Source: Deltaproteobacteria bacterium (GTDB taxonomy: Bacteria; Myxococcota; B64-G9). Taken from it: 61,880 nt of DNA. The stretch spans positions 1 to 61,880 of the forward strand of contig JAUXGL010000004.1 in assembly GCA_030622135.1 (NCBI GenBank), in the 5' to 3' direction. The notes beneath the pieces are model-generated. The model had not been told where the DNA came from and did not search any database. It worked only from the letters and a program-made list of their open reading frames with translations. A program made the position numbers and the translations under genes. Of the stretch, positions 1 through 61,880 are shown one piece after another. How positions within the stretch are numbered: the first letter of the stretch is position 1; each line of letters opens with the position of its first letter.

Positions 1-1435
1 CGTCGCAGTCGGCGTCGGTCCGGCAGTACCATTCGTGGTAGCAGCTGCCGTTTTCGCAGTAGTCGCTGGTGTTGGGATCGCCGTCGTCGCAGACCGTCCC
101 GCAGCCGCCGCAGTTGTTCGAGTCGGATGCGGTGTTCGTGCAGGTGCCGGAGCAGCAGGCCTGGCCGACCGCGCAATCGGAGTCGTTTTGGCACTGCGGC
201 GGGCAGCCCTCGTCGATTTGGCCGTCGCAGTCGTTGTCCCGCCCGTCGCAGACCTCGGGTTCGCAGCCGTCGTCGAGCCGGCACAGGCCGTTTTGACAGA
301 CCTGCCCCGCCGGGCAATCGGTATCGGTGTTGCAGGGCAGCAGCTTGACGCAGGTTTCGTTCAGGCAGGCCTCGCCCTGGACGCAGTCCGCGTCAGAGGC
401 GCATTCTCTACAGACGCCCTCGTCGATCAGGCCGTCGCAGTCGTTGTCCCGCCCGTCGCAGATTTCCGGGTTGCAGGACTCGCACTCGCCCACGTGATCG
501 AGCCCGACGCCGGTGCACTGCCGCTCGCAGTCGTTATGATAGGTGACCCGATCAGTGCCGCAGACCGGATCGTAGGGCTCGCCCGGGCAGTCGCAGGCGG
601 CCGCGCACACGCCGTTTTCGCATTGCATGCCCGCGGGGCAATCCGCGTTGTTCGTGCAGAGGTTCTGTCCGCAAGTCCCCTGGTGGGCGAGCGCCACGCC
701 GGTGCAGTCGAGCTCGCACGCGTTGGCGTAGGTGTTTCTATCCACGCCGCAGACGGGCTGATATGATTCGTTTTTGCATTGTGGACAGGGATCTTCCTTT
801 TGGCAGACGCCGTTTTTACAGGCGTAGCCCTGCGGACAGTCGTTGTCCGCCGCACAACCCGTGTTGCATATGCATTCCGACGGACAGCCCTGGTTGTTGC
901 GTTGGAACCCGGTGGCGCAGTAGCCCCCGCAGGGCATGGGCTCACACGGGGCCTTGTCGCAACCCAAGCTGCAGTCCACCTGTACCAGGTAGTCGCCCAT
1001 GGCGCCGGCCACGTTCTTGACCAGGATCAGGTAGTCTCCCGTCTGGTTCAAAGACACGTCCCACAGGACGGCCTGCACGCCTCTCTTGGGAAGGTTGTAG
1101 GTGATGGGCGCGCCAAAGAGGCCGTTGTACATGCGGGGCCCGTACAGGGCGACGGCCGGTGCCGCGTCGACGTCATTGGCCCGGACGGCCATGCCGATCG
1201 TGGCGTCGCCGGCGGTGGCGAAGATGTGGCCCGAGAATGGACGATCCTTGGAGAAGCTAGCAGCCCGGTCGGTTCCGAACGGCAGGGTTTTGGGATCCAG
1301 CGTCACTTGTTGTTCCAACCCGGCCGTGTTTATCAAAAGCGGGGGTGCCCAGTTCAGTTGATACTCGCCGCAGGAGGCCAGCCAAAGACCGAGTAAAAGT
1401 AGTACGGAAATTCGAATAAATATTCTTCGGCTCAT
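1..1435 (-). CDS. Cys-rich surface lipoprotein with two Kazal-type domains and two MopE-like 'CDGxDNDCDG' putative metal-binding motifs (3' end runs off the window)
   Basis: Hand translation of the minus strand from ATG 1435 (GGAGGAG RBS upstream): MSRRIFIRISVLLLLGLWLASC (lipobox), then PVCGVDRNTYANACELDC and PVCGTDRVTYHNDCERQC (Kazal), EICDGRDNDCDGLIDEG and EVCDGRDNDCDGQIDEG, and CxxDxDC repeats. It is absent from the ORF track because no stop occurs inside the window. Confidence 0.85.
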   Translation of the reverse strand, partial: MSRRIFIRISVLLLLGLWLASCGEYQLNWAPPLLINTAGLEQQVTLDPKTLPFGTDRAASFSKDRPFSGHIFATAGDATIGMAVRANDVDAAPAVALYGPRMYNGLFGAPITYNLPKRGVQAVLWDVSLNQTGDYLILVKNVAGAMGDYLVQVDCSLGCDKAPCEPMPCGGYCATGFQRNNQGCPSECICNTGCAADNDCPQGYACKNGVCQKEDPCPQCKNESYQPVCGVDRNTYANACELDCTGVALAHQGTCGQNLCTNNADCPAGMQCENGVCAAACDCPGEPYDPVCGTDRVTYHNDCERQCTGVGLDHVGECESCNPEICDGRDNDCDGLIDEGVCRECASDADCVQGEACLNETCVKLLPCNTDTDCPAGQVCQNGLCRLDDGCEPEVCDGRDNDCDGQIDEGCPPQCQNDSDCAVGQACCSGTCTNTASDSNNCGGCGTVCDDGDPNTSDYCENGSCYHEWYCRTDADCD

Positions 1436-1744
1436 TCCACTCCTCCAAGGGGAGTATTTGCACGAATGATACCAGCATCTGCGATCATGTCCAACTACAA
1501 GAAACCCCAGCGTTATTGTCCAAAATAGCGGGAAACAACGGGGGACGGAGGCAGGTTGCGCCGACAAGGGATCTTGTCACCTGGGCTCCCTGTATTCCAA
1601 CCCATTTGATTCCTTGGGTTTCTTTTTATGAAGGGGGGCGGGTGGATGACAATCTTTTTTGACAGTTGGCTTTACCGATAACCCTTCAGAAAGAGTTGTC
1701 GCGGATCGGCACGGACGGGACGGACACCGGCTCAGCTTTCCAGC

Positions 1745-3289
1745 TCACAGCGCCAGTGAGAAGCCCAGGAGGGCGGAGGGGAATAAGGCGGGCTGGATGT
1801 GGTCGTCGAGCTTGAGCATTCCCAGCAGGGCCTCCGCTTCGACCGTGATCGAGAAGGATCGCGTCAACCGAAGGAGCAGGCCGAGCCTGGGGCCGAAGGC
1901 CATCGACAACGTGGCGCCGGAGACTTCTCCATCCACGCTTTGCCAGACGAATCCCGGGCCGGCCTCGATGCCGATCCAGGCGCCGAACCATTCCCGGGCA
2001 AACCCGAGGGAATACCCCGCCCGCAGCTGGATCATTTGCTCGTAGAAGGAGTCATCGGTACCGGCCCCGAACATTCCCTGGACGGCGAAGCTCCAGCCGA
2101 CGGGCCGGCCTCGCTCCAGGGCTATCCGCAGCGTGCCGCCGGTCCCGAGCCGGTCGGCCACGCCCTGGGCGAGGCCTCCCGAGAGGGCCAGGCGCCAGAC
2201 GGCAGGCTCCCATTCGTGCCGTACGCTCACGCCCGGCGTGCCCTTGGCCAGGGCCACCTCCGCGCGCCCGATGGCCTTCAGATCCGCCCAGTCGATCCGG
2301 CGAACTCGGTCCCGGGGTAGGTCGATCCGGGCTGCAAAGACCTTTCCCCGGTGCACCACCCGGACGGCGTAGCCGCCGGGAGGCAGCGCCAGGGCGCGGG
2401 CGGAGGCCGCGGTGAGCTCGGCCACCACCTGGTCGCGCGCCAGCTGAATGATCAGGGCCCGATCGAAATCGTCTGGAAGCAGGATGCCCGACGCTACCTG
2501 GTCGAGGAACGAAAGGACCAACTCGCCCTGGCCGGTAAGGCGCATGTCGTAGGTGGGGTGATGGGGGCCCTCGAGGGTCGCCGTGCTGCTGGAGACCGTG
2601 CGGTCGTACGCGTACCGGTAGGCCTCGTTCAAGGTGACCCGCCGATCCGCCGAGATGTCCGCCGCGCCCCGCAGCCCGGAGACCAGATGATGGGTGAAAA
2701 AGCTGCCCCGCACCTCCCGAGACTCCAGGGCGACCTCGTCCGCCGCGCTGGCAGCCAGGATCACCTCCCCGCTGGCATTGAGATCGTCGGTCAGGCGGAT
2801 GGTGAAAGGCGGCGCCGGTTTTCCTCCCTTGGCCAGCGTGGCCGCGCCGCTCTTGCAGGCGTCGATGATCACCACGCGCACGTCCGCGCCGGTGCCGGCG
2901 AGCAGTTCCCTGAGCCGACTGAAGCTCAGCTTCTCCCGGCCAAGTTCCAGGGCTTCGCCGTCGCTGTGTCCCGAGTAGTAGAAAAGGAGCAACGCCCGCA
3001 CGTCGGGCGCCCGGTGGGCCGCCGCCACGTGTCCGGCCGCATCCGAGATGGCTCGCTCCACTTCAAAAAGCGAACGGCCCTGTAACAGCAGTACGTCGCC
3101 GCCGGACACCTTGCCGATCTCCCGGAGCACCCGGGCGAACTTGCCGGCGTCGCTCTCGGCATAGCGCAGGAGCGGACGACCCCCATGTCCGGTGTTGTGA
3201 CCCACCACCACGGCGATCCGCCGGGTTTCGGCCTGTGCCTGCGAAGCGACCGCGAGCACGCAGGCGCAGACGATCAGCCAACGCATCAT
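1745..3289 (-). CDS. Secreted caspase-family (peptidase C14) protein with C-terminal beta-barrel-like region
   Basis: Signal peptide MMRWLIVCACVLAVASQAQA; catalytic dyad motifs YYSGHSDG and IIDACKSG; amphipathic beta-strands ending GFSLAL. The start overlaps the upstream stop (ATGA). Confidence 0.88.
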   Translation of the reverse strand: MMRWLIVCACVLAVASQAQAETRRIAVVVGHNTGHGGRPLLRYAESDAGKFARVLREIGKVSGGDVLLLQGRSLFEVERAISDAAGHVAAAHRAPDVRALLLFYYSGHSDGEALELGREKLSFSRLRELLAGTGADVRVVIIDACKSGAATLAKGGKPAPPFTIRLTDDLNASGEVILAASAADEVALESREVRGSFFTHHLVSGLRGAADISADRRVTLNEAYRYAYDRTVSSSTATLEGPHHPTYDMRLTGQGELVLSFLDQVASGILLPDDFDRALIIQLARDQVVAELTAASARALALPPGGYAVRVVHRGKVFAARIDLPRDRVRRIDWADLKAIGRAEVALAKGTPGVSVRHEWEPAVWRLALSGGLAQGVADRLGTGGTLRIALERGRPVGWSFAVQGMFGAGTDDSFYEQMIQLRAGYSLGFAREWFGAWIGIEAGPGFVWQSVDGEVSGATLSMAFGPRLGLLLRLTRSFSITVEAEALLGMLKLDDHIQPALFPSALLGFSLAL

Positions 3290-4044
3290 GGCAATTCCTT
3301 CTCGAAATCGAAGACGACCACGTGCCGGGCGCCGGTTATTTCCTCGGCGGTCGGCGGCTTGTCGCCGACCCGGCGCAACGATTCCATAACCTCCTCGACC
3401 AAGAGAGGGGAGTTGGAAAACACGGAGATGATCCGTTCTGTTCCCGGTGCCTCGTCCAGCTCGATACTGCCGGGCAGCTCGGCGCGGCCGGGCCGGAGCT
3501 CTCCGCTGCCGGCCGCTTTGGGTGGGTGGTACAGGCTCAGCGCGCCGGTCGCGCTTTGGGAAACGATTAGCAGGTACCGGGATCCCGCCGGCTCGATCAC
3601 GAAACGGATCCGGTCCCCGGGCCTGAGCCGGTCCCCCGGCCTGACTGTGAACACGGATTCTCCCCGCTTGGCGTAGATGCGCAGGGCGGGATCCCCCTTG
3701 ACTCGCACGGCGCCGCGACCGTTGCCGGTGTCCACGGATGTAAGGATCACCACGAGGAGCGCCACCGCTACCGTGGCCCCCGCGAGCGGCAGGGCCACCC
3801 ACAATCTCCAGGCCGTCCCGCGCGAACCGCCCCGCGCCTGGGCCCTTTTGACGACATCAAAGGCGGTCCGGGGCAGCACACTCTCCTGGAAGACCTGGTA
3901 GTCGTCCTCGATCGCCCGGAAGGCCGCCTGGCAGCCAGGGCAGGCGCTCAAGTGCGACTCGACCTCGGCCCGGGCATCGAGCGGCAAGATGCCCAGCTTG
4001 TAGCCGTCGAGAACGTCCGCCGAGAGATGACCTCGATCGTTCAT
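3286..4044 (-). CDS. Membrane-bound anti-sigma factor (zinc-binding HxxxCxxC) with C-terminal DUF4384-like domain
   Basis: HLSACPGC motif, one TM helix, then PGDRIRF...LPGSIELDEAPGTE; lies directly downstream of an ECF sigma. Confidence 0.8.
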   Translation of the reverse strand: MNDRGHLSADVLDGYKLGILPLDARAEVESHLSACPGCQAAFRAIEDDYQVFQESVLPRTAFDVVKRAQARGGSRGTAWRLWVALPLAGATVAVALLVVILTSVDTGNGRGAVRVKGDPALRIYAKRGESVFTVRPGDRLRPGDRIRFVIEPAGSRYLLIVSQSATGALSLYHPPKAAGSGELRPGRAELPGSIELDEAPGTERIISVFSNSPLLVEEVMESLRRVGDKPPTAEEITGARHVVVFDFEKELP

Positions 4045-4097
4045 TGTTCGACTCCCGTGAAAAACTCCAACCGACACACTTTTTAACCACAACGGGC

Positions 4098-4622
4098 TCA
4101 TCCAGATGAAATCTTTTTACCGGGCCGGACACGCCCCCTTCCGGCGAGGATCTTCCTGGCCCGGGCGCGAAAGTCGTTCAGCCGGTTTATCACCGTACGG
4201 GTGGAGATGCCCAGCACCTCGGCGACCCCGCTCTGGTCCATGTCGTCGAGGTAGTACAGCACGGCCGGCGCGCGCAGCTTTTTGGGCACCTGGGTCAGCA
4301 GCCGCCTGACCACGTCCCGGTCGAGCAGGCCCCGCTCGGCGTCTGGCTGTGCCGGCTCGGGCCAGTTGTCCAGGGAGCCGATTCTTTTCTCGCGGTCGCG
4401 CACCACGTTCAGGCAATAATTGGTCGAGATCCGGTACAGCCACTTGAGCGCCCCGAGGTCGTCCGAGGGAACCTTCTTCAGGTGGCGGCAGGCCCGCACG
4501 AAGACCTCCTGCACCGCGTCCTCGGCCTCCCGCGCGTCTCGAAGCACGCGCCTGCACCTCGAGTATATGGCCGGCCCGAACCGCCGGTACAGATGCTCAA
4601 TCCGCTGCTCTCGAAGAACCAT
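4098..4622 (-). CDS. ECF RNA polymerase sigma factor
   Basis: Region 2 motifs EAEDAVQEVF and WLYRISTNYCLN; region 4 HTH VAEVLGISTRTVINRL. Confidence 0.93.
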   Translation of the reverse strand: MVLREQRIEHLYRRFGPAIYSRCRRVLRDAREAEDAVQEVFVRACRHLKKVPSDDLGALKWLYRISTNYCLNVVRDREKRIGSLDNWPEPAQPDAERGLLDRDVVRRLLTQVPKKLRAPAVLYYLDDMDQSGVAEVLGISTRTVINRLNDFRARARKILAGRGRVRPGKKISSG

Positions 4623-4852
4623 GATCGCGCAGATTGTCTACCATACGCGGCCGCAGTTCAAGCCGTGCTTCGGGCAAGATTCGAACCCTTGGTAGTCACG
4701 CTGTCCCTCGATTTCCTATGGTTGCTGCAATCGCATTTATCCGGGTACAACCCCCCGCACGCTCCATGGGTGAAAACTATTCAAGGCTTTTGCCTGTCGC
4801 TTACCTGCCCGGGATATAGTAGGGTGGACCTATTGGGATCGGAGAAACCGAT

Positions 4853-5407
4853 ATGTCAAAGGCGTATTTCCGGCCTCTCGGGTTATATGAGCCGAAGCGA
4901 AAAAAACTGAACAAGCGCGATTTTTGGTCTTTTATTGTAGCTTTTTTCTTGTCCGTTTTGTGTCTGAGTTGCGGTGGAATACGCAGTGACCCGCTCAGCG
5001 ATGAAGAAATCAGCCAACTTACCTATCCCGAGCGCATTGAGATTTGGTGTACCCATTTTGTGGCCTGTCTGCCTCCCGACACTTCCTCGATAAGCAAATG
5101 CATAATGCTTTTTGGCGGTATGCGAATATCGGATGCGTGTATACAGGCGTCTCGGAAGATCAACTGTAAAGAGAGTGACCAAATCAGGTCCGACTACCGA
5201 AGTGCCTGTTGGGAATCATGTACCGGCGATTGGTACCAATGCGATGGAGACGTTCGGTATGATTGCTTTCAACAAGATCTGATGGTCTTCGATTGTGAAG
5301 CCAAGTGCTACTATAGCTATTCGGCCGCCTATTCCGGACACTGCGGTCGAGTCAGTCCCGACGGCGAAAACATTGTGGATCATGATATCTGCTGGTGCAA
5401 TCTGTAG
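4853..5407 (+). CDS. Cys-rich hypothetical lipoprotein
   Basis: Hydrophobic stretch ending LSCGG and many Cys; DNA visibly AT-richer than neighbours; exact start uncertain. Confidence 0.7.
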   Translation: MSKAYFRPLGLYEPKRKKLNKRDFWSFIVAFFLSVLCLSCGGIRSDPLSDEEISQLTYPERIEIWCTHFVACLPPDTSSISKCIMLFGGMRISDACIQASRKINCKESDQIRSDYRSACWESCTGDWYQCDGDVRYDCFQQDLMVFDCEAKCYYSYSAAYSGHCGRVSPDGENIVDHDICWCNL

Positions 5408-5427
5408 TAATTTCCCGACACCATGGA

Positions 5428-7128
5428 TCACTTCAACGACCGGATCAGCCGTTCATAGTCGGTGCGTAATCGCTTGGGAGTGTTGGGCATCTTCAATGCG
5501 ATGATGAAAACGATCTGTTCCGGCAGGATTTGCACCCACTGGTAGATCGCCCCGCCGGTCTTGGCGGTCAACTGGACGGCGAATGTCGGATGGTCCATGC
5601 CGCTCATCTCTCGGATGTCTCCCCGGGGCTTAAGCTCGGGCGGCAGGTTGTTCCACGAAGACTGCATGATCGTCTCAGCGAATTGGCGCGGGACGGCCAG
5701 TTCATCCGCCGGGACCTTTCCCACTACTATTTCGACCATGATCGGATCGACCCCCACCCGTCCAAACAGGTGGTTCTCGAAGCCGGAAGGCATGGCTTTG
5801 ACCTGTTGCTGATCGGCGATGACGGCCGGCAACTCGATTGACCGGCCCGATTGTCCGAGCTGCCTGCTCACCCAGGATGGATCCGAGCCTGTCCAGGGAG
5901 TGCCCTGGGCGAGAGCGACAATCGGGCATACCAGCAGCAAGCACCCGCTCAACCCGGCCACGGGCGAAAGCCACGACCGATGGTGTTCGAGCCTGAGCTG
6001 TGGAACGGGTGCCGAGCCTCCTTCCTCTCTCTTGAATGGACGCGGGAGCAAGACGCCGCTGGCGATGAGCAGCAGGCCGGCCAGCCCGCCTCCCAGATGG
6101 GCAAACAAGTCCACCTGGGGATGGAACGAGACCAGCACGTTGATCACCAGGGTGATCAAGGCATGGCGCTTGAGGCCCACCACCAGCATTTCGGGGAGCA
6201 AGTCGCGCGCCCGAAAGGCCAGGAGTGCGCTGGCGGCCAACAAGCCCCACAAGGCGCTCGAGGCTCCCACACTGACGAAAGCCCCGGAAAACAGGGAGCT
6301 GGCCAGGTTACCCAGCAGCCCGGCGCCGGCAAACAGGATGATGAAACGCCTGAATCCCAACAATCGCTCCAGAAACAGTCCCAGGGTCAACAGGACCAGC
6401 ATGTTACCCAGGAAATGGTCGACACTGCCGTGGAGAAACAACGCGCTGATCAGACGATAGGGTTCGGCGCCAAGCGATTCGGCCGGGACATTGCCGCCCA
6501 TCTGAACCAGTGTGGGGACGAACCCCGGAGCGCCCCAAACGAACTGAAGCACGAACAATAAAGCCGCGAGGGCAAACAACGACCACACCGCCCAGGCTGG
6601 TCTCTTCTTCATCCGGACATAGAATTCTCTCATCTCCTGCAGGTGATCCCTGGACTCCGGGACGGTTTGGGCCAGCCGCTGAAGGACCGAGTCGTCGACG
6701 GGCTCGAAGGTGGCCTTTCGAAACGACTTGAGCTGCCGGTACAGACGCCCGCTGGACACGATCGCCTGGCCGCCCCACAGCTTGCGGCGGTCGTCGAGAT
6801 GGAAGACGTTGACCACCCGCTGTATTTGCAAGAAGGGGCGGAGCTTCTGCAACCGCTTGCGGATGCGCTTGTCTCCACCCAAAACGACCAGACCGAGATT
6901 GCCGAAGGGCAGGCCCCGGATCCAGTTGCGCATGTCGACGAGCTGCTCCTCGAAGCGCGTCTCGTCGTACTTGACCACCAGGGCCAATTGGTTCCACGAG
7001 AACGCCACGACCGCCCGATCTTCCTCCAGGGCCAGCAACCTGATCTTCGACTTGCCGCCGAGCTCCAGTTGATTCAGGAACAGGGCGAAATCAAGATCGT
7101 CTTCGGTTGGACTCGGACGGGATGTCAA
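5428..7128 (-). CDS. Rhomboid family intramembrane serine protease with N- and C-terminal soluble extensions
   Basis: YRLISALFLH, HFLGNM, catalytic GASS and AHLGG; TTG start overlaps the stop of the upstream gene. Confidence 0.9.
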   Translation of the reverse strand: MTSRPSPTEDDLDFALFLNQLELGGKSKIRLLALEEDRAVVAFSWNQLALVVKYDETRFEEQLVDMRNWIRGLPFGNLGLVVLGGDKRIRKRLQKLRPFLQIQRVVNVFHLDDRRKLWGGQAIVSSGRLYRQLKSFRKATFEPVDDSVLQRLAQTVPESRDHLQEMREFYVRMKKRPAWAVWSLFALAALLFVLQFVWGAPGFVPTLVQMGGNVPAESLGAEPYRLISALFLHGSVDHFLGNMLVLLTLGLFLERLLGFRRFIILFAGAGLLGNLASSLFSGAFVSVGASSALWGLLAASALLAFRARDLLPEMLVVGLKRHALITLVINVLVSFHPQVDLFAHLGGGLAGLLLIASGVLLPRPFKREEGGSAPVPQLRLEHHRSWLSPVAGLSGCLLLVCPIVALAQGTPWTGSDPSWVSRQLGQSGRSIELPAVIADQQQVKAMPSGFENHLFGRVGVDPIMVEIVVGKVPADELAVPRQFAETIMQSSWNNLPPELKPRGDIREMSGMDHPTFAVQLTAKTGGAIYQWVQILPEQIVFIIALKMPNTPKRLRTDYERLIRSLK

Positions 7129-8243
7129 AAGCTGACTCCCAGCAGCAACCCCCCGCCCCCCGGCGCGACGTAAGGCGACAGGCTGATTACGCCCGCCGGG
7201 CTCGCTCGGGAGCCCGACGCCCGCCTGTTTTCCGTAATCCCCAGCTCCTCCCTCAACCTCTGGTTGCGCTTGTCCGCCAGCTCGCGGGCCTCGGGAGCCG
7301 ACACGGGATGAGGGTTGATGAAAAGCTGTCCTATAAAACCGACAATTGAACCTGCTCCCATGATCGCCAGCCCAATATACACCGCTGAATAGTTACGTTC
7401 TTCACATATTCCATATTCACCTTTCTTAGAGCAGGATAGGCCCACTGCCAACCCGTAGGTCATTCCTCCCAACACTGCTCCATAACCAGCGATCATAAGC
7501 CCCCACCTCCATCCGGTTCTTGTCCGGTAGGATGACGCCAGATCCGGCCTGCCGACCTTTTCGTAGAACTCCGCTCCCTCGATGGGCTTCTTGTACTTTC
7601 CCTCGTAAGGCACGGTCCAGGTCGCCACCAGTTGGCCGGTGGCGGCGTTGATCACTCCCCCGTCGGCGAACCAGATCTTGCGCTTCTCGTACTCCTCGAC
7701 GGCATTGTCGCCGGCGTCCTTCTGCCCCTCGATGATCTTGGAGACCGTCTCGGCCGCGCGGGTGCCCACGCCCTTGCCGCTGCTCTCGGAGGATCCCCGG
7801 GGGACCAGGCGGCTGCCCGCCTCGACGGTGAAGGCCGAGAGCGTCTTTCCCTCCCGGTCGTAGAAGGTAACCACCGCCGTGGGCTCTTCCGCCGACGCGC
7901 CCGGAAACACGCGCAGGACGGCCACCCGATCCACGGGCAGCCCGGCCGCCTTGCCGACGATGGACCGGTCGTCAAGGCCGGCCAATGTCCCCAGGGCATC
8001 GTCGCTCATGACCATCCGGACCTTCGAGCAGGCCCGCAGGACCTTCTGAAGCTCGCCGGCCGCGGAGCGCAGGACCGGACGGCTCTCTCCGCCGGCCGCC
8101 ACCAGGATTCTCAAGCTTTCCCCCTCCAAGTAGGTCTCCAGGCTTTCCCGCCCGAAGGCTTTGGACCAATCGACGGCCCGGGCCGGCAGGCCTGCCAGAA
8201 GGCCCAGGATCGCCGCAAGCAATACAGTCGTAATTCTTTTCAT
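7125..8243 (-). CDS. Exported hypothetical protein with two-helix hydrophobic hairpin and C-terminal beta-signal-like tail (paralog of 10432-11550)
   Basis: AGGAGG RBS and signal peptide MKRITTVLLAAILGLLAGLPARA; shares LPVDRV..RVF.GA, TAVVT.YD and VGR.DLA with the paralog; ends LLLGVSF. Confidence 0.8.
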   Translation of the reverse strand: MKRITTVLLAAILGLLAGLPARAVDWSKAFGRESLETYLEGESLRILVAAGGESRPVLRSAAGELQKVLRACSKVRMVMSDDALGTLAGLDDRSIVGKAAGLPVDRVAVLRVFPGASAEEPTAVVTFYDREGKTLSAFTVEAGSRLVPRGSSESSGKGVGTRAAETVSKIIEGQKDAGDNAVEEYEKRKIWFADGGVINAATGQLVATWTVPYEGKYKKPIEGAEFYEKVGRPDLASSYRTRTGWRWGLMIAGYGAVLGGMTYGLAVGLSCSKKGEYGICEERNYSAVYIGLAIMGAGSIVGFIGQLFINPHPVSAPEARELADKRNQRLREELGITENRRASGSRASPAGVISLSPYVAPGGGGLLLGVSF

Positions 8244-8348
8244 GATGCCTCCTTTCCTTTGGCGAATATAACCCCTAAACCGGCCTACGAGTGAAAACAA
8301 TTTGATCGGACGGGCGCCGAGTGCTAGTCTCGCAGGCTTGGAGGAGGC

Positions 8349-9191
8349 ATGTTTCGCATACGAAACCAGGCGTTTTGGATCGTTGCGGTCGTGGTTGTGC
8401 TGCCGGTTGCGGTGGCGGCCGGAGACGATCCGCTGTTCGCCCTGGAAAAGAAGCAGCAGGCGCTTTTCGAGCGCGTCGCCCCCTCGGTGGTGTTCATCTC
8501 CAATCCCCACGGGCTCGGTTCCGGATTCTTCGTTAGCAGGAATGGGCTGGTGCTGACCAACCAGCACGTGGTGGGCAAGGGGAACCTTGTGGACGTGGTG
8601 CTGCACGACGGCACCAGGCTTCAGGGCACCGTGGTGGAGCGCGCCCCCGAGAAGCTGGATCTGGCCCTGGTGCAGGTCGAGGCCGCAAAGGCCCCGGTGC
8701 TGCCGGTCGGGGGTATGTTCGATCTGCTCGTGGGCAGCTGGGTGGCCTCGGTGGGGCACAACCGCGGGGGCATCTGGACCTTCAACACCGGCATGGTGTC
8801 CAACATCTATCCGGCCGGTTCCGAGCGGCCGGTCTTCCAGACCCAGATCCCCCTGAACCCGGGAAGCTCCGGAGGGCCGATCGTCGACCGCCTGGGTCGG
8901 GTGGTGGGCGTCGTCACCGCGGGGCTTGTCGACTCCAACAGCATCAACTTCGGCATCCGCATGGACGTGGCCATCCGTAGCCTGCGCAAGTTGGCCGACA
9001 TCAGCGATGTCCTGACCATCACCGCCCCGAAGGGGGTTGCCGTCTTCGTGGACGGCAAGATGGCGGGGACGGGCCCGCGAGTGGTGATCCCGGCCGATCC
9101 CGGAACCCACGAGATCTTCGCGGTCATCGGCGGCAAGATGAAGAAGATCAAGATCCGCTACCCCGAGCGGCGCCTGGTCGAACTGAAATAA
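8349..9191 (+). CDS. Trypsin-like (S1, HtrA-like, no PDZ) serine protease with short PEGA-like C-terminus
   Basis: GSGFFVS, TNQHVV (His), DLA (Asp), LNPGSSGGP (Ser); signal peptide; GGAGGAGG RBS. Confidence 0.9.
   Translation: MFRIRNQAFWIVAVVVVLPVAVAAGDDPLFALEKKQQALFERVAPSVVFISNPHGLGSGFFVSRNGLVLTNQHVVGKGNLVDVVLHDGTRLQGTVVERAPEKLDLALVQVEAAKAPVLPVGGMFDLLVGSWVASVGHNRGGIWTFNTGMVSNIYPAGSERPVFQTQIPLNPGSSGGPIVDRLGRVVGVVTAGLVDSNSINFGIRMDVAIRSLRKLADISDVLTITAPKGVAVFVDGKMAGTGPRVVIPADPGTHEIFAVIGGKMKKIKIRYPERRLVELK
9117..9191 (+). repeat. 75-bp exact direct repeat, copy 1 (3' end of protease gene; copy 2 at 12339-12413)
   Basis: ttcgcggtcatcggcggcaagatg...gaactgaaataa is identical in both copies, followed in both by ttttttcactctgcaaYctcttc. 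Confidence 0.95.
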
Positions 9192-9406
9192 AACTTTTTT
9201 CACTCTGCAATCTCTTCGTGGGTTATCCGAACAGTAGACGGCCGTGTGGACATCGCCCTCACGAGTGACTTCCACCGGGCCGACGCCCAGGCCGGCAATG
9301 GGGTGCTCTGGAGGTAAGAATTGTGAGCCGCGGGCCTGCATACGCTGCTCGGAGGGAGTAACCCGTTGGTTCCTATGCTTATTTTTGGAGTGCCGGATGA
9401 AATTTT

Positions 9407-10393
9407 TTGTTGCATCAATTAGTTAGTGGTGTCTGTTTGCTTTTGTTGTTTTTTCCTTTTTGTGGTTGTCGGGACAAAGATTGCACCAGTCATTACCGAA
9501 AGTACTGTTCTGAAGGCAGGTTGTACTGGCAAACAAGTTGCGCCGAGTACGAGGAGCTGATTGCGACTTGTGCTTGTGGCTGTGCAACGGATTCGGTGAG
9601 TTGCAAGGCCGATTGCTCTTGCACCCCTGATTGTGCCGGCAGAGAGTGTGGATCAAACGGGTGTGAAGGCACCTGCCCGCCGGGGTGTGACCGTGGCTAT
9701 GTTTGTAATGTTGATGGACTGTGCGAGCAAGGTTGCCGACCTTTTAGTTGTGAGGATCTGAACAAAGAGTGTGGAAATTGGAAAAACGCAGATGGATGTG
9801 GAAAAGACCTGGAGTGCGGTGATTGTCCCAATGGAGAAAAATGCGATGAAAATGGACGATGTCAGAGTATGGGTGAATGCGTTCAAAACTTCGGCAACGG
9901 GTTGACAGAAAGCGATGGCCGCCTGGATGGGTACCTGCATTGGGTTGTATTGCCGGAACATTTTCAATGTCCCAACGATGACAATCATGTGCGCTTACAG
10001 GTGAAAATGAACGGCCAATTTTATGATGTGTCGGTAAATATCCAGGCAACTGGGTCTTCAGACCCCAACGTATACCATTACGATTTACACGCGGACCTTT
10101 TTGGAGGACCGTGGAGTGAAGGTTGGCATACTTTTAGTGTTGGTCTTGACTATGTTTATGTTCTGGGTGTCAATAGTGAAAATTTTGTAAGCGCTACGCT
10201 GGAAGAGCTGGTTGTTTTGTTTGAAAGCGAGATTGTTCCCGGTTTGCCAATATCTGTGTTCATGAATGCCTATGGTAGTGGCGGTGGACACAACGTTCAT
10301 CGTAACAACTATTTCCCCGACGGCGCCATAGTGATTAATCCCAAAACAAATCCGCACTACTTCTTGTTCAGGTTTGGCAATCAAAGCTTTTAG
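9407..10393 (+). CDS. Cys-rich exported/lipoprotein with C-terminal domain loosely resembling DUF2278/YukJ
   Basis: Hydrophobic N-terminus with FCGC, Cys repeats (CTPDCAGRECGSNGCEGTC), C-terminal YDVSVNI...GGHNVHRN...DGAIV; AT-richer DNA. The family assignment is tentative. Confidence 0.7.
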   Translation: MLHQLVSGVCLLLLFFPFCGCRDKDCTSHYRKYCSEGRLYWQTSCAEYEELIATCACGCATDSVSCKADCSCTPDCAGRECGSNGCEGTCPPGCDRGYVCNVDGLCEQGCRPFSCEDLNKECGNWKNADGCGKDLECGDCPNGEKCDENGRCQSMGECVQNFGNGLTESDGRLDGYLHWVVLPEHFQCPNDDNHVRLQVKMNGQFYDVSVNIQATGSSDPNVYHYDLHADLFGGPWSEGWHTFSVGLDYVYVLGVNSENFVSATLEELVVLFESEIVPGLPISVFMNAYGSGGGHNVHRNNYFPDGAIVINPKTNPHYFLFRFGNQSF

Positions 10394-10431
10394 TTTTTGT
10401 CAGTGAAATTGAATAGGTATTGGAGGAAAGA

Positions 10432-11550
10432 ATGAAGCCGACTTTCGGCGAACAGAGACAGGGGACATTTTCCTGGTGGACGGCTATCGCCGTGACAATC
10501 GTGATTGCCGCCTCGCCGGTGCAAGCTTGGGGCGCGGACCAGAACTGGTTGGCCACCTTTCAGCAAGAGACCGTGGACAGCCATTTGGAGGCGGGGCCTC
10601 TGGCCTACATCCTGGTCGGCGCGGGGGAGGCTTCCAGCAAAGAGGCCGTAAATGCTTTGAGGCGGGCGGTGAGCGACAGCGCGCGGGTGAAGATGGCCAT
10701 GGATGCGGCGGCGTTGGGAAATGTCAAGGCACTGGCGGACGAAGACATCGTCAAGAAAGCCGCGGCACTCCCGGTGGATCGCGTGATGATCGTCCGGGTG
10801 TTCGAAGGCGCCGCCACCACGGCCGTGGTGACGATCTACGACAAAAGCGGCGAGAGCCGAGGTGCCTTTACCGGAGTCGCGGGTCAGGCCATGACCAAAA
10901 GCGAGAAAAAAACCAGCGGCGTCACGTCAGCCGCGGCGAACGCGGTGGGCGCCATCATCGGCGACACGGCCGAGATGTCCGATGAGCAAAAGGAGAAATA
11001 CCTTGAACAAGCCTTGTGGCTCAAGGGAATGACCGGCGTCTACGGCTCCCAGTACGGTATTTGGACCTCCTCTTGGCAAGAACCTCGTCTGGGCAAGTAT
11101 GGAAAACCTATTTCCTGGGAAGAGTTTTTCGAGCGGGTGGGCCGCGATGACCTGGCATTGCAGATTCAGGAGGTGGATGACTACTCGGGCATGAGGATTC
11201 TTGGCTCGTTTCTTGGGATACCCGGCTACATAAGTCTTGTCGTTGGGGCTGGCATGGCGGTGCCAGCCTTTTTAGCTGATGTTTCTCCCGAATTCAGGAA
11301 ATGGACGTGGATATGCCTGGGAAGTGGAGCGGGACTGGCCATAGTCGGCCACCTCATCCACGCCCTGGGGCCGGATCTCCCGGATGTACCGGCGCACGAA
11401 ATTCGCGAGATGGTGGACAAGCACAACACCAGGCTGAAAAAAGATCTTGGCATCGGCAAGGCCGGGGTGGAGAACAGCAGCTTCCGGATTCTTGCGGCCC
11501 CGGTGGTCAGCCCCGACTATTACGGGCTCTCGATAGCTATTCGATTCTGA
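10432..11550 (+). CDS. Exported hypothetical protein with hydrophobic hairpin and C-terminal beta-signal-like tail (paralog of 7125-8243)
   Basis: GGAGGA RBS; signal peptide; motifs shared with the paralog; ends YGLSIAIRF. Confidence 0.8.
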   Translation: MKPTFGEQRQGTFSWWTAIAVTIVIAASPVQAWGADQNWLATFQQETVDSHLEAGPLAYILVGAGEASSKEAVNALRRAVSDSARVKMAMDAAALGNVKALADEDIVKKAAALPVDRVMIVRVFEGAATTAVVTIYDKSGESRGAFTGVAGQAMTKSEKKTSGVTSAAANAVGAIIGDTAEMSDEQKEKYLEQALWLKGMTGVYGSQYGIWTSSWQEPRLGKYGKPISWEEFFERVGRDDLALQIQEVDDYSGMRILGSFLGIPGYISLVVGAGMAVPAFLADVSPEFRKWTWICLGSGAGLAIVGHLIHALGPDLPDVPAHEIREMVDKHNTRLKKDLGIGKAGVENSSFRILAAPVVSPDYYGLSIAIRF

Positions 11551-11561
11551 GGCGTAAAGGC

Positions 11562-12413
11562 ATGCCCGCCGGAAATCTCCAAAACTTCTCCTGGATTTGT
11601 CTTGCCTTCTTCATGCTTGCAGGCGGCAAGGCAACCGCCGGGGCGCCGGACTCGTCCCTGGCGAAGATGGAAGCGGAGCAGATGGCCCTGTTTCAAAAGG
11701 TCTCCAAGGCGGTGGTCTTTCTGTCCAATGAACATGGTTTTGGATCGGGCTTTTTCGTGTCGGAAAACGGTCTCATCTTGACCAACCGCCACGTGGTCGG
11801 CAAGGCCGTGTCGGTCAAGGTCGTTTTGCAGGATGGGCGCAAGCTGACCGGAAACGTCGTAGACCGCGGCGAAAAAGCGGACCTGGCCACCGTCAAGGTC
11901 AAGCTGTCAAACACGCCCTACCTGAAAGAAAGCCGAGTAGACCCTCTCGAGATCGGCATGTTCGTGGCGTCGGTCGGCCACGGTCGAGGCGCCATCTGGA
12001 CCTTCAACACCGGATTGGTCTCGAATATCTATCCCCAAGGCGCCGGGCAGGGGATTTTCCAGACCCAGATTCCACTAAACCCCGGAAGCTCCGGGGGCCC
12101 CGTGGTGGACCGGCACGGAGAAGTGGTCGGCATCGTCACCGCCGGCTTGTCCGAGTCCAACAGCATCAACTTCGCCGTCAGGTACCGGTCAGCCCTGACG
12201 ACACTTCCTTCGCTGGCGGAGATCTGCGACTGCCTGATTATCACGACACCCGGGCCCGAGCCCGTCTTTGTGGATGGACAAATGGTCGGCAAGGGGCCGA
12301 GACTGGGAATCCGGCCCACTCCCGGACGCCACGAGGTTTTCGCGGTCATCGGCGGCAAGATGAAGAAGATCAAGATCCGCTACCCCGAGCGGCGCCTGGT
12401 CGAACTGAAATAA
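11562..12413 (+). CDS. Trypsin-like (S1) serine protease, paralog of 8349-9191
   Basis: GSGFFVS, TNRHVV, DLA, LNPGSSGGP; last 24 residues identical to the paralog. Confidence 0.9.
   Translation: MPAGNLQNFSWICLAFFMLAGGKATAGAPDSSLAKMEAEQMALFQKVSKAVVFLSNEHGFGSGFFVSENGLILTNRHVVGKAVSVKVVLQDGRKLTGNVVDRGEKADLATVKVKLSNTPYLKESRVDPLEIGMFVASVGHGRGAIWTFNTGLVSNIYPQGAGQGIFQTQIPLNPGSSGGPVVDRHGEVVGIVTAGLSESNSINFAVRYRSALTTLPSLAEICDCLIITTPGPEPVFVDGQMVGKGPRLGIRPTPGRHEVFAVIGGKMKKIKIRYPERRLVELK
12339..12413 (+). repeat. 75-bp exact direct repeat, copy 2
   Basis: Identical to 9117-9191. Confidence 0.95.
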
Positions 12414-12631
12414 CATTTTTTCACTCTGCAACCTCTTCTCGGCTACGACCGCGGCCGCCGTTAGGTGGCTGGCCCAAACCAGGTTCGCCTCCTGGCGAGA
12501 GGATCGATGCAATTCAACCGTTGGATGTGGCTGGATGAGTTTCTGTAGTTATTCTTTTGCCAATTTCCATGTCAAATTATTTGACAGAAACGGCGTGAAG
12601 GGGACACTTAGGGCATAGGAGAAGTGCGCCC

Positions 12632-14041
12632 ATGATGAACTGGATCTGGCTTGGCCTGATTGTCATCTCCATCCTTTGTGGGGGCTTCACCGGCCAGATG
12701 CAGGCAGTGACCCTGCGTATGTTCGAGTCCGCTCAGGAGGCCGTCTGGCTGGCCTTCAAGCTGATCGGCATCATGGCGTTTTTTTTAGGGATCATGCGCG
12801 TGGGCCAGGACGCCGGGCTGCTGCGCATCGTCGCCCGCTGGCTGCGCCGGCCCATGCGCTGGCTCTTCCCCGGCGTGCCCGAGAATCACCCGGCCATGAG
12901 CGCGATGATTTTAAACCTGGGTGCCAACATGATGGGCCTGGCCAACGCCGCCACCCCCTTTGGCATCAAGGCCATGATCGAGTTGAACCGGCTCAACCGT
13001 CACAAGGGCACCGCCACCGACGCCATGTGCCTGTTTCTGGCCATCAACACCTCCAGCCTCTCGCTGCTTCCTACCGGCACCATGGGTTTGCGGGCCGCCG
13101 CCGGTTCGACCGACCCCGCTTCCATCTGGCTACCCACCTTGCTTTCCACATTCTTTTCTACCTGCGTCGGCATAATTGCCGTCAAGCTGCTCCAGCGCGC
13201 CCGCAGGTTCCGTCTCCCCGAGATCCCCGAAGCCGAGTTGAAAGAGCCCCAGGAGACCTCTGCTGAGGAAATCGGTGGCCCGTTCCTGAAGGAAGAGGAC
13301 GTACTGGGCAGCGCCGAGAAGGCCTCCCTGCCCGTGCGTGTATTGGTGTGGATGATCCTTTCGACCTTCCTGGGTGCCGCCGTTTATCATTACACTTGCT
13401 GGTGGCTGCTGGCTGACAAGGTCTCCGCCGCCGCTTTAGCCATCCGGGAAGTTTTCGTGCTGATTCCTCCCGTCCTCGACAAGATCCTGGACATCTCCCC
13501 GCCATCGCTCCAGTACGCGATCAAGAACTTCTTTTCCTTTTGGGCCATCCCCGCTTTGGTGGGCGGCCTGCTTCTCTTTGGCCTGGCCCGCAAGGTTCGC
13601 GTCTACGAGTCCCTGGTGGAAGGCGCCAAGGAAGGCTTTCATATCGCTGTCCGCATCATCCCCTACCTGGTGGCCATCATAGTGGCGGTGGCCATGTTCG
13701 ATGCCTCCGGCGCCATGGACCTGATGAAAGCTTCGCTCGGCAAGCTGACCGCCCAGGTCGGCATGCCCGCCGAAGCCATCCCCATGGCTGTAATCCGCCC
13801 CCTCTCCGGAAACGGCGCCTTCGCTTACATGAGTTCCATCTTCACCCAGTATGGCCCCGACTCTTTCGTCGGCAACATGGTCTCGGTAATGCAGGGCAGC
13901 ACTGAAACGACCTTGTACGTCCTGGCGGTCTACTTCGGCTCGGTAGGCGTTTACCGCGTTCGCCATGCCCTGGTCGCCGGCCTCCTGGCCGACCTGGCCG
14001 GCGTCATCGCCGCCGTGGCACTCTGCCAGCTGTTTTTCTGA
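12632..14041 (+). CDS. spmAB: Fused spore maturation protein A/B-like membrane protein (nucleoside recognition Gate domains)
   Basis: MNWIW start, ANMMGLANAATPFGIKAM (SpmA); VYESLVEGAKEGF, RPLSGNGA, GSTETTLYVLAVYFG (SpmB). Confidence 0.9.
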   Translation: MMNWIWLGLIVISILCGGFTGQMQAVTLRMFESAQEAVWLAFKLIGIMAFFLGIMRVGQDAGLLRIVARWLRRPMRWLFPGVPENHPAMSAMILNLGANMMGLANAATPFGIKAMIELNRLNRHKGTATDAMCLFLAINTSSLSLLPTGTMGLRAAAGSTDPASIWLPTLLSTFFSTCVGIIAVKLLQRARRFRLPEIPEAELKEPQETSAEEIGGPFLKEEDVLGSAEKASLPVRVLVWMILSTFLGAAVYHYTCWWLLADKVSAAALAIREVFVLIPPVLDKILDISPPSLQYAIKNFFSFWAIPALVGGLLLFGLARKVRVYESLVEGAKEGFHIAVRIIPYLVAIIVAVAMFDASGAMDLMKASLGKLTAQVGMPAEAIPMAVIRPLSGNGAFAYMSSIFTQYGPDSFVGNMVSVMQGSTETTLYVLAVYFGSVGVYRVRHALVAGLLADLAGVIAAVALCQLFF

Positions 14042-14045
14042 GATA

Positions 14046-14091
14046 CAGTGAGCGTAGCGAACGGTTTTGGTGCGGCGGAGCCGCGCCGTGA
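14046..14091. repeat. 46-bp REP-like intergenic element, copy 1 (inverted copy at 18454-18499)
   Basis: cagtgagcgtagcgaacggttttggtgcggcggagccgcgccgtga matches the reverse complement of 18454-18499 with 3 mismatches; contains short GC hairpins. Confidence 0.85.
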
Positions 14092-14132
14092 AGTCTTGCG
14101 TCGCCGGGCGGGGTAATCTATATTGTCGATAG

Positions 14133-14894
14133 ATGCCGCGTTACGATCGACGACAGAGCTTTTCCAAGTTTGGGGCGAGCTTCCGGTTGACCTGGGCGGT
14201 CAAGTGGTTGCTGATTGTCAACATCGGCGTTTTTCTGCTGGAGTTGCTCATTGGGCGGTTTGAGGGGGGAGTGGATTTCATCCAGGATCATCTGTGCATC
14301 TCCTTCGAGGGCTTCTTCTTCCGCGGGCAGCTGTGGCAGCCGGTGACCTATATGTTTCTGCACGATCCTTACGGGATTGGGCACATCCTGTGGAACATGC
14401 TCATTTTGTGGATGTTCGGATCGCCGCTGGAGCGCTTTTGGGGGCCCAAGGGGTTTTTTAAGTTCTACTTTATCTGCGGGATCGGGGCGGGGATCGTGAT
14501 CCTGCTGACCGGGCTCTTGATTCCCGCGCAGCAGGAAATTCCCACGCTGGGGGCCTCCGGGGCGTTGTTCGGACTGATGGTGGCCTTCGGGTTTCTGTAT
14601 CCCAACTCGCTCATCTACCTGTTCGGCATATTTCCCATCAAGGGCAAGCACCTGGTCATGCTGTTCGTGGGTCTCAGCGTGGTCCAGGCGCTGACGTTGG
14701 GGGGCACTAACGTGTCGCTCTCGGCGCACTTCGGGGGGATGTTCTTTGGGTTCTTCCTGGTGACGGGATGGTGGAAGCCCAAGAAGGCCTGGGACCGGAT
14801 CAAGCTATGGCGGATGAAGCGGAAGTACAAGAAGCTGTCTAGGAAGATCCGGGTGATTGATCGGGATGACCCCGGAGGCGGGTATTACCACTGA
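14133..14894 (+). CDS. Rhomboid family intramembrane serine protease
   Basis: WQPVTYMFLH, HILWNM, GASGA, AHFGG. Confidence 0.92.
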   Translation: MPRYDRRQSFSKFGASFRLTWAVKWLLIVNIGVFLLELLIGRFEGGVDFIQDHLCISFEGFFFRGQLWQPVTYMFLHDPYGIGHILWNMLILWMFGSPLERFWGPKGFFKFYFICGIGAGIVILLTGLLIPAQQEIPTLGASGALFGLMVAFGFLYPNSLIYLFGIFPIKGKHLVMLFVGLSVVQALTLGGTNVSLSAHFGGMFFGFFLVTGWWKPKKAWDRIKLWRMKRKYKKLSRKIRVIDRDDPGGGYYH

Positions 14895-14895
14895 G

Positions 14896-16857
14896 TCAGT
14901 CAAACCAGATGTTTTTTACCGCGTCGTTGTAGACGATGATGCGTTCGATGTTGCCGCGGGTGCCTTTGGGGAAGAGGGTGAAGGCCCTTTCTTGTGGGTC
15001 GTAGTCGGTGGTTACGCCCTCCAGAGAGCGGCCGTCGATCAGGACCAGGCGAACGGATGAGCCGTTGACGCGGGGCTTGCCGGCGCCCCGGGGGAGCATG
15101 AGGAAGATGGTTTTCAGCGCCAGGGCTACCAGGTCCTCGGCCGGGGCCGAACTGGCGGCCGGCGGATCTAGGTGGATTAGGTCCGCGCCGATGTCGAAAT
15201 TGCCGATCACGCCTCGCCGGGTGACGCCGTCTTTGAAGTGAACCGTGGCCTTGCGCGGGCCGGGGGAGATGTCGATTAGTTGCGTGATTCTCTCGGCAAA
15301 GGCTGCGGTCGCTCTGGGCTTGGCCGGAGCAATCGGGGTGATATCATCGTCCTCGCCCGTCTCGATTTCGGTGTCGTTGAGCCAGGCGGCGGTGGATTTC
15401 CGGTCGACCGGCCGCGGGGCCGGTCGCTTCTCCCGGGGCGGGGGAGCGGGAGCGACGCTGAGGGTCGGCAGGGGCTTCTTGGGGCGGTGCTTGGGCGCCG
15501 AGGGTGGTGCCGGCGGCGATTCGGCGGTGGCTTCCTCGGAAAGCCCCCAGAACTGGTCCGTGTCGATGTCCCCCGCGGCGGCGACTTTGGCCGGCGATCC
15601 ATGATCAATTTCCATTTCCGCTTCGACCGGCATTTCCATGATGTCGGCGGTACCGATTTGTAGTACCTCGTTTTTGTCCGGCAAGTCGTCGGTGGTATCG
15701 GGGATCGGAACCGCCAGGTCTTCCGGCTCCTGTGCCTCCGGTTCCTGTGTTTCCTGCACGGGTGCCTCCGGGGCTGCGCCTAGCTTGGTTGCTGGCTCGG
15801 AAACCGCCATATCCGGGCGGGTGGGCGCGGTGTCGGAGAAGCGGAGTTTTTTCTTATACGACGGTGGCTGGGGCAACTCCGCTTCGGTGGTTTCCTCGGT
15901 TCCGGTGTTGTTCCGCGCGACGCTCAGATCTTCCACCTGCTCTTCGTTGGGGAGCGCGTTGCCTTCCTCGTCAATTTCGAATACCTGGGCCTCTTCCTCT
16001 GTCGTCTCCTGCGCCTCGGCGTAGTCGATGGCCTGGCGCATGAGATCCAGGGTAGACGAATCCTCCCCGGCGTCGCCCAGCGCATGGGTGCTCTTCTCTC
16101 CCTCCGACAGCCTGTTTTCCTTGGGCAGGTCGTAGCTTTTCTTCAGCAACCCCTGCAGATCATTGGAGAGATCGTTCGCCTGGGCAGGAGCGCGGTCGAG
16201 GTTGTCCCGGGCCTGAAGCTCCTCGTCGTCCATCTCGACCGCGTAGCTCTTCGCCGCCGTGTCGGGAACGGTGTCCTGTTTGTCTTCTGTGTGCTGGTCC
16301 AGACCGCGGGACAGGCTGTCTGCGATCTCCAGGGCGAAGGGATTGGCTCCCCGGCTCTGTTTGGTCAGGCGTTCGGACTCGTCCTGGGCATACACGACCT
16401 GGCCGTGCTCGATCTTCTTTTCGGCTTTCCCCTCTTCTTCGGGGACCTTGGCTAGCCCGATTTCCCCGGTCTGCAAGTCCTCGGTGGCCTCGACGGCGAA
16501 TCCGGATAGTCCCTCCTGCTTGAAGGTGGCCTGGCCCTCGCGGGGGTCTCGGGCCTCGAACCCCCGTTTATCTTTTTTCTGGTCCTGCTCCCAGGCTTTG
16601 GTGAGCTTGTATTTATCGGCGTCTTCTAGGAGTTTCTCGGAGACCTCGGTGGCGTAGCCGTGATCGGCGGTGGTGGTCTTGGGCCCCGCGTCCACCGGTT
16701 CGTCGATCTGGATCCGCTCGATCCCCGGGGCGTCTCCGAAACGCTGCTCGAGCCATTCGAGCCGCTTGGCCTCCTCGATCGGGAGCCATCCCCCGGACTG
16801 TTTCTTGGCGCGAAGAATCTTCAGCTCGCGGATGTGCCTTTTCCACTCGTCCTTCAA
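14896..16857 (-). CDS. Acidic, largely disordered protein with C-terminal DUF6982-like repeated beta domain
   Basis: TTG start preceded by GGAGAGGA; long E/D/P-rich region; C-terminal VHFKDGVTRRG...LKTIF...LIDGRSLEG...FTLFP...NIERIIV. Confidence 0.72.
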   Translation of the reverse strand: MKDEWKRHIRELKILRAKKQSGGWLPIEEAKRLEWLEQRFGDAPGIERIQIDEPVDAGPKTTTADHGYATEVSEKLLEDADKYKLTKAWEQDQKKDKRGFEARDPREGQATFKQEGLSGFAVEATEDLQTGEIGLAKVPEEEGKAEKKIEHGQVVYAQDESERLTKQSRGANPFALEIADSLSRGLDQHTEDKQDTVPDTAAKSYAVEMDDEELQARDNLDRAPAQANDLSNDLQGLLKKSYDLPKENRLSEGEKSTHALGDAGEDSSTLDLMRQAIDYAEAQETTEEEAQVFEIDEEGNALPNEEQVEDLSVARNNTGTEETTEAELPQPPSYKKKLRFSDTAPTRPDMAVSEPATKLGAAPEAPVQETQEPEAQEPEDLAVPIPDTTDDLPDKNEVLQIGTADIMEMPVEAEMEIDHGSPAKVAAAGDIDTDQFWGLSEEATAESPPAPPSAPKHRPKKPLPTLSVAPAPPPREKRPAPRPVDRKSTAAWLNDTEIETGEDDDITPIAPAKPRATAAFAERITQLIDISPGPRKATVHFKDGVTRRGVIGNFDIGADLIHLDPPAASSAPAEDLVALALKTIFLMLPRGAGKPRVNGSSVRLVLIDGRSLEGVTTDYDPQERAFTLFPKGTRGNIERIIVYNDAVKNIWFD

Positions 16858-16927
16858 ATCCTCTCCATTCCCATTATTCAGGATAGCAAAAGCCCAGCCG
16901 GTTTGACAACAAACCTGCCTTGTTGAA

Positions 16928-17932
16928 ATGATACCCGCCATGATGCTTGAGCGAGTTCTGGTCATTCGATCCGGTGGGTTGGGGGACACGCTGCTGATGT
17001 GGCCGGGGCTGGCGGCCATGCGACGTCGGTTGTCCGGGGCCCGGATCGAACTGATGGGCCACCGGGACCGCTGTCAACTGCTGGCTGTGTCCCCGGGTGC
17101 GGATATGGCCCTGGATGTGGAAGGCTCCGGTCTGCACGTCCTGTTCGAAATCTCCGTCACGCCACCGGACAGCGTCCGTGCCCGTTTCGGGAGCTACGAT
17201 GTGGTAGTGGCCTTTGCCGCCCCGGGCGACTATGCCCTGGCGGAAAACCTCTCGGCCTGTGGCGTGGAGGAGGTTCACGCGTTTCTGCCCTTTCCGTCGG
17301 CCGGCGATAAGATCCACGTGGCCGAGCATGTCAAACAGTCGTTGATCGGAGTCGACCTGGCCTCGCCGGGTGAGGATCCCGTGCTTGCGGTTACCGACCG
17401 GGAACGCGAAGTCGGAAGCGAGACCCTGCGGGCCTTGGGTCTCGAAGGCCAGAAACTCGCCCTGCTGGCTCCCGGAAGTGGCTCGAAACAGAAGAACTGG
17501 ATGCCCGGGCGCTTCGCCGGGCTTGCGGCCGGGCTGAGCCGGCAGGGTTTCACGCCCCTGTTCCTTGAAGGCCCGGCGGATTCCGCGGCGGTGGCGGCGG
17601 TCCTGGACAGCATTGGATCCGATCATCCGCCGGTGCTTTCGGACGAATCCCCCGCCATCCTGAAGGGCGTGCTCGCTCACGTGAGCCTGTTCGTGGGCAA
17701 CGATGCGGGGCCCACCCACCTGGCCGCCCTGATGGGCGTGCCCACCGTGGCCGTCTTCGGCCCCTCCGATCCGATTCTGTGGTCGCCCATAGGCCCGGCG
17801 GTGAAGGTCGTTCGCTCGCCGGTGGAATGCTCTCCCTGCACGGCGGATGAAATGCACGCCTGCAAAAAACGCATCTGCCAAGACGCGGTGGAGGTGTCCG
17901 AGGTCCTGAATGCTTGCGCAAAAATTACTTGA
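16928..17932 (+). CDS. Glycosyltransferase family 9 (LPS heptosyltransferase-like)
   Basis: VLVIRSGGLGD, PGSGSKQKNW, VGNDAGPTHLAA, TVAVFGPSDP, CSPC. Confidence 0.92.
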   Translation: MIPAMMLERVLVIRSGGLGDTLLMWPGLAAMRRRLSGARIELMGHRDRCQLLAVSPGADMALDVEGSGLHVLFEISVTPPDSVRARFGSYDVVVAFAAPGDYALAENLSACGVEEVHAFLPFPSAGDKIHVAEHVKQSLIGVDLASPGEDPVLAVTDREREVGSETLRALGLEGQKLALLAPGSGSKQKNWMPGRFAGLAAGLSRQGFTPLFLEGPADSAAVAAVLDSIGSDHPPVLSDESPAILKGVLAHVSLFVGNDAGPTHLAALMGVPTVAVFGPSDPILWSPIGPAVKVVRSPVECSPCTADEMHACKKRICQDAVEVSEVLNACAKIT

Positions 17933-18036
17933 CCTGTACGTTGGTGCCCTTACCCGGGGATCGCCTGGCGCTCTTGAAAAGCAGTTGAAGGCTCGTATAT
18001 GATTGCCGGCGAAGAATCCAATGTTTGAGGGATGCT

Positions 18037-18453
18037 ATGTATCAGTTGTACGATGAAGAGCGCGGAGTTCGCTATCCTCTCACCGGCCTGATGAAGGAGA
18101 TCGGCCGCACCAGCGAGTGCGATCTTTGCATTCCCGACGACGAGCGGATCTCCCGGGTGCATGCCCGGGTGGATTGGGATGGGGCCACCTGGGTGGTGGT
18201 GGACCTGGGATCAACCAACGGCACCTGGGTGAACGGGGAACTGGTGGAGGAGCGCCGGCTGGAAGCCGGCGACATCCTGGAGATTGGGGACACCCAACTG
18301 CGCTTTCTGCCGCTGGAGGTGGGGGACGAGAAAGTGCGCAAGAAGATTACCCGGATCGTCAAGGACTCCATAGAAGCCGACGAAACCCGGTTGTCGTTCG
18401 CCGTCGGCCGGCCGGTGCATAAGAACATTACCGGCAAGGACGAGAAGAAATAA
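18037..18453 (+). CDS. Standalone FHA domain protein
   Basis: IGR...ISRVHA...DLGSTNGTWVNG...GDILEIG canonical FHA motifs. Confidence 0.9.
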   Translation: MYQLYDEERGVRYPLTGLMKEIGRTSECDLCIPDDERISRVHARVDWDGATWVVVDLGSTNGTWVNGELVEERRLEAGDILEIGDTQLRFLPLEVGDEKVRKKITRIVKDSIEADETRLSFAVGRPVHKNITGKDEKK

Positions 18454-18499
18454 TCACAGCGCGGCTACGCCGCACCAAAACCGTTCGCTGCGCTCACTG
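18454..18499. repeat. 46-bp REP-like intergenic element, copy 2
   Basis: Reverse complement of 14046-14091; begins immediately after the FHA stop codon, between convergent genes. Confidence 0.85.
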
Positions 18500-18516
18500 G
18501 TACTGCTCCGCCGCGG

Positions 18517-20061
18517 TCATTTATCCAGAGGAAGCTTTTTACCCAGTCCGTACTTCGAAAGCTTCTTGATCAGGTTCGATCGGCTAATCCTCAGTTGCCG
18601 GGCCAGGTGTGATTTGTTCCCTCGGGTGCGGATGAGGCCCTCGTGGATGATCTGCCTTTCGAGGATCTCGACGGCCTGTTTCAGATCCTGGGTGTCATTC
18701 AGCGCCTGGGCCAGCGCCTGGGAAGTTCCCCCGGCGGATTCGCGAATGCGCAGGGAAACATGCTCCGGTGGCAGGACTGTGTCCTTTGGAGACAGTGCCA
18801 ACAACGACCGGATCTCCTCCTTGAGCTCGGTGGCGTTGCCGGGCCAGTGGTACCGTTGGAGCAACGATAGGGATTCCGGGTGTAGGCGGGCGGGCGGTTT
18901 TCCCCCGGATGTATACTGACGGATGAACAGATCGGCCAGGGGGCCGATGTCCTCCTGGCGTTCTCTCAGCGGGGGAATGTCCACCCGGTAAGGCGCCAGC
19001 CAGTCTGCCAGGTCCCGGCGCAGCCGTCCCTCGGCCACCTCCGCCTCCGGATCCCGTTTAAGCCCGAATAACAGGCGAACGTTGGCCTCCACGGGGCGAT
19101 CGGAGCCCACCGGCACCAGGGTTTCTTCCTGGAGCAGGCGCAGCAGTTTTACCTGCACCGTTGGAATCATCCAGGCGCCCGGGTGAAGATAGACGGTTCC
19201 GCCCCGCGTGGACTCCAGCACACCAACTTTTCCCAGGGGCCCGCCGCGCACCTGGCCGAAAAGCTTGGTTTCGGTAGTCAAAGCGTCTGGGCTGCCCGCG
19301 AACACGACGAAAGGACTGGTTCGCCGGGGACCGGAGGCGGCCACGGTGCGGGTCAATACTTGCTTGCCGGTTCCTTGCTCGCCGACCAGGAGAATCGGCG
19401 TGGAAGAGTGCGATACCTTCTTCAGGCGGGCAAGCACGTCCGCCATGTTGGGGGAGCGCTGGACGACGCTTTCGAAGGGGACTCGGGTATCATGAAGGGA
19501 AGTCGTCTCTCGGCGGGCCAGCTCCTCTTCGAAGGCGGCCATCTCTCCGGCTCCGTACACCAGCAGGTCTTTCAGTCTCTCGATGTCCTCCCGTCCCAGC
19601 ACGGGGACTCGCTCGCCCGGCAGCGTGTTTTTTCCGGAAAGGATGTCCAGGACGGCCCCGCGCAGGCGGGTGATGCGTGTTCGGCTGAGCTCGCGGCTCG
19701 AGAATCCGCAGGCGAAGACGAATCCACGGTACTGCCCGCGGGCATAGACGGGCGCGGCGGCCATCTGCAGACCCAGATGGCAGGAATGCAGCAACCGGCC
19801 GTGCGACCGCGTGCCGGGCCGCAGCAGCCGGTGGATTTCCCGCACGCTGGAGAGGCACCGGCGACGACCGGCCTTGGAGCCCAGCATGATCCGGCAGAAG
19901 TCGTTCCCGGCCGGCGGCACCGGTTCCGGCCTGCCCCATGAATGATCCGACAGGTGCCCGGAGGCGGCGGCGAAGCCGATGTCCACCTGCCACCACTTGC
20001 GGATCACCTCCCGCAGCATCGAGACGGTATGGAGCCCCAGGTAGGAACGAGGATCTTTCAT
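18517..20061 (-). CDS. PocR-sensor / degenerate sigma54-activator-like AAA+ / Fis-type HTH regulator
   Basis: PocR-like N-terminus (FCR...CL...CHLGL...APV), Walker A GEQGTGK, QVKLLRLLQE, WPGN, C-terminal HTH; GAFTGA and Walker B are missing. Confidence 0.85.
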   Translation of the reverse strand: MKDPRSYLGLHTVSMLREVIRKWWQVDIGFAAASGHLSDHSWGRPEPVPPAGNDFCRIMLGSKAGRRRCLSSVREIHRLLRPGTRSHGRLLHSCHLGLQMAAAPVYARGQYRGFVFACGFSSRELSRTRITRLRGAVLDILSGKNTLPGERVPVLGREDIERLKDLLVYGAGEMAAFEEELARRETTSLHDTRVPFESVVQRSPNMADVLARLKKVSHSSTPILLVGEQGTGKQVLTRTVAASGPRRTSPFVVFAGSPDALTTETKLFGQVRGGPLGKVGVLESTRGGTVYLHPGAWMIPTVQVKLLRLLQEETLVPVGSDRPVEANVRLLFGLKRDPEAEVAEGRLRRDLADWLAPYRVDIPPLRERQEDIGPLADLFIRQYTSGGKPPARLHPESLSLLQRYHWPGNATELKEEIRSLLALSPKDTVLPPEHVSLRIRESAGGTSQALAQALNDTQDLKQAVEILERQIIHEGLIRTRGNKSHLARQLRISRSNLIKKLSKYGLGKKLPLDK

Positions 20062-20101
20062 GGGATACCGATCATAGGAGAATCCAAATAGGGCTGCAAG
20101 C

Positions 20102-20135
20102 GAACGTGAACGTGAACGTAGAACGTAGACGTGAA
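20102..20135. repeat. Tandem GAACGT hexamer array in a divergent intergenic region
   Basis: gaacgt gaacgt gaacgt a gaacgt a gacgt gaa. Confidence 0.8.
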
Positions 20136-20174
20136 GTGTAGCGGTAGGAGGCCGGATCGACTAGGATACGGGGC

Positions 20175-21755
20175 GTGACTACCCAATTGCTCATCCGGGA
20201 TGTGCGCGTGTCGCTGGAGGCGGCCGGGGAGGATCCGATCGTGCTGGCGGCGGCGCATCTTTGCGTTCCGGCCGACCAGGTGACCGGTGCGGAGATAGTG
20301 CGGCGTTCCGTCGACGCACGCCGGGGGCGGCCGCGGTTTACGCTTTCCATGCACGTGCGCCCCGAGGAAATCCCCGCGCGGCTTCCCCGGGGGGTGGTGG
20401 TGGCGCCGGAGGAAGATCCCCTGTCTCCCCCGCCGAAGGTATCCGGCCGGCACGACGTGGCGATCGTGGGCACGGGTCCGGCGGGATTGCTCGCGGCCCT
20501 GCGGCTCTGCGAGGCCGGGCTTAAGCCCACCCTGGTCGATCGAGGCCGGGAGTTGGAGAGTCGCCGGCGAGACGTGTCCGACCCGTTTCAGAACGGCCGG
20601 CTGGATCCGGAGTCGAACCTCCACTTCGGGTTCGGGGGGGCGGGCGCTTTCTCCGACGGGAAGCTGTTTTCCAGAAAGACCCATCCGGCCGTTCGCACCG
20701 TGCTGTCGGTGCTGCAGAAATACGGGGCCGGCACTCACGACGAGATCCAAGTCGATTCCCAGCCGCACGTGGGCACCGACCGCTGGCCGGCGGTACTGGA
20801 GCGCTTTCGCGAGGATTTGGAATCGAGGGGGTGCTCGTTCTTGTTCGAGACCAAGGTGACCGGCCTGGAGGTATCCCGGGGCCGGCTGTCCGCGCTGGTC
20901 TTTTCGGAGGGGCGGCTGCCCTGCGAGGCCGCGATCATGGCCCCGGGAAACAGCGCGAGGGATCTCTTCGCAGGGTTGCACGCGGCAGGGGTTTCCCTCT
21001 CCCCCAAGTCGTTTGCCGTCGGCGTGCGCATGACCCATCCCCAGGACATCATCGACCGCCTTCAGTATCGCGGCTACGCCGGCCACCCGGCCCTGCCGGC
21101 GGCCTCCTACCAACTCACCGAGAAGATCTGTGACCGAGGGGTCTACTCGTTTTGCATGTGTCCCGGCGGCACGGTGATCCCCACGCCCACCGAGCCCCGG
21201 CGCCTGGCGCTCAACGGCATGTCGAATGCCGCCCGCGACTCCGGGGAGGCCAACGCCGCCGTGGTGGTCACGGTCTCCCCCAAAGACACGGGCTCAGCCG
21301 ATCCACTCTCGGGGATCGGCTTCCAGCGCCGACTGGAGGAAGTTGCCTACCAGGCGGGCGGAGGCGGTTACCAGGCTCCGGCCCAGCGCCTGCGCGAGTT
21401 CATCGAGGGTGTAAAGCCGACCGATCTCCCCGAGGTCAACTACCGCCCCGGCGTGACCCCCGCCGACCTGCACAAGCTGCTCCCCGGCTGGATCGCCGAT
21501 CCGCTGGTGAAAGGAATGGTCGCATTCTTCAAGAAGATGAAGGAGCTCGACTCTCCCCACGGTGTCGTTCTGGGTTTCGAAACCCGCACCTCCAGCCCGG
21601 TGCGCATCATCAGGTCGGCTGACGGCATGAGCCCCCAGGTGGCCGGATTGTTCCCCGCCGGCGAAGGCAGCGGCTACGCCGGCGGGATCACCTCCTCGGC
21701 CGTCGACGGCATCCGCGCCGCCGACGGGCTGATCCACTGGCTGGGGCGCTCTTGA
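20175..21755 (+). CDS. NAD(P)/FAD-dependent oxidoreductase (COG2509-like family)
   Basis: IVGTGPAGL, GGAGAFSDGKL, YSFCMCPGG, ETRTSSPVRI, GEGSGYAGGITSSAVDG. Confidence 0.92.
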   Translation: MTTQLLIRDVRVSLEAAGEDPIVLAAAHLCVPADQVTGAEIVRRSVDARRGRPRFTLSMHVRPEEIPARLPRGVVVAPEEDPLSPPPKVSGRHDVAIVGTGPAGLLAALRLCEAGLKPTLVDRGRELESRRRDVSDPFQNGRLDPESNLHFGFGGAGAFSDGKLFSRKTHPAVRTVLSVLQKYGAGTHDEIQVDSQPHVGTDRWPAVLERFREDLESRGCSFLFETKVTGLEVSRGRLSALVFSEGRLPCEAAIMAPGNSARDLFAGLHAAGVSLSPKSFAVGVRMTHPQDIIDRLQYRGYAGHPALPAASYQLTEKICDRGVYSFCMCPGGTVIPTPTEPRRLALNGMSNAARDSGEANAAVVVTVSPKDTGSADPLSGIGFQRRLEEVAYQAGGGGYQAPAQRLREFIEGVKPTDLPEVNYRPGVTPADLHKLLPGWIADPLVKGMVAFFKKMKELDSPHGVVLGFETRTSSPVRIIRSADGMSPQVAGLFPAGEGSGYAGGITSSAVDGIRAADGLIHWLGRS

Positions 21756-21930
21756 AGTTTCTCCAGACGGAGGGCTGGCAGGCCGGTCCTGACGGGATGA
21801 ACGGGTGATCGAGATGCGATATCTTGGTGCAAAAAAAAGCGGCGAGATGGGCGTGGCTAGGTTCCCACCTTCGCCGCCGTCGGGATTAAACCAATTAGTA
21901 AGGAGGGAATACATGCAGTGCGTTTGAAGT

Positions 21931-21946
21931 TGGCACAAAATGTGCT
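21931..21946 (+). promoter_or_regulatory. Putative sigma54 (-24/-12) promoter
   Basis: TGGCACaaaatGTGCT with correct GG-N10-GC spacing, about 85 bp upstream of ATG 22032. Confidence 0.55.
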
Positions 21947-22031
21947 TGCAGGACTGGCCAAATGCGGCCGAATAAGAGGGGTGTCAGGGTCTGACCCCCA
22001 AGAGGTAAACAAAATGAGAGGAGTGAATAAA

Positions 22032-24056
22032 ATGAAAGGCATCAGAAATACAGTCTGGTTATTTTCCCTGATCGTCTTTTCAACCACCGCCTGGGCGGAC
22101 CAATCTCTGTTGAACCGATGCAAACGGAACGGGCAGCGATATCTGGAAAGGGCCAAGAAAGCCGATGCGTATGCCAGGGACAAGGCCAACCATGAGCGGA
22201 TTGTGAGGACCTTGAGGAATCAAGACATTGGAAATGGCAAGATACAAGGTATCACTTTCGATGGTCAACCACGGTTTGAAGCCTGGGCGAAGGACTGCGT
22301 CACCGCTGGTTGGAGCGAGAAGATAAAGGATTTGCCGGGGTACAGTGAGGTCCTTAAGTATTACGAGGAGACCAAGGCTATCTATAGCAATCTAGACAAT
22401 AAGTATATCCCGGAGCTGTATAAAAAAAGCCAGTCCGCGGTGTTGGACAAGGGGCCTGGAGGTGACAAGAGGGTTGTCCTCGACCGATGGGACGCCCGCC
22501 CCAGGCGCTGTATCGAGTCGGGGGAGTGGGACGAAGCGGCCGGGAACGCGCCTGTAAAATCCAGGACCACCGCTCGCATTGCCGGTTTAGAGGACGAGGG
22601 GAAGGACAAACGAATTCACTCCAAGGTGTTCTCTGGCAAGGGCAGCGCGGGCCGCTGGCCCAGTGGCATGACCGCCTGGGATCACTTGGTCCGGATCGCC
22701 TGCGGCGCGGCAGTCGAGGGGATCGACCCCGTCTTTAGGCCCAGGCGACAGATCTACGGCAGCCAGTTCCTCGAGGGCGATTCCCGCATCGTTCTGGCCA
22801 GGGCCATCATCGAGGGGACCGACGACGCCGGCCACAAGCTCCTGTACAAGCTGGCCCAGATCCAGGAGGCCTTCGGAGCTACGGAGTGGAATGCCAAGGA
22901 AGACTACGAGGCCTTCCTGTACTCCAACGATGCCATCGGCAAGCCGCCCGCGGAGGCAAAGGTTGCCTCGGTCATCGACAGGCTGTTTCCCGGGCGCAAG
23001 TACGAGAAGGACAACCTGCTGTTCGTCTACCGGCGGGGCATCAAGGCCATGAAGGAGATCGCTGCCGTCTTCGACAAAATGGAATCCAGGTACCCGCGCA
23101 TGAAGGCCGTATACCGTGATTCGGCCGTCCAGGCGCGACGGCGTTGGCAGAAGCGCCGCAAGCGCTACGCGAACGCATACCGCATCCTGGATCCAATCAC
23201 CGCCAGGCTACTCGATGATCCCACCTCGGAGTCGCCGGCTGACTGCGAGTCGAAGCTGCTCGGCCTGCGCGCGGAGCTAGCCAGGAAGATCAAGCCCAGG
23301 AACGAGGAGGCGGTTGGCAAACTGCGTGTCGAGCATCCACTCGGCTACCAGATCACCGAGGCGCTGGCTTACTGCTACCTGGGTAAGGGCAAGTTTGCCA
23401 GGGCCAAGCTGGAGGCGGACTCGCTCAAGCGGACCAACCGCCGGGTGAACCTGGGAGAGGAGATCTTCTACTCCCGCCGGGACGCCATCGGTGCGCTGGA
23501 GCAAAAGATCGGGAGCGCCGAGAAGATCCGCAAGCTGGTACCCAACTACACCACCCACTCGCTCGGCATGCCGGTGCCCGGATCGGTGCAGTACAGCCCG
23601 CGGTTCCACGCCGCGATAGACTCCCAGGGCAACTTCCGAATCCGTGGCGAGAACGCCCGCGAGCCGGCCGTGGTGGCCGCCAAGAAAAAGGTGCCGGCTG
23701 GCGTGAAACTCGTTTTCAAAAAGTACACCTTCACCTACAAATACCGGGACACGAAGTGCAAGGACACCGGCAAGGTGGATCGCTACGAGTTCACTCCGAG
23801 CGGCAACAAGACCACCGTGAGGCCGATCTATCGCCAGAAGTGCTGGGAGGTGGGCCCGGTCAAGAAGAAGCGAATCACTTACCAGGAGAAGCCCGTGATC
23901 ATCCCGAAGGCCGATGCGGTCAATATCAAAAAGGGCATGCAACTGACCGTCTTGGACAATCTGGACTTGGCCGGCGACGCGGTCATCATCGACTGCTGGT
24001 GGCCTAAGAAGGGTAAGAAGAGTGCCCTGTTGCTGCAAGGGATTCCGATCCGGTAA
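22032..24056 (+). CDS. Secreted Lys/Arg-rich hypothetical protein
   Basis: GAGGAG RBS; signal peptide MKGIRNTVWLFSLIVFSTTAWA; long open frame with paired cysteines. Confidence 0.8.
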   Translation: MKGIRNTVWLFSLIVFSTTAWADQSLLNRCKRNGQRYLERAKKADAYARDKANHERIVRTLRNQDIGNGKIQGITFDGQPRFEAWAKDCVTAGWSEKIKDLPGYSEVLKYYEETKAIYSNLDNKYIPELYKKSQSAVLDKGPGGDKRVVLDRWDARPRRCIESGEWDEAAGNAPVKSRTTARIAGLEDEGKDKRIHSKVFSGKGSAGRWPSGMTAWDHLVRIACGAAVEGIDPVFRPRRQIYGSQFLEGDSRIVLARAIIEGTDDAGHKLLYKLAQIQEAFGATEWNAKEDYEAFLYSNDAIGKPPAEAKVASVIDRLFPGRKYEKDNLLFVYRRGIKAMKEIAAVFDKMESRYPRMKAVYRDSAVQARRRWQKRRKRYANAYRILDPITARLLDDPTSESPADCESKLLGLRAELARKIKPRNEEAVGKLRVEHPLGYQITEALAYCYLGKGKFARAKLEADSLKRTNRRVNLGEEIFYSRRDAIGALEQKIGSAEKIRKLVPNYTTHSLGMPVPGSVQYSPRFHAAIDSQGNFRIRGENAREPAVVAAKKKVPAGVKLVFKKYTFTYKYRDTKCKDTGKVDRYEFTPSGNKTTVRPIYRQKCWEVGPVKKKRITYQEKPVIIPKADAVNIKKGMQLTVLDNLDLAGDAVIIDCWWPKKGKKSALLLQGIPIR

Positions 24057-24078
24057 AATTTGGGGGGATTTGGGGGAC

Positions 24079-24098
24079 GGAGGTACATCAACTCCCTG
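24079..24098 (+). repeat. 20-bp exact repeat ggaggtacatcaactccctg preceded by G-tracts, copy 1 (copy 2 at 33279-33298)
   Basis: Direct sequence match; both copies lie between convergent genes. Confidence 0.85.
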
Positions 24099-24145
24099 AA
24101 AAACAGGTGCTTAGCGAACCTCCGTTCCTCAGCGCATACGACGTT

Positions 24146-25234
24146 CTAGCGGCAATCATTCTCCGTCAAACCAGAGCGCTCCAGGCATGTATGGTACTTC
24201 TGCTTGTTATGCCGCATCCCCGCGCAATCGCTACAGATCTTGCGGTGATGCTTCCGCTTCCACTGCCGGTACTCCTTTTCCTGCCTTTTGTCACCAGCCG
24301 CCTCGGCCCTAAGTTTCTTCTTGCTGATCGGATAACTGTAAACTCGCAGGCTGAAAGGACCGTTGCCCAGGTCGTGGATCTTGCTCGAATCTTGAGCCCT
24401 TCCCCAGATCGCCTGGATGTCGAGCTTCCAGGCGCCGGATGTCTGCGGGCAGCCCATGGAGCCGATGCCACCTGGACCATGAACGAAGGAGGATTGGTTA
24501 GTGCTGTCCGGTTTGATAGTAATGAGATCAACTCCTCCCTTCTTGGCATGGCTGGAGAAGGACGCTCCGGCTTTCAGACGAATCGCGGCCAGATAGCATC
24601 TGCCGCGCTTGACCTTCAAGTTGAACGGCTTGAACTTTTCGAGGAGCCCATCCATTGCGGCGCCCTGGGGTCTGGCCCTGTGTTTCTTGATCTTACTGGC
24701 GATGGTTTTTTCCATCGCCGAAGCGCTATACCGAAACTCCGGCTGGCTGTTCGGGTCGATGGGCTCTCCCACCCCGTAACTGCACTCCCCGGCAGCGAGC
24801 TCCTTGCCACTGACGCTGACAATGACGCGGAGCTTGTGCGGCTGGCCATCCCCAAGAAGGCTGATGATCTTTTCATAGTCTGGATCGGGGTCAGCTTTGA
24901 TGAAGTCGAAGGTGACGAATTTTCGATTTTCTCCCCGGAAGAGCTCCCAGTCCCCACGATAAAGAAGCTGGCCGTCGCCGAATATCTCGGCGGTGACCTT
25001 CTTTATTTTCTCGTCGGGCGGGCGCAAGATCGCCAGAGCGGAGAGACGGCTTCCGGGTGGCAGCTCCTTCAGGAGCGTTGCGCGGTGGAAGAAATCAGGG
25101 TCAATGCGGTTGTCGCTGAAGACGACCTTGCCGATATACTTATCGGCTCTGCCGGCGCTGGCGGACCCGGGCGTTGAAAGAACGAGAACCGCGACGGCGG
25201 CAAGAACAAGAAAACGCGAGTAGTGTGTGATCAT
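24146..25234 (-). CDS. Secreted hypothetical protein with Cys-containing C-terminus
   Basis: AAGGAG RBS; signal peptide MITHYSRFLVLAAVAVLVLSTPGSASA. Confidence 0.78.
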   Translation of the reverse strand: MITHYSRFLVLAAVAVLVLSTPGSASAGRADKYIGKVVFSDNRIDPDFFHRATLLKELPPGSRLSALAILRPPDEKIKKVTAEIFGDGQLLYRGDWELFRGENRKFVTFDFIKADPDPDYEKIISLLGDGQPHKLRVIVSVSGKELAAGECSYGVGEPIDPNSQPEFRYSASAMEKTIASKIKKHRARPQGAAMDGLLEKFKPFNLKVKRGRCYLAAIRLKAGASFSSHAKKGGVDLITIKPDSTNQSSFVHGPGGIGSMGCPQTSGAWKLDIQAIWGRAQDSSKIHDLGNGPFSLRVYSYPISKKKLRAEAAGDKRQEKEYRQWKRKHHRKICSDCAGMRHNKQKYHTCLERSGLTENDCR

Positions 25235-25279
25235 TGCATCTCCTTCTTGAGTAGTGTGTGATCATTGCATCTCCTTCTT
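25218..25279. repeat. 31-bp perfect tandem duplication spanning the RBS and start codon of 24146-25234
   Basis: gagtagtgtgtgatcattgcatctccttctt x2 (25218-25248, 25249-25279). Confidence 0.95.
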
Positions 25280-25368
25280 GTATATACAATCCCGCTGGAG
25301 AAGCAAGTGAGAACCTGCCTTGACTGGATTAATTGTCGCTGACAGGTTTCTTTCTAGCAGATCCTGGG

Positions 25369-26544
25369 TTACTTCTCTTTATGGGAGGGCATTTTTAAGG
25401 TTTTCCCGAACAGGATCACTGCTTGTCCCACCGGCGGCATGGTTTGGTAGCGCAGCTTGTTCCCCTCGAAGACCGGCATCCCTGCCCAGACGGAGGCCCG
25501 CAGCAGGCTTTGAAAAACCTCGTCGTCTTTCATCCGGGCGGCGGCGGCGATGGCGAACCCGCTGGCCGAGGGACCGAATCCCAAGATCACGGGCCCGCTG
25601 TCCACGTCGGCGGTCCCGTCCTGCTCCTTTGGAAACTCGCGCACGGCCCCGAACCCCAGGCCGGTGCGGATGAAGTGCCGCTTGGCCAAAGCGTACTGAC
25701 CGGTGGCGAATTTTTCGTCGAAGTCCCTGATGAAATGCAGCCCGTACATTACCGAGACGCCCCGGGGCCCCTGGAGCACCTTGTGGCCGGCCGGCTGGAT
25801 GTAGGTGCAGAAGAGACCGGTCTCCCCGTCCAGGTAGTGGGCTTTGACGCTTTCTACCAGCTTGTCTTTCAGACCGGAGATGTCCTTTCCGAAAGCGTTG
25901 TGGTAGCGTGCCAGGGCGGACATGGCCACGAAGTTGTCAGACAGCCACCACATGTCTGGATAGCTGGGCAGAACGCCCTGCCGGGATTCAGAAAACGATT
26001 CAATCAGGGCTGCGGCAATCCGGTGGACCAGCTTGTCGTAGCTATCGTCGCCGGACACCTCGCGGTAGCGCATGACCACGCTGAGAAAGTGCCCGTGCAC
26101 GAAAACCGAGGGTGTGAACTCCTCCCGGCCGAACGGCGGCCCGAAGTGGTGGGCGATGAACCCGCTGAGCCTTGGAGTTTGGAGCGCTTCGATGACGAAG
26201 TGCACTTCATCGAGCGCCTCTTCGCGAATTTCAGGATCGTTTTCGGCCAGGTTGACGCAGGCATAGCCGAAGTAGCAAAACGACATGAACGGCCATTCCG
26301 CCTCGGGAATGTTGTAGGTCCACCCGTCGGTCATAACCGCCGGGCCGTCCAGATCGATCCCGCGGAAGACCTCCTTCAAATAGCGAAACTCGGCCCGGTA
26401 CCCATCCACGGAAAGCGGTGCGGGTGCCGACAAACTATCCCGGACAATTTCCCGCATTTCCCCTCCACCGGACAAAACCCCCAAGACCGCCCCCGAACAG
26501 ACCAGGACGGTGCCCAATACCAGAATCCAGTGTTTCGATCTCAT
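25369..26544 (-). CDS. Exported alpha/alpha-toroid protein, linalool dehydratase/isomerase-like
   Basis: N-terminal TM/signal; SYP..WW..DN, RGVS and DVDSGPVILGFGPSASGFAIAAA motifs. Substrate unknown. Confidence 0.6.
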   Translation of the reverse strand: MRSKHWILVLGTVLVCSGAVLGVLSGGGEMREIVRDSLSAPAPLSVDGYRAEFRYLKEVFRGIDLDGPAVMTDGWTYNIPEAEWPFMSFCYFGYACVNLAENDPEIREEALDEVHFVIEALQTPRLSGFIAHHFGPPFGREEFTPSVFVHGHFLSVVMRYREVSGDDSYDKLVHRIAAALIESFSESRQGVLPSYPDMWWLSDNFVAMSALARYHNAFGKDISGLKDKLVESVKAHYLDGETGLFCTYIQPAGHKVLQGPRGVSVMYGLHFIRDFDEKFATGQYALAKRHFIRTGLGFGAVREFPKEQDGTADVDSGPVILGFGPSASGFAIAAAARMKDDEVFQSLLRASVWAGMPVFEGNKLRYQTMPPVGQAVILFGKTLKMPSHKEK

Positions 26545-26574
26545 GGGTATATTTTACAAAATCCGATACTGAAT

Positions 26575-28842
26575 TCAAGGCCCCACGGATGGCCCCAATT
26601 CACATCTCTCCCGGGCCCGCCCGGGTATGTCCCGGTACATGCGGTCCAGATCCGGTTCGTCGTTGCCCAGATGCCAGTTGACCAGGTGATCCAGAACCGT
26701 GTCCAGCCGATGCGCGCGCTTCTCGTCCTTTTCCGTCTCCCGCTGCCGGGTCACCTGTCCGATGAGCATGCCCACGGCGCGATCGTCCCGGTTGGGAGCG
26801 CCCCAACCCGTGGTGATCTGGCGGACGGCGCTCAGGGCGCTTTGGCTGTTTTTTGAAACCTGCCCGACGGTGTCCTTGAGGAATCCGGGGATTTTTTCCC
26901 GGGGATAGCGTTGGATCAGATGCGGCAACGGCAGCGTGCGGATCTCGTACAGGTTGACGTTGTTGTTGGAGCTGGTCAGCCGGAAGCGCCACTCCATGGG
27001 TGTGGAGTTGAGCAGCCCCAGCAGGTAGCCGCGCAGCAGGTCGGCGTCCCAGTCCTCCTTGGCCTGAGGCACCCAGTAATTGACCGAGTTGCCCAAAAAA
27101 ACGCCGTGGGGGGCCTCTGCCGCTACCAGCCGGCGTCCGGCTTCCATGTTGACGATGCCGGTCTGGACGATGCGGGGGGCTTTCACATCTTCTTTCCACC
27201 GCCCGCCTCCCCGGGCTTTTATAAATCCCCGGGAATCCAGCCAGCGCTCGGCGGGCTCGTTCGTGTTTGTCTGGGCTTGGTAGGGGCTTAGGTGGATGCC
27301 CCTCAGCAGCAGGGCGTCGGCGGGTTCGCTCTCGATATAGCGGCGGTAGATGGTCTGGTCCACCTCTCCCACCCTCCCTACGGCCAACTCGTCCAGGCTG
27401 GAGGAGTTGTTCTCGCGCATCCGCGCCGCCAGTGCGTAAGCGTCGTCGGAAGCCACCGGGATGGGCATGGTCTCCGGGTCGAGTGCGATGAAGCAGTCCG
27501 CGGGAATGCGCGTGTCGGGAAGCCGGCCGGTCCCGTCGAACACGGTGACCTCGCTGGAAGGCCGGTCCTTCTTGACGGCCGCCAGCAGAACTACCGACTG
27601 GCCCACGTCCTCGAACACCCGGGAACTCTCCGGGTACACCGCCACCTGTTCGATCCACCCGGACTTCAGCATGTGGGTTCGCAGTGGCGCCGCGGTGCGG
27701 TCCATCAGAAACCCCACCGGTAAAACGAACGCCAGTCGTCCGCCGGGAGCGAGCATTTCCAAAGAGCGCTCGAGAAAAAGCCGGTAGGTGTTTAGAGTTC
27801 CAGAGAGCGCCAGATTGTATCCGCTCTTGCGAATGCACTCCACGTAGTCCTTCAACCCCGGCCGCTTGTCGAAACCCTTGAGCATCTCGAAGGGCGGGTT
27901 GCCTATCACCACGCTGAAGCCTTCTTTCCCGGCGGACATCTCGCCGGGGAAAGACTTTTCCCAGTTCACCGCGTCCTGGTCTGGTGGGCTTCCGCGCAAG
28001 GGGCCGGCCAGGGCGTCGCCGACGACGATGGTCCGGTTCAGGCCTTCGAGGGGACCCAGGCGCGGGTCCGTCACCATCCATAGAAAGCTTCGCGCCAGTG
28101 TGGCGGCGACGGGATTTATGTCCACACCGCGAATGGCGGCGGGGATCAGTTCCCGGGCCGTCTCGGCCCGGCGGCGCCCGGAGACGCACAGCCGGCTGAG
28201 GAGTCGATCCAGGCAGGCCATCAGCAGGCGGCCGCTGCCGCAAGCCGGATCCAGGATGCGCAGGCGCGAGTGTATTTTGCCGGGGGAGTAACTCTCCATG
28301 ACATTGTCCAGCGCCATGGCCGCGAGCCGGCTGGCGATCCAGTCCGGGGTGAAGAACATCCCCGTGGTCCGCCGCGCGGCTCTCCCCCGTGAAAGGTATA
28401 GCGATCCGCTCTGCCCGCGGGCCAGGGTCACCTCCTGCAACTCCTGGTACGCCTGTCCCATGTCCTTGATGCCGGTAGGCGGAGTTGCCCGGGCACAAGC
28501 CTGTTGGGGATCGGTGAGCTTCTTCGGATCCAGGGCGGAATCCAGCAAGGGGCAGGCGGCGTCTTCGCAGAACTTCCACCAGGCGCCCACCGCCTTATCT
28601 TTGCCGGGAGCCTTAAGTGAGTCGGGTGCATGGCCCCAGTGAAACAGCGTATCGAACAGATGGCGCCGCAGGATGGCCAGCACGGCCGCCTCGCCCAGAT
28701 CCTCCACGCTCATTCCATTCCAGGTGTTGTCCAGGCGTTGCGCGGTTTCCAGTAAAGCCGTTTCCACCGGGGTTCCTTTCTGGGAACCGGCGCTTTTCTG
28801 CTTCCGCCTTTTCTGCTTCCGCTTCTTTTTCGCGTTGGTCAT
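26575..28842 (-). CDS. N6-adenine DNA methyltransferase (gamma class, Eco57I/TaqI-like) with C-terminal target-recognition region
   Basis: GMFFTP, motif I LDPACGSG, GVDINP, motif IV IGNPPF, LLGLLNS. Confidence 0.9.
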   Translation of the reverse strand: MTNAKKKRKQKRRKQKSAGSQKGTPVETALLETAQRLDNTWNGMSVEDLGEAAVLAILRRHLFDTLFHWGHAPDSLKAPGKDKAVGAWWKFCEDAACPLLDSALDPKKLTDPQQACARATPPTGIKDMGQAYQELQEVTLARGQSGSLYLSRGRAARRTTGMFFTPDWIASRLAAMALDNVMESYSPGKIHSRLRILDPACGSGRLLMACLDRLLSRLCVSGRRRAETARELIPAAIRGVDINPVAATLARSFLWMVTDPRLGPLEGLNRTIVVGDALAGPLRGSPPDQDAVNWEKSFPGEMSAGKEGFSVVIGNPPFEMLKGFDKRPGLKDYVECIRKSGYNLALSGTLNTYRLFLERSLEMLAPGGRLAFVLPVGFLMDRTAAPLRTHMLKSGWIEQVAVYPESSRVFEDVGQSVVLLAAVKKDRPSSEVTVFDGTGRLPDTRIPADCFIALDPETMPIPVASDDAYALAARMRENNSSSLDELAVGRVGEVDQTIYRRYIESEPADALLLRGIHLSPYQAQTNTNEPAERWLDSRGFIKARGGGRWKEDVKAPRIVQTGIVNMEAGRRLVAAEAPHGVFLGNSVNYWVPQAKEDWDADLLRGYLLGLLNSTPMEWRFRLTSSNNNVNLYEIRTLPLPHLIQRYPREKIPGFLKDTVGQVSKNSQSALSAVRQITTGWGAPNRDDRAVGMLIGQVTRQRETEKDEKRAHRLDTVLDHLVNWHLGNDEPDLDRMYRDIPGRARERCELGPSVGP

Positions 28843-28965
28843 AGTAGGCCCTTATTGGCGGCACCTCGACAACATGTTGTCGATAACGCCGGCTGGAACG
28901 ACAATGACTGCTGTCGGTTAAGGCAATACTTTTTTCAATCAAAGTCTTGAAAAAAGTGTCGCTGC

Positions 28966-30216
28966 TTACCCTCCTTCCGGTCCCGGATGAAGTCCGCTTG
29001 TCCACCGGATCAGGATCTCGAAGCGCTCCCGCTCCCGCCGGATTACCCGAACCCGGCCCACCTTGAGCCTGCGTGGGGAACCGCACTCGGCCGTGCACCG
29101 CTTTTCGAACCATTGCGACAGCGTCACGTTCTGGTCTTTCTGGCCCAGGTCGGCGTTTATGACCTTGCAGAGGTCGTCCACCTCCATCTTTCCGTGAACC
29201 AGGAAGCGCCCGGGGTTGATCTCGCGGATCAGCTCCACTTCGTCGTCGTCGTACTCGTCCTGGATTTCCCCGACGATCTCTTCGAGCACGTCCTCCATGG
29301 TGACGATGCCGATTACCGCTCCCTGCGCGTCTTCCACCGCGGTCATGTGCGAGCGCTGTATCTGCATGTCCCTGAGTAACTCGTCCACCTCCAGGGAGGC
29401 CGAACAACGGATCAGGGGGCGAACGTACCGCCGCCAGTTTTCTTCCGCGCCCTCGCGGTTGATCAAGAGGTCCTTGGCATGCAGCAGGCCGAAGGGATCG
29501 GCGAGATCGTCCCGGTAGATGGGGTAACGAGTGTTGCCGGAGCGGGTTACCTCCCGCATGACCTCTTCGTAGTCGGCGGACTCGGGAATACCTTCCACAT
29601 TCTGCAGCGGGATCATGATGCGGCTGACCGGTGTGTCCTTCAGCGCCAGCACTTCCCGGGTCATGCGGGACTCCGACGGCTCCAGTTCTCCGTCGCGGGC
29701 TCCCAGGCGGATGGCCACCAGCAGCTCCTGGCGGGAAAGCCGCCTCTCCCGTAGTCGTTTGCCTCCCAGGAAGGGCCACAGGAACAGATCGGTCAATCCG
29801 GTCGTTACCCAGACCACCGGCCTGAACAGGTGGCCGAACAGTTGGATGGGACCGGCCACGCGGGCAGCGAAGCGCTCGGGCTGGTGGGCCGCCAGGGTCT
29901 TGGGGGTGATCTCCGCGAAGATCAACAGCAGCAGCGTGACCAGAATGGTCGCGTACACCGGGCCCAACAGGACCGTGGCCACCGTCGCGGCCATGACGTT
30001 GACCAGGTTGTTGCCCACCAGGATGGTGGCCAGCAACTCCCCGGGAGTTTCCACCAGACTCAATGCCCGCCGGGCCCCCCTTACGTTCATTTCGGTCATG
30101 TGGGCCAGCTTGATCCGCCCGCTGCCGATCAGGGCGGTCTCCGACCCGGAGAAGAACGCGGAAAGAACGATCAAGGACGCCAGGGCGATAACCGGCCAAA
30201 CCCAGCTTGCTTCCAT
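28966..30216 (-). CDS. CNNM/DUF21-CBS-CorC/HlyC family (hemolysin-family) membrane protein
   Basis: SAFFSGSETA, ILVGNNLVN, FAEITPK, CBS pair, GIVTMEDVLEEIVGEI.DEYD. Confidence 0.93.
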   Translation of the reverse strand: MEASWVWPVIALASLIVLSAFFSGSETALIGSGRIKLAHMTEMNVRGARRALSLVETPGELLATILVGNNLVNVMAATVATVLLGPVYATILVTLLLLIFAEITPKTLAAHQPERFAARVAGPIQLFGHLFRPVVWVTTGLTDLFLWPFLGGKRLRERRLSRQELLVAIRLGARDGELEPSESRMTREVLALKDTPVSRIMIPLQNVEGIPESADYEEVMREVTRSGNTRYPIYRDDLADPFGLLHAKDLLINREGAEENWRRYVRPLIRCSASLEVDELLRDMQIQRSHMTAVEDAQGAVIGIVTMEDVLEEIVGEIQDEYDDDEVELIREINPGRFLVHGKMEVDDLCKVINADLGQKDQNVTLSQWFEKRCTAECGSPRRLKVGRVRVIRRERERFEILIRWTSGLHPGPEGG

Positions 30217-30309
30217 TTATTACCATCCTCCCGTGCATCATTCGGTAACTCAACACTGTTGAGTTGGCAGCATCTTCGCATTTTGCGAAGTTCTTTGAAA
30301 GGTGAAATT

Positions 30310-30372
30310 GTTACCAGAATCTCCCGGTTACCAGAATCTCCCCTTGACGGTGGGAGCCCGAGAATCTACCAT
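30310..30372 (+). promoter_or_regulatory. sigma70-type promoter (TTGACG-17bp-TACCAT) preceded by a 16-bp tandem direct repeat
   Basis: gttaccagaatctccc at 30310 and 30327; -35 at 30344-30349; -10 at 30367-30372; upstream of the S9 peptidase. Confidence 0.6.
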
Positions 30373-30424
30373 GATGCGTCCGTGATACGGGCGGAGGCCA
30401 CGTTATCCCGAGAGGAGAAATGTC

Positions 30425-33193
30425 ATGAAGCGAATGTTGTTGGTTCTACTGGCCGGTGTTTTGTTTCTCGCGAGCGGATGCGCCGGGGTATCGAAGACGG
30501 TACCGGGAGAGTCCGCGGAAGCCGTACCACCGGTGATCGATCGGCAGCTGTTGTTCGGGGATCCCGAGATCTCCGGCTCCAATCTTTCACCGGACGGCAA
30601 GCATGTGGTCTTCATCAAGCCCTACAAGGGCGTGCGCAATGTGTGGGTCAAGGGCATCCATGAGCCGTTCGATGCGGCCAGGCCAATCACCGCCGATGAG
30701 CGACCGGTGTCTGTCTATTTCTGGAGCCGTGATTCCAGGTTCATCCTGTACGTCCAGGACAAGGGTGGCAACGAGAACTACCATGTCTACGCGGTCGATC
30801 CGAAAGCAGAAGTCGAAAAGGCAACCGGGGTGCCTCCCTCCAGGGATCTCACCCCCATCGATGGAGTTCGCGCCTACATCTACGCGGTGCCCAAGAAGAA
30901 GCCCGGCGAGATCATCATCGGCCTAAACGATCGCGACGCTTCGTACCACGATGTCTACCGCGTCGATATCGCCACCGGCAAGCGCGAGTTGCTCATCAAG
31001 AACACGGAGCGGGTCGCCGTGTATTTCTATGACCTCGAAGGCAACGTGCGCCTGGCCGCCCGGCAGGACGACGAGGGTGGTTGGGAGACCCTGCGCATCG
31101 ACGGTGCCAAGCTGGTTCGTATCTACGGCTGCACCTATGAAGAGACGTGTCTCCCGGTACGGTTCCACCAGGACGGCAAACGCTGTTACTTCATCACCAA
31201 CAAGGGTTCCGAGGTCGACTTGATCGGGTTGACACTGCTCGATCCACAGACCGGAAAGACGACCCTGGTCGAATCCGACCCCGAGAAGCAGGTGGATTTT
31301 TCCGGGGCGCTCTTTTCGGAGTCGACCGACGAGTTGATCGCGACGATCTACATCGGTGACCGCCAGCGCATCTATCCCCAGACCGACGAACTGAGAAAAG
31401 ACCTGGATTTTCTGCGCTCGAAGCTGCCGCAAGGTGAGCTGAGTCTCCAGTCGATGACCACAAAGATGGACAAATTCCTAGTCAGTGTGTCGCGCGACGT
31501 GGACCCGGGCTCGGTCTACCTGTATGATCGGGAAAAGAAAACGGTTGAGCTTCTCTACCGTTCACGGCCGAAGCTGCCCACCGAGCACCTGGCGGCCATG
31601 CAGCCGGTTCGTTACAAGGCCCGCGATGGTCTGGAAATCCCCGCTTATCTGACCCTGCCCAGGGGCGTCGAGCCCAGCAAGCTGCCCACCGTCATTTTCC
31701 CGCATGGCGGGCCCTGGTCCCGTGATTACTGGGGTTATGATCCGTACGCCCAATTCCTGGCCAACCGGGGCTACGCCGTGCTGCAGCCCAACTTTCGGGC
31801 TTCGACCGGGTATGGAAAGAAATTCCTCAATGCCGGCAACAAGCAGTGGGGAACTGGCGCCATGCAGCACGATCTCACCGATGGCGTCAAGTGGATGGTC
31901 GACCAGGGTTTTGCCGATCCCCAAAAGATCTGCATCTTCGGGGGGTCCTACGGCGGGTACGCGACACTCGCGGGAGTCGCCTTCACGCCCGACCTTTATA
32001 CCTGCGGTGTGCCCTATGTGGCGCCGTCCAGCCTGATCACGCTCCTGGAGTCCATTCCTTCCTACTGGAAGCCCTTTTCAAAGGGTTTCTTCAAGAGAGT
32101 CGGGGATCCCGAGGTCGAGGCGGACCGCAAGGACATGGAAGCTCGCTCGCCGATCTTTTTCGTGGATCGCATCAAGGTTCCCCTGCTGGTGGTCCACGGC
32201 GCCAACGACCCACGGGTGAAGCAGGACGAAGCCGACAGCATCGTCGTGGCGCTCCGGGACAAAGGCCACGCCGTCGAATACCTCGTGGCGCCGGACGAGG
32301 GCCATGGTTTCCGGGCGCCGGGCAACCGCATGGCCCTGGCGGTGTCCATGGAAAAGTTCCTGGCCAAGCACCTGGGTGGTCGTTATCAGAAGGAGGTCCG
32401 ACCGGCAATCGCCGACAATCTCGCCAAAATCACGGTGGATCCTGCGTCCGTGAATATGCCGGATAAGCAAGAGAAGGCGTTTTTGGCCCGGGCCGAGACC
32501 GCCCCGCTGCCCAAGGCGAATGGAAGTCTCATTCAGCCCGCGTCCATGAAATACAAGCTCCAGATGAGCATGGGCCAGCGCAAGATTGAGCTGGGTGCGA
32601 CCCAGGTGGTCGAACGTATCGAGAAGAAAGACAAACAGCGGCTGCGGGTCACGAGCACCGTCAAGATGCCTCAGGGCGAGCAGGTCGATGTCATCGAGCT
32701 CGACGGGCGGACACTCACGCCCATCAGCCGGCACGTCCAGGGCATGGCCATGGCCACCATCAAGCTCAACTACAAAGAGGACGCCGTCACCGGCGAGATG
32801 AACGCCGGTGGCAGCAAGATGCCCATCGACAAGAAACTAAAGGCGCCCGTGCTGGGAGACGGCGCGGGTCTGGAACTACTCATCGCCGGGCTTCCTATCG
32901 AGGCCGGGTACGCCACCACCGTGCGCATCTTCGAAGCGCTGACCCAGAAAGTCCGGCCGATGAAGCTGGAGGTCACGGGAAAGGAGACCATCCAGGTGGC
33001 CGCCGGCAAATTCGAGACCTGGATCCTGCAACTGAAACCGCTCGACGGCGACCCGGGTGGCGGCGGGACGTTGAACGTCCAACGTAAGGCGCCGCATCAT
33101 GTCGTCCGGAGCGAATACAAGCTCCCGGCCATGATGGGAGGGGGAACCATCACTTCCGAGCTCGAGGCCACGAGCAAGAGCGGCGGGAGCTGA
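30425..33193 (+). CDS. S9 family (prolyl oligopeptidase/dipeptidyl peptidase) lipoprotein with extra C-terminal beta domain
   Basis: Lipobox LASGC; beta-propeller; HGGPW, GGSYGG (Ser), GANDPRV (Asp), EGHGF (His); about 250-aa extension. Confidence 0.93.
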
Positions 33194-33278
33194 TTTTAGA
33201 GGGAAGACAGGGACGTAGCTTCATTGTTTACATTTTTCCGCGAGTGGGTAAGATCTGGGGGACGGAGATCTGGGGGTG

Positions 33279-33298
33279 GGAGGTACATCAACTCCCTG
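33279..33298 (+). repeat. 20-bp exact repeat, copy 2
   Basis: Identical to 24079-24098; preceded by agatctggggg twice. Confidence 0.85.
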
Positions 33299-33392
33299 CA
33301 AAACACTACGAGGTTGTCATCCGGTTGCCATGTCCAATCACAATGCCCTGATAATTCAGCAAAAAGTAGTCCCTTCAGAAATTTCTATGGGG

Positions 33393-34976
33393 TCATTTGG
33401 CCGTGTAGCCTTTCGCCGGTACAAGGTTGTCGATCAGGATGTGAAGCTCGTCATCAGTCAGTCTACCGTTGATCGCCAGGAGCAGCAATGTGTCTTTGGG
33501 TGATTCGAGAATTAGGCTGCTGCAATCATCGGAAGGTTGACTCTGGATGATGGGCCTGGCACTGTTGAGCAGGATATTAGTCAACCATTTGTCTTCCTTG
33601 GGACTCCAAACCTTGAACCCGTTCTGGCCGGTGTAGATGAGGCCCTTCTTCAGCTTCAGGAACTTTTTTTCTTTGTTGCTCATCTGGGCAAGTACGAGGT
33701 GCCGACCGTCCTTTGCCCGATAGCCGACGAAGAACATTTTCTGGATCGGTTCATGGGGGAGAGAAATCCGGACGATTTGTGGCTGATCGGTCCAGGAAGG
33801 TTTGGATGCGAACACATAGGTTTCGAAGTCCGAGCTTTCAGCCATATCCTGAACAGATAGATCTGGGACCATAAGATCGTGCAGAATTCTGGCTTGCGGC
33901 GCTTCGTTTGCATTGCCGCCTTGAATGTCTAACTTGGCCAGATCCCATTGAATTCCAGGAGAGTCGACGGTTTCTTTGTGAACCCGTCGGATTCGAAGCA
34001 GCCTATGATCGTCGACTACGAATTCCATCTCCGAGATGATTTCGTCGCTTTCCCGAACGTGAAATAGCCAGAAAGCCTTCAACTCGCCACTCGGGTTGGG
34101 CATGCCCACCTTGACGATTTTCATGGGGCAATCATCAATGACCCTCGAGTCGATGCCCAAGACCATGCTGTCGTCGATTTTGGATGAAAATCCAGCCGCG
34201 ATTCCGAGCAGCCGCGCGGTATCCTTGGGAACCTGGAAGCCTTCAGTAACCGGAAAAACGGCGATTTTCGGGTTGCCGTCCAGATCTTTTTTTAGCAAGT
34301 ATACAGTCGTACCATCGAAGGCATTGGCAAAGATCGGTTTTTGTTCAGACCACATCACACGGGAAAACCGGCCGGTGGACGACTCATGCCAAATCTCATC
34401 CACAACTTTGCAACTACGACCCGACCCAAGTGGGAGTTGAAGTTGGTCAAGGCGAAATCGTCCAGTGGCATCGAGAGATTGCAGCGGCAACCAGCCCAGC
34501 CCTTCCAACTCTGGGTTCAGAGAGCACTCGCCGGTGATCTCGTTTCTGATGTAAACAATGCCGTGCTTGTCGAAGAGACTACTCTCTGCCGCCCAGGCTC
34601 GGTTCAACAGGGCAAGACCGTTCCCGCCATGGCCGTACCAATGCTGCAAGGGAAGAAATATCAGTAGCAACAATACTGTCGCGATCGCGATCCCAATTTT
34701 CCAGGAAACAGAAGGGGAAAACGATGAAGGTGCGGATTCAGGAATGGGCAGTTTCGAGATGGTGACTTGGTTCATAACACGCTCCTTGAATTTGTCTGAC
34801 GATTTTACTCTATGGGCTGGCTGGATCGCCTGTATGGTTTTTTGTGCCACTTCATACTCGTGGGCACATCGAGGACAGGCATCGAGGTGGGCTACGATCT
34901 GGTTTGTATGAGCGGTCTTACCGATGTGAGTGTCAAGCAGATCCATAAGGTGATTACAGACGGTTCGGCATTTCAT
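33393..34976 (-). CDS. Zinc-finger (ZAS) anti-sigma factor with TM helix and large extracytoplasmic region
   Basis: MKC...HLDACPRC, TM helix; start overlaps the sigma stop (ATGA). Confidence 0.82.
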   Translation of the reverse strand: MKCRTVCNHLMDLLDTHIGKTAHTNQIVAHLDACPRCAHEYEVAQKTIQAIQPAHRVKSSDKFKERVMNQVTISKLPIPESAPSSFSPSVSWKIGIAIATVLLLLIFLPLQHWYGHGGNGLALLNRAWAAESSLFDKHGIVYIRNEITGECSLNPELEGLGWLPLQSLDATGRFRLDQLQLPLGSGRSCKVVDEIWHESSTGRFSRVMWSEQKPIFANAFDGTTVYLLKKDLDGNPKIAVFPVTEGFQVPKDTARLLGIAAGFSSKIDDSMVLGIDSRVIDDCPMKIVKVGMPNPSGELKAFWLFHVRESDEIISEMEFVVDDHRLLRIRRVHKETVDSPGIQWDLAKLDIQGGNANEAPQARILHDLMVPDLSVQDMAESSDFETYVFASKPSWTDQPQIVRISLPHEPIQKMFFVGYRAKDGRHLVLAQMSNKEKKFLKLKKGLIYTGQNGFKVWSPKEDKWLTNILLNSARPIIQSQPSDDCSSLILESPKDTLLLLAINGRLTDDELHILIDNLVPAKGYTAK

Positions 34977-35584
34977 TGTGACACCCTCCATTCCCGTCTG
35001 ACGATCTTTTCGATCTTCTTCAGGCCGTAACGCAAACGCGATTTGACCGTACCCACCGAGATACCGAGCACCTCGGATATTTCAGAGAAGCTGAGCTCGT
35101 CGTAAACACGTAGTCGTATCACTTCAGCCTGGCGTCTCGGCAGGCGTCCGAGAACGGCTTCAATACGCCGTATCTCATCACCGGCTACAGCGCTCGAATC
35201 GGCTGCATTACGGTGGTCGTCAGAGAGGTCGCCAGTTTTGATGGAAACTTGAGATTTTTTTGTTCGGTTTCGCAGCAGGTCGATACACGCGTTGGTTGCC
35301 ATGCGGTAGATATAAGGAACAACCTGGGTGACGTTTTGGTGCCTTGCTCGATCGGTAAAAGCGCGAACTAATACGTCCTGGATAACGTCCTCGGCGTCTT
35401 GAGTGTTGCCTAATCTGCAAAAAGCAAACCAGACTAGCCGGTCCTGAAGCACATCGACAAGACTTTCAAATTCTCCTACACTTTGTGGCCAGCCGGGTAT
35501 TTGCGGTTGGTTGAGTGAAGATAGCTTTTCGGCGGAGTCCTGAAGCTCTTCTTTGATTATTGGCAAGACTACCATTATATTCAT
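34973..35584 (-). CDS. ECF RNA polymerase sigma factor
   Basis: DAEDVIQDV, YRMATNACIDLLR, EISEVLGISVGTVKSRL. Confidence 0.92.
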   Translation of the reverse strand: MNIMVVLPIIKEELQDSAEKLSSLNQPQIPGWPQSVGEFESLVDVLQDRLVWFAFCRLGNTQDAEDVIQDVLVRAFTDRARHQNVTQVVPYIYRMATNACIDLLRNRTKKSQVSIKTGDLSDDHRNAADSSAVAGDEIRRIEAVLGRLPRRQAEVIRLRVYDELSFSEISEVLGISVGTVKSRLRYGLKKIEKIVRREWRVSQ

Positions 35585-35955
35585 TTCCTAATTGAGCCGT
35601 GCTCTGCTATTTCCAGGTATTGGCGAGATCGAGTGTTTTGTTGAAATCGACCACTCCATAGCTGGTGTATATATCATATTTCTTCTTGCCAATATCGTCG
35701 GCGACTCGGCAGGTGTTCGAAAACGGCCTCAATACGCCGAATATCATTGTTTTGTGTATTCTGCAGACTATAACGAATTTGGAGAGATTATGGATCTAAA
35801 AAAATATTACCGATAGTTGGCAAAGCAGCGAGAAAAGCGTAATCCAGGAGATTATGTCAGGCAAAAGAAGGGCTAACTGCCTGTATTTATTGATGTGTTA
35901 ACCGACCGTATGCATGGAAGGGTTTTATATACCAAAGGGGGGTAAAAGAAAGCTT

Positions 35956-35984
35956 TTCACCATTTTGACTCGGTCTGATACAAT
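35956..35984 (+). promoter_or_regulatory. Putative extended -10 sigma70 promoter for the FHA-SLT gene
   Basis: TTCACC-17bp-TACAAT with TG at the extended -10 position (TGaTACAAT). Confidence 0.45.
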
Positions 35985-36039
35985 TCGCGGGCGAGGCACG
36001 GCGGTGTACTAACCCCTTTGTTCCATTGAGGAATCATCC

Positions 36040-37821
36040 TTGGGAAGTTCTGCACGCATATCTCTCAAAGACAACCCGGGTCAGGAGTGGGAGTTGGGTG
36101 CCGCTCAAATCTTCATAGGGAGCGCGGATAGTAGTGATGTCCGCGTACCCGACGAGTACGTATCTCCCCGTCACAGCCGGATCTATTTCGAGAATGGAAG
36201 CTATGTTATCGAGGGTCTGGGCGATCCTCCCTTGATGGTCAATGGGCGACACGTCACCAAGCAGATTCTCAAAAATGGCGATGAGATTACAGTATCAGAT
36301 TTGAAATACCTTTTCAGTACCCAGGGTTCGTCCGGTTCCGCGCTTAGCCCGAGCACTCCGAGCCAACCGGGTTTTATTGGATCCACTCCCATTGCCGATT
36401 CCGATGCCGGAGAAAAAATTTGCCGGGTGATTTCCAACATCAATCCCGAGGACTACTACGAAGCCGGTGACTATGATTTATTCTTTGGCCGTTCAGAAGA
36501 CTGCGACGTAATCATCCCAGACGAGTACATTTCATCTCGGCAGTCTCGGATATACTCTCACGAGGGGCAATGCGTCATTGAAAACCTGGGTGAAAATCCT
36601 CTTTTGATAAACGGGCGGCCGGTCAAAACTCATGTATTGAGAAACCTGGATGAGATTACCATTTCAGTCAGGAAGTTCACCTTCCACGTTGAAAATCCCG
36701 GGGCCGGCACCGCCGATGCCACTATCATTTCCTCGGCCGAAGACATGTTCTCGGTCTTCGGCGACTCGGATGACGACGAGATCCGCAGACGCAGCCTGGA
36801 GATTGTACGTGCCTTTGAAAAGGCCCACAAAAAGACCAAGCGTCGCTATACCGGCATCATCATTGTCACCGCGATTTTGTTAGTGCTTTCCGGTGGAATT
36901 GCCTTTTACCAACATTCCCAACTGGGTGATCAGCGGGAGATTGCCGAAAACCTGTTCTATCGACTCAAGGAAATGGAGTTGAAGTACGCCAAAAGCGATA
37001 ACCAGGAAAACCTGGCCGAGCGCAAGAAGATGTTGAATGACTACGAAAAACTCCTCAAGCAACAGAAAATCTACAAGAAAATGAGCCGGGAAGACCGGTT
37101 GATCCTCAAGATGGCTCACATGTTTGGGGAATGCGCCATAAACATTCCGCAAGGATTTATCGACGAAGTGCACGAATACATCAATTGGTGGCAAACCGAT
37201 CCCGAAAACAAGCACCGCTTGAAAAACTCCATCACCCGGGCCAAAAAGAAAAAACTGGATCGCTACATCCCTGAAATCATGATGCAGCACGGCCTGCCTC
37301 CGCAGTATTTCTACCTGGCCCTGAACGAGACCAATTTCAACGAGAAAATAGTCGGGCCGAGCACCAGATATGGATTTGCCAAGGGCATGTGGCAGTTCAT
37401 TCCCGATACCGCCAGGAGGTTTGGCCTCGAAACCGGTCGCCTGGTCGAGGAGCCAAAATACGACCCCGGTGACGATCGCCATGACATACAAAAATCCACC
37501 AACGCCGCCGCCCGGTATATCCGGGACATTTACGAGACCAAAGCCAAGGCCTCCGGACTTTTGGTGATAGCTTCATACAATTGGGGGGAACACCGGGTAA
37601 TTCGTGCCGTCGATAAAATGCCCGACAATCCCCGCGAAAGAAACTTCTGGCGCCTGCTGACCGATTTTGGAAACCAACTCCCGGAAGAAACCCACAACTA
37701 CGTCTTCAGAATCTTCTCGGCCGCGGTCATTGGAGAAGATCCCCAACTCTTCGGCTTTGACTTTGAAAACCCCCTGGCCTGGACCAAAGAGACCGATCAT
37801 ACCGAAGAGGAAGCCGGCTAA
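36040..37821 (+). CDS. Tandem FHA-like domains + TM helix + coiled coil + lytic transglycosylase (SLT/MltD-like)
   Basis: Two FHA-like repeats (IGS..VSPRHSRI; FGR..ISSRQSRI), TM YTGIIIVTAILLVLSGGIAFY, SLT motifs LALNETNF, AKGMWQFIPDTA, ASYNWGE, ETHNYV. Confidence 0.88.
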   Translation: MGSSARISLKDNPGQEWELGAAQIFIGSADSSDVRVPDEYVSPRHSRIYFENGSYVIEGLGDPPLMVNGRHVTKQILKNGDEITVSDLKYLFSTQGSSGSALSPSTPSQPGFIGSTPIADSDAGEKICRVISNINPEDYYEAGDYDLFFGRSEDCDVIIPDEYISSRQSRIYSHEGQCVIENLGENPLLINGRPVKTHVLRNLDEITISVRKFTFHVENPGAGTADATIISSAEDMFSVFGDSDDDEIRRRSLEIVRAFEKAHKKTKRRYTGIIIVTAILLVLSGGIAFYQHSQLGDQREIAENLFYRLKEMELKYAKSDNQENLAERKKMLNDYEKLLKQQKIYKKMSREDRLILKMAHMFGECAINIPQGFIDEVHEYINWWQTDPENKHRLKNSITRAKKKKLDRYIPEIMMQHGLPPQYFYLALNETNFNEKIVGPSTRYGFAKGMWQFIPDTARRFGLETGRLVEEPKYDPGDDRHDIQKSTNAAARYIRDIYETKAKASGLLVIASYNWGEHRVIRAVDKMPDNPRERNFWRLLTDFGNQLPEETHNYVFRIFSAAVIGEDPQLFGFDFENPLAWTKETDHTEEEAG

Positions 37822-37905
37822 TCCGCTTATTTTTTGGGAGAGCGGGAACGACGATCCGGGGCCTTACCAAAAACCAATGCCTGTGCTAACACCCCACTTT
37901 GAAAC

Positions 37906-38631
37906 TCAGAGGTAAGGGTTGTCCCGTGGAGAATGTGCTTTGTTTTTCCTATGAGTTGGTTTGCCTGGTTGTTCTTTCTTCTCTTCAGTAGTTGCCTGAA
38001 TAATTGCCCGGGGACCCAATTTTAGCTCAAGATCCAATGGCTTGATGATGATTTCCTCTTCCTTCCATAGCCATGCCCCGGTCTTCTTGTGAATGATTGG
38101 TATGGGAATCACCTGGGTCATGTCTTTGGGCTTAGACTCGAAATACCCGGCGGTTATGCCCAGGTAGCGGGTATTTTCGGCCCGGTCCAGGGGGATGTTT
38201 TTAATCTCGGAGGGGCCGATTTCCACTCCTGTGTGGTCGGTTACGTCATCTCCTAAGGGATTTTCCTCACATTCCACCAGTTGCGACAGTTTTTCAGGAT
38301 TCTTGGCCCAAGCGTTGAATAGTTTGGTGTTGCCCAGTTGGTAAATGCACAAGACCAGGGTGTGGGCTTCGTTCTCGAACCAGTTCAGCTTGGGGTCGGC
38401 CTTGATACGCAGCTTGATGGCTTTTTCCTGAGCGGGAATCACCGCCTGGCTGCGCTGCTGGGGCGTGGCTGGTTTTTGCACAACGGCGCAGCCCACGGCA
38501 ACCAAGGCGATTATTGCCGGCAACCAGGCCTGGAATGCCCATTTTGCCTGATTATCCAGGGATCTGCCCGCAGAGCATAGGTAATTTCTGATAGGCGTCG
38601 AGTTCACCCATTTTCTTGCCTGGTTTTCCAT
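37906..38631 (-). CDS. tssJ: T6SS outer-membrane lipoprotein TssJ
   Basis: Lipobox VAVGC; ADPKLN...LCIYQL...RYLGITAGYF; next to T6SS core genes. Start position uncertain. Confidence 0.85.
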   Translation of the reverse strand: MENQARKWVNSTPIRNYLCSAGRSLDNQAKWAFQAWLPAIIALVAVGCAVVQKPATPQQRSQAVIPAQEKAIKLRIKADPKLNWFENEAHTLVLCIYQLGNTKLFNAWAKNPEKLSQLVECEENPLGDDVTDHTGVEIGPSEIKNIPLDRAENTRYLGITAGYFESKPKDMTQVIPIPIIHKKTGAWLWKEEEIIIKPLDLELKLGPRAIIQATTEEKKEQPGKPTHRKNKAHSPRDNPYL

Positions 38632-39153
38632 GGGTTAATGCTCTCCTGTGTTTGGTCGGAAATCACCCAACCATTAGTTGGTAAGCCCGCAACGTAGTGG
38701 TTAATAATTAGGCGAGAAACCCGGTATTGTCAACTATCTATAATAAGCCCCAATCAACCACCATGCCCACAAGAATCGGAGTAAGCCAATGACTACCCAA
38801 AGGAACTCGCGATGTCCGTTGCCACAGTTACGGTGAACGAATTGGCACACCGGCCTCGCGCAAGGTGCCAACGGTGCGCGGTTGATTGGGGTTGCCGCGA
38901 AAGGTGGGTGGGAGATCTTGGTTGCCCGTAATTGGTTGACATTGAACGAAAACTGGAATACATAGCCACCCAAACTGTCTGATGAATTATGCAGATGGTG
39001 CGGTGTCAGGTTTTCATGGATTTCAAGGGAGGGCAGACTTCTGAAATGCCAATAAACCGACCGCATCGAAGTACAGAGAAGTGGAGCTGATTCGATGTAT
39101 TTGGGCACCAACGGGATCAGAGAGTCGGGAGCTGATCGGACAGGAGCGCGAAA

Positions 39154-40515
39154 GTGAATGCCGACAGGCCGATTTTCTGGCATCAGGGTCTGTTTTTGCA
39201 ACCCCAACATTTACAGCTCAACGACCGGTACCAGAGCTCGCTGGTCACCTCCCTGATCCGCTACGCCGGGACCCATTTGTTTGGAGTAGCCGACCTCCAG
39301 ATACAGGCGTCGAGCCTGGCCAATCAGCAGTTCGAGATACTTAAAGGAGAGTTCATCTTTCCCGACGGTACCCCGGCGGTTTTCCCGGGCAATACGGTCA
39401 TCAAGCCGCGATCCTTCGATGGAGCCTGGCAAGAGGCCGGCAAACCGTTTCCGGTTTACCTGGGGCTGCGCAAATGGAGCGCCAACGGCGAAAACGTTAC
39501 CGTGGTCTCCCAACCGGAAGAAATGGCCCGGGTGAACAGCCGCTTCGCCACCACTGACGATCCCGACGATGTCAACGATCATCACGGCAAGGGGCCCCCG
39601 GCCAAGGTCAAGCGCCTCAACCATGTAGTCAGGTTGTTCTGGGAAACCGAGAGGGACATGATGGACGAATACTCCCTGATTCCCATCGCCCAACTGGAGC
39701 GCGACGGGGGGGAGATCCGGCTGTCGAGACACTTTGTTCCGCCCAGCCTGACCATGGCCGCCTCGGAAAAACTGCTCAAAACCTTAAAGGACATCCGCGA
39801 TCAAGTCTCCTCGCGTAGCCGCCAGCTCGAGCAATACAAGAGCACCAAGGAAGTGCACTCATTGTTATTGGCGCTGTATGCGCTCAACCGGAACGTCCCG
39901 GTCCTGAACCAGCTCAACGAGACCAAGGATGTTCACCCCTGGGTGGTTTACGGGACACTCCGGCAGCTGGTGGGTGAGCTGTCCACGTTTGTATCCGGCC
40001 GGAGCGCGACCGGGGAAGGGTCTGATGGCACGTCGGCCCTGCCGCCCTACAACCACCAGAACTGCTGGCCGTGCTTCTCGGCCGCGCATCAGCTCATCGG
40101 CAGGCTGCTCGAGGGCCTGGTGTCCGGGCCCGAGCACCTGATCCGGATGGATTTTGACGGCAACTACTACAACGCCAGCATACCCAAGGATCTGATTGAT
40201 CCGCAGAACGCCTTCTGGCTGGTTCTGCAGACCGAGAGCAACGCCGCCGTGGTCAAGAGCGCCGTCGGCCAGGTGGTCAAGCTGGCCACCTCCCAGACCT
40301 TACCCACTCTGATCGCCCGGGCGCTGCCCGGCATTTCGCTTAGCTACCATCCGGGAACTCCGCCGGGCTTGCCCCAACGCACCAACACCCACTTCTTCCG
40401 CATAGACACCAATAGCCGCTTATGGGCCGGCGTAGAGCAAACCGAGGGTCTGCTCCTGTACTGGGACCGATCGCCAGCCGACCTGGTGGCCGAGATAATC
40501 GTGGCGAAGGAATAA
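39154..40515 (+). CDS. tssK: T6SS baseplate subunit TssK
   Basis: IFWHQGLFLQPQHLQ, PDGT, FVPPSL, ALPGI. Confidence 0.95.
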   Translation: MNADRPIFWHQGLFLQPQHLQLNDRYQSSLVTSLIRYAGTHLFGVADLQIQASSLANQQFEILKGEFIFPDGTPAVFPGNTVIKPRSFDGAWQEAGKPFPVYLGLRKWSANGENVTVVSQPEEMARVNSRFATTDDPDDVNDHHGKGPPAKVKRLNHVVRLFWETERDMMDEYSLIPIAQLERDGGEIRLSRHFVPPSLTMAASEKLLKTLKDIRDQVSSRSRQLEQYKSTKEVHSLLLALYALNRNVPVLNQLNETKDVHPWVVYGTLRQLVGELSTFVSGRSATGEGSDGTSALPPYNHQNCWPCFSAAHQLIGRLLEGLVSGPEHLIRMDFDGNYYNASIPKDLIDPQNAFWLVLQTESNAAVVKSAVGQVVKLATSQTLPTLIARALPGISLSYHPGTPPGLPQRTNTHFFRIDTNSRLWAGVEQTEGLLLYWDRSPADLVAEIIVAKE

Positions 40516-40520
40516 GCCTG

Positions 40521-41810
40521 ATGTCTCTGATCGCTTGTTTCCAGGAAGTCATCGCATACACTTCGTATCTGATCGAGAGCGAGGACCGCTCCGGCCTTTC
40601 CTTCGAGGCGGTCAGAGGCGATCTGGATAAATTATTCGCCGAGGCCGACCAGATCGGTCAGAGCTATCCAGCGGGTACGCCCGGCAGCCAGATACCCGTG
40701 GTTGCCGATCCGCCTCCGGCCGGAGGCGGAAATCTCACGCCGCAGACAGACTCGGCCGCCAGGACGGTATTGAGACCCGCGGTTCAGGTATCGAACCCGG
40801 TATTGATCATAGAGAGTGCCCAGGGGTCTTCCTCCGTGGAGGTCAACCGGGACCCATTCGTGCTGGGCCGAGCTATAGAGTGCAACGCCGTGATCAATGA
40901 CAATCTGGCATCTCGCAGACACTGCCGGATTGATCACAGAAACGACGGCTTATGGTACGTGGTGGATCTCAAATCGGGAAACGGCACAGAGGTCAACAAC
41001 CAGCCCATCGAGCAGCAGGTGCTTAGCGACGGAGACAAGCTGCGGGTGGGTGATACCTTCATTACCTTCAACCTGGCGGTCACCGACCAGCCGGCAGCCC
41101 CCATGCACTCAGCGCATGAACCGGTCACCTCCGCCCCCCCGGCGCCGGCTTTCCCACCCGCTGCAAGACCCCGTACGTCTTCGGTCGCCGGCGAGGTCGG
41201 CGTAGTCACATCCGCCTCCCCGGCGCCGGCTTTCCCACCCGCTGCAAGACCTCGTACGTCTTCGGCCGCCGGCGAGGACGGCGTAAGTGCCACCGACTAC
41301 GAAAACGCCAAGTTTGCCGTGTGTGCCTGGGTGGATGAAGCCATCCTGACCTCCTCCTGGGAAGGTCGAATGGAATGGCTCAAACAGCCTTTGCAGCGAC
41401 GTTTTTTCAATACCACCAACGCCGGCGAGGAGTTCGTCGAGCGCTTGCGGAAACTCGGGCCTGAGAAAAAATCGGTACGGGAAATCTACTCCCTGTGCCT
41501 GGCCATGGGATTCACCGGACCCTTCTACCAGGACGACACCGCTGCCTTGGAAGAGCTCAAGCAGCATAATTACCAGCACTTGTGGGGCGGCAAACCCGGC
41601 GATCAGGAACTTATGGGAAAGTCCCTTTTCCCGGCAGCCTACCCAACCAGCATGCCGCTGAAAAAGGGAAGCCAGAAGAAGTGGAAGTGGCAACCCCTGG
41701 TAAGCCTGGGCCTGATTTTCGGTACGCCGTTGCTGGTGCTGATCCTGTACTGGATCTATAGCGGCATTCTTGACGGCATGGTTCAAGGCATTCTGGAGTC
41801 AGCCCAGTAG
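40521..41810 (+). CDS. tssL: T6SS TssL/DotU with an internally inserted FHA domain
   Basis: DotU motifs AKFAVCAWVDEAIL, LQRRFFNTTNAGEEF, EIYSLCLAMGFTG, C-terminal TM; FHA (LGR..ASRRHCRI..DLKSGNGTEVN) at about 40800-41075. Confidence 0.9.
   Translation: MSLIACFQEVIAYTSYLIESEDRSGLSFEAVRGDLDKLFAEADQIGQSYPAGTPGSQIPVVADPPPAGGGNLTPQTDSAARTVLRPAVQVSNPVLIIESAQGSSSVEVNRDPFVLGRAIECNAVINDNLASRRHCRIDHRNDGLWYVVDLKSGNGTEVNNQPIEQQVLSDGDKLRVGDTFITFNLAVTDQPAAPMHSAHEPVTSAPPAPAFPPAARPRTSSVAGEVGVVTSASPAPAFPPAARPRTSSAAGEDGVSATDYENAKFAVCAWVDEAILTSSWEGRMEWLKQPLQRRFFNTTNAGEEFVERLRKLGPEKKSVREIYSLCLAMGFTGPFYQDDTAALEELKQHNYQHLWGGKPGDQELMGKSLFPAAYPTSMPLKKGSQKKWKWQPLVSLGLIFGTPLLVLILYWIYSGILDGMVQGILESAQ
41124..41285 (+). 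repeat. 81-bp in-frame tandem duplication in the TssL linker
   Basis: VTSAPPAPAFPPAARPRTSSVAGEVGV / VTSASPAPAFPPAARPRTSSAAGEDGV. Confidence 0.93.
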
Positions 41811-41838
41811 AGCAGCGAAAGGTCACCGAGGGACACGG

Positions 41839-44800
41839 ATGAGGAGATACGTCAAGCCGGCATTGATCCTGACCGCCATCGTACTTGTCATTCTGGTCAT
41901 TTGCATCATGGCGAGAACCTGGGGCGAGTGGCAGTGGATCTCGGTGGCGATCCTCGGCGTGGGAATGTCCGCTTTGGCCCTGGGGATCTTCTTTCTGAAG
42001 AAATGGCTTTTTCGGCGCAGTGACAAGAAGTTCGTCGGCGGCATCATGGACGAAGAGGAGGATGCCGCCAAACATGTGGTTGCCGCGGACCAGCAGGCCA
42101 TAGGCGATCTGCAGAAGCGCTGGAAAGACGCCATGGAGGCGCTCAGGCGCGCCCACATGAAAAAGAAGGGACAGGCCTACCAGGTGCAGCCCTGGTTTAT
42201 GATCATGGGCGAGCCGGGTTCGGGGAAGACCGCGGCCATCAAGGGCTCGCGGCTGCATTCTGCACTGACCGACGTGAGCCCGTCCTCGGCAACCTCGGGA
42301 ACCGGCAACTGTGACTGGTGGTTCTTCGAGAAATCCCTGATTTTGGACACGGCGGGACGTTACACCGTTTGGGCCGATGAAGATCAGGACAAGCCGGAGT
42401 GGCGCGAGTTCGTGATGCTTCTGGCCAAGTATCGCAAGAGAAAACCCATCAACGGCCTGATTGTCACCGTGGCGGCCGACAAGCTGGTGAATGCCGAGCC
42501 CGACGCCCTGGCCGATTACGGCCGCACCATCCGCCGCCGCATCAACGAGTTGATGCGTGCCTTTGGAACCCGGTTTCCGGTATATGTGCTGGTTACCAAG
42601 ATCGATCAGATGTTCGGGGTGATGGCCTTATGCGATCAGCTTCCCGAGGAGGCCCTGGGTTCAGCCATGGGCCGCGCCAACTCGGCCTTGAGAGCGGACG
42701 CGGTCGGTGTGCTGGAAAGGACTTTCGTCGAGATCCCTGATCGCATCCGGGGCCTGGAAGTGCTGCTTCTGCACCGCGGAGAAGAGCCCGACCCCGGAAT
42801 CTTGCTTCTGCCCGAAGAGTTTGCCAAGCTCAAGCCCGGCCTGGGACGTTTCGTGGAGGCGATTTTCCAAAAGAGCGGGTACCACGAAGATCCCATCCTG
42901 AGAGGGATCTACTTCTCCAGTGCCAGGCAGGAGACCTCCGATGTCAAGCTGCCGGCATCCCTGAGTGCTTTCCAGTCGAGCCAGAAGGAGCGTCCGGGCG
43001 GCTTCAGGGGGCTGTTTCTGAGGGATTTCTTCTCCAAAATTCTGCCGGGTGACAAGGAGCTGTTGGCCCCCCTGATGGAGGCGGTGGCCACCCAGCGCAA
43101 AATCAAGACCATCGGTGTGGCTGCATGGATAGCCATCATGATCTTCATCGCGGGATTGCTGACCATTTCGTTCTTCAAGAACCTGGGTATCATTGATTCT
43201 TTCAAGCACGATCTGGAGTTTCCCTCACTGGAAGCCGGCGGGGAAGTTGACGCCCAGGAGGCCAAACAGGAAGAAAACGCCGACCGCATGGCTAAATTCC
43301 AGGCCAAGCTCACCAAGTTGCATAAGGAGACCGAGAAAGGCATTCCCATTGATATGGGCCTGGATGCCAGCGAAAGGCTGACCGAGGCGGCCAAGAAGGC
43401 TTTCTGTCAGTTACTGCGTAAGCACTTCCTGGACGAACTGGATAAGAGAATCACCGACAATATCAAAAACCTGTCGGTGGAAGCCTCTAAAGAATTCATA
43501 GGCAAATACGCCGAGCATCTGCAAACCCGGGTTGGCCTGCTGAAGACCAGGCTGAGCAAAGACCAGGACGGGGACCAACTGCTGAAGGAATTGAAAAGCG
43601 CCTCTGAAAGCATCTTCAAAGACCTGAGGGCCATCGACGTAAGGCTTATCCCGGATATGGTCTCCGAGCACATGTTTGCCCTCTACCAGGGTTACCTGCT
43701 GTGGGATCAGAACCGCGAGATGCTGGAGCAAGAAAAAACAGACCTGACCGGAAATCTGATAACCTTGGCGGTCAAGGGCGAGAATCTCAACTGGTTGGTC
43801 GGCTGGGCCAACCTGCTGCCGGACATCAAAAAAATCACCATGGCCCAGTTCTGGGGACGCGAAACAGAGGCAGCGGAATATAACTACGTTCCCAGGGCCT
43901 ATACCCGCGAGGGGCAAAAGAAAATTTTCGGGTTCATTGATCGCACCCTGGAACTGCTGGTGGACGATGACATCAACCACGGCAAGCTGCTTGGCCGCAA
44001 GAATAAATTCCAGAACTGGTATCAAAGCCAATACCTGAAGGCCTGGCGCAGGTTCTGTAAGAATTTCATACTGGATTCCCGGCAGCTTGAGGAATCCGAA
44101 CGCATCCAGTTGGCCCAGGACATGGGAGATCCTAAGAAGAATCCTTACTTCAGGTTGCTAGACAGCATGGCAGACCACCTGTCGGACTTGCCCCATAAGG
44201 ACGAAGCACAAAAGTGGGTCAAGTGGGCGACTGAATTCCCACGTAATCGGAAATTGGCTGAGGGTGTTTTGATGGCCAACAAAGAGGGGAGTACGGCAGA
44301 CGACGAGAAACCGAATCAACGCCGCTTTTCAGATAAAGCGATAACAGCCAAAATGCCACAGAAGCTGGCAGCCTATGTGAAATGGCTGAAAGAAGTCGGC
44401 AAGAAGGTCAAGTCGGACAAGGACACTTACAAGATGTTCTCCAAGCTCTATCAACGCGAGCGGTCGAACCCCCTATTTGAATCCTATACCGCATACAAGA
44501 AGATCGAACGCCTTTATAACCAGTCTCGAGAAAGAAACCCCTACCTGGCGTTGCTGGCCGGGCCCGTGGCTTACCAGCTCAACTACGCGGGGGCAGTGAC
44601 CCGTGACAGGATCCAGGAGCAATGGAGAGAAAAGGTGTTGTCCCGGGCAGACGGCTTGAGCGGGCCGGATCTCAAGGATGCACTGTTCGGAGAGGGCGGA
44701 GTGGTCCGGAAATTCGTCAAGGAGAGCCCGGGTAGTACCTTCATTGAATATCAGGCCACCAGCGGCAGATACGTGCCCAAGAGGGCCCTGGGCAACCGCT

Positions 44801-45330
44801 TTCCCTTCAGTCAGAAGTTCCTGGAATTTGTGAACAAGGGATTCAGACTGACCTCCGGGAAGGTCAAGGACGAGTACAAGATCAAGGTTAGGTTCAAGCC
44901 CACCGGTGCTGAAGGGGGAAAGATCTCTAAGACCGTGCTAACTCTGCAGTGCGGTGATATGGAATTGCAGAAGCTAGAGAACCGGAATTTTGGCAAACCC
45001 CCGCAGTCGTTCACGTGGAAGCCGGGGACCTGTGGAGATGTGAGGCTGGAGATGTTTTTCAAGAAGGGATTCAGGGTCTCCAGGGTTTACAAGGGGGCCT
45101 ATGGGTTCCGCGATTTCATGAAGGATTTTCGCACGGGAGCGCGGGTGTTCGTTGGTGAAAGATTTTCTCGAGAAGACCGGGAGAAACTCAAAAGACATGG
45201 CGTTCGCAGCATCACGGTCAAGTACAAATTCTCCGGCCAGGACGCCAAGGCCGTTGGTAAGTTGAGTTCGATTACGTTGCCACGAACACCTCGGGCTATA
45301 ATCCAGAAACCCACCCGGCTTTTCAAGTGA
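41839..45330 (+). CDS. tssM: T6SS membrane subunit TssM/IcmF
   Basis: N-terminal TMs, PWFMIMGEPGSGKT, CDWWFF, LDTAGRY, PINGLIV, FPVYVLVTKID, LRGIYFSSA. Confidence 0.93.
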   Translation: MRRYVKPALILTAIVLVILVICIMARTWGEWQWISVAILGVGMSALALGIFFLKKWLFRRSDKKFVGGIMDEEEDAAKHVVAADQQAIGDLQKRWKDAMEALRRAHMKKKGQAYQVQPWFMIMGEPGSGKTAAIKGSRLHSALTDVSPSSATSGTGNCDWWFFEKSLILDTAGRYTVWADEDQDKPEWREFVMLLAKYRKRKPINGLIVTVAADKLVNAEPDALADYGRTIRRRINELMRAFGTRFPVYVLVTKIDQMFGVMALCDQLPEEALGSAMGRANSALRADAVGVLERTFVEIPDRIRGLEVLLLHRGEEPDPGILLLPEEFAKLKPGLGRFVEAIFQKSGYHEDPILRGIYFSSARQETSDVKLPASLSAFQSSQKERPGGFRGLFLRDFFSKILPGDKELLAPLMEAVATQRKIKTIGVAAWIAIMIFIAGLLTISFFKNLGIIDSFKHDLEFPSLEAGGEVDAQEAKQEENADRMAKFQAKLTKLHKETEKGIPIDMGLDASERLTEAAKKAFCQLLRKHFLDELDKRITDNIKNLSVEASKEFIGKYAEHLQTRVGLLKTRLSKDQDGDQLLKELKSASESIFKDLRAIDVRLIPDMVSEHMFALYQGYLLWDQNREMLEQEKTDLTGNLITLAVKGENLNWLVGWANLLPDIKKITMAQFWGRETEAAEYNYVPRAYTREGQKKIFGFIDRTLELLVDDDINHGKLLGRKNKFQNWYQSQYLKAWRRFCKNFILDSRQLEESERIQLAQDMGDPKKNPYFRLLDSMADHLSDLPHKDEAQKWVKWATEFPRNRKLAEGVLMANKEGSTADDEKPNQRRFSDKAITAKMPQKLAAYVKWLKEVGKKVKSDKDTYKMFSKLYQRERSNPLFESYTAYKKIERLYNQSRERNPYLALLAGPVAYQLNYAGAVTRDRIQEQWREKVLSRADGLSGPDLKDALFGEGGVVRKFVKESPGSTFIEYQATSGRYVPKRALGNRFPFSQKFLEFVNKGFRLTSGKVKDEYKIKVRFKPTGAEGGKISKTVLTLQCGDMELQKLENRNFGKPPQSFTWKPGTCGDVRLEMFFKKGFRVSRVYKGAYGFRDFMKDFRTGARVFVGERFSREDREKLKRHGVRSITVKYKFSGQDAKAVGKLSSITLPRTPRAIIQKPTRLFK

Positions 45331-45376
45331 AGAGCGGCGCCGGGGTGTGAGTGCAAAGGGAGGGAAACCCGATAGC

Positions 45377-46936
45377 ATGGATTTGCAACAACTAGGAAAA
45401 CAGCCGATCAGCCCGGAGAATCCCGCGGGTATCGACACGTCCGACGAACTGGCGGAGTTCGACAACCTGGAAGATGAGATCCGAAAACTCTCGGTACCGT
45501 CGGTTGCCGGCGGAGGCGTCGACTGGGACCGGGTGGTCGAATTCTCAGAATTCATCCTGGCCGAGAAATTCAAGAGCCTCCGGGTTGCCGTCTACCTGGC
45601 CGTGGCCCTGGCGAGAACCCGCGGTCTGGAGGGACTATCCTCCGGACTGATGATTCTAAAGGATCTTACGGACAATTTCTGGGACAGCTTTTACCCGTCC
45701 AAGCCGCGGGGGCGCCGCGGTGCCCTGGAGTGGTGGTTCGAACGCACCGAGTCCTTCCTGGCGGCCGGTTCCGAGACTCCGGTTCCCGAGGAGTTGGTAA
45801 ACACCACCCTCGGTCAACTGGAAGAGCTCGGACGGCTTCTGTCGGAAAAGATTGAGGACGCCCCGGACATTTCCCGCCTGGGCAGTTATCTGAGAAGTTG
45901 GCCTACCCAGGCCGCCGCAGTGGCTGACCCGGCTCCCGCGCAAACACCGGCGCCTCCAGCTCCGGATACGCCAAAACCTCCGGCCGCCCCGTTATCCACC
46001 GGTGATATCGATACGCCCCAGGATGCCGAGCGAGCGCTGGAGACCAACCTGCGTCAGCTGGTTTTGGTGTCCGATCAACTCTTGCGCCAGGATCCGTCCA
46101 ACCCTCTGGCCTATCATTTAATCCGTATCGGCTCCTGGCTTACCGTAGGCCTGCCCCCTCCGACCACCAGCGGTAACCAGACAGCCCTGCCGCCGCCGGA
46201 TGCCATGGTTCGCAGTGGGATCGAGAGATTGCTGACCGGCCACGACTATGAGGCGGCGATCGGTCAGGCCGAGGAGCGAGTGGGCGAGTTTCTGTTCTGG
46301 CTGGATCTGAGCCGCTTTACCTTCCAGGCCCTAGAGCAGTTGGGGGGCAGGTATCAGATGGCCATGGAAGCGGTAGCCGGTCAGACCGTCCTTTACTTCG
46401 GCCGGCTGTCTGGCTTGGAAAACCTGGCTTTTTCCGACGGTACCCCCTTCGCCGACCCGGAAACCCGGGCCTGGCTGAATTCCATCACCGCTCAGGAAGC
46501 CGCTGCCTCCCCGATTTTGGCCGCCAACGGTGACGGCTCGGGCATCGAGGCCGAAGTGGCCGAGGTGTTTCTTGAAGCCCAGGGGCTGATAAAGGACAAG
46601 CAGCTTTCCGAGGCCGTGATGCTGCTGCACCATCACCTGGCTAGGGGCGGCTCGGGTCAGGAGCGTTTCACCTGGCGCATCGCCCTGGCCCAACTCCTGC
46701 TCGGTGCCGGTCAGATTGATCTGGCCCGTCCGCACCTGGAGCAACTGCTTAGCCAGGTTGAGGAGTACCAACTGGAGCAGTGGGATCCCAGGCTGGCCCT
46801 CCAGGCCCTGATGCTGGTCCATCAGGGGTTGTCCGGAGACGCCCGGCCCGAGGCCCAGGAGAAGGGAGCCGGGGCTTTCGACCGGATAGTCCAGATCAAC
46901 CCGGCGGCCGCCTTGCAAATCAAGAGCAAATCATGA
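45377..46936 (+). CDS. tssA: T6SS TssA (ImpA N-terminal + VasJ-like)
   Basis: PISPENPAG, VDWDRV, KSLRVAVYL, FWLDL, FSDGTPFAD, LEQWDP. Confidence 0.92.
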   Translation: MDLQQLGKQPISPENPAGIDTSDELAEFDNLEDEIRKLSVPSVAGGGVDWDRVVEFSEFILAEKFKSLRVAVYLAVALARTRGLEGLSSGLMILKDLTDNFWDSFYPSKPRGRRGALEWWFERTESFLAAGSETPVPEELVNTTLGQLEELGRLLSEKIEDAPDISRLGSYLRSWPTQAAAVADPAPAQTPAPPAPDTPKPPAAPLSTGDIDTPQDAERALETNLRQLVLVSDQLLRQDPSNPLAYHLIRIGSWLTVGLPPPTTSGNQTALPPPDAMVRSGIERLLTGHDYEAAIGQAEERVGEFLFWLDLSRFTFQALEQLGGRYQMAMEAVAGQTVLYFGRLSGLENLAFSDGTPFADPETRAWLNSITAQEAAASPILAANGDGSGIEAEVAEVFLEAQGLIKDKQLSEAVMLLHHHLARGGSGQERFTWRIALAQLLLGAGQIDLARPHLEQLLSQVEEYQLEQWDPRLALQALMLVHQGLSGDARPEAQEKGAGAFDRIVQINPAAALQIKSKS

Positions 46937-47005
46937 AAACTTCGGGAATAGCGATCCGCGGGAAAAAAAGTAGTTTGGAAAACATCACCATATAAGGAGT
47001 GGTCC

Positions 47006-47497
47006 ATGGCAAAAGAACTCTCAGTGGCACCTAAGGAACGTGTCAATATCGTCTACCGGCCGGCAACCGGTGATGCCCAGGAAGAAGTGGAGCTTCCGTT
47101 CAGGCTTCTAGTCCTGGGAGATTTCAACCAGAAAGAGGACGACCGCGAGGTGGAAGATCGCGATCCCATCAACGTGGATCCCAACAACTTCAACGATGTC
47201 CTCAAAGAGCAGAAGATCGCGCTGGATATCACCGTGCCCAACAAGCTCTCCGAGGTGGAGGGCGAAGAGATGGCGGTGAAGCTGAACATCAACCACATCA
47301 AGGATTTCGAACCGGATCGGATTATCAAGAAGGTACCCGAACTAGCCAAGCTGCTGGAGTTGCGCGAGGCGCTCAAGGCTCTCAAGGCACCGCTGGGCAA
47401 CGTGCCGGCATTCAGGAAGAAACTCCAGTCGCTGATTTCCGACCAAGGGGCCCGTGAGCGGCTGCTCAAGGAACTGGGCATTGACGAAGAGAAATGA
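47006..47497 (+). CDS. tssB: T6SS sheath small subunit TssB
   Basis: SVAPKERVNIVY, ELPF..LVLGDF, VPELAKLLELREAL. Confidence 0.96.
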   Translation: MAKELSVAPKERVNIVYRPATGDAQEEVELPFRLLVLGDFNQKEDDREVEDRDPINVDPNNFNDVLKEQKIALDITVPNKLSEVEGEEMAVKLNINHIKDFEPDRIIKKVPELAKLLELREALKALKAPLGNVPAFRKKLQSLISDQGARERLLKELGIDEEK

Positions 47498-47508
47498 GGA
47501 GGCGAATC

Positions 47509-48990
47509 ATGGCCGATGTAGAAAAAGAAAAGACACAAGCAGCAGAAGAGGCGGTCGAAGATGGCTCGTCACTTCTGGATCAGATAGTTGAAGCTACCAA
47601 GATCAAACCCAAGGACGAGGAATATTCACTTACCCGGGTGGGAGTCCAGGCCTTCATCGACGAGATGCTCAAGCCGGGCCGCGAAGGCCAGAAGATCAGC
47701 GGGGCCATCGTGGACGAGATGATCGCCAATATCGATCATAAGATGAGCTCCCAGGTCAGCGCCATCCTGCATACCAAGGATTTCCAGAAGCTGGAGTCCT
47801 CCTGGCTGTCGCTCAAGTATCTGGTGGAGAACACCAACTTCAAGGAGAACATCAAGATCTCCGTGGTGAACGTGAGCAAGGACGATCTTCTGGACGATTT
47901 CAAGGACAAGATGGACGTAGTCAAGTCCGGGCTGTACAAGACCGCCTATACCGCCGAATATGGCACTCACGGCGGTGAGCCTTACGGCGGCATCATTGCC
48001 AACTACGACTTCGGCCCTGGGGCCCAGGACATGAAGCTGCTGGGTTACGTGGCCAGCGTGGCCGCCATGGCCCATGCGCCGTTCATTGCCGCGGCCAATG
48101 AGGAGTTCTTCAAGATCGACTCTTTCTCCGAGCTTGCCGGAATGAAGGACATCAAGTCCACGCTTGAGCGCCATGCCAAGTGGCAGGGATTTCGGGAGTC
48201 CGAAGACTCGCGTTACGTGGGCCTAACCCTGCCCCGGTTTCTGCTGCGCCTGCCTTACTCGCCGGACACCGTACCGGCCAAGAGCTTCACCTTCAAGGAA
48301 GAGGTGGGCCCGGGCGATGACGATTTTTGTTGGGGTAACACGGCGTTCACCTTTGCCAGCCGCATGACCGCCAGCTTCGCCAGTTACCGGCTGTGCGCCA
48401 ATATCATCGGACCCCGCGGCGGTGGCACCGTGGAAGACATGCCGGTCTATGAGTATGAGGCCATGGGAGCCGTCCAGGCCAAGATCCCCACCCAGGTGGA
48501 GGTTTCCGATCGTATGGAATTCATCCTGGCCGAGGAAGGTTTCATGGCCTTGACCATGCGCAAGGGCAAGGACAACGCCACCTTCTTCTCGGCCAACTCG
48601 GTCCAGAGACCCAAGACCTTCGGAAACACCAAGGAGGGTAAGGAAGCCGAGACCAACTTCAAGCTGGGCACCCAGTTCCCCTACATGATGGTAGTCAACC
48701 GTCTGGCGCACTATCTCAAGGTCATCCAGCGCGAGAACCTGGGTAGCTGGAAGGGCCGGGGAGAGTTGGAGGACGAGCTTAACAAGTGGATCTCCCAGTA
48801 CATCTCTGATATGGGCAATCCATCCCAGGCGGTGCGCAGCCGCAGACCACTGCGCAAGGCCCAGATTGACGTGACCGATGTGGAAGGTGATCCGGGCTGG
48901 TATCGGGTATCCATGAAGGTCGTGCCCCACTTCAAGTTCATGGGCGCGTCTTTTACCTTGTCTTTGGTTGGTAAACTGGACAAGCAGTAA
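47509..48990 (+). CDS. tssC: T6SS sheath large subunit TssC
   Basis: FQKLESSW, EYGTHGGEPYG, PRFLLRLPY, RLAHYLKVIQRE, PHFK. Confidence 0.96.
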   Translation: MADVEKEKTQAAEEAVEDGSSLLDQIVEATKIKPKDEEYSLTRVGVQAFIDEMLKPGREGQKISGAIVDEMIANIDHKMSSQVSAILHTKDFQKLESSWLSLKYLVENTNFKENIKISVVNVSKDDLLDDFKDKMDVVKSGLYKTAYTAEYGTHGGEPYGGIIANYDFGPGAQDMKLLGYVASVAAMAHAPFIAAANEEFFKIDSFSELAGMKDIKSTLERHAKWQGFRESEDSRYVGLTLPRFLLRLPYSPDTVPAKSFTFKEEVGPGDDDFCWGNTAFTFASRMTASFASYRLCANIIGPRGGGTVEDMPVYEYEAMGAVQAKIPTQVEVSDRMEFILAEEGFMALTMRKGKDNATFFSANSVQRPKTFGNTKEGKEAETNFKLGTQFPYMMVVNRLAHYLKVIQRENLGSWKGRGELEDELNKWISQYISDMGNPSQAVRSRRPLRKAQIDVTDVEGDPGWYRVSMKVVPHFKFMGASFTLSLVGKLDKQ

Positions 48991-49024
48991 CTTTGACGAT
49001 CACTTGCGGAAAGGGGAGAAAATC

Positions 49025-49516
49025 ATGGCAATGACGAGTTATCTGAAATTAGAAGGCATTGAACAGGGATCCATCGAGGGAGATTGCGCCCAGAAGGCCA
49101 ACCTGAACTGGATCCTGGTCTACGGCACCGAGTCAAAGATCGGCATACCCACCGATCCTCTGACCGGCTTGCCTACCGGTCAGCGGGTACACGGCCCGTT
49201 CAAGATCATAAAGCGGATGGATCCAGCCACTCCCCAGCTCTACCAGGCCTGCGCCACCGGAGAGCACATGAAGTCCTGGGAGCTGGTTTACAAGAGGATC
49301 AACGATAAGGGCATGGAGGAAGTCTTCTTCACCATCAAGCTGGAGAACTCCATCGTGGTTTCCATGAAGCACTACAAGCCCCTGGCCTTCCTGGAGGAGA
49401 ACAAACCCTACCACGACATGGAAGAGGTCTCGTTCACCTACTCGCGGATCACCTGGACCCACAATATTGCCAGCCGGGAAGCAGTGGATGACTGGAAGGA
49501 GCCCAAGGGCGGCTGA
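49025..49516 (+). CDS. hcp: T6SS tube protein Hcp (TssD)
   Basis: YLKLEGIEQGSIEG, PTGQRVHGP, EEVSFTY..ITWTH, DDW. Confidence 0.96.
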   Translation: MAMTSYLKLEGIEQGSIEGDCAQKANLNWILVYGTESKIGIPTDPLTGLPTGQRVHGPFKIIKRMDPATPQLYQACATGEHMKSWELVYKRINDKGMEEVFFTIKLENSIVVSMKHYKPLAFLEENKPYHDMEEVSFTYSRITWTHNIASREAVDDWKEPKGG

Positions 49517-49558
49517 CGAGTATCGGTTACATGCAGGTGAATCCGACTGGAGACGCGC

Positions 49559-49978
49559 ATGCCCAAAGAGCGTCTGCTAGAAAGAATTCGGCGGATCGAG
49601 GCGAATCCCAACTATCGAGGGTTGACCAACTCTGCTCAGGTGGTGGAATCCATCCTGCGTCACCTTCAGAAGGTGCTGAACACGCGCCAGGGTAATGCCC
49701 TGATTGGCGATGACTACGGAATGCCGGACTTCACCGACCTGGTAATGGCCTTTTCCTCGGGGGCGGTGAAGGATCTGGCTCGATCCATCTCCCGGGTTAT
49801 CCAGAAGTTCGAACCCCGCCTGAGCGGAATCAAAGTCAGAGTCGATCCGCGGCAAAGCGACTCCTTCGAGCTGCACTTCAGGATTGCGGGCAAGCTGACC
49901 ATGGAAGACAACGTGTATGTTCCGGTCACCTTTGCCACAGTGGTGGACCCAGACGGCAGGATTACAGTGAGTCAGTAG
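49559..49978 (+). CDS. tssE: T6SS baseplate TssE (gp25-like)
   Basis: HLQKVLNTRQG, DYGMPD, FEPRL. Confidence 0.95.
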   Translation: MPKERLLERIRRIEANPNYRGLTNSAQVVESILRHLQKVLNTRQGNALIGDDYGMPDFTDLVMAFSSGAVKDLARSISRVIQKFEPRLSGIKVRVDPRQSDSFELHFRIAGKLTMEDNVYVPVTFATVVDPDGRITVSQ

Positions 49979-49996
49979 CTGGAGGACCAGGGAGCC

Positions 49997-51730
49997 ATGG
50001 TTGAACGATATTACCAGAAGGAGCTGGTGCACCTGAGGGAGCTCGCCGTGGAGTTCGCCAGGGCTCATCCGGCCCTGGCTCCCATGCTGTCCGGACCCAC
50101 CCAGGACCCGGACGTTGAGCGCCTTTTGGAAGGCACGGCCTTCCTGACCGGTATGTTGCGGGAAAAGCTGGACGACGAGTTCCCCGAGGTCATCCATGGG
50201 CTGATCCAGTTGACTTTCCCCCATTACCTCAGACCCCTGCCCGCAACCACCCTGATAAAATTCGCTCCCCTGCCGGGGCTCAGGGAATCTCTGAACATCC
50301 CGGCGGGAACCGAGTTGGCCTCGGTCGCGGTGGAGGGCACCCAGTGCATTTTCAGAACTTGCTATGACGTGGAGGTCTCCCCGCTGCGGATCACCGAGGC
50401 GGTTTTCAAGCAACAGCCGGGCCAGCCTGCCCGCCTGCACCTGGGTTTCGAATTGGCCGGCCTGACGCTGGCCGAGTGGCAGAAAAAGAGCGTCCGGCTG
50501 TACATAGCCGGCACCTATCCCGAGGCCGCCACCATTCGCAGCCTTTTTTTCAAGCATGTGCAGAGAGCCCGGATCTGGGCATCCCCGGGCGGGTCGTCCA
50601 CTGAATTACCCGCCGACTTCCAGAAGCCAGTGGGACTCGGCACTTCGGAAGGCCTGTTTCCCTATCCGGGACACGCCTATCCCGGATACCGGCTGCTTCA
50701 AGAGTATTTCCTGCTGCCGGAGAAGTTCTTGTTTGTCGACATAACCGGCTTAGACAGCTGGCAAGACCGGGGGGCGGGCAACCAGTTCTCCATGGAATTC
50801 CAGTTCGGCAAACTGCCCGCGGTTCTGCCGGCCATAAAGAGAGAAAACTTCGTGTTGTTTGCATCTCCGGCGACCAATCTGTTCTCGCACGATGCCGATC
50901 CTGTCAACCTCGACCATAAGCAAACCGAGTACCGCATCACTCCCGGCGGAGACGATCCTTCTCACTACCAGGTGTACTCGGTAGAGAGGGTCACCGGGTT
51001 GGCTCCCGGAACCGCCCGCCGCAGGGAATACACTCCCTTCGAACTCTTTACCGCCGACGAGAAGGGCATGGGTCACTACACAATCAATCGCCGATTGTCT
51101 CAAGTGCGTCCGGAGGCCGAGACCTTCCTTTCGGTGGTTTATCCTCCCCGGGCCGGTCCCCCGACCATGGAGACTCTGTCGATAGAGCTGCTGTGTACCA
51201 ACGCGTCTCTGCCCGAAAGCCTCAAGCTGGGTGACATCTGCCGACCCACTGCAACTTCGCCGGACCTGTGCGAGTTCAAAAACATACGGGCCCCCACCTT
51301 GCCACAGCAGCCGCCCCTGGATCGGAACCTCTTGTGGCGATTCCTGTCTCATCTGTCCTTGAATATGTTGTCGCTGGCGAACCGCGACAATCTCAAGCAG
51401 TTGCTCAGGCTCTACATCTTTCCAGAAGGTCGGGACCGAACCACCATCGTAGCCAACCAGAGACGGATCGAAGGTATTACCGGTGTGGAGGTGAGGACGG
51501 TCAAACGCCTGGTGTCAGGGTTGCCCATGCAGGGTCAAGAGATCCTGATGGAGGTGGACTCAAGCCATTTCGCGGGCACCGGCGATCTTTACCTTTTTGG
51601 AACCATACTGGACATGTTCCTGGGAGCATACGCCAGCATCAACAGCTTTTCCCATTTCAAGATGAAAGATTCGGTTACAGGAGAGATCACCACATGGCCG
51701 GTGCGGATAGGAGATCGCCCGCTGATTTGA
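49997..51730 (+). CDS. tssF: T6SS baseplate TssF
   Basis: YYQKEL, DPDVERLLEG, GYRLLQEYF, LWRFLSHLSLN, YASINSF. Confidence 0.96.
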   Translation: MVERYYQKELVHLRELAVEFARAHPALAPMLSGPTQDPDVERLLEGTAFLTGMLREKLDDEFPEVIHGLIQLTFPHYLRPLPATTLIKFAPLPGLRESLNIPAGTELASVAVEGTQCIFRTCYDVEVSPLRITEAVFKQQPGQPARLHLGFELAGLTLAEWQKKSVRLYIAGTYPEAATIRSLFFKHVQRARIWASPGGSSTELPADFQKPVGLGTSEGLFPYPGHAYPGYRLLQEYFLLPEKFLFVDITGLDSWQDRGAGNQFSMEFQFGKLPAVLPAIKRENFVLFASPATNLFSHDADPVNLDHKQTEYRITPGGDDPSHYQVYSVERVTGLAPGTARRREYTPFELFTADEKGMGHYTINRRLSQVRPEAETFLSVVYPPRAGPPTMETLSIELLCTNASLPESLKLGDICRPTATSPDLCEFKNIRAPTLPQQPPLDRNLLWRFLSHLSLNMLSLANRDNLKQLLRLYIFPEGRDRTTIVANQRRIEGITGVEVRTVKRLVSGLPMQGQEILMEVDSSHFAGTGDLYLFGTILDMFLGAYASINSFSHFKMKDSVTGEITTWPVRIGDRPLI

Positions 51731-52707
51731 ACGGCGATCTTTTCGAGAATCCTTCTAGTTACTCCTTCTATCAGGTGGTCAGGCTCTTGCGCTTGCGCGC
51801 CAATCAAGACCGGCCAATCGCCAGCGACAAGTTTCTCAGGGAACAGCTGCGGGCAAGGCCTCATCTGTCTCTGGGGTTCCCGGGGACCGACGTGGTGGAT
51901 GTAGTGGAGAGTTCAATTGACCAGGTGAGGCGCTTCCTGGTCTCGGTGTCTTTTCTGGGCCTCTACGGAGTCTCCTCGCCGCTGCCCACCCATTACACCG
52001 AGGACCTGATCCGGGAAGAGATGGATGACCAGGTGGTGGCCCGGGACTTTCTGGACATTCTGAGCGGGCCCATTTATCGTCTGCTGTTTCAAACCTGGAG
52101 CAAGTATCGCTGGGCCTTGCGGGTATCCGAGGAAGAGGATCAGGATTGCCTCGAGCGGCTTTTCTGCCTGGTGGGGCTGGGATCGGAATCGCTCCGCCGG
52201 AGCGTTCCCCGGCCCCGGAGATTGCTGCGTTACTTGGGGCTGTTTTCTCAGTCTCCCCGCTCGGCTCTGGGGCTTCGAACCTTGCTATCCGACGCTTTAG
52301 AGGTGCCCAGCCTGGAAATCACTCCTTGCCTGAAGCATTGGGTGGAGATTCCCGCGGACCAACGCTGTCGCCTGGGTGGGCAAGGAGCCAGTCTGGGAGA
52401 AGATTGCTACCTGGGTGCCCAAATAGAAGACCGCATGGGCAAGATACGTATTACCGCCGGGCCCCTGGAAGAAGACAAATTCTATGGATTGCTCCCGGGC
52501 GCTCCATTGAATCAGGAGTTTGGATCATTGATGAATGCCTACCTGAACCAGCCCATGGATTGCGAGCTCAAGCTCATCCTGAATCCCGAGGCGATTCACA
52601 CCGTGATACTGGGCCAGCCCAAGGGCTCGGGCCTGGGCAAGGACAGTTGGGTTTTCTCGGGGCCGAGGTTCGAGGGGGAGGTAGCCATTACGTTTCAATG
52701 TCAATAA
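51694..52707 (+). CDS. tssG: T6SS baseplate TssG
   Basis: YSFYQVVRLL, SFLGLYGVSSPLPTHYTEDL; canonical overlap with the tssF end. Confidence 0.94.
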   Translation: MAGADRRSPADLNGDLFENPSSYSFYQVVRLLRLRANQDRPIASDKFLREQLRARPHLSLGFPGTDVVDVVESSIDQVRRFLVSVSFLGLYGVSSPLPTHYTEDLIREEMDDQVVARDFLDILSGPIYRLLFQTWSKYRWALRVSEEEDQDCLERLFCLVGLGSESLRRSVPRPRRLLRYLGLFSQSPRSALGLRTLLSDALEVPSLEITPCLKHWVEIPADQRCRLGGQGASLGEDCYLGAQIEDRMGKIRITAGPLEEDKFYGLLPGAPLNQEFGSLMNAYLNQPMDCELKLILNPEAIHTVILGQPKGSGLGKDSWVFSGPRFEGEVAITFQCQ

Positions 52708-52782
52708 AGGCGCTCCTGGGCGCAATATCGAGATACTTGTATTGATCCTGGAATTCGGATCTTACCAACAGAGGAGTGAGTC

Positions 52783-55434
52783 ATGATAAATGTCGACATG
52801 AAGTCCCTCTTGTCCAAGTTGAATGGGTTTTGCACCAACGCTTTACACTCGGCTGCGGGTCTGTGCGTCTCCCGCACCCACTACGAGGTCACGGTGGAGC
52901 ACTTCCTGCTGAAGGCCCTGGCGGATCCCACCTGCGATCTGGGTCTGATCCTGCGGCGTTTCGAGATGGATCCCGGACGCCTGTCCGCGGCCTTGACCGA
53001 CACCCTGGAGGATCTCAAGGCCGGCAACTCCGGCAAGCCGGTCTTCTCTCCGCTGCTGATGGAGCTGTTCGAGCGGGCCTGGATGTTTGCCTCTATCGAT
53101 CTGGGAGAAGCCCGGCTGCGTTCAGGCGCCTTGCTGCTGGCCTTTGTGTCCAGGCCCACATTCTTTGCTTCGGGACGTTATGCCGACTTGCTTTCGGCCA
53201 TCGGATCCGAATCCCTGCTCAAAGAATTCTGGAGCATTGTCAAGGGATCCTCGGAGCAAAGATCCGCCGCCGCGGCTGCAACCCCGGAGAAGGGGGCCGC
53301 ACCCGGGGCCGCGGGCCAGGGATTCACCGAGCAGTTCTGTACCGATTTTACGGCCCAGGCCGGCGACGGCAAGATCGACCCGGTATTCGGCCGCGACTCC
53401 GAGATTCGCAAAATAGTGGACATCCTGGCCCGGCGGCGCAAGAACAATCCCATTCTGGTGGGTGAGCCCGGCGTGGGCAAAACCGCCGTCATCGAGGGGC
53501 TGGCGCTGCGTATCGTAGAGGGCGACGTACCTCAGATGTTGGCCGACACCACTCTTTTGGGTCTGGACATGGGAGCCCTGGAGGCCGGGGCGGGCATGAA
53601 GGGCGAGTTCGAGAATCGGCTCAGGGGAGTGCTTTCCGAGATCAAGGGCTCGGAGAAGCCGGTGATCCTTTTCATAGACGAGGCGCATACCCTGATCGGC
53701 GCCGGTGGCAAGGCGGGTGGCGGAGACGCGGCCAACCTGCTCAAACCGGCCCTGGCGCGCGGCGAGTTGCGTACCTGCGCGGCCACCACCTGGAGCGAGT
53801 ACAAGAAGTACTTCGAGAAAGACCCGGCGCTGGCCCGCCGGTTCCAGCTGGTGACACTCCCCGAGCCCGACGTGGAGACCGCCACCCTGATTCTCCGGGG
53901 TTTGAAGGACAAATACGAGGCCTCTCACCAGGTGGTTGTGCGCGACGACGCGGTCGAGCAGGCCGCCGTGCTGGCTGACCGCTATATTTCGGGACGATTC
54001 CTGCCGGACAAGGCCATCGACTTGCTGGACACCAGCTGCGCCCGTATCAAGGTCAACCTTTCGGCCAAGCCCGCCAAGCTCGAAGACCAGGAGCGCATCA
54101 TCCAGGCCCTGGAGCGACAGATCAAGGCCCTGGACCGAGATCAATCCCATGGCCGGGAGATCGACTTAGAGATCTACCGGCAACTCACCGATGACCGGGA
54201 AAAGGCCCGGCACAACGCGGAAGAGATCGAGGCCCATTGGAAACAAGAGCGCGAGGCGGCCCATCAGGTGATCGCGCTGCGCAACCAGATCCAGGACGCG
54301 GTGGAAGACAAACCCGAGTCCGGCAACACCGAGCTGAAACAGCAATTGGATCAGGCCGGCCAGAAGCTGGTTTCACTGCAGGGAGATACTCCACTGGTGC
54401 AGGTAGAGGTGAGCCCGGACGTAGTCGCCCAGGTGGTCTCGGACTGGACCAGCATTCCCGTGGGTCGCATGCTCAGAGACCAGGCCCAGACAGTCATTCA
54501 CCTGCAGGACCGGCTCAAGGAGCGTATCAAGGGCCAGGACCACGCCCTGGACGCCATGGCCGAGGTTATTCGGGCGGCCAAGGCGGGCATCAAGAATCCC
54601 AACACGCCGATGGGAGTGTTTTTGCTGGTGGGCCCCAGCGGGGTGGGCAAGACCGAGACCGCCCTGGCCCTGGCCGAGCAGTTGTTCGGAGGTGAACGCA
54701 ACGTGGTCACCGTAAACATGAGCGAGTTCCAGGAGTCGCACTCAACCAGCCGGCTCATCGGCGCGCCTCCGGGTTACGTGGGCTTTGGGGAAGGCGGTAT
54801 GCTCACCGAAGCCGTCCGGCAGCAGCCCTACTCCGTGGTGCTGCTGGACGAGGTGGAAAAGGCTCACCTGGACGTCATGAACCTCTTCTACCAGGTGTTC
54901 GACAAGGGAACCCTCACCGACGGCGAGGGCAAGGAGATCAACTTCAAGAACACGGTGATGATCCTGACTTCCAACCTGGCCACCGACGTTATCCAGGAAA
55001 TGACCGCGGGAGGAGAGCCCATCCCGGTGGATGCGGTACTGGGTGCGGTACGGCCCATCCTGTCTGCTCACTTCAAGCCCGCCCTGCTGGCTCGGATGAG
55101 CGTGATTCCTTTCTTCAGCCTCGACCCAGAGGCCATGAAGACCATCGTGGAGCTGAAGCTCTCGAGCCTGAGCCGCACTCTGATGGAAAACAACAAGATG
55201 GCCTTCAACTACACCCCCGCGGTAGTGGACCAGATTGCCGCGCGCTGTACCGAGGTGGAGACCGGGGCGCGCAACATCGAGTATATCCTTAACGGCAACG
55301 TGCTTCCCCAACTGTCGCGGACCATACTCTCCCACCTGGCCGAGGGCAGTATGCCGTCCGGGGTCAGCCTGGACGTAGGAGAGCAGGGCGCCTTCCAGGT
55401 TGAATTCAACACCGACCAGAAAGCAGGTAACTAA
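52783..55434 (+). CDS. tssH: T6SS AAA+ ATPase ClpV (TssH)
   Basis: [10 protein letters not shown], two AAA+ modules (GEPGVGKT; GPSGVGKT), [15 protein letters not shown]. Confidence 0.97.
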
Positions 55435-56219
55435 TGACCAAGGCCGTGTGGATAACTTCCCTCAACCAGGAAACCGGTAAGCCGGCCACCGGCGAGCTTC
55501 AGCAGACCGTCGTGAAATACGGCCTGGACGCCCTGGGCCACTACTGGGTTGACGACCTGGAAAAGGCGGTCTGGGCCGCGGTCCTCGATGAGCTCAAAAA
55601 ACCCGAGGTGGCTGTGTGGGTAATCCTGGGCACACAGGAGGATTTCGAGCGGGATTCCTTTCGTTTTGGACTCTCGCTGATCGCCATCGGCCTGCAGGCG
55701 CAAAAGGGCCACGGGTTTCCCATTCTGCTGATGGTTACCCAGGGGGAACTCAGCCCCGAATCGCTTCCCACTCCCTTGAAGGGCGCGGACATCCTCGGAG
55801 CCGGTACGCCCGCCACGGGAGCCAAGCTGGTGGCCAAGGCCAACACTCCGGTTCCCCAGGTGGCATCCGACTACCGCCTGAATATATACGGACTTCCCGG
55901 ACTGGGCACCTGGTTCGAGGTGGGCCCGAGCCAGGGTCATACCTGGGCCGGGGCCATGTTGGGGGTCATGGATGGCAAGATTCACGCCCACGGGGTGGGC
56001 CCCAGGGAAGTCCTGCCCCAGAAGGCCGTGTTGGAGTATCCCTCGCAGGGGCTGAAGCTGGAGTTGGGCGGCGACCAGTATATTGCCTGGGCGCTCAAGA
56101 ACCAGCTCACCGAGTCGGATTCCTATTTCGTGGGAGTCAAGGAATGCCCGAAATCTCTGGTCTTCGGTCCCCACCCCGAGGCCGACGACGCTGAAGTCTA
56201 CAGCGTCAGACTCAAGTAA
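55434..56219 (+). CDS. Hypothetical protein translationally coupled to tssH
   Basis: TAATG stop/start overlap; 261-aa ORF with no motif I recognise. Confidence 0.8.
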   Translation: MTKAVWITSLNQETGKPATGELQQTVVKYGLDALGHYWVDDLEKAVWAAVLDELKKPEVAVWVILGTQEDFERDSFRFGLSLIAIGLQAQKGHGFPILLMVTQGELSPESLPTPLKGADILGAGTPATGAKLVAKANTPVPQVASDYRLNIYGLPGLGTWFEVGPSQGHTWAGAMLGVMDGKIHAHGVGPREVLPQKAVLEYPSQGLKLELGGDQYIAWALKNQLTESDSYFVGVKECPKSLVFGPHPEADDAEVYSVRLK

Positions 56220-56303
56220 GTCACCCGGCGATCAAGTTTCTTTGTGATTCTGCCTTCAGGAAAATCCCTCCCGGTCGGGTGGAAATGCTGACTGCTTTCA
56301 CCT

Positions 56304-56783
56304 CTAGGCCGGTGGACTCTTTTTGGAGTCGATGAGCAGCACGGCGTTGTTTTCATGGATGCTAATTCCGTGCACGCAGTCAAATGGGTGTTTCTCCACG
56401 TAGCGGGCCGCCTGGATGTCGGGGGGGGTCTGCAGATCCAGGGTCACCCGGTAGACAGTAGGTTGCTGGAGATCGGGGCGTGCCTCCAGGCTCAGGTAGC
56501 GGATCATCTCGTGTGCCTCTCGAACCATTCTGGCCGCGTACCGGCGGGTCGGATCATTGGGGTCGGGGGAAGGCTCCCGGGCCGCAGGAACGGATTCAGG
56601 TTCTATATCGGCTGGCCGGGGGGATGAGCCATCGGTCGGCCGGGCCTGAATGGGCTTGTTCTGTAAATCCGCCTCGAGTTCCGCGATACGCCTCTTGGCC
56701 TGGGCCACGCGTCGCCGGAATACAAGCGCGACGCTGCTTGTCACCAGGAGCATGACCAGAGCTGCGATTAACGCAAAATCCAT
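56304..56783 (-). CDS. Hypothetical single-TM protein
   Basis: GGAGG RBS; N-terminal TM, coiled coil, Pro-rich linker. Confidence 0.72.
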   Translation of the reverse strand: MDFALIAALVMLLVTSSVALVFRRRVAQAKRRIAELEADLQNKPIQARPTDGSSPRPADIEPESVPAAREPSPDPNDPTRRYAARMVREAHEMIRYLSLEARPDLQQPTVYRVTLDLQTPPDIQAARYVEKHPFDCVHGISIHENNAVLLIDSKKSPPA

Positions 56784-57081
56784 CCAACACCTCCGAAGGC
56801 TAACTATACCGAGGTTACCTCACAGCGCCAGCGAAAAAACCAAAGATTTCTCCGGTGTTGAGTTCGCCCGAATATTACAATAAAAACGAGAGACTAATCT
56901 ATGGATGCCGAAAATCCATAACATTGGCACTGGTCAAGAGCAGCTCACATGCCGGATGATGAAATTTCCCTGGCGTGCTTCTAAAACGTCGTATAGACTC
57001 AGCGTTCGTGAGTAAGGTGACCGGCAGACAGGAAAGTGGGACAAATGCCCTGACTATGGAATTGAGTGCCTGAGGTAACCC

Positions 57082-59241
57082 ATGCCCGTAACCAGAGCTG
57101 CTAACGAGGCTCTCTTTGCTTTAGAAGTTTCCGGTATCAGCCTGAGAGTGGTGGACTTCAGCGCCCGGGAAGAAATCTCCGCACCCTTTGATGTCAAATT
57201 GATCCTGGCATCCAAGACCGAAGTTGCTTTCGACGACGTCATCGGCGAACCGGCCATGCTGACCATCTTCGGGGACGGAGTCGATCGGTACATCCACGGC
57301 ATGATCACCCAATTCATGCAAGTGGGAACCCGGGGGCGGTTCAGGCTGTACCGGGCCCAGCTACAGCCGCCGTTGAGCCTGTTGGCCCTGAAGCAGAACA
57401 GCCGCATCTTCCAGAATATGAGCACAGCCGACATTGTAAAGCAGGTCCTGAAGGAAGCCGGCATATCCAGCGACCGCCTGGATTTCAGAACCCAGGGCCA
57501 GTATCAGCCCCGAGAGTTCTGTGTACAGTACTGCGAGCCGGATCTTAATTTCATCTCGCGCCTGCTTGAAGAAGACGGCGTCTTCTACTTCTTCGAGCAC
57601 GAGGATGACCAACACACCCTGGTCTTTGGAGACAGCCCGGTCTGTTACCAGCCCATCGAAGGTGGCGGCAGTGTCATGCTCAACGTCTCGGACGGCCGCA
57701 AACCGACCGAGGAATATGTCACCAGCTTCGACCGTTCCAGGCAAATCCGCTCCGGCAGAGTAACCCTGAAGGACTACAACTTCGAGCGCCCCTCCCTGGA
57801 TTTGACCGCGCCGGCCAAGGGGAGCTCCTTCGAAGAGCTGGAGATCTATGACTATCTGGATACTTACCAGGAAGAAGGAGTGGGTAAGAAACTGGCTCAG
57901 GTCAGGCTCGAGGCGGCCCGGGTCTTTCAGGAGACCTCGAAAGGCCAGAGCGGTTGTTCCCGCCTGGTGCCCGGGTTCACCTTCAAACTTTCGCATCCCG
58001 GTGGCGATGCCGATATCCCCGAGGCGGACTTCGACCAGGAGTATTTACTGGTGAAGGTTCTCCACGCGGGATCCAGTCCCCAGGTTTTAGAAGAATTCTC
58101 CGGAGCGGAAAAGGGACAGGATTACACCAACCAGTTTGTGTGCATTCCCTCTTCGGTGAATTACCGGCCCCAGCGCACATTCAATAAGCCTACGATCGTG
58201 GGCATCCAGACCGCTATTGTGGTGGGCCCCCCTGGCGAGGAGATCCACACCGACAAGCACGGCCGCATAAAGATCCAGTTCCACTGGGACCGCGAGGGTA
58301 AGTCCAACGAAAAGAGTTCCTGCTGGGTCCGGGTAAGCCAGGCCTGGACCGGAGCGGGGTGGGGCGCTTTGCATATTCCCCGCATTGGGCAGGAGGTCGT
58401 GGTGAGCTTCCTGGATGGGGATCCCGACCGGCCCCTGGTGACCGGCCAAGTTTACCACGGCACCAACACGCCGCCCTATACCCTGCCAGACGATAAGACC
58501 AAGAGCACCATCAAATCCAACTCCTCCATTGGCGGGGGTGGTTCCAACGAGTTTCGCTTCGAGGACAAGAAGGGCTCGGAAGAGATCTTCTTGCATGGTC
58601 AGAAAGACTGGAACACCGTCATTCAGAATAACCAGTCTTCTTCCATTGGGGTGGATCAATCCACAACCGTAGGCACCAATAAAACCATCGAGGTAGGCTC
58701 GAATCATACCGAAAAAATCGGTGCCGGCATGAGTCTCACCGTGGGTGCCAGCAAGACCGAAGTGGTATCGGTCAATTCAGCCGAGTCAGTAGGGGCGGAC
58801 AAGGAACTCAGCGTTGGTGGCGCTTATCGGGTGTTGGTGGGCAAAGATAAAGCCGAAAAAATCGGCGGTGCCCGCACCGAAGTCATCGGCGGTGCCCGCA
58901 CCGAAGTCATCGGGACCAAGCGTTCGGTGAACGTGGGCGGTAACAGCAGCGAAAGCATTGGCGGTAAAAAAACCGTCAAAGCCGGCAAAGACTACAGCCT
59001 CGAGGCCGGAGCCAAAGCCACCGTCAAAGTAAAAGAAGAATACTTCCTGGAGGCCAAAAAGATCCTTATCCAAGCCAAAGAAGAACTTTCTATCAAAGTA
59101 GGCAAGGCCACCATTGTTCTGAAGAATAACGGAGATATCAACATCAAAGGGAAAAACATCAACGTCAAAGGCAAGGGTAAGATTAACCTCAAGGCGTCCA
59201 AAGATATAATAATCAAGGGAAGCAAGGTGAAGGCGAACTGA
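57082..59241 (+). CDS. vgrG: T6SS spike protein VgrG (TssI) with gp5-type beta repeats, no C-terminal toxin
   Basis: REFCVQY.E.D, QTAIVVGP.GEEIHTDKHGR, SSCWVRVSQ.W.G..WG, PRIGQEV, EDKKGSEEIF; 8-aa repeats including a 24-bp tandem at 58861-58908. Confidence 0.96.
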   Translation: MPVTRAANEALFALEVSGISLRVVDFSAREEISAPFDVKLILASKTEVAFDDVIGEPAMLTIFGDGVDRYIHGMITQFMQVGTRGRFRLYRAQLQPPLSLLALKQNSRIFQNMSTADIVKQVLKEAGISSDRLDFRTQGQYQPREFCVQYCEPDLNFISRLLEEDGVFYFFEHEDDQHTLVFGDSPVCYQPIEGGGSVMLNVSDGRKPTEEYVTSFDRSRQIRSGRVTLKDYNFERPSLDLTAPAKGSSFEELEIYDYLDTYQEEGVGKKLAQVRLEAARVFQETSKGQSGCSRLVPGFTFKLSHPGGDADIPEADFDQEYLLVKVLHAGSSPQVLEEFSGAEKGQDYTNQFVCIPSSVNYRPQRTFNKPTIVGIQTAIVVGPPGEEIHTDKHGRIKIQFHWDREGKSNEKSSCWVRVSQAWTGAGWGALHIPRIGQEVVVSFLDGDPDRPLVTGQVYHGTNTPPYTLPDDKTKSTIKSNSSIGGGGSNEFRFEDKKGSEEIFLHGQKDWNTVIQNNQSSSIGVDQSTTVGTNKTIEVGSNHTEKIGAGMSLTVGASKTEVVSVNSAESVGADKELSVGGAYRVLVGKDKAEKIGGARTEVIGGARTEVIGTKRSVNVGGNSSESIGGKKTVKAGKDYSLEAGAKATVKVKEEYFLEAKKILIQAKEELSIKVGKATIVLKNNGDINIKGKNINVKGKGKINLKASKDIIIKGSKVKAN

Positions 59242-59325
59242 GGATATTCCTGATTTGCAGAATTTTCCGAGGATTCCATAAATGTGAAAACCAATTTTTT
59301 TGTGTGGTGGAATCTGGGGTTGCAC

Positions 59326-59835
59326 CTAATTTATCTGGACTGAGGCGCCTTTTATCTTGTTGACCCGAGTGGCCCGGCTGATAACCTCGACACCCTTTAC
59401 GATAATCTTGCCGTCTTTCCTCAGAATCAATGTGCTTTTACCGCATTTCAGAACCATTTCTTCTTTGGCGTTCAGCACCACGGTTTTCCCGTCGACCTTA
59501 GCTTCCAGGGGGCGTTCGGCCTGAATGCTGGCCTCTTGTTGAGGCTTGGTGGGGAAAAGGGTCTCCTGGACAAAGCCGACAATAATTGGTCGGGCGGGAT
59601 CCTGGTTCTCCAGCATCAACAACACTGCAAAACCTTCCAGGGTGTCCTTGGATGACTCGGGTGGCGTGGCCACCACGGATCGGGCAACGACCGGGGCTCC
59701 TGGATTTCCGGGGAAATCCACCAAGGCTTTTCCATCGGAGGTGATTTGGACTATGTTTCCCACACACCATCCCGCCTGATCAGCGTTGCCTAAATCCTTG
59801 AGATTGCTCAACTCGGTTACTGCGCTTTGCATCAA
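59326..59835 (-). CDS. DUF6484-like protein with VgrG-C-terminal-like beta strands
   Basis: LVDFPGN, VLLMLENQDPARPIIVG, LKCGKSTLILRKDGKI, NKIKGASVQIN. Confidence 0.78.
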   Translation of the reverse strand: MMQSAVTELSNLKDLGNADQAGWCVGNIVQITSDGKALVDFPGNPGAPVVARSVVATPPESSKDTLEGFAVLLMLENQDPARPIIVGFVQETLFPTKPQQEASIQAERPLEAKVDGKTVVLNAKEEMVLKCGKSTLILRKDGKIIVKGVEVISRATRVNKIKGASVQIN

Positions 59836-60042
59836 ATACTCCTTGTCTTCACGACCCTGGAGTGAAGTGGATCACGGAAAGCGGTTCCTGTCAACCTCCC
59901 CTGGGAGGGCGCCGGATGGTTTGACATTGTCTGTAACTCAGTGTACTTTCAGACGGTTTTGGTTTTTAATATGAGATGCTGGTGGATGGCCAACAGGCAA
60001 TCCTGGAACCATCCAGCAGACTGCTGATGGGGGTAGTAAATC

Positions 60043-60501
60043 ATGGGCGTAACAGTTGGTGTCAATAACCTTTCGGTGGTGCATAAGAGCAGCAGTGGGA
60101 TTTCCATCGCCTTTCCGGATGTCTGCAAAACACCGAGCCCCGCAGGACCCATCCCGATTCCTTACCCCAACATTGCTAAGTCGTCGGATACCGCCAAGGG
60201 TAGCAAAAAGGTAAAGATCGACGGTAATCCGGTTTGCCTCAAGGATTCCAACTTCAGTACCAGCATGGGAGATGAGGCCGGATCCGCCGGTGGGGTGATC
60301 TCCGGCAAGACCAAGGGCAAAGCTGAATTCATCAATTTTTCGTTTGATGTGAAGATCGAGGGCAAGAATGTGCCCCGGGCTTTTGATCTGATGCTTCACA
60401 ACGATAAGAACACGCCGCCTTTTCCTGTTCTCCAGGGCCCGGTGATTACCTTTGGCCCGGAACCCAAAGACGAGTGCTTTATCTGCCATAAGGAACTCTA
60501 G
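60043..60501 (+). CDS. DUF4150 PAAR-like spike tip protein
   Basis: FPDVCKTPSP..PIPYPNIA, STSMGDEAG..GGV.SG, SFDVKIEGKNV.R..D...HN. Confidence 0.92.
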   Translation: MGVTVGVNNLSVVHKSSSGISIAFPDVCKTPSPAGPIPIPYPNIAKSSDTAKGSKKVKIDGNPVCLKDSNFSTSMGDEAGSAGGVISGKTKGKAEFINFSFDVKIEGKNVPRAFDLMLHNDKNTPPFPVLQGPVITFGPEPKDECFICHKEL

Positions 60502-60504
60502 TCC

Positions 60505-61674
60505 ATGGCCGGACAGTCGGGAGAGACCATCAGCATTACCGGTCGGGGCATGGTGGCATCTTTGGGCCATGATGTGGCCAATGCCTGCGCCGCCGCCCGA
60601 GCCGGACTGGGACGTGCCCAGGAACTCGAGAACTACAAGCTCTACTCACCGGATGACGCGGGTGGGCAACCAGCCATCGGTCACCCGGTACCCATGCTTA
60701 CCACCGGCTTCTCCGGACCCGCGCGTCTGTTGCGGCTGCTGCAGGCAGGCTTGAAGGATCTGAAAAACCAGGTAAAGGATCCCCCGTGGAAAAAAGACGA
60801 AGTCGGCTTTTATCTGTCGCTGCCCGATCCCTTTCGGCAGCACACTGGTTTGGATTTGGTCCCTGACGATGAGCTTCGAAAATCCATGCAGGAAGAAAGT
60901 GAGCAAGTCAAGCGGATCCCGCCGTCACTGCCCAAGGTGCGGGATTTTCTGACCGCCGCCGCCCAGACTGTCAAGTGGCCCAAAGCTCCCCAACTGAATT
61001 TCGTGAGTGCCGCGGGTCACGCCGGAGTGGCTGAGTGTTTGGCTAAAGCCCTGCAGGATCTGCTGGCCGGTCAGGCCCAGTCTGCCATTGTGGGTGGATT
61101 GGATTCATTTCTGGATGAGAATACCCTCTTGTGGCTGGAGCAAACCCTGCGACTCAAGACCGACGACCTGCCCACTGGATTCCAGCCCGGGGAAGCCTGC
61201 GCCTTGCTTTTATTGGAGACCGGCAAATCGGCCAAGAAACGCGAGGCCCCGGTGTTTGCCAACATCCTGGATTGCCGGTTGGGCAAGGACAAAAAAACCT
61301 TGTTGTCAAACCAGCCCTCCTTGGGGCAAGGCCTGGCCGGTGTTCTGGGTAGTGTCTCCCGACAAGCCCGCTGGGACAGCCAAAAGCGGCCGGTATGGGT
61401 GTTAGCCGATCAAAACGGGGAGACCCATCGGGCCATGGAATGGGGTAATGCCCTGGTGCGCCTGGCCGAGAAAGCCCCGGTCTTCTCGCAGCCGGTAGTA
61501 TGGAACCCGGCCGCATCGTTCGGAGACACCGGAGCCGCCAGCGGAGCCATTTCCCTGTGCATGGCCACCAGTGCTTTTGAACGTAACTACGCCCCCTCGG
61601 ACCGAGCCGCGATTCTATCCTCATCCGATGATTTTCAACGCGCGGCGGTGTTATTGGCGGCTCCCCCCAAGTAA
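60505..61674 (+). CDS. Beta-ketoacyl synthase/thiolase-fold T6SS-associated protein (PRK06147-like), lacking the catalytic Cys
   Basis: GMVASLG...AARAG, AIVGGLDS, PGEACA, DQNGE..RA.EWG, FGDTGAASG; the nucleophile position reads AAGHAG. Confidence 0.85.
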   Translation: MAGQSGETISITGRGMVASLGHDVANACAAARAGLGRAQELENYKLYSPDDAGGQPAIGHPVPMLTTGFSGPARLLRLLQAGLKDLKNQVKDPPWKKDEVGFYLSLPDPFRQHTGLDLVPDDELRKSMQEESEQVKRIPPSLPKVRDFLTAAAQTVKWPKAPQLNFVSAAGHAGVAECLAKALQDLLAGQAQSAIVGGLDSFLDENTLLWLEQTLRLKTDDLPTGFQPGEACALLLLETGKSAKKREAPVFANILDCRLGKDKKTLLSNQPSLGQGLAGVLGSVSRQARWDSQKRPVWVLADQNGETHRAMEWGNALVRLAEKAPVFSQPVVWNPAASFGDTGAASGAISLCMATSAFERNYAPSDRAAILSSSDDFQRAAVLLAAPPK

Positions 61675-61692
61675 AGAAACGGAAGGAACCGG

Positions 61693-61880
61693 ATGGCCGA
61701 CAAAGAAAAACATTCCAAGGGAGTAAAAAAGGGTAGATTTTGTGCAGTCCGCACCGGACCTACGGGCAAATGCAAATGTGGGAACAACTATGTAAAAAAC
61801 TGTGAGTTCGGAGGCAATTGGGATAAATACCCCCAGAAAACCACCAAAACCATCAAGGACAAAGTCACCAAGGCAGTGAA
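61693..61880 (+). CDS. Partial ORF, probable T6SS effector (runs off the window)
   Basis: GGAAGGA RBS, MADKEKHSKGVKKGRFCAVRTGPTGKCKCGNNYVKNCEFGG..., AT-richer DNA. The effector role is inferred from position only. Confidence 0.55.
   Translation, partial: MADKEKHSKGVKKGRFCAVRTGPTGKCKCGNNYVKNCEFGGNWDKYPQKTTKTIKDKVTKAV

Follow-up and report, generated by a model that had tools for sequence, protein, structure and literature searches.

To our knowledge, the passage of the membrane complex of a type VI secretion system (T6SS) through the cell wall is known in two model systems only, MltE in EAEC and TagX in Acinetobacter, and the EAEC Sci-1 T6SS was reportedly found by Santin and Cascales in 2017 to recruit MltE (EmtA). 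Passages of a 2026 review of T6SS accessory genes state that such complexes need local peptidoglycan remodelling, e.g., by these two enzymes (PMC13584744), and that MltE recruitment and activation take place at the membrane complex (PMC13584744, PMC10781749). MltE, a housekeeping outer-membrane lipoprotein, is a family-1 lytic transglycosylase (LT) that lets TssJLM cross the wall in EAEC. The review places its gene outside T6SS loci (PMC13584744). TagX is presented as a peptidoglycan-cleaving accessory enzyme, encoded in the T6SS loci of Acinetobacter, Burkholderia and others, on which the localisation and activity of the T6SS depend, and by the review's description it is an endopeptidase and not an LT that cleaves glycan strands (PMC13584744). 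TagX has no FHA domain. In the same passages of the review no locus-encoded LT is listed, and the physical role of the FHA protein in the threonine-phosphorylation pathway is called still unclear (PMC13584744).

The window analysed here, i.e., the whole stretch of 61,880 nucleotides, contains a complete T6SS-i cluster with all 13 core genes (Pfam), and at its edge lies a gene whose product joins FHA domains to an LT (Table 1). This protein, like MltE, is a family-1 LT, and it has the FHA domains and the transmembrane (TM) anchor that MltE lacks. As the initial annotation had claimed, the gene is convergent with tssJ, with 84 bp between the two stop codons. A periplasm-facing peptidoglycan-cleaving domain linked to a T6SS locus, a feature of T6SS peptidoglycan-remodelling accessories (TagX, domesticated MltE), is present here according to topology, LT domain and linkage.

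Table 1. Features of the FHA-FHA-TM-LT gene and of the adjacent T6SS cluster (positions in the window)
Feature	Position	Strand	Basis
FHA-FHA-TM-LT gene, 593 aa	36040..37821	+	ORF, Pfam, AF2
FHA1, cytoplasmic, degenerate, aa 1-96	36040..36327	+	Pfam, structure comparison, alignment
Ser/Thr/Pro-rich disordered linker, aa 97-126	36328..36417	+	pLDDT, sequence
FHA2, cytoplasmic, aa 127-218	36418..36693	+	Pfam, alignment
Basic juxtamembrane helix, aa 245-270, and TM helix, aa 271-291	36772..36912 (TM 36850-36912)	+	hydropathy, AF2
Periplasmic helical hairpin/stalk, aa 292-354	36913..37101	+	AF2 helices to 316, 322-341
MltD-type LT domain, aa 355-578	37102..37773	+	structure comparison, Foldseek, PDB profile
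Catalytic E430 codon	37327-37329	+	
AKGMWQF motif	residues 447-453		
SYNWGE motif	residues 512-517		
tssJ lipoprotein, convergent	37906..38631	-	Pfam T6SS-SciN 2.9e-15
tssK	39154..40515	+	Pfam T6SS_VasE 8.9e-100
tssL with N-terminal canonical FHA (GR, SRRH, NGT)	40422..41810	+	Pfam DotU 8.4e-33, FHA 1.9e-17
tssM, tssA, tssB, tssC, hcp, tssE, tssF, tssG, clpV, 261-aa unknown ORF, vgrG	41770..59241	+	Pfam
Intervening ORF inside T6SS cluster	56304-56783	-	

The start codon is TTG, preceded by AGGA about 8 nt upstream, and its position agrees with full-length homologs in the alignment. The order of domains is FHA1, FHA2, a single TM helix (N-terminus inside), a helical hairpin and an MltD-type LT, so that the two cytoplasmic FHA repeats, the one TM helix and the SLT domain proposed earlier are all seen by Pfam (FHA 6.2e-25, in two stretches; SLT 1.5e-13, residues 416-529), hydropathy and an AF2 model (pLDDT 87.8). 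The Pfam profile Yop-YscD_cpl, which overlaps the general FHA profile, was matched as well (3.1e-18; 66.3 bits vs. a cut-off of 33.2). In the model, beta-sandwiches span residues 5-94 and 128-218, and residues 98-122 (pLDDT < 50) and 224-235 form disordered linkers. The modelled FHA1 (residues 1-96) resembles the EmbR/GarA FHA (VIA Z 17), and FHA1 and FHA2 are 45% identical across 88 aa without gaps, hence the pair arose by internal duplication. The degeneracy previously noted for both domains (GS for GR; SSRQ; no NGT) agrees with the alignments: GS replaces GR and the Asn of the NG turn is absent in FHA1, in FHA2 the H is replaced by Q, the loop Ser by G and the G of NG by P, and the NG(T) turn is missing from both. 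At the sites where FHA2 reads S-S-R-Q, the one-FHA relatives keep S and H in 110/110 and R in 109/110 sequences. In the linker between the two domains, P117, which directly follows T116 here, is invariant in the four two-FHA proteins.

Hydropathy gave one hydrophobic peak (residues 269-291) with seven K/R among the preceding 15 residues and two after it, which places the N-terminus inside. According to the AF2 model a long uninterrupted helix (245-316) crosses the membrane and is followed by a return helix (322-341), because of which the coiled coil of the initial annotation is better read as a predicted helical hairpin. Juxtamembrane residues R256 and A258 are conserved in at least 90% of the homologs. 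The hairpin is family-specific and falls outside the range that aligns with MltD, and no ring-building domain is listed for the periplasmic part, although the fold search hardly reached the hairpin residues; the helical/SLT domain continues to residue 571.

Family-1 LTs are recognised by a catalytic Glu in an E-S motif and by the motifs G-x-x-Q and A/S-Y-N-x-G, and they yield 1,6-anhydroMurNAc products. In the window protein a goose-lysozyme-like SLT fold is present (Pfam SLT, VIA), and its LT domain aligns with Pseudomonas aeruginosa MltD (8rhi_A) over 184 residues (VIA Z 18.4, rmsd 2.7, 28% identity). Foldseek also retrieved MltD (E 1e-7), a family 1D LT with the PDB entries 8rhe/8rhf/8rhi, and the best PDB sequence match was MltD 8rhe (7.4e-14). 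The catalytic Glu and the GxWQ/SYN motifs that had been noted are intact: E430, G449, W451, Q452 and the F of AKGMWQF, and Y513 and N514 of SYNWGE are invariant in the 114 aligned homologs, which argues for retained catalysis; the residue after E430 is T here and S in 113/114 homologs. As part of the overall explanation favoured below, the periplasm-facing LT domain is thus probably catalytically competent.

The known systems closest to this protein each differ from it in part. MltD is an outer-membrane lipoprotein and carries LysM domains (entry titles), no LysM was among the Pfam matches of the window protein, and with 59.7 bits against the 508-bit cut-off of the NCBIfam equivalog PRK10783 the latter falls outside MltD proper. 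YscD/PrgH/MxiG of the T3SS and EssC of the T7SS likewise begin with an FHA or FHA pair in the cytoplasm, ahead of a TM segment, and their FHAs act without phosphothreonine. The Foldseek list contains a T3SS FHA (4d9v) and the tandem FHA of EssC (5fwh, at rank 43 with 235 columns), and the window protein has two YscD-type features, a Yop-YscD_cpl match above cut-off and an N-in TM segment. The outer parts of the YscD-type and EssC proteins, however, are ring-building or ATPase domains and no wall-cutting enzyme. The window protein also resembles TagH/Fha1 in being an FHA protein of a T6SS locus, and its one-FHA relatives have TagF, a PP2C and a Hanks kinase as neighbours. TagH is soluble and cytoplasmic, whereas the FHA of the window protein is joined to a membrane-spanning helix and an LT, duplicated and degenerate, and its TIGR03354 (TagH) score is weak (51.3 bits, below the cut-off of 120.25).

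Within the cluster, the tssJ product was also recognised by NCBIfam (49.3 bits, cut-off 31.6), and the FHA that had been assigned to TssL is confirmed by Pfam (Table 1). Matches of tblastn to "TssL" that overlapped FHA-TM-LT genes were discarded as FHA cross-hits. A scan for promoters and terminators between 35500 and 39300 gave sites not in excess of those in shuffled sequence.

The wider FHA-TM-SLT family comprises at least 580 genome matches and 283 metagenome matches, and T6SS loci with a member occur in Myxococcota, Thermodesulfobacteriota, Ignavibacteriota/Bacteroidota, Nitrospirota and Acidobacteriota. Neighbours were scanned in 80 genome and 80 metagenome loci, in each case the 80 closest to the query, which do not make up a random sample. 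Any T6SS marker was present in 33/80 genome loci and, independently, in 28/80 metagenome loci; among loci flanked by 10 kb on either side, the numbers were 22/31 and 8/11, and the outcome that had been named as speaking against the initial annotation, homologs mostly unlinked to T6SS loci, was therefore not what the neighbourhoods gave. Those points of the initial annotation that computation could address all came out as proposed, and the dedicated wall-opening enzyme that it infers, possibly working with TssL, is partly supported: the two-FHA clade is linked to the T6SS in 4/4 loci with context, but the family as a whole is not exclusively T6SS-associated, as markers were absent from 9/31 genome and 3/11 metagenome loci with full flanks. 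TssC was found within 40 kb on the same contig in 22/80 genome loci and anywhere in 61/80 carrier genomes; in the 19 carriers where it was not found, many are incomplete MAGs. In one order (that of genome G015, 101 genomes) all five carriers have TssC, six genomes have TssC in total and 95 have neither, and in three further genomes TssC lies 15–19 kb from the FHA-TM-SLT gene. TssC is absent from three related genomes of one genus (93–95% complete) that carry a one-FHA copy, and five TssC-positive relatives have no FHA-TM-SLT gene, which means that the protein is not required by every T6SS. One linked locus has the order tssJ-K-L-M-tagF-[FHA-TM-SLT], and in an Ignavibacteriaceae locus the genes for FHA-TM-SLT, a PP2C and a kinase come after a one-strand run from tssL to PAAR.

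One-FHA members keep the phosphothreonine-binding residues (GR in 109/110, S..H in 110/110, D.S.NG in 110/110), and of the 80 genome loci 37 have a Ser/Thr kinase within 6 kb and 28 a PP2C within 3 kb. Canonical residues together with kinase/PP2C neighbours are thus a property of the one-FHA relatives and not of the window protein, on whose contig no kinase or PP2C gene was found. As the kinase pairing also occurs at loci unlinked to a T6SS (L008, L032, L037, L052, L062), the family may at its core be tied to the kinase and not to the T6SS.

The two-FHA form is rare and its proteins form one clade (SH-aLRT 100) in a tree that left out 10 of the 80 genome loci (six without a motif-bearing ORF under crude calling and four < 430 aa); the loci of G086 and G094 are outside the tree, with no motif-bearing frame in a six-frame scan. 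In this clade R151 is retained in 1/4 and Q replaces H in 4/4 proteins. The four T6SS-linked loci are the window, L001, L002 and L100, and the gene orders around them are rearranged, the neighbour being tssJ in the window, clpV/tssG/F/C/B in L001 and L002, and vgrG in L100. Four further candidates (L125, L121, L173, L174) were rejected as two-FHA proteins, since no second FHA was found with the window FHA1/FHA2 probes (E < 1e-3) although tblastn reached the N-terminus of the query. Because the wider family consists of kinase/phosphatase-coupled LTs with a canonical FHA, the window protein is, judging from sequence, a derived and probably phospho-independent offshoot of the one-FHA family.

The explanation that we favour, and hold to be fairly probable, is that the protein opens the wall as an enzyme dedicated to the T6SS and docks by means of its pseudo-FHA domains, uniting TagH-like and MltE/TagX-like functions in one polypeptide. 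Its observed side consists of the architecture, the topology, the intact motifs, the linkage to and co-occurrence with the T6SS, the loss of phosphothreonine-binding residues and the lack of a neighbouring kinase or phosphatase in the clade; from the sequences we infer LT activity, the role in wall opening and docking by the FHAs. The protein would be a bitopic inner-membrane accessory component of the adjacent T6SS, with tandem degenerate FHAs in the cytoplasm and the LT held in the periplasm by the TM helix and a short stalk. The pseudo-FHA pair would dock, probably without phosphothreonine, on some component of the assembling machine in the cytoplasm or inner membrane (candidate partners are the FHA-bearing TssL, TssM and TssK), and docking would confine the cleavage of glycan strands to where TssJ-L-M must cross the peptidoglycan. 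The two-FHA protein would descend from the widespread one-FHA, kinase/phosphatase-coupled FHA-TM-LT family, which in many phyla is seen in T6SS loci close to TagF, a PP2C and a Hanks kinase and appears to fill the position that TagH/Fha1 has elsewhere.

The protein could instead be a regulator or anchor, a membrane-bound equivalent of TagH/Fha1 whose FHA side nucleates or licenses assembly and whose LT domain binds or senses peptidoglycan, thereby anchoring the machine or reporting wall damage, with cleavage secondary. The tagF, PP2C and Hanks kinase neighbours of the one-FHA relatives fit this, as does the lack of any other FHA protein in their T6SS loci (e.g., in Ignavibacteriaceae); in addition, Pfam showed neither an OmpA-like peptidoglycan-binding domain in the TssL of the window nor a TagL-like gene in the cluster, and the short stalk puts the modelled LT domain near the inner membrane. 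We nevertheless regard it as rather unlikely, given that neither the catalytic Glu nor any of the LT motifs varies among the homologs, and the loss of phosphothreonine residues in the clade of the window, with no kinase or phosphatase in cis, makes a signalling role less likely for this protein. A secreted antibacterial effector acting on prey peptidoglycan, which the LT domain and the position of Ignavibacteria-type genes downstream of the vgrG/PAAR cargo region might suggest, is highly improbable and was rejected on topology, as this is an integral, N-in membrane protein with cytoplasmic FHAs; moreover, PAAR, Rhs and MIX modules are absent, no immunity-like small gene is conserved beside it across loci, and the family is also found without a T6SS.

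Another reading would make the protein a general housekeeping envelope LT, serving growth, division or another machine, with its proximity to tssJ a coincidence or the outcome of an insertion of mobile low-GC DNA. The gene does sit in a low-GC block (~0.50 vs. 0.60) that also holds tssJ and an ECF sigma/anti-sigma pair, carriers without TssC exist, members of a Bryobacteraceae-type clade adjoin ruvX, yceG/mltG and tdk, and the same genome encodes a canonical one-FHA paralog among ftsH, greA, recG and eno. This genome, however, thereby already has a housekeeping-type copy, which is separate from the two-FHA clade in the tree, and the two-FHA form stays with the T6SS across the rearranged gene orders, for which reasons we find this reading improbable.

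We tentatively consider, as a possible though doubtful reading that goes further, that the FHA-TM-LT family is the link so far missing from T6SS biogenesis beyond the model Proteobacteria, in which a phosphorylation signal sets the site of wall opening. The one-FHA member would read, through its FHA, the cytoplasmic threonine-phosphorylation signal of a PpkA-like kinase, a PppA-like PP2C and TagF and cut the peptidoglycan directly above. The two-FHA module, duplicated and freed from phosphorylation, would now belong to the membrane complex as a constitutive, core-like subunit, and the canonical FHA of TssL might hold it there by binding a phospho-site in the inter-FHA linker (TP 116-117). If this were true, the signal choosing the firing site would also open the wall there.

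No description of an FHA-TM-SLT protein was found in the literature searched (main texts outside subscription journals), and the family is apparently undescribed. As far as its sequences tell, it probably opens the wall where a secretion machine is built, and the fusion of FHA and LT suggests a direct mechanical link from a cytoplasmic assembly signal to local wall opening. The genome studied here offers a natural contrast, as it encodes both a T6SS-linked pseudo-FHA copy and a housekeeping copy with a canonical FHA.

The initial annotation had described two FHA domains, one TM segment and an SLT domain with the catalytic Glu and motifs of lytic transglycosylases (LTs), an architecture borne out by profile, hydropathy and structural analyses. 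Pfam placed the FHA profile in two stretches (6.2e-25), overlapped by Yop-YscD_cpl (3.1e-18), and assigned residues 416–529 to an SLT domain (1.5e-13). The single TM segment (residues 269–291, hydropathy) is flanked by seven K/R in the preceding 15 residues vs. two after it, hence the FHA domains are cytoplasmic and the SLT domain periplasmic. In the AlphaFold2 model (built on 114 homologs, mean pLDDT 87.8), beta-sandwiches (residues 5–94 and 128–218), disordered linkers (98–122 and 224–235), an unbroken helix containing the TM segment (245–316) and a return helix (322–341) are followed by a helical/SLT domain reaching residue 571. VIA-align superposed residues 355–578 on P. aeruginosa MltD 8rhi_A (Z 18.4, rmsd 2.7, 184 aligned, 28% identity) and matched residues 1–96 to classical FHA domains (Z ~17); Foldseek agreed on both folds, the T7SS EssC tandem FHA (5fwh) and a T3SS FHA (4d9v) being lower-ranked matches. 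The catalytic Glu (E430) was invariant in 114/114 aligned homologs, as were W-Q-F within AKGMWQF and Y-N within SYNWGE. None of the curated NCBIfam cut-offs was reached (MltD, 59.7 bits vs. 508; TagH, 51.3 vs. 120.25; FhaB, 66.3 vs. 125).

An ungapped 88-residue alignment of FHA1 with FHA2 shows 45% identity (E 4e-28), which indicates an origin by internal duplication. Whereas one-FHA members of the family retain the phosphothreonine-binding residues (GR in 109/110, Ser and His of SxxH as well as D.S.NG in 110/110), only one of the four two-FHA proteins has the binding Arg, and all four have Q in place of the His, G at the loop Ser position and P at the NG Gly. FHA1 of the window's protein is also degenerate in the alignment, so the earlier residue-level description of both domains as degenerate was correct.

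A search of a 5.8-billion-protein set (8000 scored candidates, E ≤ 1e-3) returned 205 matches; the listed 120 included only three full-length two-FHA proteins other than the query (P0002–P0004, 46–49% identity, 97–98% coverage), the remainder being ~460–520 aa long with one FHA and ~40% identical over ~73% of the query. One-per-species genomes contained at least 580 stretches encoding relatives (Myxococcota, Thermodesulfobacteriota, Aminicenantes, Ignavibacteriota/Bacteroidota, Nitrospirota, Acidobacteriota, KSB1, Gemmatimonadota), and a metagenome scan added 283. In a quick IQ-TREE phylogeny (73 rows; 10 loci excluded, six without a motif-bearing ORF and four < 430 aa), the window's protein, on a long branch, grouped with those of loci L001 and L002 (SH-aLRT 100) outside all one-FHA proteins.

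T6SS genes were marked at the 80 most similar genome loci by tblastn searches using T6SS proteins of the window as queries, by clustering neighbouring ORFs and running Pfam on cluster representatives, and by searching the 80 whole genomes for TssC (PF05943) using the coordinates of the FHA-TM-SLT gene. TssC was found in 61/80 carrier genomes and within 40 kb of the gene on the same contig at 22/80 loci, with a recurrent spacing of 15–23 kb in Ignavibacteria/Bacteroidota-type loci. At 33/80 loci at least one T6SS marker was present, and 11 more, on contigs ending early upstream, share the same downstream PP2C module. Among the 31 loci flanked by 10 kb on either side, 22 were T6SS-positive and nine negative; an independent metagenome set gave 28/80 positives, and 8/11 among loci with full flanks (of the three negatives, one comes from the contig that carries genome locus L042). 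The neighbourhood link suspected in the initial annotation was thus recovered at most fully flanked loci. The two-FHA form was T6SS-linked in every locus with context, adjoining tssJ in the window, clpV and a 261-aa ORF in L001 and L002, and vgrG in L100. In the wider family, gene order is clearest at two loci, of which L048 reads tssJ-K-L-M-tagF-[FHA-TM-SLT]. At the Ignavibacteriaceae locus (L098 and L015 combined) all genes run in one direction, tssL-tssM-tagF-tssA-B-C-hcp-tssE-hcp-tssF-G-clpV-vgrG-PAAR and, after intervening genes, DcrB-like, DUF3558, FHA-TM-SLT, PP2C-TPR and kinase genes; FHA-TM-SLT is the sole FHA protein among them.

The window's gene is indeed convergent with tssJ, as first described. 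Past tssJ lie tssK, an FHA-tssL fusion, tssM, A, B, C, hcp, tssE, F, G, clpV, the 261-aa ORF and vgrG (Pfam), a complete T6SS-i set; Pfam found no OmpA-like domain in TssL. In the TssL linker, a Pro/Ala-rich stretch of ~25 aa ending RPRTSS is repeated in tandem (two copies), and in the related genome G088 the DotU and FHA ORFs are unfused and in reversed order. As the tssL ORF overlaps tssK by 94 nt, its true start may lie further downstream. The 261-aa ORF had no Pfam or NCBIfam match; members of its homolog cluster (cluster 15) occur between clpV and FHA-FHA-SLT at L001 and L002, and in the vicinity of FHA-SLT at L010, L033, L050 and L059. A protein atlas gave a weak TIR-like lead only (0.88; TIR_2 on 27% of cluster members). 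The putative anti-sigma, ECF sigma, FHA-FHA-SLT and tssJ genes form a block of lower GC content, ~0.50 (about 0.46–0.53) vs. ~0.60 (about 0.58–0.62) on either side, which may be a module gained separately from the remaining T6SS cluster.

Coordinates of features in the window and in related loci
Feature	Position	Strand	Remarks
FHA-FHA-TM-SLT gene	36040..37821	+	593-aa ORF; TTG start, AGGA 5' of start
Codon of E430	37327-37329		
tssJ	37906..38631	-	convergent with FHA-FHA-SLT gene
FHA-tssL fusion	40422-41810		N-terminal FHA canonical (GR, SRRH, NGT)
261-aa ORF	55434-56219		cytoplasmic; directly after clpV
ECF sigma factor	34973-35584		upstream of and divergent from FHA-FHA-SLT gene
Putative anti-sigma	33393-34991		upstream of and divergent from FHA-FHA-SLT gene
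Lower-GC block	33200-39200		
Small stand-alone FHA protein	18025-18450		142 aa; FHA 6e-21; ~18 kb upstream of T6SS cluster
Sigma-54 activator	18520-20061		PocR-like sensory domain; convergent with 142-aa FHA protein
Second FHA-TM-SLT copy, window's genome	G000:C136:26815-28356 (L087:14774-16357)		528 aa, one canonical FHA
DcrB-like protein	L015:8487-9050		~190 aa; PF08786 5.7e-11
VipA/VipB-like protein	L002:8303-9916		~530 aa; weak VipB (2.5e-29) and VipA (2.1e-07) matches in one chain
Hanks-type kinase array, Ignavibacteriaceae genome G015	G015:C3:208994-235477		12 matches, one strand, ~27 kb, frames ~700-890 aa

Co-occurrence with TssC bears on whether the protein is a housekeeping LT with incidental T6SS adjacency, which we consider improbable. 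Among 101 genomes of the order of G015, five carry the gene, all with TssC, six carry TssC and 95 neither, and three further carriers have the gene 15–19 kb from TssC; G015 was picked for carrying the gene and related genomes are non-independent. Within the window's own phylum (61 genomes), seven carry the gene (all in the window's family) and nine TssC: both in four, the gene only in three (one genus, 93–95% complete) and TssC only in five. The second copy in the window's genome sits among housekeeping genes (ftsH, greA, recG and eno) and clusters with the copy of a TssC-less genome (SH-aLRT 99), and in a Bryobacteraceae-type clade ruvX, yceG and tdk adjoin the gene, with no T6SS genes nearby; these observations argue against a function confined to T6SS.

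At 37/80 genome loci (34/56 where at least 4 kb downstream were available) and 24/80 metagenome loci (18/32), a Hanks kinase lies no more than 6 kb away, mostly immediately downstream on the same strand, and a PP2C within 3 kb at 28/80 and 21/80, respectively. The kinase pairing also occurs at some T6SS-unlinked loci (L008, L032, L037, L052, L062). Neither the window nor L001 or L002 shows it; the window's contig has no PP2C, and the genome's 46 Hanks kinases are all encoded elsewhere. Hence the family as a whole looks like a phospho-regulated LT that many lineages would have built into their T6SS locus. In those loci FHA-TM-SLT occupies the same position as TagH/Fha1, beside TagF, PppA-like and PpkA-like genes; a TagH-like regulator or peptidoglycan anchor with secondary cleavage is nevertheless the less likely reading of a protein with invariant catalytic residues. 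For one with a TM segment and cytoplasmic FHA domains, a role as secreted effector appears highly improbable.

FHA domains of T3SS YscD-type proteins and T7SS EssC act phospho-independently. The FHA pair of the window's protein is most likely a phosphorylation-independent docking module: the degenerate duplicate would dock on the nascent T6SS from the cytoplasmic side, and the TM helix and short hairpin would position an active MltD-type domain periplasmically, over the docking site, so that glycan strands would be cut solely where TssJ-L-M must pass. Architecture, topology, conservation of the catalytic residues, T6SS linkage and loss of the phospho-signature are established by the analyses above; we infer enzymatic activity, wall opening and docking partner by analogy to those FHA domains and to MltE and TagX (PMC13584744; PMC10781749). 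MltE is not encoded in T6SS loci according to the 2026 review (PMC13584744). Both functions are already known for T6SS; their fusion, its cross-phylum breadth and the pseudo-FHA duplicate appear undescribed so far. Full-text searches of openly accessible literature yielded neither an FHA-TM-SLT protein nor a T6SS-locus-encoded LT, and none was described in passages of the 2026 T6SS accessory-gene review, a Bacteroidota membrane-complex paper and a 2012 comparative-genomics paper.

Several further genes recur near the family. The DcrB-like gene lies just upstream of FHA-TM-SLT on the same strand at 20/80 genome loci (median gap 34 bp; a DUF3558 ORF intervenes in L015). The VipA/VipB-like protein (TIGR03355 90 bits, below the cut-off of 271) recurs beside the FHA-TM-SLT gene on top of normal tssB and tssC, also in L001, L010, L017, L033, L035, L050, L059, L119 and L128; the window's genome has none, with a single PF05943 match. 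Besides its kinase array on C3, G015 has a second such array on C17.

Follow-up and report, generated by a model that had tools for sequence, protein, structure and literature searches.

An FHA domain inserted within the DotU fold of TssL in a complete type VI secretion cluster of an uncultured bacterium

Introduction

How Fha/TagH proteins initiate type VI secretion system (T6SS) assembly is a debated question. Direct contact between Fha and TssL has been shown, in the studies considered here, for Agrobacterium and Acidovorax only. In Agrobacterium, PpkA phosphorylates Thr14 of TssL, and binding of Fha to the phosphorylated residue (pThr14) activates secretion; both the recruitment of Hcp and secretion depend on the resulting complex (PMC3953482). 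A preprint on Acidovorax citrulli describes Fha as required for TssL foci, with its disordered region binding TssL's cytoplasmic domain and its N-terminal FHA part binding TssE in pull-downs from E. coli (bioRxiv 10.1101/2023.12.21.572528). The review literature adds that V. cholerae TagH acts without TagE and that loops 3-4 and 6-7 of EAEC TssL touch TssK and TssE. The locus described here raises a related question, since its TssL carries an FHA domain inside its own chain: is this gene real, how unusual is it, and what might the inserted domain do?

Results

The tssL-FHA gene encodes a DotU domain interrupted by an FHA domain

The window, i.e. the whole stretch of DNA that was analysed, is an entire 61,880-bp contig (C228) of a metagenome-assembled genome from an uncultured organism (4.79 Mb in 280 contigs, 92.8% complete). 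Its tssL gene, referred to here as tssL-FHA, is a single open frame with tssK on one side and tssM on the other. The ATG lies 6 nt past the tssK stop and is preceded by an AAGGA-type ribosome-binding site 8-14 nt upstream. The gene and its parts are as follows.

40521..41810, + strand: tssL-FHA gene, 429 aa (open reading frame, Pfam and NCBIfam), the single DotU gene of the genome
40521..40661, + strand: DotU helices 1-2, residues 1-47
40662..40790, + strand: linker 1, residues 48-90, rich in Pro, Gly and Ala and predicted to be disordered
40791..41084, + strand: FHA domain, residues 91-188
41085..41285, + strand: linker 2, residues 189-255, rich in Pro and Ala, carrying an 81-bp tandem duplication
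41286..41615, + strand: DotU helices 3 onward, residues 256-365
41691..41804, + strand: C-terminal transmembrane (TM) anchor helix, residues 391-428

Both domains score well above their Pfam cut-offs. DotU (PF09850) matches residues 248-413 with profile positions 41-202 of 205 (114.4 bits, cut-off 27), and FHA (PF00498) matches residues 114-177 with positions 2-67 of 67 (64 bits, cut-off 20.7). The product also passes the NCBIfam DotU/TssL model TIGR03349 (106.4 bits, cut-off 89.95), and it is the only DotU match found genome-wide (n=1). A further Pfam match, Yop-YscD_cpl (PF16697; 41.9 bits, cut-off 33.2), overlaps the general FHA match and scores lower, and the genomic context is a T6SS, not a type III secretion system (T3SS). 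Against the TagH model TIGR03354, the product reaches 45.6 bits versus a cut-off of 120.25, with profile positions 16-178 of 420 covering the FHA part only. NCBIfam also gives partial matches to GltG and EspA, in keeping with a tentative placement in Myxococcota.

The first 40 positions of the DotU profile, which are absent from the Pfam match, correspond to residues 1-47. For alignment and modeling, we kept a DotU-only alignment with 27 short (~225 aa) TssLs separate from an FHA-only alignment, and a mixed alignment of DotU sequences and FHA fragments was left out because MAFFT had placed the FHA fragments onto DotU columns. With MAFFT, residues 1-47 are collinear with helices 1 and 2 of the 27 short TssLs, M1, L3 and L38 being nearly invariant. 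A gap of ~205 residues follows residue 47, and the match picks up again at 'SATDYENAKFAVCAWVDE'. The AlphaFold2 (AF2) model built on the DotU-only alignment places helices at residues 3-19 and 28-47 (pLDDT 85-97), models residues 250-360 with pLDDT 78-98, and ends in the TM helix 391-428, which is a helix in both models and aligns with the anchor of the 27 TssLs. After low-pLDDT stretches were trimmed, this model was compared with solved structures using VIA-align and matched Acinetobacter baumannii TssL (6y4r_A) with Z 20.9 and an rmsd of 2.1 A over 152 of 160 residues, spanning model positions 1 to 358 and thus both DotU segments. The six best structure matches are all TssL/DotU proteins (Z 17.4-20.9), and the seventh row drops to Z 6.0. 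Because the trimmed model superposes on solved TssLs across the whole domain, the split DotU domain is predicted to close into a normal TssL fold around the insert.

The insert as a whole spans residues 48-255. In the AF2 model based on the FHA alignment, residues 91-188 form a beta sandwich with pLDDT 94-98, and both linkers fall below 50, as linker 1 does in the other model too. Prolines account for 8 of the 43 residues in linker 1 and 14 of the 67 in linker 2. Among 19 aligned FHA sequences, G116, R117, S131, R132, H134, S152, G155 and T156 are invariant and N154 is nearly so. The phosphothreonine (pThr)-contact residues G116-R117, S131-R132-x-H134 and N154-G155-T156 line up with those of the Rv0020c FHA structure 3po8. 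The alignment, the model and the fold match therefore agree with the sequence-only reading, which had described a DotU domain split past its first two helices by a Pro-rich linker, a complete canonical FHA domain (GR, SRRH and SGNGT all kept) and a second linker before resuming. The split falls in the loop between helices 2 and 3.

Linker 2 contains 2.0 copies of an 81-bp unit (93% matches, 41124-41285), so 'APAFPPAARPRTSS.AGE.GV' is present twice. One candidate ligand for the FHA domain is the 'RPRTSS' motif duplicated in the linker, which is not kept in the sister form P0168 described below.

The insertion is supported by independent sequence data

A 280-contig metagenome-assembled genome with a repeat at the edge of an unusual insert might suggest an assembly chimera or a pseudogene, with the insert an artefact of joining at the 81-bp repeat. 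Over both junction regions, Logan unitigs from four runs (three studies) match the window with 100% identity: one (40339-40943) extends from the end of tssK across the N-terminal DotU segment into the FHA domain, and another, from a different study (41248-41464), connects the second repeat unit to the C-terminal DotU segment. No unitig was found covering 41171-41247 inside the tandem repeat, which is the one point in favor of an artefact besides the fragmented genome; this leaves just the repeat copy number without unitig support, and two units are present in the protein variants. Clustered with the product at 90% are a 429-aa protein with one substitution (P0166), found on three other contigs, the longest of 52,355 bp, and a 283-aa variant fragment (P0167) that runs from the FHA domain through two repeat units and the C-terminal DotU segment to the TM helix. 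These come from other assemblies and span the region; since independent metagenome contigs encode the same protein, tssL-FHA is not a chimera. The frame is also open, and the gene order tssK-tssL-tssM is the same in the two other T6SS-bearing genomes of the family. An artefact is thus very improbable, and the misassembly that the sequence-only reading had held possible is not indicated at either junction. We conclude that tssL-FHA is a genuine, intact gene and, as described below, a rare form of TssL architecture.

The T6SS cluster is complete and has no kinase or phosphatase gene

The contig holds a complete T6SS, comprising tssJ, K, L, M, A, B, C, hcp, tssE, F, G, clpV and vgrG. Besides tssL-FHA, its genes are arranged as follows.

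36040..37821, + strand: gene for an FHA-FHA-TM-SLT lytic transglycosylase (P0169, 593 aa; two Pfam FHA matches and SLT), adjoining tssJ
37906..38631, - strand: tssJ (PF12790)
39154..40515, + strand: tssK (PF05936, 334.9 bits)
41770..45330, + strand: tssM (PF14331; TIGR03348 at 332 bits, under its cut-off of 388), with the Walker A motif 'GEPGSGKT'
45347..59241, + strand: the rest of the T6SS core, tssA to vgrG, made up of the ten genes below
45347-46936, + strand: tssA
47006-47497, + strand: tssB
47494-48990, + strand: tssC
48968-49516, + strand: hcp
49559-49978, + strand: tssE
49997-51730, + strand: tssF
51268-52707, + strand: tssG (extent of the frame)
52783-55434, + strand: clpV
55434-56219, + strand: conserved unknown gene
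57082-59241, + strand: vgrG

The tssM frame as listed begins at a TTG overlapping tssL-FHA, and an in-frame ATG is present at 41839.

The cluster had been thought to lack a standalone tagH/fha, ppkA or pppA. With respect to TagH, kinases and phosphatases this holds: no protein in the genome reaches the TIGR03354 cut-off (best 55.1 versus 120.25 bits), none of the genome's 46 Pkinase matches and none of its five PP2C_2 matches lies on the contig, and a scan of 26 further ORFs of the contig yielded neither a kinase nor a phosphatase. The claim did not stand for FHA genes in general, as the FHA-FHA-TM-SLT gene sits next to tssJ. Any kinase controlling the system must therefore be encoded elsewhere, as had been supposed. 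The FHA-FHA-TM-SLT protein, whose FHA domains depart from the canonical pattern of residues, has an ortholog encoded in the T6SS cluster of a sister genus (52% identical from end to end).

FHA is linked to TssL at two different sites within one family

A DotU match is present in 125 of the 401 genomes of the phylum. Within the family of the window genome, 3 of 18 genomes carry a T6SS according to the DotU scan: the window genome (G000), G003 and G008. FHA is linked to TssL in two of these three, at two different sites. G003 encodes a plain 225-aa TssL identical to P0022. In G008, which belongs to a sister genus, tssK is followed by a shortened DotU ORF and then by an ORF with an FHA domain, a Pro-rich linker and a TssL membrane anchor; the missing piece of DotU reads in another frame, consistent with two apparent frameshifts in the G008 assembly. 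The metagenome proteins P0168 (395 aa) and P0019 are continuous versions of this type. In the sister form (P0168, P0019 and G008), the order is a complete DotU domain, FHA, linker and TM helix, with FHA lying between DotU and the membrane helix. A DotU HMM built here splits P0168 at profile positions 177/175, and a BLAST alignment of the tssL-FHA product with P0168 breaks into four non-collinear segments. The two FHA stretches share 37% identity across 176 aligned positions, and P0168 keeps the pThr-contact residues. The nearest kinase match lies ~15 kb beyond the G008 T6SS cluster, and no kinase or phosphatase was found within ~15 kb of it. A likeness between 'SYPAGT' and 'AYPVAT' at the starts of the two inserts was considered as a shared junction and rejected as too short.

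We examined how common this combination is beyond the family. When the tssL-FHA product was compared exhaustively with 1.84 billion representative proteins by phmmer, 35,766 matches had E <= 0.001. According to our own DotU and FHA HMMs, the best 150 of these comprise 112 proteins with DotU only, 36 with FHA only and two with both, namely the tssL-FHA product and P0019; Pfam agrees with the HMM calls for the 21 of the 150 to which it was applied. As the best 150 of 35,766 matches, with weaker and more distant fusions possible below them, these give a lower bound on occurrence. Within this set, DotU plus FHA is limited to only two lineages, and the architecture is accordingly not common there. 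Other searches gave similar results. In a word-indexed search with the tssL-FHA product, the pair occurred in 1 of 18 matches, the query itself. FHA was absent from the 120 matches listed, of 414, in a DotU profile search. Among 20 long DotU open frames picked from the phylum, 18 were DotU frames, none with FHA, and the other two were the tssM frame. Using the tssL-FHA product as a query against genome contigs revealed no related locus, while P0168 retrieved at least 80 loci, all matching its FHA part only (residues 176-394), with no further fusions among them. A literature search found no description of a TssL-FHA fusion.

The FHA domains resemble those of phospho-signalling operons

Both fusion types have FHA domains that cluster with those of FHA-TM proteins of ~700 aa from the same bacterial family (SH-aLRT 83; 13 of 74 rows). 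In the window genome, the ~700-aa protein is encoded in an operon with the order PP2C, PBP1A and FHA-TM; thus, the nearest FHA relatives of the insert sit in phospho-signalling operons. A quick FHA tree places the FHA of the window genome outside the starred group of G008-type and ~700-aa proteins. Constraining the tree to a single TssL-FHA clade gave a log-likelihood 12 higher, with p-AU 0.717. As judged from these trees, the fusions may have arisen by a single FHA capture or by two captures, both being compatible with the data. In the DotU tree, the TssL backbones of both fusion types and four plain TssLs form one six-row group without clear internal order (SH-aLRT 88).

Discussion

Gene fusion of two partners is a classic signature of functional interaction. 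By this logic, the insert is best read as a tethered Fha: the tssL-FHA product would be the functional TssL of a complete T6SS, bearing in its helix 2-3 loop an FHA domain with two disordered Pro-rich linkers that works like an Fha/TagH protein on a tether. Such a naturally occurring fusion echoes the Agrobacterium interaction between Fha and phosphorylated TssL. We rate this reading slightly more likely than not. Through its anchorage in the membrane complex, the insert would keep a pThr-binding module and flexible linkers on the cytoplasmic side, the site of baseplate docking. Judging from simple antiparallel topology, the helix 2-3 loop would lie at the same end of the helix bundle as the N-terminus, where pThr14 sits in Agrobacterium. 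By binding a partner phosphorylated on threonine, the FHA domain would promote or license the joining of membrane complex and baseplate; one of the 46 Ser/Thr kinases that the genome encodes outside of the cluster would phosphorylate this partner. We infer the pThr binding, the partner, the kinase control, and the effect upon assembly and baseplate docking from this arrangement. The pThr residues kept in both lineages favor real phosphopeptide binding, and phospho-control seems likely, though the anatomy does not require it, as Fha proteins also act without a kinase.

Several observations bear upon the tethered Fha reading from either side. We count in its favor that no protein of the genome passes the TagH cut-off and that the nearest FHA relatives belong to phospho-signalling operons. 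Counted against it are the following: the product is missing the C-terminal region of TagH; no Thr motif common to the linkers of both fusion types emerged from their sequence comparison; this cluster and the ~15 kb around the G008 cluster are free of kinase and phosphatase genes; no RNA run is listed among the sequencing runs that contain the tssL-FHA stretch; and published Fha proteins, as in V. cholerae and Acidovorax (bioRxiv 10.1101/2023.12.21.572528), can act without a kinase.

The main rival to a tethered phospho-reader is a phospho-independent scaffold, in which the FHA domain and its disordered linkers would form a permanently tethered hub that recruits the baseplate or other T6SS parts, such as TssE, as in TagH systems without a kinase and in the FHA-like domains of T3SS rings. 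Neither cluster holds a kinase or phosphatase, the Acidovorax pull-downs from E. coli assign TssE to the N-terminal part of Fha and TssL to its disordered region (bioRxiv 10.1101/2023.12.21.572528), V. cholerae TagH works without TagE according to a review, and Pfam Yop-YscD_cpl also gives a match (41.9 bits, cut-off 33.2). Against this, both fusion lineages retain all pThr-contact residues although their FHA stretches share only 37% identity across 176 aligned positions, a pattern that points to selection for phosphopeptide binding. The genome also offers 46 kinases and five PP2C genes, and the nearest FHA relatives share an operon with PP2C. A scaffold of this kind is possible, though we regard it as doubtful.

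It could also be argued that the insert has no function, being a mobile FHA-coding segment that landed in a permissive TssL loop and is merely harmless. The N-terminal loops of related TssLs (P0005, P0006 and P0008) do accept long low-complexity inserts, and linker 2 evolves fast, as seen in its tandem duplication and repeat variants. Nevertheless, two diverged lineages, with the domain at different sites, both have an intact FHA core of canonical type, and in the window genome it belongs to the sole TssL of a complete cluster. In addition, the combination of DotU and FHA is otherwise unseen among the best 150 of the 35,766 matches, which fits retention in one lineage better than frequent random landing. 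We therefore consider a functionless insertion quite unlikely.

On a further-reaching reading, the function of Fha/TagH might have moved into the membrane complex at two TssL sites in two genera, making TssL both an anchor and a pThr receptor. The same signal from an orphan kinase might reach the FHA-FHA-SLT protein, so that a single phospho-switch would govern both the opening of the cell wall and the docking of the baseplate, and the duplicated linker with its Thr residues could act in trans as a ligand, cross-linking phosphorylated TssL protomers into a multimeric ring. We offer this extended model tentatively, as one that may well prove wrong.

An FHA domain fused into TssL at two sites within one lineage provides independent evolutionary evidence that the FHA-TssL contact is core to T6SS control and not a quirk of one species. 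The fusion also reveals where FHA can sit on TssL and offers a compact construct for structural study of the interface between FHA and the membrane complex. It further widens the known diversity of TssL proteins, which includes periplasmic additions, by a cytoplasmic insert of a signalling type inside the fold itself.

Several known systems come close to this architecture. As in the Agrobacterium tumefaciens TssL/Fha/PpkA system, an FHA domain would act on TssL itself, on the cytoplasmic side of the membrane complex, and TssM has a Walker A motif in both. In Agrobacterium, however, Fha is a separate protein whose target, pThr14, lies in an N-terminal extension of TssL, and PpkA is encoded in the cluster (PMC3953482), whereas here the FHA domain is within the TssL chain and the cluster has no kinase. 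The TagH/Fha1 family (TIGR03354; P. aeruginosa Fha1 and Acidovorax citrulli Fha) shares an N-terminal-type FHA domain followed by a disordered region and an association with T6SS assembly. These proteins are cytosolic, whereas the tssL-FHA product falls far below the family cut-off, lacks the TagH C-terminal region, and is membrane-anchored via TssL.

A TssL core with a fused accessory is also seen in extended TssLs, such as P0007 (DotU plus the OmpA-like PF00691) and P0050 (DotU plus SPOR). In those proteins, the add-on is periplasmic, past the TM helix, and peptidoglycan-binding, while in tssL-FHA it is cytoplasmic, inside the DotU fold, and of a signalling domain class. The closest counterpart is the sister-lineage TssL (P0168, P0019 and G008), which shares the T6SS lineage and the FHA subfamily and differs in the site, its FHA lying between a complete DotU domain and the TM helix instead of in the helix 2-3 loop. 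A more distant parallel is found in YscD/PrgH of the T3SS (PF16697), where a cytoplasmic FHA-fold domain is likewise part of a membrane-ring component of an injection machine and faces the cytoplasmic platform. The cytoplasmic domains of YscD/PrgH are not known to carry the pThr-binding residues. This is a different protein of a different machine, and in the tssL-FHA product the pThr residues are kept.

Genes in and beside the T6SS clusters

The T6SS clusters of G000, the genome that carries the window, and of G008, another T6SS-bearing member of its family, each include a gene encoding a lytic transglycosylase of FHA-FHA-TM-SLT architecture, and the two proteins are 52% identical. An uncharacterized ORF located directly 3' of clpV in G000 (261 aa) likewise has a counterpart after clpV in G008, with 44% identity.

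Window 36040-37821, + strand: FHA-FHA-TM-SLT gene, G000
L014:5793-7604 (locus on G008:C3), + strand: FHA-FHA-TM-SLT gene, G008
Window 55434-56219, + strand: 261-aa ORF directly 3' of clpV, G000
L014:7742-8524, - strand: counterpart ORF after clpV, G008

Among the matches listed, FHA and SLT occur together in 114 of the 120 homologues of the transglycosylase, some with Acidobacteria named as their source; single-FHA forms of ~480-500 aa predominate, while the two-FHA size (~570-606 aa) is represented by only 4 clusters. The FHA-FHA-TM-SLT protein may serve as a phospho-regulated opener of the cell wall for T6SS insertion. The 261-aa ORF had no match in Pfam or NCBIfam and is a conserved T6SS accessory gene of no assigned family.

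Two further ORFs adjoin the G008 cluster within L014:2990-5777 (G008:C3). One encodes a ClpV-like single AAA+ protein of 366 aa, and the other, of 538 aa, matches both VipA and VipB and is a fused sheath-like paralogue. In G003, a genome with a plain TssL, a Pkinase-TPR gene lies two genes away from tssJ (L016:10131-12800, G003:C493).

TssL and TssM variation

The G008 tssL-FHA gene (L004/L015:230-1483, G008:C3) is interrupted: the reading frame appears to shift twice, from 2 to 0 and back to 2. The gene is either misassembled or, in that genome, a pseudogene; P0168, a metagenome protein of the same type, is uninterrupted. Three related TssL proteins (P0005, P0006, and P0008) carry Pro/Ala-rich low-complexity inserts of 60-230 residues between helices 1 and 2, and therefore the N-terminal loops of TssL are generally tolerant of insertions. 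The window TssM (41770-45330, + strand) matched its family model, TIGR03348, in the N-terminal half only (residues 58-567), scoring 332 bits, under the 388 cut-off, and its periplasmic part is divergent.

Candidate regulators and other FHA genes of G000

An ECF sigma factor and anti-sigma pair just upstream of the T6SS cluster may be a source of transcriptional control. Elsewhere in the window, a small FHA-only ORF adjoins an activator gene.

Window 33393-35584, - strand: ECF sigma factor and anti-sigma pair
Window 17989-18450, + strand: small FHA-only ORF (154-aa frame)
Window 18517-20061, - strand: PocR/sigma-54 activator gene

On another G000 contig, an operon-like array (G000:C178:17806-23784, L117) encodes a PP2C that also bears a cNMP-binding domain, a PBP1A, and a 674-aa FHA-TM protein, whose FHA belongs to the subfamily closest to the TssL FHA.
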